Part shown: in pieces, positions 1-64,000 of the stretch | Position numbering within the stretch: the stretch's first letter is position 1 | Layout of the letters: each line of letters starts with the position of its first letter | From: Hormiphora californensis | Lineage: Eukaryota; Animalia; Ctenophora | DNA length: 64,000 nt | NCBI GenBank assembly: GCA_020137815.1 | Contig: CM035356.1 | Coordinates: 5,332,001-5,396,000, forward strand | Reading direction: 5' to 3' | Translations under genes and position numbers: made by a program | The notes under the pieces: generated by a model | The model's database searches: none | Told to the model about the DNA's origin: nothing | What the model saw: the letters and a program-made list of their open reading frames with translations, nothing else

Positions 1-3000
1 CCGGTCAGGTTCGCCCCGATAAGGTGGCCGCTCATGGTGGTAGTAGTTGTTGTAATCGTAGCCGTAATTACCACGCCTCCGGTAGGAATTCCTGGGTGGT
101 GGCGGGGGTCCTGGTTCGTATTTCCGTTTTTCATAACTCGATGACGATGACGATCGTGAGGGGGGTGTTGGGATGACAGATTTAGGTTTCTGCTCCTTCA
201 CTTCCTCTTTACTCTCCTCTTCCTTCTCCACTGGTACTGGGGTGGGTTCCGCCTCTTGTTCCTCCACAATCCTTGTTGGAGTCTCCTCAACGATCACCTT
301 CTCTACTGAGGTCGGTACAGGTACAACAGGTGCAGCAGGTTCTACTGGTGTTGTTTTCTCTGGCAGTGCCGGGGATACTTTAGTCGGGCTTGGCTTCATA
401 CTATCGGGGAGGGTCTCCTTTTTGCCACTTCGAGCTGATATCGCCGAGGTGTACTGCTGGATCTGGGCCAGGGATTGTTGCTGCATGTGTTGCTGTACCG
501 CAGGAGGGAGGAAGCTACCACCACTATACTTGCTGGAACTATTGTTAGAGTGGCTGTTGCTCCTGACATCGGGCATCCTGTGCATCCTTCCATCTCGGGC
601 TAACTTCACCCTCGGCCTACTTCCACCTGCACTGTGTTGTTGTTGTTGATGGTGGTGGGCTGCTGCCACTGCGCTCTGCTGCATCTGCTGGGTAAGCTGT
701 TGTTGTTGTTTCGCTTGTTGCTGTTGCTGCTGGAGATGGTGTTGTTGCTGGGGGAAGTGTTGCTGCAATTGTTCCTGTCGAGGAGGGGGAGGAGCGGTAG
801 GGTGACTGGGAAACATGACGTTGGGAAGTCGGAACTGCTGCTGGCCCATTAGACCTGGAGAAAGAGAAGGATAGTGTTAGAGACAGATGCAAGATAATTA
901 ATTCTTAGACGTCCCACCTCCAAGTCAACCCCCGCCCCCCTCTCCCTACCCCCTCCCTCTCCTCACCAGCCCTACCCCCTCTCCACCTGCAGTATTGATT
1001 GAGGACACCCCCGTCCCCCTCTCCCTACCCCCTCCCTCTCCTCAGCCCTACCCCTCTCTTCATACCTGCAGTATTGATTGAGGACACCCCCGTCCCCCTC
1101 TCCCTACCCCCCTCTCCTCACCAGCCCTACCCCCTCTCTTCATAGTTCATACCTGCAGTATTGATTGAGGACACCTCTGTAGGGTGTGGCATTATCTGGG
1201 GACGTGTTCCAATAGGCTCCTTATCAAAGGCAGCTTTGTATCCCATACCCATTGCACCACCATTTTGTTGCTGCATCATTACTTGTTGTAGCAGCTCTGG
1301 GAATAATTGGGGTTAATTGGGGAATAATTGGGGTTAATTGGGGAATAATTGGGGTTAATTGGGGAATAATTAGTTGTTCGCAACAGAAATAAAATGACGT
1401 GGTGCGAGCCACACACAACACATACCCGGTTTGAACATTGGGGGTCGGGGAGGCATCTGGTGGTGGTGATGTCCCATAGGCCTCATTCCAACACCCATCA
1501 CATTAGGAGCACCCGGGTTGAAGGGTTTGGCATCCAGATGCTTAGACATATCCGACTGGAGGAGTATATTCTCCTGGGGCTGTAGTTTGTAGTACATTTC
1601 CTGGGGCGTCACCATCCTGCGAGAGTGTGTGTTAGATGGGAATAGGAGAGATCAGAGGGGGGATCAGATCAGTGGTGGTAGGAGACTGGAGAGTGGTGCA
1701 GATGGAAATATAGGGACACAGAGAAGGGAAGATGTCACGAAGGATTTAACGGTGAGAAGTCCCTTTTTAGGTACAAGTAAACACGTAAACAAAACACGTA
1801 CCCTCGTTGGTAGAATAGATGTTGACTGGAGAGAGCACTCTGGGGAGCCTTGTGCATACTCTGGGTAAAAGACATCATTCCCCCTGAGGGGTCCAAGGCA
1901 TCAAACGACCCTTGAGGGCTGTTATACAATGCACCCAGTTTCGGACTGTTTGGTTTCTGCCCGAACGGAGAAAACGGGTTCATTTGCCCGGGTATGGGGC
2001 TCATAGAGGGCGAGGCGTAGCTGTGGGGCGTGGTGAACTGACTGAATAGGTTCAGGGTTTGCGGGTTGGAGGCCGGGTAAATCTTGTTGGGGGAGATCCC
2101 ATAACTTTTGAAGAGTTCGTTCGTTGGTCGACCCAGATTGGAGAGGTTTGAGGAGGTCAGGTGAGCACCGATTAGTGGCACTTGGTTACTGTTCCCTACT
2201 GATACTGAGGAGAGAAGAGGTTAGGAGTGTGGGGAGAGAGAAGAGGTTAGGAGTGGTTTACAAAAGGAGAAGGGGTCAAAATAATACCACAATACCGAAA
2301 ACGATGTATTGGGGTCCGGTTGTATGATTGTTTGATGTTACTGGGGTCCGGTTGTATCACAATAACATCAAACAGATCATCAACAGAACTTCCTTACCTC
2401 CCATTTGGTGGGGTGACGGCATGATGTGATGTCCTCCATCGGGCCCAGGTGGTCCAGGTTGTTGGGTGATGAAGTGGGGCAACTGGAGGGGCGGCTCGTT
2501 CCTCAGACCAGGCGAGTTCTGGAGGCTGTGGATCAATGGAGATCCCTGCATAAAGAATTGGCTAGTCTCAGGTGGTGCTCCACCAATCTCCCTCAGTTGA
2601 TCGGTTAGGGACATCACACTGGTAGATGGGATTGTTGGACCTGACTCCTCTACCAGAGGGAGGGAACGGACTGCTGGGGGTGTCGTTTGGGTTGAAGTCT
2701 CTGCAGATATCTGACCAGGAGATTTGGATACTTGGTCCCGTTCCACAGCCTGGGAGGAGTGGTATTGCTCTCTCTCACTTTTTATTTTCACTTTTTTGTA
2801 TGATGATGATGAAAAGAGGGGGAAAGCTCAAAGCTGTAAAATAAAGTGAGAATTGATATCAAGTGGATAACTGCTGCACAGGGACGATCATCTTACCTCT
2901 TCAACAACAGCATGTTCACGAGCTTGTGGAAGACTTGACCCAACAACATTAGGAACTACTACTACGGTGGGCTCCAGAGCAACCAACGATTGAAGACTTG

Positions 3001-6000
3001 GTTTATCATCTTCTCCATCCGATTTTAGACCGAACAAATCCTGGTGGGAAAAGTTGGGATTGTGATTCAGGGTGGAACATATCAGACACGGTAGATAAAC
3101 ACACTGATTGTAACTACATGGTAACTACATGCTAACACCATGGTAACTACATGCTAACACCATGGTAACACCATGCTAACACCATGGTAACTACATGCTA
3201 ACAGCATGCTAACACCATGGTAACACCTACCTCAACTCCAGGTGGTATTATATCAAGAGGTGAACCAGGATCGGATGGTTCCTTTTTCGCTTCCACCCTC
3301 TCCTTCACTCTCTCCCTACTAAACCGAGGCGGCCTACTATCTCCTCTCCATACGTTATCCTTCTTCGCAAGATCAGCAGCGGATGAGAAGAGAGAGCTAC
3401 TTTCCCCCGAAATAGGTGGTAACATTTCACGGGCATCCAAGGACTGTTTATCAGCAAATGTCAGTGGTTTGTCCCACGCGTTTTTCTTACCAGCTGGCTG
3501 GGGTGGATTGTTCGCCCAGATGGCCGATAGAGTGAGGTCAACCTGGGCCTGGTTGGTCCAAGTTGTTGGGTTCTTTACCGTAGCGGGGGAAGGAGCTGCT
3601 GATGTCTTATCCACAGTGGTGTTTTGTTTAGCCTCCTCCTGGGACATGGGCACCTTCTTTTGTTTAGCTGGTTTCTTCCCTTTTTTCTTGGTATTTGAAG
3701 CGGCGGGGGCAGCAGTACTCTTCTTTTCTCCCGACTGCTCCGGTTCTTTCTTACTCTTCTTCCTCACGACCTCCACAAAATCGTTATCCAGGCTGTCTCT
3801 ATCGACATCTTTCCCATCAACGGCGTAAATTCCAATACTCAGAAGATCAACTCCAGCCTGGGTCATCTTTTTGAGGCGAGCCATTTCCAATGATTTTTCT
3901 ATCGATTTTGCAGTTTTACTCTTATCCACCTTCCTCGCAGGCTCCTCTTTTTCCTCACTATCCTTTTTCACCAGGGTATCTTTTTTAGTTTTTGTATCTT
4001 TTGTCGTTCCCTTGTTGTGATGATCCCCCGATTTTCGTTCCGTTTTTGGTTTCCCCTCCCGCGGTACCCGCATCGTCGGGTGGCTGCCAGCAGTCTTAAC
4101 CCGATCAGCAGGATTAGCAGAGTAGTACATAATGGAGGGGGTCTTCTTCATCTTCCTTGGGGGCCTGTCCCCTGACTTCCCATCCTCCTCCTTGGACCGC
4201 CGTACCGTGGCAGCGGATCTTGGTCGAGGTTCCTCAGTGGACACCTCATCCTCCCCCTCCTCTCCCTCCACCCTCCTTGTTTTGTCGTTTTTCCGAGGTG
4301 GTACCTCGCCATTCTTGTACTTGTCAATCCTGGCTTTCCTCCGAGATGAATCTCCATTGCCCCTCCGGGAATCCCCACTCCTGGGGAGACGCCGGTATGT
4401 CGTGAACTCCGGTCTCTCATACATTTCCCGCTCATACTTTTCGTTAGGGTTCCTCCTCTCCCTCTTCTCACGATCTCGGTGGTCCTCCTGATCGAGGGAT
4501 GATGACTCCACCACTTCCGGGTGTTCCCCAGATCCCTCCCTTTCCCTGTGATGCCGCTCTTCCTCCCTGGAATGCCGTCCCTCGACTGAGCCTATCCTAT
4601 TTTCATCGACCCTCCCGATTTCTGTTGTTCCCTCCTCAACAGGGTCCTCCGTAACAGCAGATTCCCCTTCGGGTTGTTCTCGAACCACCCGTGGTTGCCT
4701 CCTCTTGTCGCTGCTCCTCTTTGCCTTGAGACTTGGTCGCTCGTAATAAAATCGGTCCGGATCTTCGTAGTAGTTGAACCGGGATCCACCACGGGCCTCA
4801 CCGGAACCAGCCGTTCGGGCGGGCCGCGAAGAGACTGTGAATTTGTCTCGTGATCGATCGCGTGAGAGGTCACGTTCACTCCGTGAGGGGTCACGCGATG
4901 AATCCTCCCGAGAGAAAGGCTCGAAATGATCTTCTTCCGCTGTGGCCCTATGAGAGGCGGGGCGTTTCCGGTCGGGTCTTTTGGCCACCTTGAACTCTCC
5001 CTCACGGCGTACCCTGGGCCTATCTGGTCGTGGAGCGGCCCGTTGGGCTCGCCTGACTCCGTAGTCACCAGGTTCCCGGTAATCTTGGTACTGCTGTTGC
5101 CGGGTTTTCGATGCTTCCGCTTTTTGTTCCTCTCGCCTTCTCCTCTCATCCTCCTCCGCAATTCGATCCCGCTCCGCCTGTTTTTCCTCCCAATAGTTAC
5201 TAGCAGGGGCACCGGACGTACTCCGGACAGGCAGCATAGGGGCAGGGGCCGTAACAGACTCAATCGGAGTAGGAGCTATTACAGGCTTCGGTTTTTGGGC
5301 GATTGTTATCTTTTTAGGTTCATTTAACGACAGCATACTGATATACTCAGTGGCATCCCGTAGAGCTTTTCTCTGTCCGTCATCAATAAGCCGCCTATCC
5401 TTGTGAGACCTAAACTCTCCAGTCCGACGACTGGGTTGATGATGTCGACCCATATCCTCTTTCACCTCTGTCTCATAACTCTCCTCAAAGAATCGATCAG
5501 AATTGATTGGAACTTCAGGAAGCGGCGCCCAGGGACCATCATGATGTCTCTGTCGATCCTCCCAAACACTCGCCCCCTTTCCACTCTCAACCTCCTCTTC
5601 CTCCCACGACGTTGAGACCTCCTCAGCTTCTTTCTTGGCGTCAGCATCCTCTTCCGTTGGGAACGCTTTGAGTTGTCGTTTTGGGATGGTCCGGGATAGC
5701 ACACGGGGTGCAGAGGACGGGTCCGGTTTATCTTCTGAAATTGGCGAAGTTTCCTCATCAGGAGGTTCTGAGAGGGAAGAATGGGAGGATGTCCGACCGT
5801 GGTATGTTATCCGTTCAGGTCGTTTCTCCTCTTTTCCTGAGAGGAATTTGGGGTGTAAGAGCCAGATTATTGCATTGTGTACGTACAAGATTAACAACGT
5901 TTATCGTTTATGGTTTAGTAAATATCCCACAGTACATAAATGCCTTGTGTAACAAAAAGCACGTCTTAATGGGTCCACCTAATAGGTTTCGGGAAGTCTT

Positions 6001-9000
6001 AGTTCTAGGAACCGACCGAAACAAGTAAACAACCAATCAGAACTCGTTATTTAGGTCACGTGACTGGTTATCAGCCAATCAGGGACCAGTATTTCCTGCT
6101 TAGTTCCTATTAAAAACTTACCTGTTGGTTCAGGTCGTTCCTGTTTCACTTTGCCAGGGAAAGGTTGAGTGTATGGGGACACATAGCCCACACTTGAAGT
6201 AGTATCAGGGGTGACAGACTGACTTGTGCCCTCGTCATCCCCCCAGTGGTTATTGTTCTGCCCCTGAATAATAACACTCGGTTAAATGTGATGAATATGG
6301 TGGGGGGCAAGTGGTAATTTTCAGAGAGTAAATTGACGTGAGGTAAGCGCGCCAAAATCTTCGATGTGAAATGTTGGAATGATGGGCTTTCGATGCGCGC
6401 ACCCCCGAACGCGGTAGACCCTCTTTGTTGGAGTGGGGCACCCGCCGCTGGCAGAGAAATCACGGCAACAACACTTTGTTATGCAAAGCTTCTGCCAGTA
6501 ACGATTTAAATTTCTAGCAAAGAAAAAAAAATACAGAGTTTCGAAGACAGTAGGAATTCTATTTAGAATTTAGTTCAGATAGAAATAGAGGATGTAAATT
6601 AGATCAAAAATTAAAAAAACAGACAGCCAAAATTAGACTACAACATGTGTAATTGGGGCGCTGAATTGAATCGTTGCTAATCGAACTTATTGTGTAGGGT
6701 GGACTGAGGAATATCTCACCTGTACTTCCGATTTCTCTCGAGAATCCTCCTTAGCATGTGGTACTGTAGGATGTAGAGGTGGAGGAGCACTATACATCTG
6801 GGAAGATAGTGTTAGTAGAGTTACTGGAATAATCCCTCATAATTATAGGGGTGACTTTGTAACGAAGTAGAGAGAGCAGTAATTTATTAATCTTCTCCCT
6901 CCGTGGAAGACCGGTATTTTAGAAAAAAAGTAGAGAATAGCTATCAAACCAAATTAAATGCGACAAATTAATTAGTAGAGTCGATAACTACATCGACCTC
7001 TCCCAATTGTTCCAGTTTTTGTCACATCTGTTTGGAGCCTCGACACGACCTCTAAACAGGTGTTACTTTTTCACAAACTGTTTTCATCTTGGTGTAATCA
7101 GCAGTTGAAATGTTGCTAATCATAACAAAAACCTGACTAAATTTTTTCAACTTGGGGTAAAACCATGGGTGTCAAAAGTTAGCTCTAAGTCCCCTGAGTA
7201 ACCATCCGGAGACTCTAAGAGATATTTCAAGCCGTTCTCCTGTAATCATTAATCCCGGTGGAGAAAAAAATACAATGCGGACGTACGTGAGCGCTGGCAG
7301 GCTGTTTACATGTTATTGTATGTCTCTCACTCTCTCTGGAAAAACCGCACGTGCGGTTGCGCCGCGCGAGATAACTCTTTCTCAAGGGGGAGAAAAGAGA
7401 GAGACGCACATTAACGTTATACATTAAAGTTGAGGTTGTAGGCAATTGCACGTACGTCCATACTCAAATATGTGCTCTACCGGGATTAATGATTACAGGA
7501 GAACGGCTTGAAATATCTCTTAGAGTCTCCGGATGGTTACTCAGGGGACTTAGAGCTAACTTTTGACACCCATGGTTTTACCCCAAGTTGAAAAAATTTA
7601 GTCAGGTTTTTGTTATGATTAGCAACATTTCAACTGCTGATTACACCAAGATGAAAACAGTTTGTGAAAAAGTAACACCTGTTTAGAGGTCGTGTCGAGG
7701 CTCCAAACAGATGTGACAAAAACTGGAACAATTGGGAGAGGTCGATGTAGTTATCGACTCTACTAAATATGGAAACAGAACTCAGAAGAATAAAGAAATG
7801 TTGCCCGCGATGTCGATACTTGTTTGTTTCACTGTCAATCTAAAGTATGGCATTTTGCCAATAATGCTGTCAAAAATGAATAACCTACCCCAACCACCGT
7901 ATTTTCACGAAACTATCATAATAACTTATCCCAATCCATTACCACAACGATACTGCCCTAATTTCACTTACATAAGGCAAGAGTGGTGGGTTGGTGGTGT
8001 TGTTACTGGGCGGGGCAGTAGGGGGAGGTCCATACATAGCTGCTGCTGGTGGTGCGGGGTACCTGTACATACCAGGTCCAGCCGTCGCGGCGTATACTGC
8101 GCCTACTGGTGCTGAAATACAGAGATATTATTGATACAACGAAACAAAATGTTACATTAATTTCTATCTCTAGCTGCTCCAGTATAGATTACATAAAGCC
8201 AAAGGTTTGGAAGATTATAACCAAAAAACAGTCTGATCAAACTCAACAAGAGGTTGAAGCACCGTTTTACGGTTTGGTTCGTTATAACCTAGTCATCACA
8301 CAAACACTCACACCCCCCCCCCCACACACACAATCACACACTCTTACACACCCCCACTCACACTCAACAAACCTTATAACATAATCACACTCAACTCACC
8401 TGCTACAGGCATGTAAACCATTCCCATGGGAGGGTGGTGATGGGGTGGGGGTCCAGTAGTGTACTGTGCACCTGGTAACACTCCATCCAACTCTGAAATA
8501 TTGTGGTAGGTTAGTACACGGTGCTCCCTATTCCCTAAGGACGTTTAACCTCGACCAGTTCAGCGACTAGCTCAAAACAAGAGCGCTAGAACCTTCTACA
8601 GACTATCTCTATTATAATTTGGAGATGAACGTCGAAGTCGAAGTCGTTCGTTCAGTGCGTTTCTACGCGACAGTGCTCCTTCATAAAACACTTTATGTGC
8701 CCAAAGATGTTACTCACAGTTTTGAAACTTCCAGTGGAAGTTTGTTAATATTTTTGAATGACTTTTAACATGCCAGGCTCCATAGTTACCAATTCAGTTG
8801 CCATGGCAACGGTTTTATTGACGTTGAAAGGGGCAAAAAGAACGACCCGGCGAAGCCGGGTGGGTTATCAAAAAGCCCTTACTTGAATTGAGGCGCACCC
8901 AGTGGGTGCGCTAGTCTCTATTATAATTTGGAGATGAACGTCGTGATGGTCGTTCGTTAGGCGGTATCTAAGCGACAGGCTGCTCCTTCATAAAACACTT

Positions 9001-9365
9001 CATATGACGAAAGCTGTAAAGCTGTTATTCACACTTTCTGAAGTTCCAGTGGAGGTTTCTTAATATTTCGAATGACTTTTAACAGGCCAGTCCCCATAGT
9101 TACCATAGTTCAGGTGCCATGGCAACCGTGTTATTGACCTTGAAAGGGCGAAAAGAACCACCCGGCAAAGCCGGGTGGGTTATCAGAAGGCCCTTTATAA
9201 TACTTAAGGCGCACCCAATGGGTGCGCTAGTTCTACATATATGACGGTGGTACGTTTAATAATTCAATGATATATGGGGAGTGCCCACATAAACATGAAG
9301 ATAAGGTACCTCCCACCATATAACGTCATACGAAGTGATGTGGTTGAAAGGAAACGGACAAAGAA

Positions 9366-9413
<48 letters not shown>

Positions 9414-9447
9414 TGTGTGTGAGAGAGAGTGTGTGAGAGAGAGAGAG

Positions 9448-9495
<48 letters not shown>

Positions 9496-9813
9496 ATTCT
9501 GACTCTCCTGGCTGCCCATCTCTTCTCTGTATCTTCTTTGTCTCTCATTTCTTCCTCACTTTCCCTCACTATCCCTATTTTTGCCCCTGCCAGCGCATTT
9601 TTGCCCCTGCCAGAGCATTCAGGCATTCTTCCTCTTTCTTCATCCCCCCTTTTTTCCCTCTCTCGCATGTCCCATTCTTATCTTCTTCAGCCCAATTTCT
9701 CCAATTAGGTGTGATCTTTCTGTTCCACCCTGCCCCTGGTTTTCCTCCTTCTCCCTCTCTCGCTCTCTACCCATTTTCTCTCTTTCTTTCTCGCTCGCTC
9801 TCTTTCTCACTCG

Positions 9814-9889
<76 letters not shown>

Positions 9890-11916
9890 ATTTTATTCCC
9901 AGCCATCTCAACCCTTCATCCCCACGTGGTTATCTCTACAAGTTCTGGCTAGACGCCATTCACATGGTTCATGAGACGGTAACACGATCGCCACTCAGTT
10001 CACGTCATCTGGGATATCTTACCCCTTCGTCATCCCAGTCACGCACAATCTCGCTATAATTGTCACTCTGTCAAATTGACAGTTTCGATTGTAGGAGCAA
10101 TCCGGATCGCACCCTTGTCCATCCAGATAGAGGTGTTGGTTTCACCAAGTCTTGGACTAGCTCTCTTGACAGTACTAACAAGACAATCTACAAACCGAGA
10201 ACGAGTGCTTGAGGAGTGAGAACTGACCCCGTCGACGACAGACACTATGACCGATTTTTAGTCCTTCGGGGCGTGCTCTTATTACCCTTTCTATTGCATC
10301 CCCTGCATGTTTAAATCTTGACACTGTGCGAAGGACAGAGTCACGCTAGCTTTATACTTTTTTCGGCTTCACGTGCTTCCTACACACGTATCCGTGTCGG
10401 TCAACTCAGACTGTCTGTCTGATGTGATCGTGATCACTGGTCGGCATCCCGTCCTACTCCCCAGGATGCAGGGATCTAGAACCAGCCCAAATCCCTTCCA
10501 TAGTTCTGCCCCTCTTCCCGATCTCAAACTGAAATCTTACACTTTTCAAAATCCCTTTATATCTGAAGTGTTGACAATATGGTGGTACTGAGCACCTGCG
10601 TCTCCTTCGGGTCTTTCATATAAATATTATAATAACACGGTGCCGTCAGTAGCGTGCTGCTTAGTGGCCATACCGTAGTCCTACCAAACCAAACCAAACC
10701 AAACCAAACCAAACCAGAGAGAGAAAGAGAGAGAAAAAGAGAGAAAAAGAGAGAGAGAGCAAAAAAGAGAGTGAAAGATGGAATGTGCATGTGTAGAATA
10801 TTAGTGATCAATTAGTTCTAGCTCTCTTTCTTTCTCTCTCTCTCACTATCTCATTAAGTAGTAAGTGTACATTCGGAAAATCCTACTAGAACACGCCCAA
10901 ATACAATTACAGATGCAACTGGAAAAGGAAAGAGAGAGAGAGAGATAGAGAGAGGAGAGAAAGCAAGAGAGAGAGAGAGAGAGAGAGAAAGCAAGAGATA
11001 GATAGAGAGTTCCTTTCTCTCGCTCTCTCTCTCTCTCTCTCAGAAACATACTGAATAATAGCACGAGATAGTCAGGAAACATAAAGACACACAGAAAATT
11101 GTTAAAACGGCGTCGCATTTCTCTTACCAAGTTTGTTGTTGATTTGCTTTTCTCCCCATCTAACAGTCTGAGGTCTAAGTTCCAGGCGCTGACTGGGCTG
11201 CTGCTCGTCGCCCAGCGAAGGAAACTCCTAAAGAGATATAGTGTTAGACTAAAAGTGGTTTACACAAACTTAGCAAGAATATATCTCAATTTTCTGTTAC
11301 ACAGAATCTCAATGAAACAAATGTGGTAAACAAAGACGAGAACATCAGTTAGTAAACGGTAAACATCACACTTGTATCTCGAGATAATTAGAAATACAAA
11401 TCTTGTTACCGCCAAATGTGTGTTACATTTTGTTACAACATGGTACAAAACAATATATCTACCTGTTGAAATGCATGACTCTCAACAGCCGATGTAGGTT
11501 CATCAACATCTTTCCAACCTCCTTTTTCTCCTTCAAGTACCTCTGAGGGTGCGGTTTCTTTCTTTGCTCCCCATCCACCGCCACCCGGAACTAATGCTAC
11601 GTTCGGGTCATTTCCAGCGTTCTGTTTCTTGAGACTGCTACAAACAGCAGGTCTCGGTAGACGACGAGTTGAGACGCCGACCTTTCCCAAGGACTGCAGG
11701 CCACGACCTGGTGACGTTGGTCTGTTATTGACAAAACAGGAATAACGAAATTACTATAATTAGCTGAAAATGAATACTTCGCAAGGATTGGAACTAACCA
11801 GTGGTCGATTTGGCCGCAGATTTGGGCCCGGGTTTGTTAAAGTGCTGCGATAAGTTTACGCTTGTGTATTTACGATTTCCATCATTTTTACCTCCCCTAT
11901 TAAACTGATCTGACAT
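1..11916 (-). CDS. PRRC2: PRRC2/BAT2-family protein, multi-exon, 3' end outside window
   Basis: Phase-consistent GT-AG exons: 11799-11916, 11463-11707, 11128-11227, 8400-8492, 7972-8111, 6720-6797, 6122-6263, 3231-5836, 2897-3040, 2398-2749, 1802-2204, 1426-1616, 1153-1296, <1-854. The N-terminus (KYTSVNL...GRGLQSLGKVGVSTRRLPRPAVCSSLKKQNAGNDPNVALVPGGGGWGAKK...FQQEFPSL...LRPQ) matches the BAT2 N-terminal domain. The large exon carries DFVEVVRKK and NAWDKPL motifs typical of PRRC2. Confidence 0.92.
915..1175 (-). repeat. Tandem ~80-bp repeat containing the PRRC2 exon end plus 5' splice site (3 copies)
   Basis: On the minus strand, GGTGTCCTCAATCAATACTGCAG|GT recurs with donors at plus-strand 1151-1152 (functional), 1064-1065 and 985-986. 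Confidence 0.85.
1298..1372 (-). repeat. 21-bp tandem repeat abutting a PRRC2 3' splice site
   Basis: Minus-strand CCCCAATTAACCCCAATTATT repeated about 3.5 times, ending ...ATTATTCCCAG|exon (1296). Confidence 0.8.
3110..3225. repeat. 11/22-bp tandem repeat directly after the donor of the large PRRC2 exon
   Basis: CTACATGCTAACACCATGGTAA-type units. Confidence 0.75.
6006..6109. mobile_element. Short (~100 bp) interspersed MITE-like element
   Basis: Ends are TAGGAAC...GTTCCTA. I recall the core CAACCAATCAGAACTCGTTATTTAGGTCACGTGACTGGTTATCAGCCAATCAGGGACCAGTATTTCC as an abundant Pleurobrachia intronic repeat (unverified). Confidence 0.55.
6975..7763. mobile_element. Non-autonomous DNA transposon (MITE) with ~285-bp TIRs and TA target duplication
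   Basis: 6975-7259 is the reverse complement of 7479-7763. TA flanks both ends (6973-6974, 7764-7765), as for Tc1/mariner-type targets. Confidence 0.85.
8606..9230 (+). mobile_element. Two head-to-tail non-autonomous Helitrons (8606-8914, 8915-9230)
   Basis: Each copy starts TCTCTATTATAATTTGGAGATG and ends with the hairpin GCGCACCCA(G/A)TGGGTGCGC followed by CTAG. The pair sits between A and T with no TSD and has subterminal CCCGGC-NAA-GCCGGG hairpins. Confidence 0.85.
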
Positions 11917-12397
11917 TTCATGTATACCATCTAGGCGCCCGTCTGAAACAAGAACCTTTTAAGTCAAAATTCTGGGGGTTGTCTCAGTACTCAGATCAAA
12001 ATTCCCGGCAAAATAAGCTTCGAGATTTAATTTTTAAGTAGCTGTTAACATTTTGCAAGCAATCTAGGCTAAATTTAACGCTGTGGTAAGGCAGCAAAGT
12101 CGGATGTGAAACGTACCTGGTCAGTAGAGAAACTTTTCAAAAAGTCTACAAACTTTCTCACGAAAAAAACAAACAAAATTTTGGAAATTTTCGATTTATT
12201 TTGAAGCGCGCGCAGTGTTTTGCAGCGTATCATTGATATATTTCAGCGCGTTACATTAACTCCTTAATAATGCAGCGGTATTTCAAAAACTAAGGCGAGG
12301 AAAGAAAGTTTCAATTTTGAAAATTTTCTTAAGCTTTCGAATTGGCATGCGCTGCAGACCCCAAGTGCGCGCGTTTTCCACGGCTTCTTTGAGGGCC

Positions 12398-12626
12398 TGT
12401 AAAGTCGGATTTTTTGAAACTGTCACCCCCCTGAAATAACAAAATTTGCCATATCTCCGGTTCCTGATAAGATAGAGACTTGAAATTTGGAGGTTCGGAA
12501 GAACTTAGCAAGATCTTCGTAACCTCCAAATTTCAAGTCTCTATCTCGTCAGGAACCGGATTTATGGTCATTTACGAAGTTTGAAAATACCCAGGGGGGT
12601 GACAGTTTCAAAAAATCCGACTTTAG
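12398..12626. repeat. Imperfect palindrome (MITE-like) in the PRRC2/PACS divergent promoter region
   Basis: TAAAGTCGGATTTTTTGAAACTGTCACCCCCCTG...GAGACTTGAAATTTGGAGGTT is mirrored by AACCTCCAAATTTCAAGTCTC...CAGGGGGGTGACAGTTTCAAAAAATCCGACTTTA. Confidence 0.65.
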
Positions 12627-13107
12627 CATAGGCCAAGCTTTCGAAAAGTTTTTTGGGCCAAAAATTTTGGCTTCGGACAGACATCGGGCGTTCCGCGTTC
12701 GCGGTCCGGCGTCAGAAGAAATTGGTTGGTATAATGAAGATTTGTGCAGCACAAATTGTCAAGGGAAATTTTTAATGTTCAAAACGTCTTAGACCGCGTC
12801 GTAACTCGTAGGCAACGCTCTGTGGGCGGCCGATATCACGGACTACGGAACACCACTGCCACTGTACGAAGACAATTCTAAGATTACAAGATGCCCGGGG
12901 TTAATAGTTTCATCAAATAAAATTTTAAATACACTGAATGGATAATGGTACCAGGTACACTGAATAAGATTGGAGTCCACTTTTATCGAAACCATAAACA
13001 TCTCACCGAAATTATTCCTGAGAATTTAACCCATTATGACACTTCACACTGTACCAAGTATGGTACATTCCATCAGTTAATCCATCCAACTCTTGATTTA
13101 TAGAAAT

Positions 13108-16100
13108 ATGGAGGAGTCAAAGAAGCCTCTATCTATGAAACTCTTCTCTACGTGGGAGGGAGAGAGAACCGCAGGACACTGCATCCCACGGTATGTGTAA
13201 TACACATTACTCATTGTGTATATCTCATGTTTTATAGAGTTTCCTTCCTACGGTTAGCATTGTAGCTCCATCGAGATTTACTATCCCCTAATATTTAAAA
13301 TAAAGTTCTTCTTTCTCTAACATTTGTAAATGTGATAATTTTCATCGCAATCTTATTCTCAGGACGTGTACTTTCAAACTACAACGTGTCAAACTAACAA
13401 AACAGTTGGAGGCTGACCTTGGTAACTTGGTCATCTGTGCATCAATTAGTAACGGGGTAAGTCAATTAGTAACTGGGTAAGTCAATTAGTAACGGGGTAA
13501 GTCAATTAGTAACGGGGTAAGTCAATTAGTAACGGGGTAAGTCAATTAGTAACTGGGTAAGTCAATTAGTAACGGGGTAAGTAAATTAGTAACGGGGTAA
13601 GTCAATTAGTAACTGGGTAAGTCTTTATTTGCTTTTCTATATTTTGAGGTCTCTGTATTTAGTCGAGATTGCTTGTTAATGCAGTGGGAATATCTTCTGT
13701 TAAATTGTTGGTATACCCCTAAAATCATTCTTGAACTTACTAACCCAGATTTTTTCCCCGCCCGGGTGAAACATAGCATTATGAAACATAATGCATTTAT
13801 TCTTGTTTTAGAATTTTAGACGCTCATTACGGACTGACGAGATATTTCTAGACGAAGAGAGCGGTGCCGATTTGGATTATTCTTTCTCCTTCCAGGTTAC
13901 CATAACAACCGAGTTTTTTACGGATTATTCTTTAAATTATGTGCAGTGTGCACTGGAGCGAAGAAAATGAAACTCCATTTCGCTCTCTTCCATCTCTCCG
14001 TCTCTTTCTCTCTCTCAATTTCCCTCCATTTCCCTCTATCTATCTCTTTCACCCCCTCACGCTCTACCCATTTTCTCCGCAGTATCCTCACTACCTAAAA
14101 CGGGAGGAGAACACCCTGAAACTAACTCTCCAACGACGGAAGCGGTATGGAAATAGAACCATGCCGGGATATAAGACAGTCGCCAGCGGTCAAATAGATC
14201 TTACCCAGGTATGGAATATATTTTGGGTTTTGGGTAGCTCATACCCGGGTAATGGGTATACCTTGTAGGATTTTATTATGCCTATAAGTTGTACCTGAAA
14301 ACTTATAACACGAGACCGAAGGTCGAGTGTTATAAGTACAACAATAATGATCCGAGACCATAGGTCGAGGCAGATTCTTGTACTTTATTGCACGAGCCTG
14401 CGAGTGCCACTAAGTCTAACTACCTCACGAGCCTGCGAGTGATGTAGTTTTACTTTTTGACCGAGCCTGCGAGGTCTAAAAGTGTAAGAATCTGGGACAT
14501 TATTGTTGACGTCAGGTACAACGAAAATAGGCATAATAAAATTGCATTGTAAAATTTTTTAAACAAGAGTGAGAGACACTTTAGGGCGTAACAATAGAAC
14601 AAATTCATGATAAGGTAGCAGGCAGAGATAAGATAACGCCTGAGATCTATAGGTAAAGAGAGTGAGAGATTAGCGAGAGTGAGAGAGAGATAAAGAATTT
14701 GTGGGTCTGGGAGTTCGTGACTGTTATCTTGATCTCGGTGTTGCAACGGCTTGAGAGTGTGACATAAAGAAAGAGAGAGAGGGAGGGTGTTCGTAAATGC
14801 TTATCTTTCTAACGGTTTTTAAGTGTGACAGTTTTCACTTATAACACCCCCCAGTGTTATAAGTTTTCACTTATAACACTGGGGGGTGTTACAAGTGAAA
14901 ACTTATAACACTGGGCAGTGTTATAAGTTGTACAAGCAGTGATACCTAAAGATTTACAGTATGTTCCAAAATTTTACAATGTTATGTTCTACCCTGCACG
15001 GCGAAATATGCCTCTAGAGGCCTGTTTCGCCGTGCAGGGCGCAGTGAAACAGGGCCGAGCAAGGCAAGGTATACCCAGGTGTGGTGTATACAATATTGTG
15101 GTAGCTATTAATTTTAATTGCTAACATTAATGGACCGTTAATTGGCTTGATGGATACTGTTTTGTACACACAGAATTATGACCTGTGTAAAAATATTAAA
15201 TGCATTTTGTTGTTCCCCGGAACAATAGAGAATTTCTGGAATGTTCTGGTATCTCAAAGTAACACTGTCGAGCACTTTCGCCAGCATCTCTTCACATATC
15301 AAGTTATCTAACATAACAATTTCTCTCTCAGATAATGCAATGCCCGATAGACGAGAAATTAAAGTTGTTTCACAAGGGCGGTGGATTTCAAGTCGCAATG
15401 CTCACCCTTCATCAAGTTTCAAGGTAGCTCGCTCCGAATTTAGTTGTCATTTTACTTCTTCTAAATCAAATCAAAACTAAACTTATTATTATTGATTATT
15501 AAATATCAATTATTAATTTCAGTTTACCCCATGAGAGTATTAGGAACCATCAGCGTCATAGTGGAGAGAATAGTTCTTCAGAGGATGATTACATCTTTCA
15601 CAGTGAGGTAATAATACATGGTGGTCCGTAAATTATGAGTAAGAGGGCGATCCGTAGTGAGGCATTTCAAGAACTTGAGGTGTGCAGTGAGAGAGAGAGA
15701 GAGAGAGACGGTCACAATGACGTATGATTTTACCACCCTTCTAGACAGTACCCCCCCCCCTCCCCCGTCAATGAACCACCCTTCTAGATAGCAACCATCC
15801 CCCCCCCCCCCATTTTATTTTCTAACCACCTCCCCAGGATGACCTGGACTCTGATGGAGAGGAGCAGCGAAATGGGGGTTCATCTAGTAAAAAGAAGAGC
15901 AAAATGTCTGTCAATAATAAAGATGGAAATAAATTAAAGAAGAAGAAATTCACCAGGTAACCACATTAAATTTAGATATAATATTTAATTTTAAATTTAA
16001 TTTAATTTTAAATTAAATTAAATTAAATATTTTGGAATTAAATGTTTTTAAGATCTTCCCTAGCTGCCGTCTCACTTTCTCTTTGACATAATCCTGATCA

Positions 16101-19100
16101 GATCTTATTAATGATAATTATCCATCATTTTTATTTAATTTACAGCCAGATTTACCGGCCCCAACCCTTCCCCTGAGCAGATATACATTTTTAGTTGACA
16201 TGCAGAGAGGGGGAATCCGGAATATCGTAAATCTGGAATTATCGTAATAAAACAATTTAAATCTCTCCTCAGATTTACAGCCCGGGACCTGTTAAGAAAG
16301 ATAAAACTAAATGACGAGAGTAGGGATGATGAGGAAGAGGAAGCAGAGATACCACAGGATCACAGATCAATTAGGTAATTAGTAGTCTAATTACTAACAG
16401 GATCACAGATCAATTAGGTAATTAGTAGTCTATTTACTAACAGGATCACCATAACCAGCTGGTTCTGATTCTACCCCCATTCAGCCTATACCCGGGTACA
16501 TGACCCCATCCCCCACAGCCGATACTGAGTATTCCCCATCCCCCACAGCCGATACTCGGGTACCTAACTCTGTCCCCCTACAGCCGATACTCGGGTACCT
16601 AACTCTGTCCCCCACAGCCGATACTCGGGTACCTAACTCTGTCCCCCACAGCCGATACTCGGGTACCTAACTCTGTCCCCCACAGCCGATACTCGGGTAC
16701 CTAACTCTGTCCCCCACAGCCGATACTCGGGTACCTAACTCTGTCCCCCTACAGCCGATACTCGGGTACCTAACTCTGTCCCCCACAGCCGATACTCGGG
16801 TACCTAACTCTGTCCCCCACAGCCGATACTCGGGTACCTAACTCTGTCCCCCACAGCCGATACTCGGGTACCTAACTCTGTCCCCCACAGCCGATACTCG
16901 GGTACCTAACTCTGTCCCCCACAGCCGATACTCGGGTACCTAACTCTGTCCCCCCACAGCCGATACTCGGGTACCTAACTCTGTCCCCCACAGCCGATAC
17001 TCGGGTACCTAACTCTGTCCCCCTACAGCCGATACTCGGGTACCTAACTCTGTCCCCCACAGCCGATACTCGGGTACCTAACTCTGTCCCCCCACAGCCG
17101 ATACTCGGGTACCTAACTCTGTCCCCCACAGCCGATACTCGGGTACCTAACTCTGTCCCCCACAGCCGATACTCGGGTACCTAACTCTGTCCCCCACAGC
17201 CGATACTCGGGTACCTAACTCTGTCCCCCACAGCCGATACTCGGGTACCTAACTCTGTCCCCCACAGCCGATACTCGGGTACCTAACTCTGTCCCCCACA
17301 GCCGATACTCGGGTACCTAACTCTGTCCCCCACAGCCGATACTCGGGTACCTAACTCTGTCCCCCACAGCCGATACTCGGGTACCTAACTCTGTCCCCCA
17401 CAGCCGATACTCGGGTACCTAACTCTGTCCCCCACAGCCGATACTCGGGTACCTAACTCTGTCCCCCACAGCCGATACTCGGGTACCTAACTCTGTCCCC
17501 CACAGCCGATACTCGGGTACCTAACTCTGTCCCCCACAGCCGATACTCGGGTACCTAACTCTGTCCCCCACAGCCGATACTCGGGTACCTAACTCTGTCC
17601 CCCACAGCCGATACTCGGGTACCTAACTCTGTCCCCCACAGCCGATACTCGGGTACCTAACTCTGTCCCCCACAGCCGATACTCGGGTACCTAACTCTGT
17701 CCCCCACAGCCGATACTCGGGTACCTAACTCTGTCCCCCACAGCCGATACTCGGGTACCTAACTCTGTCCCCCACAGCCGATACTCGGGTACCTAACTCT
17801 GTCCCCCACAGCCGATACTCGGGTACCTAACTCTGTCCCCCACAGCCGATACTCGGGTACCTAACTCTGTCCCCCACAGCCGATACTCGGGTACCTAACT
17901 CTGTCCCCCACAGCCGATACTCGGGTACCTAACTCTGTCCCCCACAGCCGATACTCGGGTACCTAACTCTGTCCCCCACAGCCGATACTCGGGTACCTAA
18001 CTCTGTCCCCCACAGCCGATACTCGGGTACCTAACTCTGTCCCCCACAGCCGATACTCGGGTACCTAACTCTGTCCCCCACAGCCGATACTCGGGTACCT
18101 AACTCTGTCCCCCACAGCCGATACTCGGGTACCTAACTCTGTCCCCCACAGCCGATACTCGGGTACCTAACTCTGTCCCCCACAGCCGATACTCGGGTAC
18201 CTAACTCTGTCCCCCACAGCCGATACTCGGGTACCTAACTCTGTCCCCCACAGCCGATACTCGGGTACCTAACTCTGTCCCCCACAGCCGATACTCGGGT
18301 ACCTAACTCTGTCCCCCACAGCCGATACTCGGGTACCTAACTCTGTCCCCCACAGCCGATACTCGGGTACCTAACTCTGTCCCCCACAGCCGATACTCGG
18401 GTACCTAACTCTGTCCCCCACAGCCGATACTCGGGTACCTAACTCTGTCCCCCACAGCCGATACTCGGGTACCTAACTCTGTCCCCCACAGCCGATACTC
18501 GGGTACCTAACTCTGTCCCCCACAGCCGATACTCGGGTACCTAACTCTGTCCCCCACAGCCGATACTCGGGTACCTAACTCTGTCCCCCACAGCCGATAC
18601 TCGGGTACCTAACTCTGTCCCCCACAGCCGATACTCGGGTACCTAACTCTGTCCCCCCACAGCCGATACTCGGGTACCTAACTCTGTCCCCCACAGCCGA
18701 TACTCGGGTACCTAACTCTGTCCCCCACAGCCGATACTCGGGTACCTAACTCTGTCCCCCACAGCCGATACTCGGGTACCTAACTCTGTCCCCCACAGCC
18801 GATACTCGGGTACCTAACTCTGTCCCCCACAGCCGATACTCGGGTACCTAACTCTGTCCCCCACAGCCGATACTCGGGTACCTAACTCTGTCCCCCACAG
18901 CCGATACTCGGGTACCTAACTCTGTCCCCCACAGCCGATACTCGGGTACCTAACTCTGTCCCCCACAGCCGATACTCGGGTACCTAACTCTGTCCCCCAC
19001 AGCCGATACTCGGGTACCTAACTCTGTCCCCCACAGCCGATACTCGGGTACCTAACTCTGTCCCCCACAGCCGATACTCGGGTACCTAACTCTGTCCCCC

Positions 19101-22100
19101 ACAGCCGATACTCGGGTACCTAACTCTGTCCCCCACAGCCGATACTCGGGTACCTAACTCTGTCCCCCACAGCCGATACTCGGGTACCTAACTCTGTCCC
19201 CCACAGCCGATACTCGGGTACCTAACTCTGTCCCCCACAGCCGATACTCGGGTACCTAACTCTGTCCCCCACAGCCGATACTCGGGTACCTAACTCTGTC
19301 CCCCACAGCCGATACTCGGGTACCTAACTCTGTCCCCCACAGCCGATACTCGGGTACCTAACTCTGTCCCCCACAGCCGATACTCGGGTACCTAACTCTG
19401 TCCCCCACAGCCGATACTCGGGTACCTAACTCTGTCCCCCACAGCCGATACTCGGGTACCTAACTCTGTCCCCCACAGCCGATACTCGGGTACCTAACTC
19501 TGTCCCCCACAGCCGATACTCGGGTACCTAACTCTGTCCCCCACAGCCGATACTCGGGTACCTAACTCTGTCCCCCACAGCCGATACTCGGGTACCTAAC
19601 TCTGTCCCCCACAGCCGATACTCGGGTACCTAACTCTGTCCCCCACAGCCGATACTCGGGTACCTAACTCTGTCCCCCCACAGCCGATACTCGGGTACCT
19701 AACTCTGTCCCCCACAGCCGATACTCGGGTACCTAACTCTGTCCCCCACAGCCGATACTCGGGTACCTAACTCTGTCCCCCACAGCCGATACTCGGGTAC
19801 CTAACTCTGTCCCCCACAGCCGATACTCGGGTACCTAACTCTGTCCCCCACAGCCGATACTCGGGTACCTAACTCTGTCCCCCACAGCCGATACTCGGGT
19901 ACCTAACTCTGTCCCCCACAGCCGATACTCGGGTACCTAACTCTGTCCCCCACAGCCGATACTCGGGTACCTAACTCTGTCCCCCACAGCCGATACTCGG
20001 GTACCTAACTCTGTCCCCCACAGCCGATACTCGGGTACCTAACTCTGTCCCCCACAGCCGATACTCGGGTACCTAACTCTGTCCCCCACAGCCGATACTC
20101 GGGTACCTAACTCTGTCCCCCACAGCCGATACTCGGGTACCTAACTCTGTCCCCCACAGCCGATACTCGGGTACCTAACTCTGTCCCCCACAGCCGATAC
20201 TCGGGTACCTAACTCTGTCCCCCACAGCCGATACTCGGGTACCTAACTCTGTCCCCCACAGCCGATACTCGGGTACCTAACTCTGTCCCCCACAGCCGAT
20301 ACTCGGGTACCTAACTCTGTCCCCCACAGCCGATACTCGGGTACCTAACTCTGTCCCCCACAGCCGATACTCGGGTACCTAACTCTGTCCCCCACAGCCG
20401 ATACTCGGGTACCTAACTCTGTCCCCCACAGCCGATACTCGGGTACCTAACTCTGTCCCCCACAGCCGATACTCGGGTACCTAACTCTGTCCCCCACAGC
20501 CGATACTCGGGTACCTAACTCTGTCCCCCACAGCCGATACTCGGGTACCTAACTCTGTCCCCCACAGCCGATACTCGGGTACCTAACTCTGTCCCCACAG
20601 CCGATACTCGGGTACCTAACTCTGTCCCCCACAGCCGATACTCGGGTACCTAACTCTGTCCCCCACAACCGATACTCGGGTACCTAACTCTGTCCCCCAC
20701 AGCCGATACTCGGGTACCTAACTCTGTCCCCCCACAGGCCGATCTCGGGTACCTAACTCTGTCCCCCACAGCCGATACTCGGTACCTAACTCTGTCCCCA
20801 CACCAGCCACTCGTACCTACTCTGTCCCCACAGCCGATACTCGGTACCACTCTGTCCCCCACAGCGATACTCGGGTACCTACTCTGTCCCCCACAGCCGA
20901 ACTCGGTACCACTCTGTCCCCCACAGCCGATTCGGGTACCTAATCTGTCCCCCACCGATACTCGGGTACTTACTCTGTCCCCTACAGCATACTCGGGTAC
21001 TATCTGTCCCCAAGCCGTACTCGGTCCTAACTCTCCCAACGATACTCGGTACCTACTCTGTCCCCCACCCGTATCGGGTACATCTGTCCCACAGCGTACT
21101 CGGGTACTAACTCTGTCCCCCACAGCTACTCGGTACTCTGTCGTAGGGGACTACTCTGTCCCCCACAGCGATCTCGGGTACCTAACTCTGTCCCCACAGC
21201 CGATACTCGGTACCTCTCTGTCCCCCACAGCCGATACTCGGGTACCTACTCTGCCCCCACAGCCGATACTCGGACCTAACTCTGTCCCCCACAGCCGTAC
21301 TCGGGCCTAACTCTGTCCCCCACAGCCGATACTCGGGTCCAACCTCCCCCCCCAACTCGGGACCTAACTCTGTCCCCACGCACTGTAACCTCTCCTCCCC
21401 ACCCATACTCGGTACCTAACTCTGTCCCCCCAGCCAACTCGGGTACCTAACTCTCCCCACAGCCATCGGGTACCTACTCTTCCCCCACAGCCATACTCGG
21501 TAACCAACTCCCCCCCACAGCCGATACTCGGGTACCTAACTCTGTCCCCCACAGCCGATACTCGGTACCTCTCCCCCATACCACGGGTACCTACTCTAAC
21601 CAACTCGGGCCAATCCCCCACAGCCGATACTCGGGACCTAACTCTGTCCCCCACCGATACTCGGTACCTAACTCTGTCCCCCACAGCCGAACTCGGGTAC
21701 CTACCTGTCCCCCACACCGATACTCGGTACCTAACCTGTCCCCCACGCCATACTCGGGTACCTACTCTGTCCCCCCAGCCGATACGGGTACCTACCTTCC
21801 CCCCGCCGATACTCGGGTACCTAACTCTGTCCCCACAGCATACTCGTACTAATTGTCCCCACAGCCGATACTCGGGTACCTAACTCTGCCCCACAGCCGA
21901 TACTCGGGGTACCACTCGTCCCCCACAGCCGATACTCGGTACCTAACTCTGTCCCCACAGCCGATACTCGGGTACCTAACTCTGTCCCCCACAGCACCGA
22001 TAACTCGGACAAACGGTTCAACCCCACAGCCGATATCGGTACTACTTGTCCCCCAGCCGATTGGTCCTATCTGTCCCCACAGCCATACTCGGGTACCTAA

Positions 22101-25100
22101 CTCTGTCCCCCACAGCCGATACTCGGGTACCTAACTCTGTCCCCCACAGCCGATACTCGGGTACCTAACTCTGTCCCCCACAGCCGATACTCGGGTACCT
22201 AACTCTGTCCCCCACAGCCGATACTCGGGTACCTAACTCTGTCCCCCACAGCCGATACTCGGGTACCTAACTCTGTCCCCCACAGCCGATACTCGGGTAC
22301 CTAACTCTGTCCCCCACAGCCGATACTCGGGTACCTAACTCTGTCCCCCACAGCCGATACTCGGGTACCTAACTCTGTCCCCCACAGCCGATACTCGGGT
22401 ACCTAACTCTGTCCCCCACAGCCGATACTCGGGTACCTAACTCTGTCCCCCACAGCCGATACTCGGGTACCTAACTCTGTCCCCCACAGCCGATACTCGG
22501 GTACCTAACTCTGTCCCCCACAGCCGATACTCGGGTACCTAACTCTGTCCCCCACAGCCGATACTCGGGTACCTAACTCTGTCCCCCACAGCCGATACTC
22601 GGGTACCTAACTCTGTCCCCCACAGCCGATACTCGGGTACCTAACTCTGTCCCCCACAGCCGATACTCGGGTACCTAACTCTGTCCCCCACAGCCGATAC
22701 TCGGGTACCTAACTCTGTCCCCCACAGCCGATACTCGGGTACCTAACTCTGTCCCCCACAGCCGATACTCGGGTACCTAACTCTGTCCCCCACAGCCGAT
22801 ACTCGGGTACCTAACTCTGTCCCCCACAGCCGATACTCGGGTACCTAACTCTGTCCCCCTACAGCCGATACTCGGGTACCTAACTCTGTCCCCCACAGCC
22901 GATACTCGGGTACCTAACTCTGTCCCCCACAGCCGATACTCGGGTACCTAACTCTGTCCCCCACAGCCGATACTCGGGTACCTAACTCTGTCCCCCACAG
23001 CCGATACTCGGGTACCTAACTCTGTCCCCCACAGCCGATACTCGGGTACCTAACTCTGTCCCCCACAGCCGATACTCGGGTACCTAACTCTGTCCCCCAC
23101 AGCCGATACTCGGGTACCTAACTCTGTCCCCCACAGCCGATACTCGGGTACCTAACTCTGTCCCCCACAGCCGATACTCGGGTACCTAACTCTGTCCCCC
23201 ACAGCCGATACTCGGGTACCTAACTCTGTCCCCCACAGCCGATACTCGGGTACCTAACTCTGTCCCCCACAGCCGATACTCGGGTACCTAACTCTGTCCC
23301 CCACAGCCGATACTCGGGTACCTAACTCTGTCCCCCACAGCCGATACTCGGGTACCTAACTCTGTCCCCCACAGCCGATACTCGGGTACCTAACTCTGTC
23401 CCCCACAGCCGATACTCGGGTACCTAACTCTGTCCCCCACAGCCGATACTCGGGTACCTAACTCTGTCCCCCACAGCCGATACTCGGGTACCTAACTCTG
23501 TCCCCCACAGCCGATACTCGGGTACCTAACTCTGTCCCCCACAGCCGATACTCGGGTACCTAACTCTGTCCCCCACAGCCGATACTCGGGTACCTAACTC
23601 TGTCCCCCACAGCCGATACTCGGGTACCTAACTCTGTCCCCCACAGCCGATACTCGGGTACCTAACTCTGTCCCCCACAGCCGATACTCGGGTACCTAAC
23701 TCTGTCCCCCACAGCCGATACTCGGGTACCTAACTCTGTCCCCCACAGCCGATACTCGGGTACCTAACTCTGTCCCCCACAGCCGATACTCGGGTACCTA
23801 ACTCTGTCCCCCACAGCCGATACTCGGGTACCTAACTCTGTCCCCCACAGCCGATACTCGGGTACCTAACTCTGTCCCCCACAGCCGATACTCGGGTACC
23901 TAACTCTGTCCCCCACAGCCGATACTCGGGTACCTAACTCTGTCCCCCACAGCCGATACTCGGGTACCTAACTCTGTCCCCCACAGCCGATACTCGGGTA
24001 CCTAACTCTGTCCCCCACAGCCGATACTCGGGTACCTAACTCTGTCCCCCACAGCCGATACTCGGGTACCTAACTCTGTCCCCCACAGCCGATACTCGGG
24101 TACCTAACTCTGTCCCCCACAGCCGATACTCGGGTACCTAACTCTGTCCCCCACAGCCGATACTCGGGTACCTAACTCTGTCCCCCACAGCCGATACTCG
24201 GGTACCTAACTCTGTCCCCCACAGCCGATACTCGGGTACCTAACTCTGTCCCCCACAGCCGATACTCGGGTACCTAACTCTGTCCCCCACAGCCGATACT
24301 CGGGTACCTAACTCTGTCCCCCACAGCCGATACTCGGGTACCTAACTCTGTCCCCCACAGCCGATACTCGGGTACCTAACTCTGTCCCCCACAGCCGATA
24401 CTCGGGTACCTAACTCTGTCCCCCACAGCCGATACTCGGGTACCTAACTCTGTCCCCCACAGCCGATACTCGGGTACCTAACTCTGTCCCCCACAGCCGA
24501 TACTCGGGTACCTAACTCTGTCCCCCACAGCCGATACTCGGGTACCTAACTCTGTCCCCCACAGCCGATACTCGGGTACCTAACTCTGTCCCCCACAGCC
24601 GATACTCGGGTACCTAACTCTGTCCCCCACAGCCGATACTCGGGTACCTAACTCTGTCCCCCACAGCCGATACTCGGGTACCTAACTCTGTCCCCCACAG
24701 CCGATACTCGGGTACCTAACTCTGTCCCCCACAGCCGATACTCGGGTACCTAACTCTGTCCCCCACAGCCGATACTCGGGTACCTAACTCTGTCCCCCAC
24801 AGCCGATACTCGGGTACCTAACTCTGTCCCCCACAGCCGATACTCGGGTACCTAACTCTGTCCCCCACAGCCGATACTCGGGTACCTAACTCTGTCCCCC
24901 ACAGCCGATACTCGGGTACCTAACTCTGTCCCCCACAGCCGATACTCGGGTACCTAACTCTGTCCCCCACAGCCGATACTCGGGTACCTAACTCTGTCCC
25001 CCACAGCCGATACTCGGGTACCTAACTCTGTCCCCCCACAGCCGATACTCGGGTACCTAACTCTGTCCCCCACAGCCGATACTCGGGTACCTAACTCTGT

Positions 25101-28100
25101 CCCCCACAGCCGATACTCGGGTACCTAACTCTGTCCCCCACAGCCGATACTCGGGCACCTAACTCTGTCCCCCACAGCCGATACTCGGGTACCTAACTCT
25201 GTCCCCCCACAGCCGATACTCGGGTACCTAACTCTGTCCCCCATAGCCGATACTCGGGTACCTAACTCTGTCCCCCTACAGCCGATACTCGGGTACCTAA
25301 CTCTGTCCCCCACAGCCGATACTCGGGTACCTAACTCTGTCCCCCACAGCCGATACTCGGGTACCTAACTCTGTCCCCCACAGCCGATACTCGGTACCTA
25401 ACTCTGTCCCCCACAGCCGATACTCGGGTACCTAACTCTGTCCCCCACAGCGATACTCGGGTACCTAACTCTGTCCCCACAGCCGATACTCGGGTACCTA
25501 ACTCTGTCCCCCACAGCCGATACTCGGGTACCTAACTCTGTCCCCCACAGCCGATACTCGGGTACCTAACTCTGTCCCCCACAGCCGATACTCGGGTACC
25601 TAACTCTGTCCCCCACAGCCGATACTCGGGTACCTAACTCTGTCCCCCACAGCCGATACTCGGGTACCTAACTCTGTCCCCCACAGCCGATACTCGGGTA
25701 CCTAACTCTGTCCCCCACAGCCGATACTCGGGTACCTAACTCTGTCCCCCACAGCCGATACTCGGGTACCTAACTCTGTCCCCCACAGCCGATACTCGGG
25801 GTACCTAACTCTGTCCCCCACAGCCGATACTCGGGTACCTAACTCTGTCCCCCACAGCCGATACTCGGGTACCTAACTCTGTCCCCCACAGCCGATACTC
25901 GGGTACCTAACTCTGTCCCCCACAGCCGATACTCGGGTACCTAACTCTGTCCCCCACAGCCGATACTCGGGTACCTAACTCTGTCCCCCACAGCCGATAC
26001 TCGGGTACCTAACTCTGTCCCCCACAGCCGATACTCGGGTACCTAACTCTGTCCCCCCACAGCCGATACTCGGGTACCTAACTCTGTCCCCCACAGCCGA
26101 TACTCGGGTACCTAACTCTGTCCCCCTACAGCCGATACTCGGGTACCTAACTCTGTCCCCCACAGCCGATACTCGGGTACCTAACTCTGTCCCCCACAGC
26201 CGATACTCGGGTACCTAACTCTGTCCCCCACAGCCGATACTCGGGTACCTAACTCTGTCCCCCACAGCCGATACTCGGGTACCTAACTCTGTCCCCCACA
26301 GCCGATACTCGGGTACCTAACTCTGTCCCCCACAGCCGATACTCGGGTACCTAACTCTGTCCCCCACAGCCGATACTCGGGTACCTAACTCTGTCCCCCA
26401 CAGCCGATACTCGGGTACCTAACTCTGTCCCCCACAGCCGATACTCGGGTACCTAACTCTGTCCCCCACAGCCGATACTCGGGTACCTAACTCTGTCCAC
26501 CTACAGCCGATACTCGGGTACCTAACTCTGTCCCCCACAGCCGATACTCGGGTACCTAACTCTGTCCCCCACAGCCGATACTCGGGTACCTAACTCTGTC
26601 CCCCACAGCCGATACTCGGGTACCTAACTCTGTCCCCCACAGCCGATACTCGGGTACCTAACTCTGTCCCCCACAGCCGATACTCGGGTACCTAACTCTG
26701 TCCCCCACAGCCGATACTCGGGTACCTAACTCTGTCCCCCACAGCCGATACTCGGGTACCTAACTCTGTCCCCCACAGCCGATACTCGGGTACCTAACTC
26801 TGTCCCCCCACAGCCGATACTCGGGTACCTAACTCTGTCCCCCACAGCCGATACTCGGGTACCTAACTCTGTCCCCCACAGCCGATACTCGGGTACCTAA
26901 CTCTGTCCCCCACAGCCGATACTCGGGTACCTAACTCTGTCCCCCACAGCCGATACTCGGGTACCTAACTCTGTCCCCCACAGCCGATACTCGGGTACCT
27001 AACTCTGTCCCCCACAGCCGATACTCGGGTACCTAACTCTGTCCCCCACAGCCGATACTCGGGTACCTAACTCTGTCCCCCACAGCCGATACTCGGGTAC
27101 CTAACTCTGTCCCCCACAGCCGATACTCGGGTACCTAACTCTGTCCCCCACAGCCGATACTCGGGTACCTAACTCTGTCCCCCACAGCCGATACTCGGGT
27201 ACCTAACTCTGTCCCCCACAGCCGATACTCGGGTACCTAACTCTGTCCCCCACAGCCGATACTCGGGTACCTAACTCTGTCCCCCACAGCCGATACTCGA
27301 GTACCTAACTCTGTCCCCCACAGCCGATACTCGGGTACCTAACTCTGTCCCCCACAGCCGATACTCGGGTACCTAACTCTGTCCCCCACAGCCGATACTC
27401 GGGTACCTAACTCTGTCCCCCACAGCCGATACTCGGGTACCTAACTCTGTCCCCCACAGCCGATACTCGGGTACCTAACTCTGTCCCCCTACACAGCCGA
27501 TACTCGGGTACCTAACTCTGTCCCCCACAGCCGATACTCGGGTACCTAACTCTGTCCCCCACAGCCGATACTTGGGTACCTAACTCTGTCCCCCACAGCC
27601 GATACTCGGGTACCTAACTCTGTCCCCTACAGCCGATACTCGGGTACCTAACTCTGTCCCCCACAGCCGATACTCGGGTACCTTCTCTTCTTTCAACGAG
27701 GATGGTCTGATGATGGGGAGCGAGGATGGAACTGATAGTGACAGTATTGGCACCCTGCCCAAACCTCACCTTGCCCCCTACTTTGAGAGCGAGAAGGGGA
27801 GCAGTACGGATGAGGCGATTATCCAAGTGAAAACGAGCGTTTCACAGTCAAGTACCCCGGTGATTGGGGAGCTGAGGCACAGTCCCCTGGCGCGACAATC
27901 ACCCACCAGTCAGGAGAGTGGAGGATCGTTCGAGGTAAGTCAGGAGAGTGGCGGATCATTCGAGGTGAGTCAAGACTCAAGAGAGTGGAGGATCATTCGA
28001 GGTGAGTGGATCATGGTGACCAATTTTTAAATAGTGTACAGGGTGTCCCATTGTCTTTGTGTGACCTGCGATTTTGGACTATGAATGGGCAGGTTATGCA

Positions 28101-31100
28101 AAGATGGTGGGACGCCCTGGACTTCGTTTGTGTCCAGTTTGGAGTGTGTGAAACATATGGAAAGTAGTGTGGTTGCGAAAATTATAAATTCCTGATGATT
28201 ATTCCTGATGACAATAAAGTTATATATTATATGACTTGATTATTACGGAAACTCACTGTGTCATGTGTAATTGTATTATAGGGATGATTTGTCTGTTGCG
28301 GTACTATCACTACTACGTGACTATACAGCGGTATCAATACACAATTCATGAAAATTGAGAGTGAGAGAGGGAGGGAGAGAGAGAGAGAGAGAGAGAGGGA
28401 GGGAGAGAGAGAGGCTATACTTGAAGAATAATACATAAAATATGCTTGGACAGCTGCAGCTACAGTCAGTAATCAAGGATGATCCTAATTTCTCGTTCAT
28501 CATTAAAATTACTTTCTACATGTCCTAAACACTGTTATTACACTGTCCCCCCTCACCGTTCAGGGAGTGTGTTTAGAACCCCGGCCCCTCCTCCTAACTG
28601 TCCCCCTCACCAACAACATCACCCCACAGGGAGAGTGTTTACCGGATTGCAAGAATCTAAGTGAGCGGCTGGAGGAGATGTTTTCCAAGGATTCTATGGT
28701 CCAAGTACCAAACAGTATCACACTCGCTCACGCCAAGGAGAAATCTGTTCAACATGTGGGTGAAATTACTGTATTTTTGATAAGTTATTTGTTTGGTTAC
28801 CTATTTACCTCGACCAAAACGCGGAGTTTTTACGTCAGCCGACCCGAAACCGGATTAAATTTGGGCACCCGCTGGTCTAAGGGTCTCCAAATACGTCAAA
28901 ATATGTTTAAATTATCATTTGGGATCATGCAGACCTTTTAATTACATGTAATTACCCTTTAATTACATGAAATTACATTTTAATTACATGTAATTACTTC
29001 CAATTACATTCCAATTACTTCAGCACCTCGAGAGCTTTCGAACGCACCCTAGAACACCTTTATACTCCTTCTAATTGCCGAGTTCTGTATACCCCTTATT
29101 TTGACTGTTTTTCGCGTCCTACCCCTTATAGGTTTGGGCACACCCATCGCCACACCCCCTATACGTCGCGGGACCTCGAGACCTTTCCAACGAGCCATAG
29201 AACACATCTCTACTACTTCAGGGGGCTTCAAAACTTTCACTCTAAAAATATCTATGGTTTTATGGTTTATGGTTATGGTTATGGTTATGGTTTTTTTTTC
29301 ATCTGGTATTAAGGGCCTGTCGGCTCGGCCCCGTTGTTTTAGTTTTAGGGGGGATGTTTTAGGGGGGGTGGGTTGAGTTTGGGTTATATTCGGGTCGGGG
29401 GGCCTTGCCAGGCCCCGAAACATTTGGTTTGTTTTTACATACCCCGAATTCTTTTCTTTTTTTTTCGACGTCAGCGCGGCTAACCCCGGTTTGTTTTTAC
29501 ATGTATGTAAATGTATACCCCGAATTCTTTTGGGCCAATCTTATTTTAGTCTTCTCCATCAATCTTATCTCATTACTAAAGGGAGATCTGTTTGGTTTCA
29601 ATCTGCCACTTAACACCTGAAAGTGTATCAAATGTTGTAGCTATATCATGTTACAACTAACTGCACTCTGTTACAACTCTGTATATCATCTACAGTACTA
29701 GCTGATCTAACATTACATATATGTAATGTCAACTAGTCTAACATAGTAAACATGTGGGAACAATGTTATATGTATCAGCTAATAACGTAGCAAACATTTA
29801 ACATTTAGACTCTAAAGTCTAAAAAACTAACATGTTTCAGTCGGTAATACGGTCGTTACGTAACCACGGTAGCTGCCTATTCCTGAAAAACACTGCTGAT
29901 GCTAAACTCTTCATCACTACCCTTGTAAACAAGATGCAGAAATGGTAAGCTTACCAATTTTGACGTAATAATTATAATATTATAGACTAAAAAATTTTAT
30001 TACCAAACCTCGATTTACTTCCCCAGCTTCATTGTATCACTTCACTACCAACTGTACCAATCCACTCCCACTTTCTAGTGTAACATTTTAATGCTTCTTC
30101 TAGTGTAACCACACTTCACTTGTACTCCCACATTATAACGTTTAAATAGTGTAACGCGTCCTATACTAAATATGCCCCCCAGTGTAAAACTTCAATCCCC
30201 TCCCAGTGTAACAACTAAACCCTTATGCCCCCCCCCCAGTGTAACGCGACATTCGAGAATGAGTCCAGTGACTCTGAAAGTAGTGGGAGACTTCTCATCC
30301 TGTTCCCTGATACTCCGGCCCCTCATGGACAGTCTGAATAATAAGAGTGCGGATTGGGTGAATAGTATTCAGTTCATATTCATACCTACAGGTTAGAGAA
30401 TTACCTTCCAAATGTGGGCATTCTGCATTGTACATAATATATTCATTTATTGTACCCCAATGTGGGCATTGTACAAACATTAATTTTACCCCCCCCCCCC
30501 CCCCACCAGCTACCTTTATGTTACAGATGACCTACACTCCGCCTCTCTTTTTTTGTTTTTTTGGATCATCCTCGTGCCTATTTATGTCGCAGATGCTGAT
30601 TATAACCCCCTTTTTCTGTTACAGATGCTGATTATAACCCCCTTTTTCTGTTACAGATGCTGATTATAACCCCCTTTTCTGTTACAGATGCTGATTATAA
30701 CCCCCTTTTCTGTTGCAGATGCTGATTATAACCCCCTTTTCTGTTACAGATGCTGATTATAACCCCCTTTTCTGTTACAGATGCTGATTATAACCCCCTT
30801 TTCTGTTACAGATGCTGATTATAACCCCCTTTTCTGTTACAGATGCTGATTATAACACCCTTTTCTGTTACAGATGCTGATAACCCTATTGGGAGGTACG
30901 TATCGACACTAGACGACACCTACACGCGGCTCCTGGAAAGTCTCTCAGGGGATACCGTGGATCTGATATCGAGCTATGAGCGAGATGCAAAGGATTCAAC
31001 TCGACTTTACGTAGGGAGGGTGTTACTTCAGCAAGTAACAGACCAGTAAGTTATAAATTGTAATCAAGGCGAAAACAACATGTTTTTGGAACTATTTCTC

Positions 31101-34100
31101 ATATTTTCTACTTTGATGCCTGAACATTATGCAGGCATATCACTGCACTGGCAAGCGCAAAGGTTGCCATCCCCCTCCCTCCCCCCAAAAAGCGCCGCCA
31201 GAAACGCAGGGATACGTTTATGGGTGTTCGACCGGACTCCAGTCTCCAGAAGGCTATAGCGCGACTCTCTTTCTAATCCGTTAGACTTGAAATTTGAAGA
31301 GATTTAGAGAGGGAAAGAGACATTGTGATATCTAGGTTAAATTGGTTGAATTTTGGTTAAATTTGGTTGAATTTGGTAGAGGTTGGACATGGTAATATGC
31401 CAGATAGCCACGACAACCGGAATTGTGGGCATCCTAGACAGTTACCGACACTCTCAGGCTGTGGACCACAAGTGGAGGCCGGTCGGATGTGAAAATGAGG
31501 TCGGGCGTGAAAATGAGGTCGGGTGCGGTGTGAAAATGAGGTCGGGTGTGAAAATGAGGTCGGGTGTGAAAATGAGGTCGAGTGTGAAAATGAGGTCGGG
31601 TGTGAAAATGAGGTCGGCTGTGAAAATGAGGTCGGGTGTGAAAATGAGGTCGGGTGTGAAAATGAGGTCGGGTGTGAAAATGAGGTCGGGTGTGAAAATG
31701 AGGTCTGGTGTGAAAATGAGGTCGGGTGTGAAAATGAGGTCGGGTTTGAAAATGAGGTCGGGTGTGAAAATGAGGTCGGGTGTGAAAATGAGGTCGGGTG
31801 TGAAAATGAGGTCGGGTGTGAAAATGAGGTCGGGTGTGAAAATGAGGTCGGGTGTGAAAATGAGGTCGGGTGTGAAAATGAGGTCGGGTGTGAAAATGAG
31901 GTCGGGTGTGAAAATGAGGTCGGGTGTGAAAATGAGGTCGGGTGTGAAAATGAGGTCGGGTGTGAAAATGAGGTCGGGTGTGAAAATGAGGTCGGGTGTG
32001 AAAATGAGGTCGGGTGTGAAAATGAGGTCGGGTGTGAAAATGAGGTCGGGTGTGAAAATGAGGTCGGGTGTGAAAATGAGGTCGGGTGTGAAAATGAGGT
32101 CGGGTGTGAAAATGAGGTCGGGTGTGAAAATGAGGTCGGGTGTGAAAATGAGGTCGGGTGTGAAAATGAGGTCGGGTGTGAAAATGAGGTCGGGTGTGAA
32201 AATGAGGTCGGGTGTGAAAATGAGGTCGGGTGTGAAAATGAGGTCGGGTGTGAAAATGAGGTCGGGTGTGAAAATGAGGTCGGGTGTGAAAATGAGGTCG
32301 GGTGTGAAAATGAGGTCGGGTGTGAAAATGAGGACGGGTGTGAAAATGAGGACGGGTGTGAAAATGAGGACGGGTGTGAAAATGAGGACGGGTGTGAAAA
32401 TGAGGACGGGTGTGAAAATGAGGTCGGGTGTGAAAATGAGGACGGGTGTGAAAATGAGGTCGGGTGTGAAAATGAGGTCGGGTGTGAAAATGAGGTCGGG
32501 TGTGAAAATGAGGTCGGGTGTGAAAATGAGGTCGGGTGTGAAAATGAGGTACGGGTGTGAAAATGAGGTACGGGTGTGAAAATGAGGTCGGGTGTGAAAA
32601 TGAGGTCGGGTGTGAAAATGAGGTCGGGTGTGAAAATGAGGTCGGGTGTGAAAATGAGGTCGGGTGTGAAAATGAGGTCGGGTGAAATGAGGACGGGTGT
32701 GAAAATGAGGTCGGGTGTGAAAATGAGGTCGGGTGTGAAAATGAGGTCGGGTGTGAAAATGAGGTCGGGTGTGAAAATGAGGTCGGGTGTGAAAATGAGG
32801 TCGGGTGTGAAAATGAGGTCGGGTGTGAAAATGAGGTCGGGTGTGAAAATGAGGTCGGGTGTGAAAATGAGGTCGGGTGTGAAAATGAGGTCGGGTGTGA
32901 AAATGAGGTCGGGTGTGAAAATGAGGTCGGGTGTGAAAATGAGGTCGGGTGTGAAAATGAGGTCGGGTGTGAAAATGAGGTCGGGTGTGAAAATGAGGTC
33001 GGGTGTGAAAATGAGGTCGGGTGTGAAAATGAGGTCGGGTGTGAAAATGAGGTCAGGGTGTGAAAATGAGGTCGGGTGTGAAAATGAGGTCGGGTGTGAA
33101 AATGAGGTCGGGTGTGAAAATGAGGTCGGGTGTGAAAATGAGGTCGGGTGTGAAAATGAGGTCGGGTGTGAAAATGAGGTCGGGTGTGAAAATGAGGTCG
33201 GGTGTGAAAATGAGGTCGGGTGTGAAAATGAGGTCGGGTGTGAAAATGAGGTCGGGGAACTCAAGTGTCAGCCACATGAGAGCCTTGCAATAAATGGCAC
33301 GGGCGGATCGATGAATGTATATGCAGTGTATTTTTCCTGAACATTCCAAACACACTTACCAATTTCATTGCATTGTGGTACATCACTGGACCACGACCCA
33401 TCTCCCTGACAAGTTAGTGTTGCACTTCCCATAAGGATAAGGGCGGCAGCACATTCGATGGTGGCAGTTGTCCCTGCTGGTGAAGCAGTCCAGTTTCCTT
33501 GTGTTGACCCCTCAACAGTAAAGGCGGGACACGGTGATTCTAAATGGAAAAAGACACTTATAAGTTTATTGCAGGGGATGTAATATGGAGAGCTTTTGTA
33601 TACAGTACACACTACACATTTTAGTTCACTATGACTGAACCATTCCATGTACTAAAAGCCCCGGTGGTGGTATGCTCTGCGTGTGTGTAGTACATAGAGT
33701 TGTGTACTGTGTACTGCATGTACTGCATGTACTGTGTACTGTGTATGTGTTAGGATAACCAAAATTTAAATCATGTGATCCAACCCCCATAGTGTGCACT
33801 GTGTAATACTAAAGTGGTAAAGATTAAATTTAGATCCTTACCTGCTCTGTAGAAGTCAGATGCTGTGTCTGGTTGGGAACCAGTACTGTATAACAATATC
33901 TGCTCCACAACATCACCACCCCACCACGGAGCACATTCGCTACGTGAACTATTAGCGAATCCGATGTTCAGCACTTTAACATTGTTACATGTGATGGTAA
34001 AGGCAGTCTCTGTTTTGGTAATCGTCCAGATCTTATCCACCTCCACCGGGGGTTGTACTGGCAGGTCTTGCCAGTTTTCGGTGCAGTAGCCTATCGCATA

Positions 34101-37100
34101 CTGCATTGGGGAGGAAAACTTTATACCCACCCTACTGATCAAGCTACTGTCCTTTTTGTACATCTGCACATTGATCTCCTCACTACTGCCCAGTGTTGAG
34201 TCCGTCTTTATCTGGAGAGGCGTTTCCTCCAGATCCCAGAGTATAATCACATCCCGCTCTACAGCTGTCCAGTCTGAAAGTGCAATAAAGTAAATCACTA
34301 ATCTTGCTTTATATCAGACGAAAACGTAACTAACTCCTGGGACCCCATCATATTCCCACTTTGAAGGTTGGTGAAGCCGGATGAAATCAATGGTTATATT
34401 TCATAAAATGTTTAATATGTGACCAACCTGTGAGAACAACAACTGTTCCACACAATGCAGCTGTGAAGAGAAGGAAACGTATCATATCACTAAATAACTG
34501 AATAAGTATTTTAGTAAACTGTTACAGAGCAATTTACGGAAAGAATGGCACGACCGACACTAACAAATTTGGCGGGGAAACGATTTAGAAAAGGGAAAGA
34601 AAGAGATGGTAAAATGATAAAAGCGGGAGGCCAATGGTGACTAAGTTTTTAAAGGCTTCAAACACAAACAGAAGCTCAAGAAGTACAGTTTATCTGAACC
34701 CAAGCTCTCCCTTTCAGTATAAAAATAGGAGACAGGAAAGCTGTATCTTGAAATTCTTCGTAGCGTTTCGAAGGGGAGAGATACATGCCAAATAGAGCTG
34801 AGATCACTATTCTGTAACTGCCTCCCAGCTCTGAGGTACTGGGCAGTTAGACTGACACACAGGTTCTAATAAGATCTGGGAGATGACCTCACACTTTTTA
34901 TTTAACTCCCCCGTACGTGTCTCGTTACCTTGGAATTGCAACTTTAAAGATAGTTTTAGATCTCTGATCTGTTTAAGAGCAAGTAAAGCAATTAGCACAG
35001 CACGTGGATAGTTGTTGGAAACTCAACAAGTGGGAAATACGTCATCGATCAATGAGGAAGAGCTTGATCTGCTAATTGGTTTATCTAACACATTACCTCC
35101 ACGGAAAAGACATAGAGTGAGACAGAGAGAAAAAAAGATAAAAACAGATCCCTCGATTTCCGATCGGTGCGATCGCCACAGTTTTAATAGTAATCATAAT
35201 ATATGCCTACTATACATACATTCTACTACACCCCATGCCTGAAGAAAGTTCAACCTCGGATGAAAACTATGTACTAGGAAACTTTTAGGTGAATTGTTTT
35301 GTCTACACATGCAAAACTATACAAAACCATCCCACGTACTGCAGTAATTCTTCCGCCAACTACTAGTGTTATATTAAGGGTACGCTAACCAAAAATTTTT
35401 TTCGAGTGCAGGGAAATCTCTCACCGTAGGGTTGTAGGCCATGCCAAGGAGACCTCAAATATGCAATTTTAGTCCTTAAGTCGAATTCATATTTTTGCTA
35501 TAGCTGTTTAAAAAATGTCCTGTAAATACGTTTTTGGCATCTCAAAAAAATTTTTTTAAAGATAGGAGCATGAAAATTCGGGGATTTGAAGAGGACATGA
35601 AGGTAAATAACCACAAAATTTTTTTTTGCAATCCGAGCTGATTTCCGGTCCTGAGATGGATTTCTTTTTTTCCACTTTAACGCCCTATTTGGCAAAGTTC
35701 CGAAAACATGTGAAAGCTGTAAATTGGTGAAAAGTTGCGTCTAACGATTATCTAAGTGGCCATAAATTTTGGGCGTGTCCTTATTTGAGATAAGCTGTAC
35801 AGAGTTTTTTTTGTGAAAGCCGTCATTTCAGAAATAAATAAATTCCCTGTATCTCAAAAACGGCTGATCGTAGAGACCTGAGACTATGCTTAAACGATTC
35901 AGAAGGTCCGATTTTGGGGGGGTCTTCTGAGAGACATTTTGCTCCTACTTCAACCGTTTTTGCTGTAATTGCGAAAAACAAAAACCCATCTTCGCCATCG
36001 TGGATTTTTTGTGATTTTGTTTTTGGTGATTATACAGGGTGTGAACTGCATGTCGTGTTTGCTAGTCGCGAGCGCGCTTGCGAGACAAGCAAACACGTCA
36101 AGGTTCATTAACAAGCATGCTGCTCAGTCATTTTAGATTTAATACACAATGTAAGGATACCATGTAATAGGTGAGACTCTTGCCGTCACCCTCGTTCAAG
36201 TCCCGTGAAAAACGGAGCAGTACACGCAAACTGATGCCCATTTTCCTCGCGTGACCCCGATTCAGCAGTTTGAGACACCAACTCTTTAGGGGGCCATATC
36301 TCAGGAACCAGACAAGATAGGAAAAATCGCCGTCTAATGAGGCGTACAGTTTTTAATCTAGTTTACCACTGTACCGGCCGTTTCACTCTCCGACCTAAAA
36401 CAAAAATCGCAACCCCACAAAACTTCAAAATAATGAAATTCGCATCTCGCATGTCGTGTTGCATGTCGTGTTGCATGTCGTGTCATGTTATTGACGCGCT
36501 CGCGTTCAACTCTCACACAGCAGCTGCAGAACATGGCGGGAAACATCGAGGAGTAGAGAGAGGGTCGGTGCCGAATCAAATATTTCTTGATCTTGATCTA
36601 CTCCATCTCTCAGCTATCCTACCCCTCATCAACTCGATCTCTCAGCTACCCTACCCCTCATCTACTCAATTTTTCAGCTACCCTACCCCTCATCTACTCC
36701 ATCTTTCAGCTACCCTACCCCTTATCTAGTCTATCTCTCAGCTACCCTACTCCTCATCTACTCCATCTCTCAGCTACCCTACCTCCCATTTACTCCATCT
36801 CTCAGCTTCCCTATTAGGGAAGCATAGAGATTGAAACGATTAGGGGTAGGGAATCCCTATCCATAATCGTTTCCATCTCTATGCTTCCCTAGCCCTCATC
36901 AACTCCATCTTTCAGCTACCCTACCCCTAATCTAGTCCATCTCTCCGCTACCCTACTCCTCATCTACTCCATCTCTCAGCTACCCTACCTCCCATTTACT
37001 CCATCTCTCAGCTACCCTACCTCCCATTTACTCCATCTCTCAGCTTTCCTACCTCCCATTTACTCCATCTCTCAGCTTACCTACCTGCCATTTACTCCAT

Positions 37101-40100
37101 ATCTCAGCTTCCCTACCTGCCATTTACTCCATCTCTCAGCTTCCCTACCTCCCATTTACTCCATCTCTCAGCTTACCTACCTTCCATTTACTCCATCTCT
37201 CAGCTTCCCTACCTCCCATTTACTCCATCCCTCAGCTACCCTACCTCCCATTTGATCCATCTCTCAGCTTCCCTACCTCCCATTTACTCCATTTCTCAGC
37301 TTCCCTACCTCTCATTTACTTACTCCATCTCTCAGCTACCCTACCTCCCATTTACTCCATCTCTCAGCTTCCCCACCTCCCATTTACTCCATTTCTCAGC
37401 TACCCTACCTCCCATTTACTCCATCTCTGAGCTTCCCTACCTCCCATTTACTCCATCCCTCAGCTACCCTACCTCCCATTTGATCCATCTCTCAGCTTCC
37501 CTACCTCCCATTTACTCCATTTCTCAGCTTCCCTACCTCTCATTTACTTACTCCATCTCTCAGCTACCCTACCTCCCATTTATTCCATCTCTCAGCTTCC
37601 CCACCTCCCATTTACTCCATTTCTCAGCTACCCTACCTCCCATTTACTCCATCTCTCAGCTTCCCTACCTCCCATTTACTCCATCCCTCAGCTACCCTAC
37701 CTCCCATTTGATCCATCTCTCAGCTTCCCTACCTCCCATTTACTCCATTTCTCAGCTTCCCTACCTCTCATTTAGTACTCCATCTCTCAGCTTCCCTACC
37801 TCCCATTTACTCCATCTCTCAGCTTCCCTACCTCCCATTTACTCCATCTCTCAGCTACCCTACCTCCCATTTACTCCATCTCTCAGCTTCCCTACCTCCC
37901 ATTTACTCCATCTCTCAGCTACCTTACCTTCCATTTACTCCATCTCTCAGCTTCCCTTCCTCCCATTTACTCCATCTCTCAGCTACCCTACCTCCCATTT
38001 ACTCCATCTCTCAGCTTCCCTACCTCCCATTTACTCCATCTCTCAGCTACCCTACCTCCCATTTACTCCATCTCTCAGCTACCCTACCTCCCATTTACTC
38101 CATCTCTCAGCTTACCTACCTCCCATTTACTCCATCTCTCAGCTTCCCTACCTCCCATTTACTCTATCTCTCAGCTACCCTACCACCCATTTACTCCTAC
38201 CCCTGAGAGATGGAGTAAATGGGAGGTAGGGAAGCTGAGAGATGGAGTAAATGGGAGGTAGGGAAGCTGAGAGATGGAGTAAATGGGAGGTAGGGAAGCT
38301 GAGAGATGGAGTAAATGGGAGGTAGGGAAGGTAAGCGATGGAGTAAATGGGAGGTAGGGAAGCTGAGAGATGGAGTAAATGGGAGGTAGGGTAGCTGAGA
38401 GATGGAGTAAATGGGAGGTAGGGAAGTTGAGAGATGGAGTAAATGGGAGGTAGGGAAGCTGAGGGATGGAGTAAATGGGAGGAAGGGAAGCTGAGAGATG
38501 GAGTAAATGGGAGGTAGGGAAGCTGAGAGATGGAGTAAATGGGTGGTAGGGTAGCCGGTAGCTGAGAGATGGAGTGAATGGGAGGTAGGGTAGCTGAGAG
38601 ATGGAGTAAATGGGAGGCAGGGATGGAGTAAATGGGAGGAAGGGAAGCTGAGAGATGGAGTAAATGGAAGGTAAGGTAGCTGAGAGATGGAGTAAATGGG
38701 AGGTAGGGAAGCTGAGAGATGGAGTAAATGGGAGGTAGGGTAGCTGAGAGATGGAGTAAATGGGAGGAAGGGAAGCTGAGAGATGGAGTAAATGGAAGGT
38801 AAGGTAGCTGAGAGATGGAGTAAATGGGAGGTAGGGAAGCTGAGAGATGGAGTAAATGGGAGGTAGGGTAGCTGAGAGATGGAGTAAATGGGAGGTAGGG
38901 TAGCTGAGAGATGGAGTAAATGGGAGGTAGGGAAGCTGAGAGATGGAGTAAATGGGAGGTAGGGTAGCTGAGAGATGGAGTAAATGGGAGGAAGGGAAGC
39001 TGAGAGATGGAGTAAATGGAAGGTAAGGTAGCTGAGAGATGGAGTAAATGGGAGGTAGGGAAGCTGAGAGATGGAGTAAATGGGAGGTAGGGTAGCTGAG
39101 AGATGGAGTAAATGGGAGGTAGGGAAGCTGAGAGATGGAGTAAATGGGAGGTAGGGAAGCTGAGAGATGGAGTACTAAATGAGAGGTAGGGAAGCTGAGA
39201 AATGGAGTAAATGGGAGGTAGGGTAGCTGAGAGATGGAGTAAATGGGAGGTAGGGTAGCTGAGGGATGGAGTAAATGGGAGGTAGGGAAGCTGAGAGATG
39301 GAGTAAATGGGAGGTAGGGTAGCTGAGAAATGGAGTAAATGGGAGGTAGGGAAGCTGAGAGATGGAGTAAATGGGAGGTAGGGTAGCTGAGAGATGGAGT
39401 AAGTAAATGAGAGGTAGGGAAGCTGAGAAATGGAGTAAATGGGAGGTAGGGAAGCTGAGAGATGGATCAAATGGGACGTAGGGTAGCTGAGGGATGGAGT
39501 AAATGGGAGGTAGGGAAGCTGAGAGATGGAGTAAATGGAAGGTAGGTAAGCTGAGAGATGGAGTAAATGGGAGGTAGGGTATCTGAGAGATGGAGTAAAT
39601 GGGAGGTAGGGAAGCTGAGAGATGGAGTAAATGGGAGGTAGGGTAGCTGAGAAATGGAGTAAATGGGAGGTAGGGAAGCTGAGAGATGGAGTAAATGGGA
39701 GGTAGGGTAGCTGAGAGATGGAGTAAGTAAATGAGAGGTAGGGAAGCTGAGAAATGGAGTAAATGGGAGGTAGGGAAGCTGAGAGATGGATCAAATGGGA
39801 GGTAGGGTAGCTGAGGGATGGAGTAAATGGGAGGTAGGGAAGCTGAGAGATGGAGTAAATGGAAGGTAGGTAAGCTGAGAGATGGAGTAAATGGGAGGTA
39901 GGGTATCTGAGAGATGGAGTAAATGGCAGGTAGGGAAGCTGAGATATGGAGTAAATGGGAGGTAGGTAAGCTGAGAGATGGAGTAAATGGGAGGTAGGAA
40001 AGCTGAGAGATGGAGTAAATGGCAGGTAGGGAAGCTGAGATATGGAGTAAATGGGAGGTAGGTAAGCTGAGAGATGGAGTAAATGGGAGGTAGGAAAGCT

Positions 40101-43100
40101 GAGAGATGGAGTAAATGGGAGGTAGGGTAGCTGAGAGATGGAGTAAATGGGAGGTAGGGTAGCTGAGAGATGGAGTAGATGAGGAGTAGGGTAGCGGAGA
40201 GATGGACTAGATTAGGGGTAGGGTAGCTTAAGGGTACGCTAACCAAAAATTTTTTTCGAGTGCAGGGAAATCTCTCACCGTAGGGTTGTAGGCCATGCCA
40301 AGGAGACCTCAAATATGCAATTTGAGCTCTCAAGTCGAATTCATATTTTTGCTACAGCTGTTTGAAAAATGAACTGAAAATAAGTTTTTGGCATCTCAAA
40401 AAATTTTTTCAAAGATAGGAGCATTAAAATTTGGGGATTTGAAGAGGACATGAAGGTGAATAACCACAAAAATTTTTTTTGCAATCCGAGCTGATTTCCG
40501 GTCCTGATATGGATTTCTTTTTTTCCACTTTAACGCCCTATTTGGCAAAGTTCCGAAAACATGTGAAAGCTGTAAATTGGTGAAAAGTTGCGTCTAACGA
40601 TTATCTAAGTGGCCATAAATTTTGGGCGTGTCCTTATTTGAGATAAGCTGTACAGAATTTTTTTTGTGAAAGCCGTCATTTCAGAAATAAATAAATTCCC
40701 TGTATCTCAAAAACGGCTGATCGTAGAGACCTGAGACTATGCTTAAACGATTCAGAAGGTCCGATTTTGGGGGGGGGGTCTTCTGAGAGACATTTTGCTC
40801 CTACTTCAACCGTTTTTGCTGTAATTGCGAAAAACAAATTCTATGAAAAGGGCAAAAGCTAAACTCCAATATCCTGTAATTAGGGAATTTTAGCTAAGAA
40901 AGGACCGAAACTATGGAAAAATGTTTAACAAGCTAATTCCTTCACTATTTGGTCCATATGGGTCCCTATAATAATCAAAAACAAAATCACAAAAAATCCA
41001 CGATGGCGAAGATGGGTTATTGTTTTTCGCAATTACAGCAAAAACGGTTGAAGTAGGAGCAAAATGTCTCTCAGAAGACCCCCCCAAAATCGGACCTTCT
41101 GAATCGTTTAAGCATAGTCTCAGGTCTCTACGATCAGCCGTTTTTGAGATACAGGGAATTTATTTATTTCTGAAATGACGGCTTTCACAAAAAAAAACTC
41201 CGTACAGCTTATCTCAAATAAGGACACGCCCAAAATTTATGGCCACTTAGATAATTGTTAGACGCAACTTTTCACCAATTTACAGCTTTCACATGTTTTC
41301 GGAACTTTGCCAAATAGGGCGTTAAAGTGGAAAAAAAGAAATCCATCTCAGGACCGGAAATCAGCTCGGATTGCAAAAAAATTTTTTGTGGTTATTCACC
41401 TTCATGTCCTCTTCAAATCCCTAAATTTTCATGCTTCTATCTTTAAAAATTTTTTTTGAGGTGCCAAAAACGTATTTACAGGACATTTTTTATACAGCTG
41501 TAGCAAAAATATGAATTCGACTTGAGAGCTCAAATTGCATATTTGAGGTCTCCTTGGCATGGCCTACAACCCTACGGTGAGAGATTTCCCTGCACTCGAA
41601 AAAAAATTTTGGTTAGCGTACCCTTAAAGATGGAGTTGATGAGGGCTAGGGAAGCATAGAGATGGAAACGATTATGGATAGGGATTGCCTACCCCTAATC
41701 GTTTCCATCTCTATGCTTCCCTAATAGGGAAGCTGAGAGATGGAGTAGATGAGGAGTAGGGTAGCTGAGAGATAGACTAGATAAGGGGTAGGGTAGCTGA
41801 AAGATAGAGTAGATGAGGGGTAGGGTAGCTGAAAAATTGAGTAGATGAGGGGTAGGGTAGCTGAGAGATCGAGTTGATGAGGGGTAGGATAGCTGAGAGA
41901 TGGAGTAGATCAAGATCAAGAAATATTTGATTCGGCACCGACCCTCTCTCTACTCCTCGATGTTTCCCGCCATGTTCTGCAGCTGCTGTGTGAGAGTTGA
42001 ACGCGAGCGCGTCAATAACATGACACGACATGCAACACGACATGCAACACGACATGCGAGATGCGAATTTCATTATTTTGAAGTTTTGTGGGGTTGCGAT
42101 TTTTGTTTTAGGTCGGAGAGTGAAACGGCCGGTACAGTGGTAAACTAGATTAAAAACTGTACGCCTCATTAGACGGCGATTTTTCCTATCTTGTCTGGTT
42201 CCTGAGATATGGCCCCCTAAAGAGTTGGTGTCTCAAACTGCTGAATCGGGGTCACGCGAGGAAAATGGGCATCAGTTTGCGTGTACTGCTCCGTTTTTCA
42301 CGGGACTTGAACGAGGGTGACGGCAAGAGTCTCACCTATTACATGGTATCCTTACATTGTGTATTAAATCTAAAATGACTGAGCAGCATGCTTGTTAATG
42401 AACCTTGACGTGTTTGCTTGTCTCGCAAGCGCGCTCGCGACTAGCAAACACGACATGCAGTTCACACCCTGTTATAGGGACCCATATGGACCAAATAGTG
42501 AAGGAATTAGCTTGTTACACATTTTTCCATAGTTTCGGTCCTTTCTTAGCCAAAATTCCCTAATTACAGGATATTGGAGTTTAGCTTTTGCCCTTTTCAT
42601 AGAATTGGTTTTTCGCAATTACAGCAAAAACGGTTGAAGTAGGAGCAAAATGTCTCTCAGAAGACCCCCCCAAAATCGGACCTTCTGAATCGTTTAAGCA
42701 TAGTCTCAGGTCTCTACGATCAGCCGTTTTTGAGATACAGGGAATTTATTTATTTCTGAAATGACGGCTTTCACAAAAAAAACTCTGTACAGCTTATCTC
42801 AAATAAGGACACGCCCAAAATTTATGGCCACTTAGATAATCGTTAGACGCAACTTTTCACCAATTTACAGCTTTCACATGTTTTCGGAACTTTGCCAAAT
42901 AGGGCGTTAAAGTGGAAAAAAAGAAATCCATCTCAGGACCGGAAATCAGCTCGGATTGCAAAAAAAAATTTTGTGGTTATTTACCTTCATGTCCTCTTCA
43001 AATCCACAAATTTTTATGATCCTATCTTTACAAATGTATTTTTAAGATGCCAAAAACTTATTTTCAGTTCATTTTTCAAGCAGCTGTAGCAAAAATATGA

Positions 43101-46100
43101 ATTCGACTTGAGAGCTCAAATTGCATATTTGAGGTCTCCTTGGCATGGCCTACAACCATACGGTGAGAGATTTCCCTGCACTCGAAAAAAATTTTTGGTT
43201 AGCGTACCCTTAACACGTGTATAATAGTTGCACTTGTATAATATTAATATTTGCACATGTAGTTGCACATAGATCGGAGAATGGAACATGTCAGGTTGAG
43301 GTGCCCTTCCTTTACTCTAACACCCCACTCCTCCCCCACACCCCAGATCAGAGAATGGAACATGTCAGGTTGAGGTGCCCTTCCTTCACTCTAACACCCC
43401 ACTCCTCCCCCACACCCCAGATCAGAGAATGGAACATGTCAGGTTGAGGTGCCCTTCCTTTACTCTAACACCCCACTCCTCCCCCACACCCCAGATCAGA
43501 GAATGGAACATGTCAGGTTGAGGTGCCCTTCCTTTACTCTAACACCCCACTCCTCCCCCACACCCCAGATCAGAGAATGGAACATGTCAGGTTGAGGTGC
43601 CCTTCCTTCACTCTAACACCCCACTCCTCCCCCACACCCCAGATCAGAGAATGGAACATGTCAGGTTGAGGTGCCCTTCCTTTACTCTAACACCCCACTC
43701 CTCCCCCACACCCCAGATCAGAGAATGGAACATGTCAGGTTGAGGTGCCCTTCCTTTACTCTAACACCCCACTCCTCCCCCACACCCCAGATCAGAGAAT
43801 GGAACATGTCAGGTTGAGGTGCCCTTCCTTTACTCTAACACCCCACTCCTCCCCCACACCCCAGATCAGAGAATGGAACATGTCAGGTTGAGGTGCCCTT
43901 CCTTTACTCTAACACCCCACTCCTCCCCCACACCCCAGATCAGAGAATGGAACATGTCAGGTTGAGGTGCCCTTCCTTTACTCTAACACCCCACTCCTCC
44001 CCCACACCCCAGATCAGAGAATGGAACATGTCAGGTTGAGGTGCCCTTCCTTTACTCTAACACCCCACTCCTCCCCCACACCCCAGATCAGAGAATGGAA
44101 CATGTCAGGTTGAGGTGCCCTTCCTTTACTCTAACACCCCACTCCTCCCCCACACCCCAGATCAGAGAATGGAACATGTCAGGTTGAGGTGCCCTTCCTT
44201 TACTCTAACACCCCACTCCTCCCCCACACCCCAGATCAGAGAATGGAACATGTCAGGTTGAGGTGCCCTTCCTTTACTCTAACACCCCACTCCTCCCCCA
44301 CACCCCAGATCAGAGAATGGAACATGTCAGATTGAGGTGCCCTTCCTTTACTCTAACACCCCACTCCTCCCCCACACCCCAGATCGGAGAATGGAACATG
44401 TCAGGTTGAGGTGCCCTTCCTTTACTCTAACACCCCACTCCTCCCCCACACCCCAGATCAGAGAATGGAACATGTCAGGTTGAGGTGCCCTTCCTTTACT
44501 CTAACACCCCACTCCTCCCCCACACCCCAGATCAGAGAATGGAACATGTCAGGTTGAGGTGCCCTTCCTTTACTCTAACACCCCACTCCTCCCCCACACC
44601 CCAGATCAGAGAATGGAACATGTCAGGTTGAGGTGCCCTTCCTTTACTCTAACACCCCACTCCTCCCCCACACCCCAGATCAGAGAATGGAACATGTCAG
44701 GTTGAGGTGCCCTTCCTTTACTCTAACACCCCACTCCTCCCCCACACCCCAGATCAGAGAATGGAACATGTCAGGTTGAGGTGCCCTTCCTTTACTCTAA
44801 CACCCCACTCCTCCCCCACACCCCAGATCAGAGAATGGAACATGTCAGGTTGAGGTGCCCTTCCTTTACTCTAACACCCCACTCCTCCCCCACACCCCAG
44901 ATCAGAGAATGGAACATGTCAGGTTGAGGTGCCCTTCCTTTACTCTAACACCCCACTCCTCCCCCACACCCCAGATCAGAGAATGGAACATGTCAGGTTG
45001 AGGTGCCCTTCCTTTACTCTAACACCCCACTCCTCCCCCACACCCCAGATCAGAGAATGGAACATGTCAGGTTGAGGTGCCCTTCCTTTACTCTAACACC
45101 CCACTCCTCCCCCACACCCCAGATCAGAGAATGGAACATGTCAGGTTGAGGTGCCCTTCCTTTACTCTAACACCCCACTCCTCCCCCACACCCCAGATCA
45201 GAGAATGGAACATGTCAGGTTGAGGTGCCCTTCCTTTACTCTAACACCCCACTCCTCCCCCACACCCCAGATCAGAGAATGGAACATGTCAGGTTGAGGT
45301 GCCCTTCCTTTACTCTAACACCCCACTCCTCCCCCACACCCCAGATCAGAGAATGGAACATGTCAGGTTGAGGTGCCCTTCCTTTACTCTAACACCCCAC
45401 TCCTCCCCCACACCCCAGATCAAAGAATGGAACATGTCAGGTTGAGGTGCCCTTCCTTTACTCTAACACCCCACTCCTCCCCCACACCCCAGATCGGAGA
45501 ATGGAACATGTCAGGTTGAGGTGCCCTTCCTTCACTCAGTGTGTTTCGTGTTCCGAACCAAATGTTGCGTGACCTGTTTGGAGGCAGACAACCACGGAGA
45601 GGGAGGTGGGGAACCGAAATGTAGGGAGCATGAAACTGATATCCAAGTGGATTATAGTCCGCATAGTAAACGGGACGCTAGCGCCAAGGTAAGAAACTCC
45701 TCCTTGTTTTGTTCTGTCTTGCTTTAGTTGTTGCCGGAGAAGCAAACTAAACCTACAGTGGGTAGAGCTCAGACTGTCTAAAGCTGTTCGATCAGTTTTC
45801 TTAATTTGTATATTTGTATTTCAATTCATTCATTTGTATGCTGCAGTTTTTCGGTGCAAGCCGTAAAGCGCTGTGTTTGAACTGTGTCATGTGCGTGTAA
45901 GGGTACCATATATATCGAGGCCTGAGTGGGGTGACATGTAGGTAAATTAACAATTAACGCACATCGACCATGATACAGGGAGGCATCCCTTTCCACTGTA
46001 GTTGTCAGGGGGGGCATCCCTTTCCACTGTAGTTGTTGTTGGTAAATTAAACCATAGTCCCGGGGCACTGTGTGTGTGATGTTGTGTGATATAATATAGT

Positions 46101-46424
46101 TTGGTTAGTTGGCACAAAACCAAATTCTGTGTGATTTAATATATCACGTTTTAAAACTCTTCCCCACAGCCGGTTCAAGTTAAGGGCCTGTTCCGGGAGC
46201 TAGCAGTTCAAACAGAACTGGGCAGCCAATCTATTACACTGAAAGCAGCGTATCGAGAAAAGAAGCCAAAAGGTGAGAGAGTCATGATCACTTTTATATA
46301 TTCTCTACCCTTCTCTCCCGCACCTCGTCTATTATAGCCCTCTCTGCTCTATTCATTGTGCACCAGATGGTAGATGCATTGTAATGCATTCTCTCTTTCT
46401 CTATCTCTCTCAGCTCTTTAGGGA

Positions 46425-46510
<86 letters not shown>

Positions 46511-47969
46511 GCTCTTTAGAGACTTTCTCTCTCTATTGCACATGTGCAGGGGTCTGTTTTTCTTCTAATCTTTGATCTCTATTCTCTTTTCTAATCTCTC
46601 TATTGCAGGGGTCTGTTTCTCTTTTCTAATCTCTATTGCAGGGGTCTGTTTCTCTTTTCTAATCTCTATTGCAGGGGTCTGTTTCTCTTTTCTAATCTCT
46701 CTCTATTGCAGGGGTCTGTTTCTCTTTTCTAATCTCTATTGCAGGGGTCTGTTTCTCTTTTCTAATCTCTCTATTGCAGGGGTCTGTTTCTCTTTTCTAA
46801 TCTCTTTATTGCAGGGGTCTGTTTCTCTTTTCTAATCTCTATTGCAGGGGTCTGTTTCTCTTTTCTAATCTCTTTATTGCAGGGGTCTGTTTCTCTTTTC
46901 TAATCTCTATTGCAGGGGTCTGTTTCTCTTTTCTAATCTCTCTATTGCAGGGGTCTGTTTCTCTTTTCTAATCTCTATTGCAGGGGTCTGTTTCTCTTTT
47001 CTAATCTCTATTGCAGGGGTCTGTTTCTCTTTTCTAATCTCTCTATTGCAGGGGTCTGTTTCTCTTTTCTAATCTCTCTATTGCAGGGGTCTGTTTCTCT
47101 TTTCTAATCTCTCTTTATTGCAGGGGTCTGTTTCTCTTTTCTAATCTCTCTCTATTGCAGGGGTCTGTTTCTCTTTTCTAATCTCTCTTTATTGCAGGGG
47201 TCTGTTTCTCTTTTCTAATCTCTATTGCAGGGGTCTGTTTCTCTTTTCTAATCTCTCTCTATTGCAGGGGTCTGTTTCTCTTTTCAAATCTCTCTATTGC
47301 AGGGGTCGGTTTCTCTTTTCAAATCTCTCTATTGCAGGGGTCTGTTTCTCTTTTCAAATCTCTCTATTGCAGGTTTGCCACGGTTGAAAAAGCAGCATAG
47401 CGATGTACCTACAATAAATATCAAAGTCAGCAGTTTCAACTGCATGCTACGGTCCAATAACTCTGCTATTACTTGCTCAGGTAGTTAATTATTAATTAAT
47501 TATTAATCAGATGTTAATAATATTTCATGGTGTCCTGTATGCTGCAAGTCCACCATATATTGTAGGTAAATTGTAGTATTTACTGTTCACTACTAAAACA
47601 ATACAGTTGTTCATTGGTATTCATATGAGAATGAGTTTAATCCTGTCTAGAAACAGTGTCTCTTTACCCCAATGTAGACCTGCAAGTGTAAGTTTGTTAG
47701 ATCACCGGGCGTAGTTCAAATTCATTACATTTCTCACTTGCACGTATACGTCATACATATATCTCAAATACAGGTCATCTCTTAGAATAAATCTAACCCT
47801 CCTCCCCTCCCCTGTAGTTAAAATAGACGGGGTAGAACATCGAAACGTCCAATCGCTCTACGTCTCTCCTGTGTGGGCTCAGAACCTCAACTCTATTTCC
47901 CTACTAAAATGTTTCCCTTCCCTTGGCGTTGGGCCAGGAGTCTCCTCAGCGGGGGGAATTCTATGCTGA
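13108..47969 (+). CDS. PACS1: Phosphofurin acidic cluster sorting protein (PACS1/PACS2 co-orthologue), 17 coding exons
   Basis: Phase-consistent exons: 13108-13190, 13363-13456, 13812-13895, 14083-14208, 15332-15423, 15523-15607, 15838-15956, 16273-16374, 27667-27934, 28630-28755, 29841-29944, 30240-30391, 30874-31045, 45493-45688, 46170-46272, 47373-47480, 47818-47969. Motifs [72 protein letters not shown]...KRDASAK and KIDGVE match PACS in order. Confidence 0.93.
13442..13623 (+). repeat. 20-bp tandem repeat = last 15 nt of PACS exon 2 plus GTAAG donor (9 copies)
   Basis: TCAATTAGTAAC(G/T)GG|GTAAG x9; the functional donor is at 13457. Confidence 0.9.
14283..14933. mobile_element. Hairpin-rich non-coding element with 12-bp terminal direct repeats
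   Basis: TATAAGTTGTAC occurs at both ends. Repeated CTTATAACAC...GTGTTATAAG stems and CGAGCCTGCGAG motifs lie inside. Confidence 0.4.
16481..27682 (+). repeat. 11-kb 34-bp minisatellite = PACS intron 8 acceptor plus start of exon 9 (~330 copies)
   Basis: The unit is CCGATACTCGGGTACC-TAACTCTGTCCCCCACAG. The last copy runs into exon 9 at 27667, and the 5'-most copies are degenerate. Confidence 0.97.
27908..28013 (+). repeat. ~30-bp repeat of the PACS exon 9 end plus donor (3 copies)
   Basis: GAGAGTGG(A/C)GGATC(G/A)TTCGAG|GT(A/G)AGT with donors at 27935, 27965 and about 28002. Confidence 0.85.
30515..30890 (+). repeat. 31-bp tandem repeat of the PACS exon 13 acceptor (10 AG|ATGCTGAT copies)
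   Basis: ATGCTGATTATAACCCCCTTTTCTGTTACAG x9 from 30593; the exon starts at 30874. Confidence 0.92.
31481..33256. repeat. 18-bp minisatellite GGTGTGAAAATGAGGTCG (~98 copies)
   Basis: The periodicity is direct and produces the spurious CENEVG, SGVKMR and TSFSHP ORFs. Confidence 0.97.
33360..34485 (-). CDS. Secreted protein: signal peptide, ~145-aa uncharacterised domain and a sushi/CCP domain; nested antisense in PACS intron 13; 3' end not found
   Basis: Phase-1 exons: 34428-34485 ([19 protein letters not shown]), 33842-34273 (DWTAVER...[14 protein letters not shown]...DTASDFYRA) and 33360-33539 (CP...ATIEC...[22 protein letters not shown], a CCP pattern). Confidence 0.8.
36035..42471. mobile_element. 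Foldback-type element: ~560-bp TIRs plus inverted 32-bp satellite arrays, 5-bp TSD (TTATA)
   Basis: CAGGGTGTGAACTG...CAGTTCACACCCTG is flanked by TTATA (36030-36034, 42472-42476). The CTCCATCTCTCAGCTACCCTACCTCCCATTTA array switches strand at about 38200. Confidence 0.85.
40232..41623. mobile_element. Complete 1.39-kb copy of the same TTAA element inserted in the foldback satellite
   Basis: TTAA occurs at 40228-40231 and 41624-41627, and the termini are identical to those of the outer copy. Confidence 0.9.
43271..45535 (+). repeat. 74-bp minisatellite = start of PACS exon 14 plus branch/pyrimidine tract/CAG (30 full units plus the final exon copy)
   Basis: ATCAGAGAATGGAACATGTCAGGTTGAGGTGCCCTTCCTTTACTCTAACACCCCACTCCTCCCCCACACCCCAG; 45493-43273 = 2220 = 30 x 74. 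Confidence 0.96.
46545..47373 (+). repeat. 33-37-bp tandem repeat of the PACS exon 16 acceptor (~23 copies)
   Basis: GGGTCTGTTTCTCTTTTCTAATCTCTCTATTGCAG units; the last TTGCAG precedes exon 16 at 47373. Confidence 0.92.
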
Positions 47970-48015
47970 TTCAACAATATTATACTTTGTGATTGAGGGA
48001 GAGGGAGGGAGACAG

Positions 48016-48046
<31 letters not shown>

Positions 48047-49581
48047 GAGAAAGAGAGAGAAAGAGAGATTATACAAGCATGCTGGGGCAGCTGCAGTCAG
48101 GGGTCTGCGGGACTTAACTAAGGGACTTAACTAACTATTTATACCCATTCTCACCATTATTTACACTAAACTGTATACTGCGTATATGTATATCTTTTGA
48201 TTATTAAAGAGACTGTCTGTGTGCTAATTTGTGTCCGTGTTCTTTATATCTTGTGTGAGATTTTCCCCGATTTCTTCTACTAAAATGTGCACCGGAATCT
48301 TACTTTGTTTCAGCTCACACACACGGGCGGCGCTAATTCATATCCCACATGTGCGTGGGCCGCGGGGTCTCCGGTGCAGGATGCTGCGCGCGCACCCACC
48401 ACAATCGCGCGGGGTTTAGGGCTGCCCGGAATTGTGGTATGTGAGCCCTTCCAGTGCAGCTGTCAGCCTGACAGTGTCCATGTCAGGCCAACGCTCTGAC
48501 AGTTCCAGTGTTGTGTGTCGGAATCCAGATGTGTGAACCTGTTCCACAGTACCGGTAGGATAAATAGGCTCCGACATTAGTTGGGAGTTGTATAACTTGG
48601 GAGATGTGAGGACAGTACATTTGAGAGTTTAGTTCCGGTACGATTCAGATAACCTTACAGACAGGTTCCAAGCCTTACAACTGTAAGAAACATCGGTGCT
48701 CCGTCATATAATTGTCTACCCGCATGATGGTGAAGCAATGCTCACGACACGGTCCGGTAACATTGATTGTTTTTTAAACGCAATATAAAAAGCAGTCAAT
48801 GTTAGCGGACTGAAGTCCTATGCACCGTTATTCGGCCGGAACACTACCCCGATTCCACCTGCAGTAGTTCCAGCACACACAACCGGTACAGTCTGACCGG
48901 ATGTACGGCGCGGCGGGAACAAGTCACGTGACACCTGACTGACAGTGCCCCACTTTCAACATGATGCGCGCCCAAAATGGCCTACTTTTCGGCCGCGCGC
49001 TGAGTGAGAGGGTTATTTTAAATCGCTGGTAAATCTAATTTAATTCAACAGCGGCTTCCATCACACCGCTGTACCAGTGGTTAGGCTTTTAGGTTCCATA
49101 CATCCCAACAACTACATAATATTAGTTTGGAAACAAAGCAACATCCCTATTCCCTTAAATACGGTCTCTTCGGTGTATGATCTATCACAATGACGTAAAA
49201 GCTTATTACGCTGTTCCTCCTCCCCCTCTCCTCTCTCAGCTTCTTGTTACTTACTACCCCTATCTCATTCAATATAAGGTGTATGAGTGTATAATGTGTT
49301 GCAAGGCACCATTAATTATGTTGCTATGGGCAATTCAGAGGGAGGGGGGACAAGAGATATAAACTTGGTAACACGACATGATACAATTATAGGATAACAG
49401 GTTCCTATCAAACAATCAAAACTTAAAAACAACAAACAAACAACTTACTAAGAGACTAACAAATAGGCCAACAAACAAACAAACAAGATGTATCGAGTAT
49501 CAGAGTGCTAGTAGCATGTTGTGGGGATGTTGTGTGGGTGTACCGTTACATACTGTACACTCTCCTGTAGAGAGAGAGGGA

Positions 49582-49620
<39 letters not shown>

Positions 49621-49910
49621 GGGGAGAGACAGAGAGAGAAAAAAGAAAAGAGACATAGTATGTAATTCAATTTTAATTAACCGAACTTTTTTGAAACACG
49701 CACGCACAAAGAAAACCTCAAACACGAAAACACAGTTCTTTAGAATGGCTGAAAGAGAGGAAAGAGAGAGGAAAGAGAGAGGAAACAATTACAGGACATA
49801 AGATGTATTGGATTGGGTCAGATATAGAGTGGAAATGTGGAAGGGCTGCAGCATTGTTTACTTATAATGTGGTCCTCAAAGGGTTAACACCAAGGAAATA
49901 ATACAGAAAT

Positions 49911-50062
49911 AAAATGTATAGAGGTACATAGAGAAATGTAAAGAGGTACATATAGAAATGTATAGAGGTACATAGAGAAATGTATAGAGGCACATATAGA
50001 AATGTATAGAGGTACATAGATAAATGTATAGAGGTACATAGAGAAATGTATAGAGGTACATA
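49911..50062. repeat. 22-bp minisatellite
   Basis: AAATGTATAGAGGTACATAGAG repeated about 7 times. Confidence 0.8.
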
Positions 50063-50938
50063 GATGGAAGATTGTTGGTTGAGTGTCGTAACTTGACGTC
50101 AGTAAATGCAATTCTTTCTCATTATGCCCCATTTGCACTACTGCAGTACTACCTCCTGTCAACTCCTTTCTCTCTCTCTCCTTCTCTATCTCTCCTTCTC
50201 TATCTCTGTCTCCCTCTCTCTATCTCTCTCTCTCCCTCTCTCTATCTCTCTCTCTCCCTCTCTCTATCTCTCTCTCTCCCTCTCTCTATCTCTCTCTCCC
50301 TTTCGATCCTTTATTTGGGTTACTTAGCCAGACCGTGTATTGGGTTATGGCGCTATAATACTAGACCCTCCCTTCTTCAAGTACTTCATTTCTGCAACCC
50401 TGTCAAGTCTACAATACCCCGACCTTCTGGGGCTCCTAATAATTCGGTGCAGCATCTACTACCTTCGGGCAGGTCATCCTCCAGACGCAGCAGTCACACA
50501 CACAGACAAATAACACCCCGACAGCTGCAACCGCTGCTGAGTATTCCGCACTACGATCATATTTCAATATATATTGTATTGAATCAATTGTATATATCAT
50601 TACAACAGGAAACACATTGGGTTTTTCTAAAGAGTTTAATGCACTAAATGCGCCGCGTCTCTCGAGCACTCTCAACCGAATTACAATTGACATATTTGAT
50701 AATACTGGATTTCACACACACACTCACACAGACAGTCCGCTCTTCTTCCCATATATTAGTGTCTCTGTTGTCCACACACATACATACAGTATACACACAC
50801 ACACAGTCCACTCTCTCTCTTTCTCTCTGACAGACGGTAGGGAAGCAAATATATATAAGTATATCCGTTATATATACACATGTAGTGGGTAGAATAATAA
50901 TAGATTGCACTGCAGAAGGGAGGGGCTACTGCAAAAAT

Positions 50939-51085
<147 letters not shown>

Positions 51086-51286
51086 TGGAGGGTGTTAAGA
51101 GAGTGGCGTGTCTACACAATTCATTGGATATGTCAGCGAGATTTTGATATACATTATAAAGCAGCGCACACAACTCTTTTGAAACATAGTACACACGATA
51201 GAGGGAGGGATGGATGATGGAAGCCATGGGGGAGTTGTATTTTATACACACTCACATACAACACACTAGGAGTATTATATAACACA

Positions 51287-55141
<3,855 letters not shown>

Positions 55142-55406
55142 AGCCCACTATTATTACAAAGTATTTAACGGTTATTGTTATGGTTGTTGTAGCGACCAGG
55201 GCGGGGATCTTATTTGGGGTAAATTGTACCGAGGTATAAATGGTATATCCCGGGACCCTCCGAGTGATCCCAGTTATATTCTAGTTCTAATAACGGGATA
55301 TAGTGTGTGGATTTAAAATATGTTATTTGTCAAGCACACAAATCTTCAACCTGTTCCTGAAGATAAATACTAGTATCGAATTTCAAACAAATCAACATAC
55401 ACAACT

Positions 55407-56592
55407 TCAATCAAATTCTTTAAGCATTTTAGAGTCCAAATGGCTGTTTAGCATACGAATATTCCGTCTCCTCTTTGCTGGTTTCTTCTTAGTTGCTTTC
55501 TTTTTAGAGTTGAACCCCTCCATTGTTGATATCCCAACCCTCTTCAGATAATTCTCAATGTCCACCTCAGTGATCTCCCTGACGCTGACAGAGTTCCATA
55601 GCTCCTGAAACTGGGGCTCCATAGGGGTCTCAATACTGGTATCTCGGTAGAACAACACTGACTGTTTATCTGATCTTGTCACAGCTTTCAACTGTGGGGG
55701 AGTGAGGTGTTACTAATCGAGGGAGGAGGTACGGGTACTACTTGCTATTATATGTTCTAACCCTCCCTTTGTAAAGGGCGCCCGAAACACAGTCTAGCCA
55801 GGCAAGGTACTACTTGGTTCCTTCTAAAATAGTTTTCAATGATTATCATAAAAATTATTAGAGCAGGGAGGAGCTAGGAGGAGATGTAGTCCACTAACTG
55901 ACAGGCTTGCACACACAACTAGTACACGACAGTAGACAACTGAGACATGTCAAACAACCATGAACACACTCTCACAGTCAATACAAACAGACATCTGTTC
56001 AGTAATGATAATAGAGATCTTTCAGTTAAATAATTAATTAACTAAATAATTAATTAATATTCTAAACAGTTAAATAGGAACAATTACTTACCAAACCTTC
56101 TGATTTCAATTCCTCAAGAACTTCCTCATGTTTCATGATACATTCCTTAACATCTGCTTCTAGTATCCCACCCATCCCAGTCTCATAATGATCTCTGAGT
56201 ATCGTTAATAAATCCACCTTATTGTGGATAGGATATGCAGGTTTAAATGCAAACTTGTCCTTCTCTCTGTCATACTCCACCTTTATATTTTCTTTAAGCG
56301 CATTGGCTAACCAACTTTTCTCATGAGGGTCAAGATCCAACCGAACAGCCTTGATAAGATCTTCAACTGATATTGGTTTTCGTTCTTTCTGATAACGTTT
56401 CTTCAGCTTATCAACAGATAACTTCAGCCACTTGAAAGTGTTAGGGTTCTGAGACACTGCCTTGAGATCAGGTTTGAACCGCTTCTTGGACGGTTCTGAA
56501 GATCGTGGTTTGGAGGAAGAGGAGGGAGTTGAATTAGCAGCCGCTGCTTGTCGTTTGAAGGCTGCATGCTGCTGTAACAGATTGGAATTCAT
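55407..56592 (-). CDS. GTF2E2: General transcription factor IIE subunit beta, 2 exons
   Basis: Exons 56092-56592 and 55407-55691. FAFKPAYPI...GMGGILEADV and FQELWNSVSV...IENYLKRVGISTM...NSHL match TFIIE-beta. Confidence 0.93.
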
Positions 56593-57297
56593 ATCTAGAA
56601 GCATAACATTCATCAATATTTTACCAAATTGACAAACAAATAATAGGCCGAGCTGTCTTGAAGGTGAGTACAGTTAAAAAGGGCCACGCAATATAAACCA
56701 ACTTAGAAAAATCAAAAAATCTGACATCAATTCTAAATGCCAATTAAAAGACTTGATTGAAAAGATATAAATCAGTAAAATCATACACACACACACACTT
56801 AGTACGGCAGAACCTCCATACCGGCGCCAAGGAATGCTCCGGCATGCTCCGCTGTCACAGAATTAATCAGTCCCATAATGTCAGATACACTCTCCTCGAC
56901 AGTAAGAGTTCCCTGGGGACCACCCATGTCGGTCTTCACCCATCCAGGATGCAGACAGAAACACAGGACACCCTGATTTACCAGCTCCAGACCGTGACAT
57001 CGAGTGAGCATGTTAACAGCAGATTTGCTAACACGATACCCAAAAGCGTACCCAGCGTTCTGGCTGTTGACACCTGCAATACTTCCTAAATTGGATGAAA
57101 CGTTGACAATCCCTGCCCGGGAACAGGATACCGGGAGGTCAGAGCGGTGATCAGCAGCCTTTATCAAGAGAGACCGAAATCCTTCAGTGACAGTCTGAAC
57201 TCCAACAACATTTGTCTCCAAGACCTGTCTTAAGGTATCGTTTGTTGCTACGAAAACAGAACCTGCTTTGGGATAACTCATCACGCCAGCATTGTTA

Positions 57298-58489
57298 TAA
57301 TAATAATAATAAAAATGACAGTTTATATCCCGCACTGACACAGTTTGTATACAGACAACTCGTTTTCCTTAATTTGAAAGGGACTGCAGTAGACTGCCTG
57401 CTCCTAGCACGGATCTCTGATAACGGTGAGTTAGTGGGGAACTATCCCACTTGGATAAGATTATTACGGATGAAGTAGCAGCCGTCAGGATCTTCTGATC
57501 GTATCCGCTTCAAAGTGGACCTTAGAGCTTTTTGCTCTTTCAGTTCAGAGGGCGTAAGATCCGGAGAGAGATAAACAGCCGAAAACTGTTTGGAGTCTTT
57601 GAGGTTTCGTGCCTTTCTGAGGAGTGCGAGGAGAGTCGCTCTCTTCTCCAGGGATACTAAGAGCGGTCTAGGGCGCTTCTCATTTCTTTCGCCGATGCGT
57701 TTCATCGTAGTCACTTTCGGTTTCTCATTTAATTCCTCAAAAAGTTCGTCTAAAGTAGTTTTAGCTACTCTATCGGTTGTTTCTGGGAGACCAAACACAA
57801 CCATGTTCTTCTCTCTTCCGGGCTGTTGGACGGGAGTAGGATGATTCACTGGTAGTGGTTTTCCCACTTTGGGGGAGGTTGCAGCACAATTCTGTGCTAG
57901 CACAGTAGAGTAGGCTTTCACCTTCTGCACCGATGCTGTCACTGTACTGAGTTGTTGCTTCTGGTGGTTGATAACCGTTTGCTGAAGCTCGATTACGTTA
58001 ACCCGATGGCGGTCAAGTTCTTCTTTACATTCACGCAGCTGTTTCTCGAGGTTTTCCACACTGATAACCGTTTCAAAATTGTTCATTGTTGCTCGGGCAA
58101 GTTTCATACTGGAGAGAAAAATACGCGAAGTAGCCTCGATTATTTCACTCGTAGTTCGGTCCTTGAGACAATGTCTAAAGTACGAACCCCAGTGCTTGCT
58201 AGGCGAAGCTAAGCTGTCGTTGGTTAACATTGAATCGGGTGCAGCTTGAATCGATCTATAACATTGAGTAAACTCATCTGGTTTGATGCTCGTCGTGTTG
58301 TCCGAATTCAACAGGTAAACTTCAGAAACAAAGTCATCCACCGTCTCTTCTAATCGTTTTATCATAGGGTTATCGCCCTCGTACTTCGCTTCCGACATTA
58401 TCAACGTTTCGTTTTTCTGCCCTTCGGGGCTGTTACATCGGATTCATCTTCCTCTCAATAAATAGTTTTACGTTGTAGTTGATGAAAGT
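57298..58489 (-). mobile_element. ORF1-only non-autonomous LINE-like retroposon
   Basis: 6-bp TSD TAACAA (plus TTGTTA at 57292-57297 and 58490-58495), a (TAT)n 3' tail, one ORF and no RT. Confidence 0.8.
57442..58398 (-). CDS. LINE ORF1-like protein (coiled coil plus RRM/CTD-like), 318 aa
   Basis: Heptad region LEKQLRECKEELDRHRVNVIELQ. NMVVFGLPE, RIG...RPRPLLV and VYLSPDLT motifs are typical of L1/CR1/L2-type ORF1p. Confidence 0.78.
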   Translation of the reverse strand: MSEAKYEGDNPMIKRLEETVDDFVSEVYLLNSDNTTSIKPDEFTQCYRSIQAAPDSMLTNDSLASPSKHWGSYFRHCLKDRTTSEIIEATSRIFLSSMKLARATMNNFETVISVENLEKQLRECKEELDRHRVNVIELQQTVINHQKQQLSTVTASVQKVKAYSTVLAQNCAATSPKVGKPLPVNHPTPVQQPGREKNMVVFGLPETTDRVAKTTLDELFEELNEKPKVTTMKRIGERNEKRPRPLLVSLEKRATLLALLRKARNLKDSKQFSAVYLSPDLTPSELKEQKALRSTLKRIRSEDPDGCYFIRNNLIQVG

Positions 58490-59617
58490 TTGTTAATCAA
58501 TAGATTCAGGCCTGCAGCACCCAGGAGCGTATCAACACTTTTCACGGCGCTGGAAACCGATTGCTCGTTTGAGACTTCAAGTGGAACATGATGAACGTTT
58601 GGATCTTGTTTCACCAAACTCTCTAGCTCCTCGCTCATTGACCGCGAACAAGCAATTATTTTACAGTTTGATCCGGAGCTTTTGTTAGCTGCTGCAAAAT
58701 GTTTCAGAAGACACAGGCCAATACCACGATTTGATCCAGTTATCAGAACAGAACCAGGTAACCCAGCCATGTTGATCAGAAGGAAAGCTGAGCGAAAAAG
58801 GAAAGAGGGAAAAAAAGTGGGGAAAAAACTCCGACCCGGAAACTTTTTATTTTCGTGACTCGCTTTTTATTTTATTTTTTCGTTGCTTGAACAAACGAGC
58901 GCGCGCTGCCATAATACAGTTTTTCGCGCGGCTTGTTATTTGCGCGTTCTAATTTTGCGCTGACAAGCGTCAAATGTAAGTTTTGTCTGTTTTGGTAATT
59001 CCGAACAATTTTGGCTTTGATCCTGAATCTTATCATTAAGATTATTGGCAAAAACAACCGACCAAATTTTACTTTTTGTAAAATAAAATGAAACGTGATT
59101 CAGATAAACGAGGCAAATAAACATTCATTGGATGGTTCAAATTTAATTCAAATTCTACAAATATTATTTTAGTCTACATTCCTGTGGCATTCATAATCCA
59201 CAGGAAACCCATATTGAATCTACCCTATTGTTCAGTCTCACTAAGCTCCTAGTCGCCTATTATACATGTTATAGACTTGACATGTTCCTCATCTGTCAGA
59301 TCTCACACCGGGCCGAAGCCCGAAGGCCCGGTGCTTAAGGGGCCGAAAGGACAGACTGCATAGCATGGCAACAACAGACCAAAACTACAATACCAACTCC
59401 AAGATCTCGCTCACACAGGGGTGTACATGTCACCAAATTGTTCCCAACTGGTTTTAATTAACATTTTAATCTACATTCCAGGACAAAGTGTACCAGTGAG
59501 CCAATCGTTATCCATGATCCTTAATAGGGCCGTACTAGTTGGTCTCTTCTCCTCAAATTCGGCACTCCTACAACCAGCCTGATAGGAGATATTGTTGTTG
59601 AGTTACTTACTCAACAA

Positions 59618-61325
59618 GGATATTGGCCGTTATTATTGTAGACAAGGGTAGGGGATATTAGGCTTAGCCGTTATTATACTTATAGACAAGGGTAGGGGAT
59701 ATTAGGCTTAGCCGTTATTTTTTTTTTTATTGGAAGAAGTTTCAAACGGTTACGGAAACAATTCGCATTTTTTAAAGATCAAACAATATCACATGCCGTG
59801 CGTCTGAGGGCTTCACGCAGGAATCCCGCACTTAAGAAGCCCCTCTATAGGTAGCTTATGTTTACATAAAATAAATTAAAAATATATCGTTGTTGCCACT
59901 AGGCTAGATTTACAGTTAGAGAGGGGAGGCGCCGCGAAGAGAGTAGGCGACCCGCAGAAGTGGCAGCGGTATTGCAATTGGAACATTCATGTGATGAGTT
60001 GGTGAAGTGATGTGGGGTGATGGGAAAATCATAGAATATTATCGATATCAATATAACTGAAAAGGTTGAGCTTGAGCTTAGTCAGAAAGATGGGTAAAGT
60101 TTCACTCTGTCGAAGTTCGTATGGCAGCAAGTTCCAGGACCTGGTAGTCCTGTGGAAAAAGCTGTCACGCAAAGTAGAGGAGCACTTGTGACTATTACTC
60201 GTGTCCACAAGGGTGGTACGATCTAGCCCAGCAATAATGTCACGATTTTGACGCGTAGGTCGAAGATCGACAACATCAACTGGCCTTATAGAATCAGGAA
60301 TGTCAATTTGTACCATATTATAGACAATCTGGTAAAACAGCCGCAGGTCATTATACAAGAAGAGCTCCTTGAATGGAAGAATGTTCAGACCCTTAAGATA
60401 TAACACGTATTGAACATTGCTATATGATGCCATCGGTTCATTTCTGATCCATTTGACAACTCTCTTCTGCAATTTCTCAAGAGAAAGCAACTGAGTCCTA
60501 CCGATGTTACACCAGATAGGACTACAGTGCTCAATTAGAGAACGTACCATGGTCAGGTAAAGAGATCTCTTGTTAGCACTGTTGTTAAGAAAATAGCACG
60601 TCCTACGCAACAAATTGAACTTGGAGATCATACTGGTGGTAATATACTCGCAGTGAGAACTCCAATTCAAGTTACTGGTAACAAATATACCCAAATCTAG
60701 CTGATTGGTAACATAATCAATAAGCACAGAGTTGAGGGTGTAGAAAAACTCACAGAACGGGAGAGGGATGGGGCGGTGGTGAGCCCCGGTGGGAGAGACA
60801 CTCAAAACTTTACACTTTTGTGGGTGAAAATACATTTTGTTCCTGACTGACCAAGAGTATAGGTTAGAGATTGAGAGCTGAAGCGACAGGTGATCACTCC
60901 AATACCCAATCTCTCTCCAAATTTTGGTGTCGTCGGCATACAGAGAAATATGGGTACCCTCGGTGAGGGTGGGGGATATTAGCCGTTATTATGTATTATA
61001 GACAAGGGTTGGGGATATTAGCCGTTATTATAGCTAGACAAGGGTAGTGGATATTGGCCGTTATTATTATAGACAAGGGTAGGGGATATTAGCCGTAATT
61101 ATAGACAAGGGTAGGGGATATTAGCCGTTATTATAGCTAGACAAGGGTAGGGGATATTAGCCGTTATTACAGACAAGGGTGGGGGATATTAGCCGTTATT
61201 ATAGACAAGGGTGGGGATATTAGCCGTTATCTGTATGAGCGGCGCCATACCCCCATACCGGCGCGACAGTGCGCTCAGATGGGTCGCGGCGCCAGACAGG
61301 CCGTTATTATAGACAAGGGTGGGGG
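59618..61325. repeat. ~30-bp minisatellite interrupted by a LINE
   Basis: GCCGTTATTATAGACAAGGGTAGGGGATATTA units at 59618-59716 and 60967-61325. Confidence 0.85.
59717..60967 (-). mobile_element. 5'-truncated CR1/L2-type non-LTR retrotransposon (RT C-terminal part)
   Basis: The frame is open from about 60967 to 60029 with LYADDTKIW, KCKVL, DLGIFVTSNLNWSSH, YLTMVRSLIEHCSPIW and SFFHRTTRSWNLLP. The poly(A) tail appears as a T-run at 59717-59728. Confidence 0.9.
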
Positions 61326-61869
61326 GTCTACTGATGTGTTGTTAGCAAGGAAAGCGAGGGTAATCTTTATATATTGGGAGCGGTTCACTCGGAATCGAAT
61401 CGAGGGGACCTGGGACAGGGGTATATTTTACTCGCATGGGTTAATCACTATTTAGGGGCATATTTCATTTGTCACAGACTGGCTAGGAAAGATCTTCTTG
61501 ATTTTGCCATCCTACGTAAGCACGTAATGTCTAGATACCCCCTAGTTGAACGGAGCTTTTTGATCAGCTTTTCGCGTAGCAGAAGCTTTCCCGGACACAC
61601 TGGTATGGGAGCTAACAGACTGGGATTGGACACACTGGGATTGGACACACTGGTATGGGATTGGGAAATGGGAGCTAACAGACTGGGAACATGTCAAGGG
61701 GGATTTGTTCCCGCTCAATATCGTTATACAATTCGTACCCCAAAAAACAGAGAATATATTCTTCAAAAAAAACATTGCATATTCGAACCGAAACAGCCGA
61801 ACCATTTTTGGTTACTTAAGTTTATGACTCAATACATTATATTTTCTTAAATTACAGTTACACTGTAAC

Positions 61870-61952
61870 TACAGTCTGACCCCGATTTAGTGGCATCCTT
61901 GGGGGAAAGAAATCCTGCCACTAAATCGGGGTGCCACTAAATCGGGGTGAGC
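61870..61952 (+). mobile_element. Terminus of a TA-CAGT-type MITE
   Basis: TACAGTCTGACCCCGATTTAGTGGCA followed by two inverted GCCACTAAATCGGGGT copies. The partner end is not seen in the window. Confidence 0.45.
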
Positions 61953-62079
61953 CATATTTGGCCCATAAAAACCTATTTTATGCCCAAAATGCTATACTAA
62001 GACTAAAGACACCTCTAACTGTTATATGCAATATTCATGTATTGATTACATGATCATTTCTGATTAGAAATAGATAACT

Positions 62080-62344
62080 ACTAGACCAAAAAACAAAGGA
62101 AATTTGTTTGGAACACCCGTGGCCTTTTTCGATACTTGACGGTGCGGGAAATGCACCCATAATCTGAGCTACACTACTAGGTATCGTTGTGTCATCTCTC
62201 TCCAAGTTCTAACGTACGCACACTTTCTCTCACTCTTCCTCGCGTCTTGCTCAGGCTCTGACGAAGGGTGCATTTCCCGCAGCGTCAAGTATCGAAAAAG
62301 GCCACGGGTGTTCCAAACAAATTTCCTTTGTTTTTTGGTCTAGT
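62080..62344. repeat. Palindrome with ~80-bp arms
   Basis: ACTAGACCAAAAAACAAAGG...GGGAAATGCACCC is mirrored at 62266-62344. Confidence 0.8.
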
Positions 62345-62369
62345 TTCTCAGGGTTTTTGTAAACAGGTA

Positions 62370-63445
62370 ACATAAATATGCAAATAACGGCTAAACGGTG
62401 CGAGATACGACTTTTTGTCCGGGGTACGACTCCCCATAAATCGACTATTCTACGTCGAAATATGTCTATGAAAACATTCTAGGACCAGCTGAAGTGGAAA
62501 TATTCAGAATATGCATTAAATCATGAATCAGTGCATAAATATGCATATAACGGCTAAACGGTGCGAGATACGACTTTTTGTCCGAGGGACGACCCCCCAT
62601 AAATCGACTCTTCTACGTCGAAATATGTCCATGAAAACGTTCTAGGACCATTTGAAGTGGAAATATTCAGAATATGCATTAAATCATGAATCTGCTCATA
62701 AATATGCAAATAACGGCTAAACGGTGCGAGATACGACTTTTTGTCCGGGGGACGACCCCCCATAAATCGACTCTTCTACGTCGAAATATGTCCATGAAAA
62801 CATTCTAGGACCAGCTGAAGTGGAAATATTCAGAATATGCATTAAATCATAAATCGGTGCATAAATATGCAAATAACGGCTAAACGGTGCGAGATACGAC
62901 TTTTTGTCCGGGGGACAACCCCCCTTAAATCGACTATTCTACGTCGAAATATGTCTATGAAAACATTCTAGGACCAGCTGAAGTGGAAATATTCAGAATA
63001 TGCATTAAATCATGAATCAGTGCATAAATATGCATATAACGGCTAAACGGTGCGAGATACGACTTTTTGTCCGGGGGACGACCCCCCATAAATCGACTCT
63101 TCTACGTCGAAATATGTCCATGAAAACGTTCTAGGACCATTTGAAGTGGAAATATTCAGAATATGCATTAAATCATGAATCTGCTCATAAATATGCAAAT
63201 AACGGCTAAACGGTGCGAGATACGACTTTTTGTCCGGGGGACGAACCCCCATAAATCGACTATTCTACGTCGAAATATGTCCATGAAAACATTCTAGGAC
63301 CAGCTGAAGTGGAAATATTCAGAATATGCATTAAATCATAAATCGGTGCATAAATATGCAAATAACGGCTAAACGGTGCAAGATACGACTTTTTGTCCGG
63401 GGGACAACCCCCCTTAAATCGACTATTCTGCGTCGAAATATGTCC
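62370..63445. repeat. 163-bp tandem repeat (~6.5 copies) with trimeric higher-order structure
   Basis: GGCTAAACGGTGCGAGATACG recurs every 163 bp. Near-identical ORFs at 62554 and 63043 are 489 bp (3 x 163) apart. Confidence 0.88.
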
Positions 63446-64000
63446 TTTAAAATGTCCTTACAACAGCCAATACCGAGATAATCATAAAATTATACATAAA
63501 TTATGCAGTGACTTCTCATGCTCAAATCAAAATTTTATATAGCCTACGACATGTAGAATAGTCGATTTATGGGGGGTCGTTCCCCGGACAAAAAGCTCTA
63601 AATCCAGCCGTTTTTGCTCAGTTTGGTTTGTAAAAAGGTGGTGCGTATGTATGTATGTATGTATGTATATAGAGCAAGCGTTTGGGACCCCCCTCGTAAC
63701 TTTTGAACGGAACCATCGATCCACTTGAAATTTTAAACACCAATAGATATCATTGAGGTAGCTTTACATAAAAAATTTCAGCTTCGCAGCTTGTCGGGAA
63801 CATGGTTAAACAGACGCTTGAAAATGGCGAAAGTCGCATCCGTATGGTATACTGCACTGGCCCCCGAATCGGGCGAAATTAAATTTTCTGCGCCTGAGTT
63901 TATCCTTTCAGATTTGATCTTATAATGTTCTAGGATGACCTTAGAAGGGGTAGGATGGTTTTTTCAATGCTGGGGGCTGTGCCCCCAGACCCCCCTAGGG

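Follow-up and report, generated by a model that had tools for sequence, protein, structure and literature searches.

Tandem repeats whose unit crosses an exon-intron boundary are known from amphioxus, where they were named mirage minisatellites and occur in Adh3, the globin genes BflGb6 and BflGb9, troponin C, and PGBD5 (PMC3087553, PMC3902484); the founding description, for Adh3, is that of Canestro et al. 2002, as cited in both reports. According to these reports, amphioxus mirages duplicate either 5′ or 3′ exon boundaries, leave splicing undisturbed, and are short arrays, with unit numbers such as 3 and 6 in BflGb6 and unit lengths of 10 to 160 bp (PMC3087553, PMC3902484). The edges of the globin mirage arrays are described as escaping homogenization (PMC3087553). 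The other close case is the 37-bp variable-number tandem repeat (VNTR) in IVS7 of human F7, whose first element spans the exon-intron boundary and which carries five to nine donor copies (PMC1557585). In that account, the identical pseudo splice sites are silent, only the exon-attached donor is used, and donor selection was found by mutagenesis to follow 5′-to-3′ scanning (PMC1557585). Within the collection of papers searched, a literature search for larger or acceptor-side arrays of the mirage kind returned only the amphioxus mirages and the F7 VNTR (PMC3087553, PMC3902484, PMC1557585).

The window analyzed here, a 64,000-nt stretch of DNA from the ctenophore Hormiphora californensis, contains an array in a PACS gene that belongs to this already named repeat type, a link missing from the first-pass annotation, as it combines tandem repetition, a junction-spanning unit, and preserved splicing; what is unusual about it is its copy number. 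Like the amphioxus mirages as reported, it has a unit lying across an exon-intron boundary, an authentic exon-attached copy, normal splicing, and less homogenized edges, but it comprises about 334 units and occupies 99% of an 11.3-kb intron. Like the F7 VNTR as reported, only the exon-attached site is used, as seen in RNA. In contrast to F7, however, the PACS array is an acceptor-side counterpart with about 334 copies of which the most downstream is used, an outcome unexpected under the simple 5′-to-3′ scanning described for F7.

Host gene and intron boundaries

Coordinates below are those of the window, and all features lie on the forward (+) strand. Two domains scoring above their Pfam cut-offs identify the host gene, at the level of its predicted protein, as a homologue of PACS (phosphofurin acidic cluster sorting protein). 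These are C2_PACS_N (PF25332; E = 2e-16, 60.7 bits, cut-off 27) in the exon at 14083 to 14208 and Pacs-1 (PF10254; E = 4.2e-6, 26.5 bits, cut-off 25) at 30139 to 30393, the latter covering profile positions 74 to 118 of 413. No further Pacs-1 domain exons were found among the 61 forward-strand open reading frames between 30.8 and 52.7 kb, and the two exons flanking the array matched no Pfam family. A search for homologues of the downstream exon gave no score for any of 57 candidates, so that the peptide called conserved there in the first-pass annotation is at most putatively so. The pattern of acceptor plus exon start was found in no metagenome contig, and a protein-guided metagenome contig search for the downstream exon gave 398 pattern matches, none of which was confirmed.

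The upstream exon (exon 8 in the first-pass annotation; 16273 to 16374) continues the frame of the exon at 15838 to 15956, ends in ATCAATTAG, and is followed by the donor GTAATT at 16375. The intron, with bounds taken from an RNA contig, extends from 16375 to 27666 (11,292 nt), and the array accounts for 11,185 nt of that length. Its authentic acceptor is in the last unit (27648 to 27666) and consists of CTAAC at 27648 to 27652, a pyrimidine tract, and CAG at 27664 to 27666; the A at 27651 likely serves as the branch point. The downstream exon (exon 9; 27667 to 27934, 268 nt) is covered from 27665 to 27876 by a contig from the X13 RNA sample, and its 3′ end is given by an X20 joint, 27934|28630, with GT..AG ends. 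The exon 9 start at 27667, directly after the last CAG, agrees with the first-pass annotation, whose exon bounds are otherwise corrected to an upstream end at 16374 (GT at 16375 to 16376) and a downstream exon of 27667 to 27934.

Array anatomy

Tandem Repeats Finder (TRF) delimits the 34-nt acceptor-side mirage array at 16482 to 27683, with 332.6 copies, 95% matches, 3% indels, and a score of 20236, and cyclic segmentation divides it into 334 units plus a 20-nt stub with which the real exon begins. The consensus, CAGCCGATACTCGGGTACCTAACTCTGTCCCCCA, is matched exactly by 261 of the 334 units, and the earlier claim of some 330 near-identical copies is thereby confirmed. Each unit joins 18 intronic nucleotides ending in CAG to the 16 nucleotides that open the exon; the true boundary lies in the terminal copy. 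Read cyclically, it is laid out as CAG, the 16-nt exon start, and AACTCTGTCCCCCA, and CTAAC bridges the exon-derived and intron-derived parts. The array keeps the register of the real exon and runs into it unbroken, the first 16 to 17 nt of the downstream exon being common to every unit; decoys and authentic site do not differ anywhere between the branch region and exon position +16. The first-pass description of the unit as an acceptor (branch-like CTAAC, pyrimidine tract, and CAG) followed by 16 exonic nucleotides thus holds, but its wording of “every unit” was slightly overstated: CAG starts 315 of the 334 units, CTAAC is present in 305, GGGTACC is present in 300, and all three are found in 286. 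Two units at the 5′ edge (16482 to 16545), with 7 and 9 differences, represent true divergence.

With up to three mismatches allowed, the unit has 287 matches in the window, all on the forward strand and all within the array, and none in the rest of the window (0 expected from 100 shuffles). An origin from a dispersed satellite or transposon was rejected on the grounds that the unit contains the first 16 nt of its own exon, is in register with that exon, and is absent elsewhere in the window. The array is also not coding, because 34 is not divisible by 3 and TAA occurs in every frame within 102 nt, except at frame shifts caused by variant units.

Copy number in the assembly

Most defective units are located in a central zone at about 20600 to 22330, where 56 degraded units have a mean length of 30.7 nt. 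Compared with the consensus, these 56 units carry 211 deletions, 34 substitutions, and 26 insertions, versus 11 deletions, 15 substitutions, and 22 insertions in the remaining 278. The deletion bias looks like unpolished long-read error rather than biological divergence, and the zone is likely a product of assembly or polishing; because of it, the exact length of the array is uncertain in either direction. A deletion-heavy stretch of this kind, which flank-anchored reads could not polish, would also fit a stronger reading, namely, that there are few true units and that the long-read assembler inflated or misjoined them. However, the 278 units outside the central zone are nearly perfect, and the depth of unit-derived words in DNA data makes such an artefact highly unlikely.

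Depth was available from two DNA samples of two studies (X1 and X3), with contigs or reads placed on the two array flanks only, where 2.5 and 3.9 units were included. The word depth in X1 at 27599 to 27698 was 73,486, versus 136 to 276 in single-copy pieces, and at 16519 to 16614 it reached 55,497 in X1 and 159,394 in X3, with flanks at 99 to 371. The unit is thus hundreds of times deeper than its flanks in both samples, and therefore the array does not consist of a few copies, the outcome that the first-pass annotation had named as fatal to it. The unit depths of X1 and X3 differ about 3-fold at similar flank depth, but summed contig depth is not a copy number, and a second genomic locus could also carry the unit and add to the depth.

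Acceptor choice across the array

An RNA contig of 249 nt (depth, 3.01) from the marine metatranscriptome X13 joins 16374 directly to 27667 with no insert. Placed at 16337 to 16374 with 0 other letters, it has a 210-letter overhang beginning CCGATACTCTGGTACCTTCTCC, which is of the last-copy type and continues to unique exon sequence; placed at 27665 to 27876, it has 37 overhanging letters whose 30-letter consensus equals 16344 to 16373. The last acceptor copy is therefore the one seen in mRNA. This bears out the earlier proposal that the last copy (27666|27667) is the acceptor of exon 9, use of a different acceptor being the other outcome that the first-pass annotation had named as fatal to it. 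Splicing to an internal copy would read AGC CGA TAC TCG GGT ACC TAA, as had been noted from the sequence, and stop at once. Over its 212 exon letters the contig shows 8 differences from the window; it therefore comes from another haplotype or population, with its own array length.

Regular mRNA splicing is thus kept across the array, as far as one RNA contig reports it, minor aberrant isoforms being invisible in contigs. No decoy junctions were seen among the contigs, and the last copy is the only acceptor with a loose RNA end; nothing from the X19 sample was placed at the array-flank pieces. The splice evidence at the array is one low-depth contig of one study, and contigs drop rare variants, so that low or even moderate use of decoys may be compatible with these data; NMD would hide decoys further. 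RNA secondary structure as the cause of decoy silence was rejected: four units fold no better than shuffled sequences (z = +0.80), the fold being at least as good in 163 of 200 shuffles.

The sequence identity of decoys and authentic site, together with the stop after six codons that every intact decoy would bring, is what would be expected if the decoys took a length-dependent share of transcripts to NMD, so that allele length tuned PACS output; alternatively, the 11 kb could act by delaying transcription or splicing. The 3-fold difference in unit depth between the two DNA samples would fit a length polymorphism, but it may be a summing artefact. Such a regulatory role appears improbable to us, as decoy junctions are missing from the RNA contigs, amphioxus mirages are reported to leave splicing undisturbed (PMC3087553, PMC3902484), and the same PACS gene contains four smaller arrays of the same build. 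These sister arrays point to a general mutational by-product rather than a PACS-specific device. Because splicing in the one RNA contig goes to the final, genuine copy, we take the array to be probably a runaway expansion that the gene tolerates, not a regulatory element.

Stepwise removal of the intron was also considered. Ratchet points, found in long introns of Drosophila and vertebrates, are internal acceptor-like sites at which AG|GT regenerates a donor. The PACS units share with such recursive sites an acceptor-like position inside a long intron but differ in having no GT right after the acceptor: they read CAG|CCGATA. A junction formed on a decoy is AG|CC, which regenerates no donor, making traceless recursion from the 5′ side impossible; the suggestion that each unit is a stepwise resplicing point is not supported.

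There remains the donor-like site GG|GTACCT within the unit, which could define 11-nt micro-exons separated by 23-nt introns or allow internal splices that shorten the intron. GGGTACC is present in 300 of the 334 units, and real donors of the PACS gene are varied (GTTACC, GTGGGT, and GTTAGA) and can be equally weak, as in the RNA-supported CAG|GTTACC at 13895|13896. However, a 23-nt intron would place the branch A in CTAAC 7 nt from the donor-like GT, which is sterically implausible, and the shortest intron seen in the gene is 99 nt (15424 to 15522). A micro-exon array has introns long enough to splice, and those here would be 23 nt. Moreover, pairing a unit donor and a unit acceptor with the flanking exons would leave a frame-breaking 11-nt insert, which the RNA contig lacks. 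The micro-exon proposal of the first-pass annotation is thus not upheld, and we attach very little weight to stepwise removal as a whole. GTACCT may act as a weak donor for an acceptor 57 nt or more distant, but nothing shows such internal splices from one unit to another.

Sister repeats and origin of the array

The four smaller junction-spanning arrays in the PACS gene, all delimited with TRF, comprise three on the donor side and one on the acceptor side. A 43-nt repeat at 16354 to 16449 (2.2 copies, 98% matches) contains the last 21 nt of the upstream exon, GTAATT, and 16 intron bases, and the X13 RNA contig is spliced from its first donor copy (16374|16375). A 30-nt repeat at 27908 to 28007 (3.1 copies) contains the end of the downstream exon with GTAAGT or GTGAGT; the X20 RNA contig is spliced from the first of its donors (27934|28630). 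In the 20-nt repeat at 13442 to 13623 (9.1 copies), the last 14 nt of the exon at 13363 to 13456 are followed by GTAAGT, and the first donor is used by the X20 joint 13456|13812 and by two more contigs with a next-exon overhang. The exon-attached copy is thus the one used in RNA contigs at 13456|13812, 16374, and 27934|28630, the same rule as in the main array. The acceptor-side repeat, with a 31-nt unit at 30590 to 30881 (9.4 copies), consists of a pyrimidine tract, CAG, and the exon start ATGCTGAT. Its authentic exon start is at 30874, as the frame of the Pacs-1 exon at 30240 to 30391 continues only from the last copy; no clean RNA joint was found for this repeat.

We regard the main array as probably a very large mirage minisatellite that is merely tolerated: a 34-nt piece of PACS intron end and exon start was copied about 334 times in tandem, likely by the slippage or unequal exchange usual for minisatellites. 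The starting point would have been a short PACS intron, inferred at about 70 to 125 nt and resembling its neighbors of 99 to 480 nt. Duplication of the junction piece (the intron end and the 16 nt that follow it) and subsequent growth by ordinary slippage or unequal exchange would then have inflated the intron about 100-fold. The last acceptor would likely win through exon definition, since no other is followed by a complete exon (268 nt) and its strong donor (GAG|GTAAGT); after each decoy come only 16 exonic nucleotides and the next acceptor. In a transcript spliced to a decoy, reading would end after six codons and NMD would likely clear the transcript, leaving a cost that may be mild at most.

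Of the eight non-transposon tandem arrays in the PACS gene, five span junctions, versus an expected share of 0.10 to 0.20 (P ~ 0.0004 to 0.011, a post hoc comparison). Mirage arrays might instead be seeded by a process aimed at junctions, such as DNA damage at exon edges that is coupled to transcription or splicing, rather than being random tolerated minisatellites, and the 334-copy array would then be a runaway end state; we hold this only tentatively, as a rather unlikely variant.

On the reading of a tolerated minisatellite, duplication of a junction can enlarge a short intron about 100-fold, and a housekeeping trafficking gene is not destroyed by it. The array is also an extreme natural test of 3′ splice site choice: among about 334 acceptors, the mRNA seen is spliced to that at the greatest distance from the donor, which argues against a simple 5′-to-3′ or first-come choice and for recognition via the following exon. 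For annotation, such arrays are a hazard, since gene finders may call decoy acceptors within them. A decoy junction would read the end of exon 8 followed by CCGATACTCGGGTACCTAACTC.

The 34-nt array in the PACS intron

The 34-nt array is genuine: a very large mirage minisatellite of the acceptor side (a repeat whose unit spans an exon-intron boundary, with the authentic site in the exon-attached copy) in a PACS intron. The gene that carries it is homologous to PACS, in agreement with the first-pass annotation: the exon at 14083-14208 (+ strand) is hit by the Pfam profile C2_PACS_N (60.7 bits, cut-off 27; E = 2e-16), and the open reading frame (ORF) with the exon at 30240-30391 (+ strand) matches Pacs-1 (E = 4.2e-6; 26.5 bits, cut-off 25). 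Pfam gave no matches for the two exons adjoining the array, a homologue search with the downstream exon (27667-27934) detected none, and a search of 61 + strand ORFs from 30.8 to 52.7 kb did not recover the remainder of the Pacs-1 domain.

TRF reports one array at 16482-27683 (period 34, 332.6 copies, 95% matches, score 20236). Cyclic edit-distance segmentation resolves it into 334 units and a 20-nt stub, with 261 of the units equal to CAGCCGATACTCGGGTACCTAACTCTGTCCCCCA; splitting at the unit start yields 258 identical 34-mers. At up to 3 mismatches, the unit has 287 matches, all on the + strand and all within the array (0 expected by chance), and 0 elsewhere in the window. A CAG start is found in 315 of the 334 units, CTAAC in 305, GGGTACC in 300, and all three in 286.

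Defective units are concentrated at ~20600-22330, where 56 units with a mean length of 30.7 nt carry 211 deletions, 34 substitutions, and 26 insertions relative to the consensus, compared with 11, 15, and 22, respectively, in the remaining 278. This is the part of the array farthest from unique anchors, and its errors are unpatterned and deletion heavy; judged from the sequence, it appears to be unpolished long-read sequence rather than old repeat units. The error-like profile means that the exact unit count is approximate. At the 5' edge, by contrast, two units (16482-16545) are truly diverged, with 7 and 9 differences from the consensus, and 4 of the last 6 units have single variants, which fits the escape of mirage array edges from homogenization described in an amphioxus globin paper (PMC3087553).

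The intron spans 16375-27666 and is 11,292 nt long. A 43-nt repeat (2.2 copies) of the upstream exon end plus donor takes up the first 75 nt, 32 unique nt follow, and the 34-nt array fills the final 11,185 nt (99%). With both repeats collapsed, the length of the intron is ~70 to 125 nt, similar to that of the other introns in the gene, some of which measure 99, 187, 230, 295, and 316 nt and others several hundred nucleotides when repeats and two transposons are left aside. From these lengths, we infer that a short ancestral intron was probably inflated ~100-fold.

The sequencing data comprised DNA runs of one organism in two samples (X1 and X3) and three marine (meta)transcriptome runs, with run contigs placed on the two flanks of the array only (27599-30589 and 13300-16614). 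Summed word depth, which is not a copy number and to which a second locus could contribute, was 73,486 in X1 over 27599-27698 versus 136 to 276 in nearby single-copy pieces; over 16519-16614, it was 55,497 in X1 and 159,394 in X3, with flanks at 99 to 371. Unit depth is several hundred-fold above the flanks in two samples from two studies, and the array is thus more than “only a few copies.”

Acceptor choice

One RNA contig from the (meta)transcriptome run X13 (249 nt, depth 3.01) aligns to 27665-27876, and its overhang upstream of 27665 is 37 letters long. The 30-letter consensus given for this overhang, GCAGAGATACCACAGGATCACAGATCAATT, corresponds to 16344-16373, which stops just before the upstream exon (16273-16374) ends. 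The same contig matches 16337-16374 with 0 differences, and its 210 overhanging letters, which start CCGATACTCTGGTACCTTCTCCTCCTTCAA, continue past 16374 with the start of the downstream exon and then its unique part (TTCTC...), not the next unit (TAACTC...). Since the contig overhangs at both exons, the mRNA junction is 16374|27667, i.e., at the last copy, as seen in one contig of depth 3 from one study, in which minor isoforms would be invisible. The contig is 96% identical to the window over the exon and comes from another haplotype or population.

Between the branch region and exon position +16, the decoy units are identical to the authentic site, which implies that acceptor choice probably depends on downstream context. 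Under exon definition, the last acceptor would be chosen via its 268-nt exon, which has a consensus donor. Splicing to a decoy leads to a stop after six codons, and rare decoy transcripts would likely be cleared by nonsense-mediated decay (NMD). Structural masking of the decoys is unlikely, because a four-unit RNA fold is no more stable than shuffled sequences (z = +0.80). The array is most likely a tolerated expansion, with the authentic site picked via its exon.

The first-pass annotation had also suggested further possible roles for the units. An 11-nt micro-exon with a 23-nt intron would set the donor-like GT and the branch A just 7 nt apart, compared with a shortest real intron of 99 nt, and the 11-nt insert is absent from the X13 contig at 16374|27667. 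Traceless stepwise re-splicing is not supported, as the decoy junction reads AG|CC and regenerates no donor. Unit-to-unit splices of at least 57 nt within the array may occur, given that real donors of the gene are as weak as CAG|GTTACC, but nothing in the results supports them. The proposal that allele length tunes PACS output via NMD is speculation, to which a 3-fold difference in unit depth between the two DNA samples is the only, and weak, pointer.

Other junction-spanning repeats and known mirages

Four further tandem repeats in the same PACS gene span splice junctions, three of them on the donor side (all + strand). The repeat at 13442-13623 (20 nt, 9.1 copies) consists of the last 14 nt of the exon at 13363-13456 plus GTAAGT; of its nine tandem donors, the first is used in contigs of the (meta)transcriptome run X20 (13456|13812). 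The RNA likewise uses the first donor of the repeats at 16354-16449 (43 nt, 2.2 copies; exon end plus GTAATT; donor at 16374) and 27908-28007 (30 nt, 3.1 copies; exon end plus GTAAGT; 27934|28630). These latter two sit at the 3' ends of both exons flanking the large array. The fourth, at 30590-30881 (+ strand; 31 nt, 9.4 copies), is on the acceptor side and comprises a pyrimidine tract, CAG, and exon start. It precedes the PACS exon at 30874-31046, with the frame kept by the last copy only; decoy use would add a short peptide and then a stop. The RNA contigs gave no clean joint at this repeat.

Junction-spanning arrays make up 5 of the 8 non-transposon arrays within the mapped part of the PACS gene. 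A simple collapsed-gene model gives an expected share of 0.10 to 0.20 and P(≥5 of 8) = 0.0004 to 0.011, depending on assumptions; the count is post hoc and from a single gene, and it offers only a hint that tandem arrays favor splice junctions in this gene. A neighboring gene has a 79-nt repeat (2.7 copies) at 928-1144 (- strand) that joins an exon end (GTGTCCTCAATCAATACTGCAG) to the donor GTATGA, the boundary being inferred from the ORF and GT alone. Another acceptor-side mirage may lie at 46582-47373 (+ strand; 35 nt, 22.8 copies), where the unit holds TCTAAT, a pyrimidine tract, and TTGCAG and the array abuts a candidate exon (47375-47481) ending CAG|GTAGTT.

The kind of repeat is already known, and the PACS array stands out by its size as an extreme member. 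Our literature search on mirage repeats returned the amphioxus papers only and nothing further on acceptor-side minisatellites; the globin paper attributes the name to the Adh3 locus (PMC3087553), and mirages are also described in troponin C and PGBD5 (PMC3902484). The human F7 IVS7 VNTR has a first 37-bp element that crosses the exon-intron boundary and five to nine identical functional donors, of which the most upstream alone is used (PMC1557585). Scanning of the F7 type, 5' to 3', would predict use of the first copy in an acceptor array, whereas the PACS RNA shows the last.

Other elements in the window

Junction-spanning was not found at the other large arrays (31481-33256, 43271-45537, and 36599-40228). 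The first (18 nt, 98.4 copies) lies within the intron that follows a - strand exon with a Sushi domain (33268-33651; E = 4e-7), at a distance of ~115 nt from that exon. The array at 43271-45537 (+ strand; 74 nt, 30.6 copies, 99% matches) has a unit with an acceptor-like CTCTAAC...CCCCAG followed 22 nt later by a donor-like CAG|GTTGAG, with no attached exon found at either end. A large inverted duplication at ~35400-43100 carries the same ORFs on opposite strands (36274-36729 [+] with 41777-42232 [-]; 35498-35740 [-] with 42847-43089 [+]) and encloses a pair of 32-nt arrays that face in opposite directions (36599-38197 and 38203-40228).

In the DNA runs, word depth reaches 10^5 to 10^6 over two elements in PACS introns, at 14264-14980 and 28807-29418, and some contigs of these runs skip them (14263>14980 and 28806>29419 in X1; 14250>14985 in X3). 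They appear to be abundant transposons whose insertion is polymorphic. X20 RNA contigs also fall on them. A 168-nt X13 RNA contig over 28729-30391 has the order exon 12 end, 16 letters that begin like exon 13 and then differ, and exon 10 end running into exon 11. Possible origins are chimeric assembly of the contig, back-splicing, and a diverged haplotype. The ordinary neighbor genes, all on the - strand, encode a PP2A-like Metallophos phosphatase (52866-54595), TFIIE beta (56062-56673), and a short-chain dehydrogenase (56799-58866).

Follow-up and report, generated by a model that had tools for sequence, protein, structure and literature searches.

A 74-bp minisatellite over the exon 14 acceptor of a PACS-like gene in Hormiphora californensis, likely a mirage array and unlikely a newborn intron

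Ahead of exon 14 in a Hormiphora californensis gene, the exon start is repeated in tandem, each time behind an AG. The question is whether these copies are decoy acceptors that leave with intron 13 or whether a new intron is being born among them. The window, i.e., the whole 64,000-nt stretch of DNA that was analysed, was compared with contigs of sequencing runs, some of them from a sister organism (organism B). With a probability of about 0.85, the array was judged to be a minisatellite made of the intron end and 45 exon nucleotides, probably derived from one seeding duplication and probably spliced out whole through the last AG (45492). It likely belongs to the already described "mirage" class of minisatellites and is unlikely to be an intron being born. 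The features are collected in Table 1.

Table 1. Features of the host gene, the 74-bp array, and its surroundings (window coordinates).
Feature	Position	Strand	Basis or remark
Host gene, likely PACS1/PACS2-like; 17-exon hand-built model, 721 aa	13108-47969	+	Open 721-codon frame
Decayed copies of AG + exon start, ahead of exons 12, 10, and 8	30060-30240, 28560-28630, 16140-16273		
Donor-side duplications (exon end + GT), 2 to 9 copies	13442-13623, 16354-16449, 27908-28007, 928-1175 (minus)		
34-bp x 332 acceptor array, exon 9, 11 kb	16482-27683		5' copies decayed; far bigger than the 74-bp array
31-bp x 9 acceptor array before exon 13	30590-30881		5' copies are decayed tails
Exon 13, 31-bp acceptor array before it	30874-31045	+	Gene model
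Intron 13 if the last acceptor is used (model A), 14,447 nt, GTAAGT...CAG	31046-45492	+	Gene model
TTAA-bounded foldback element, long inverted arms, inverted 32-bp array at centre	35374-43213		
Second TTAA-bounded copy nested in the foldback element	40228-41627		
AT-rich spacer between foldback element and array, 57 nt	43214-43270		Short internal repeats
First-copy AG + 11 nt before it	43260-43272	+	By-eye comparison with organism B tails; inferred
74-bp minisatellite, 30.6 copies	43271-45537	+	Tandem Repeats Finder, 99% matches
Acceptor tail of intron 13, functional-looking (TAAC + C-rich tract + CAG)	45464-45492	+	Matrix score, organism B
Exon 14 (196 nt; incoming phase 2, outgoing phase 0)	45493-45688	+	Open frame; conserved in organism B DNA and P0001
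35-bp x 23 acceptor-tail array before exon 16	46582-47373		AG then GGGTCTGT, not the present exon start

The host gene was considered likely to be a PACS1/PACS2-like protein-sorting gene. Among nine exons scanned, one (14083-14208) matched the PF25332 domain (C2_PACS_N) with an E-value of 2e-16, i.e., 60.7 bits against a cut-off of 27. The C-terminal Pacs-1 domain gave no Pfam match from single exons, the queries being just 34-65 aa each. Exons 11-17 were taken by us to resemble PACS. In the 17-exon model, exon 14 joins the donor after 31045 in phase. Protein P0001, labelled Pleurobrachia bachei, was the sole homologue among four candidates and was 97% identical over exon 14; the exon 13 query returned 0 homologues among 55 candidates. 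Exon 14 was found in RNA in run X20, as one 151-nt contig (45525-45675) that lies wholly inside the exon without crossing a junction. Runs X13 (RNA) and X15 placed 0 contigs on the exon 13/14 region, which carries no weight either way.

The 74-bp array noted in the preliminary description was recovered by Tandem Repeats Finder, its end moving from 45535 to 45537. The unit is composed of AG, nucleotides 1-45 of exon 14, and a 27-nt C-rich intron tail. By letter-level count across the array, 31 AG/ATC starts are spaced exactly 74 nt apart, and each of the 30 full units has at most one substitution against the consensus. The final partial copy is the actual exon 14 start and departs from the unit pattern at position 48. 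At unit position 6, the first, sixteenth, and last copies have G, and 28 of the 29 inner copies have A. In each of the 29 internal copies, the tail has the same letters as the last, real one. The branch motif CTAAC is at 45463-45467, and its C is the last exon-derived letter of the unit. The proto-splice sites CAG/GT and GAG/GT were found in the letters of the unit, and TTGCACATAG before 43273, the last AG at 45491-45492, and the donor GTAAGT after 31045 were all where they had been described.

Near-identity of the units could point to an assembly artefact or an inflated copy number, but this explanation is scarcely credible. In DNA run X2, which looks independent but may be the source sample itself, unit contigs had a depth of 2027-2392 against 63.8 in the unique flank, a ratio of 32-37 that does not equal copy number. 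The first-copy junction and the unit-to-unit joint were both seen as loose ends in this run. Because of this ratio and the loose end at the first-copy junction, the array is unlikely to be artefactual, and the same 74-nt joint was found in organism B. In run X1, the unit depth over 45464-45527 was 231 times that of the flank, i.e., about sevenfold above the X2 ratio. This excess may come from a far longer allele, from copies at other places, or from library bias, as the unit contains a GATC. The first-copy junction was absent among the X1 loose ends listed and was not used as evidence. Another X1 loose end, after 45498, is presumably sequencing adapter and was disregarded.

Splice-site choice was assessed with scoring matrices built from 27 hand-modelled introns of the window, the true sites being scored leave-one-out. 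The modelled true sites scored 3.9-13.2 for donors and 1.2-16.0 for acceptors (27 each). The last acceptor (45492), which is used in model A, scored 11.3. The first-copy acceptor TTGCACATAG scored -11.2, so that its earlier characterization as natural-looking does not hold for this genome. Past the branch motif, the first AG reached is that at 45491, 26 nt away. A YTAAC at -45 to -12 was present in 13 of the 27 modelled acceptors, i.e., this tail type is common in the window. With any of the 30 upstream AGs, translation stops early, and the protein has 586 or 593 aa rather than 721. Because each upstream AG truncates the protein, selection would retain only arrays that are skipped. The matrix is silent on why the internal acceptors lose, since their 29 tails are identical to the last. 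Model A is thus favoured, if indirectly, by the scores, the premature stops, and the tail of organism B, and it is probably the last acceptor that is used.

In model B, a 22-nt exon (donor GTTGAG) or a 28-nt exon (donor GTGCCC) at 43273 would be followed by a newborn intron that ends at the same site of the last copy, by the Rogers route. The route was experimentally demonstrated for ATP2A1 in the account of PMC3265369 and proposed for mirages in that of PMC3087553, and AG/GT sites do lie in the unit. The two models give an identical mRNA, as had been claimed, which was confirmed by comparing the products. Because the 22 nt are identical between the first and last copies, SNPs cannot separate the models in this haplotype. 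However, every site that model B needs scored under all modelled true sites, i.e., 2.7 for GTTGAG and 3.0 for GTGCCC as donors, and -6.5 for CATGTCAG and -9.0 for the other acceptor beside the -11.2 of the first copy. The acceptor AG at 45514 is 48 nt from the branch motif, with two other AGs in between, of which 45491 comes first. No modelled exon is shorter than 83 nt, against the 22 or 28 nt required.

The Rogers model starts from an exon-internal segment with an AG/GT site, whose duplication supplies a usable new donor and acceptor. Here AG/GT is present, but the unit takes in an acceptor tail that already existed and is common to organism B, and the new sites score below the 27 modelled ones. 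The acceptor CAG reads CAA in organism B: position 45514 is A in all of its contigs that cover it, the last copy of a duplicated contig included, and the AG of 45513-45514 is absent. Because of this A, the CAG/GT route is closed in the duplicated organism B haplotype. The 22-nt exon with a new intron therefore found no backing in the site scores, the intervening AG, or organism B, and intron birth at the array is very improbable.

Which of the two tails is ancestral was examined in organism B. One contig of run X8 (460 nt) spans the acceptor and has just one tail, composed of TAAC, a C-rich stretch, and CAG. In run X11, a contig of depth 37 has the same type of single tail. In a second X11 contig (180 nt, depth 35), the sequence jumps back from 45537 to 45464, i.e., with the 74-nt period and the breakpoint of the array. 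The duplicated haplotype is known from this one contig, and its preceding tail was deduced from overlapping ends. The copy states across the two organisms are one, two (the single contig), and about 31. Over 45493-45598, X11 has two exon 14 haplotypes whose mutual divergence is about equal to that of either one from the window, and the 74-nt duplication is present in just one of the two. An old shared polymorphism or introgression is possible for this pattern.

P0001 starts in the intron and translates the C-rich tail. Over the nine codons before the exon, it can be reached with 6 nucleotide changes from the C-rich tail of the array, against 13 from the first-copy flank. The other 26 acceptors gave 6 to 15 changes, and because one of the 26 ties at 6, the comparison shows tail type rather than strict homology. 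Of the 11 letters that precede the first AG, 9 agree with both organism B tails just upstream of the C run (by eye; chance about 0.004), and the P0001 allele differs at this upstream stretch. Because organism B has TAAC and a C-rich tail at the same acceptor, single-copy in two contigs, the C-rich tail is by sequence comparison the ancestral one of exon 14, and TTGCACATAG is the derived side. The match at 9 of 11 letters suggests that TTGCACATAG is the old acceptor, its C tract and branch motif having been lost. The preliminary description had found no C-rich tail upstream of the first copy and had called its origin unexplained. The former observation stands, as no copy with up to nine mismatches was found elsewhere in the window. 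The latter does not, as the same tail type is carried by organism B and P0001, and the puzzle that a sister species was to settle is removed.

From these data, an origin of the array can be proposed. The segment of tail, AG, and exon start would have been duplicated either ahead of the divergence of the two organisms or across it. The new downstream tail would thereby have acquired CTAAC, with a C of the exon joined to the old TAAC. Because the C of CTAAC is the last exon-derived letter of the unit, the fuller branch motif is likely a product of the duplication. The original upstream tail would then have lost its C tract, leaving TTGCACATAG, and slippage or unequal crossing-over may have amplified and homogenised the unit. 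The last AG would win as the only one paired with the strong downstream donor at 45689. Stray products of internal acceptors would likely be cleared by nonsense-mediated decay. The foldback element upstream was also considered as the maker of the array and rejected, as 57 nt separate its end from the array and no link between the two was seen.

It is also conceivable that the internal acceptors are leaky or regulated, so that some transcripts are spliced upstream and then destroyed, and copy number would tune the dose of PACS. The 29 internal tails that match the real one, the premature stops they all yield, and the sevenfold gap in unit-to-flank depth between X1 and X2 would be in line with this. 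However, the X1 depth may stem from the GATC in the unit or from copies elsewhere, and the comparable copies in lancelet mirages, CBS 844ins68, and F7 IVS7 are described as silent in the reports cited below. Leaky use is accordingly considered improbable, if less so than a newborn intron.

Several known systems were compared with the array. In the globin genes BflGb6 and BflGb9 of lancelets, mirages are described as tandem copies of an intron 3' end and the 5' part of the next exon, with units of 10-160 bp (PMC3087553). Their copy number varies among haplotypes, the middle copies are homogenised with the end copies excluded, and donor and acceptor boundaries are both affected; intron gain is proposed there rather than shown (PMC3087553). 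Adh3, troponin C, and PGBD5 are further lancelet examples, as cited in PMC3087553 and PMC3902484. The Hormiphora unit likewise spans an exon-intron boundary and carries a splice signal (AG, 45 exon nt, and 27 intron nt), and its 74 bp are within the range given in PMC3087553. Its copy number varies too, from the single-tail and 74-nt duplicated contigs of organism B to 30.6 in the window, the depth gap between X1 and X2 being a mere hint of such variation. The inner copies evolve in concert (28 of 29 with A at unit position 6) with the end copies (G) excluded. In contrast to the 3-6 copies reported for BflGb6 (PMC3087553), there are about 31 here, and the host is a ctenophore, two organisms showing between them states with one, two, and 31 copies. 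In lancelets, RT-PCR showed the splicing to be silent (PMC3087553), whereas for the present array this is a prediction.

Human examples exist as well. In CBS c.844_845ins68, intron 7's last 52 nt together with exon 8's first 16 nt are duplicated, splicing takes the distal site, and the mRNA is reported as normal (PMC7490669, PMC2630376). This duplication also crosses an acceptor, but it has just two copies and is a polymorphism inside one species. The F7 IVS7 37-bp VNTR is a minisatellite over an exon-intron boundary whose identical pseudo-sites are described as normally silent (PMC1557585). It lies on the donor side, and the 5'-to-3' scanning that explains F7 cannot explain the choice of a last acceptor. 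In ATP2A1, an intron was gained by tandem duplication of an AGGT site (PMC3265369). As in the array, a short stretch within the gene is duplicated in tandem and the protein stays the same. However, the ATP2A1 duplication within coding sequence made a new intron, whereas the array includes an existing acceptor and merely lengthens an existing intron. A literature search found no report of ctenophore splice-junction minisatellites, and the main text of the Hormiphora genome paper, as distinct from its supplements, is without the word "minisatellite". The array extends a little-studied repeat class to a ctenophore, with steps of one, two, and about 31 copies visible side by side.

Other junctions of the window also carry copies (Table 1). 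Within 250 nt of its own intron, the junction 12-mer was found again at 6/27 acceptors and 6/27 donors. In controls, cross pairs gave 7/702 (acceptor) and 4/702 (donor), and exon-interior words gave 0 and 2 of 81. The 12/54 junctions with copies, which include the focal site and two donor matches that are single and uninspected, compare with a baseline of 0.225 unmasked, 0.121 as masked mean, and 0.067 as masked median. At the masked mean, P was 0.10 for 6/27, 0.026 for 12/54, and 0.11 for 10/54. The counts cover genes up to 48 kb, with two unresolved junctions of the minus-strand gene set aside. Tandem repeats abound in these introns in any case (baseline 0.07-0.22), so that an excess of duplications at junctions relative to intron interiors is suggestive at most. 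The exon part of the array before exon 16 may have diverged or may never have been exon.

A wider process is conceivable but doubtful, in which tandem duplication is drawn to the junctions of this lineage and keeps replacing them, the old acceptor decaying in place while its role passes to a duplicate whose chimeric branch point is better. The present duplication would then be old, shared, and still polymorphic across two species. About one-fifth of the splice sites examined in the window carry copies, and if the wider process is true, comb jellies would offer a natural series (1, 2, 31, and >300 decoys) for exon definition in an early-branching animal. The importance would grow if duplications were enriched genome-wide at junctions. 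It would also grow if decoy-number alleles spliced differently, which would probe how the spliceosome skips dozens of perfect acceptors.

Some neighbouring elements were also observed. The TTAA and GGG...CCC ends of the foldback element are, in our reading, reminiscent of non-autonomous Kolobok-type elements. In intron 13, two open frames of 180 and 127 aa are present at 33268-34313 (minus), and one has what we take to be a sushi/CCP-like cysteine pattern. This segment is likely a nested antisense gene. A long inverted-repeat element was seen by eye at 6955-7765 in an intron of a minus-strand gene. At about 56800-58780 (minus), exons seen by eye presumably resemble the start of a short-chain dehydrogenase.
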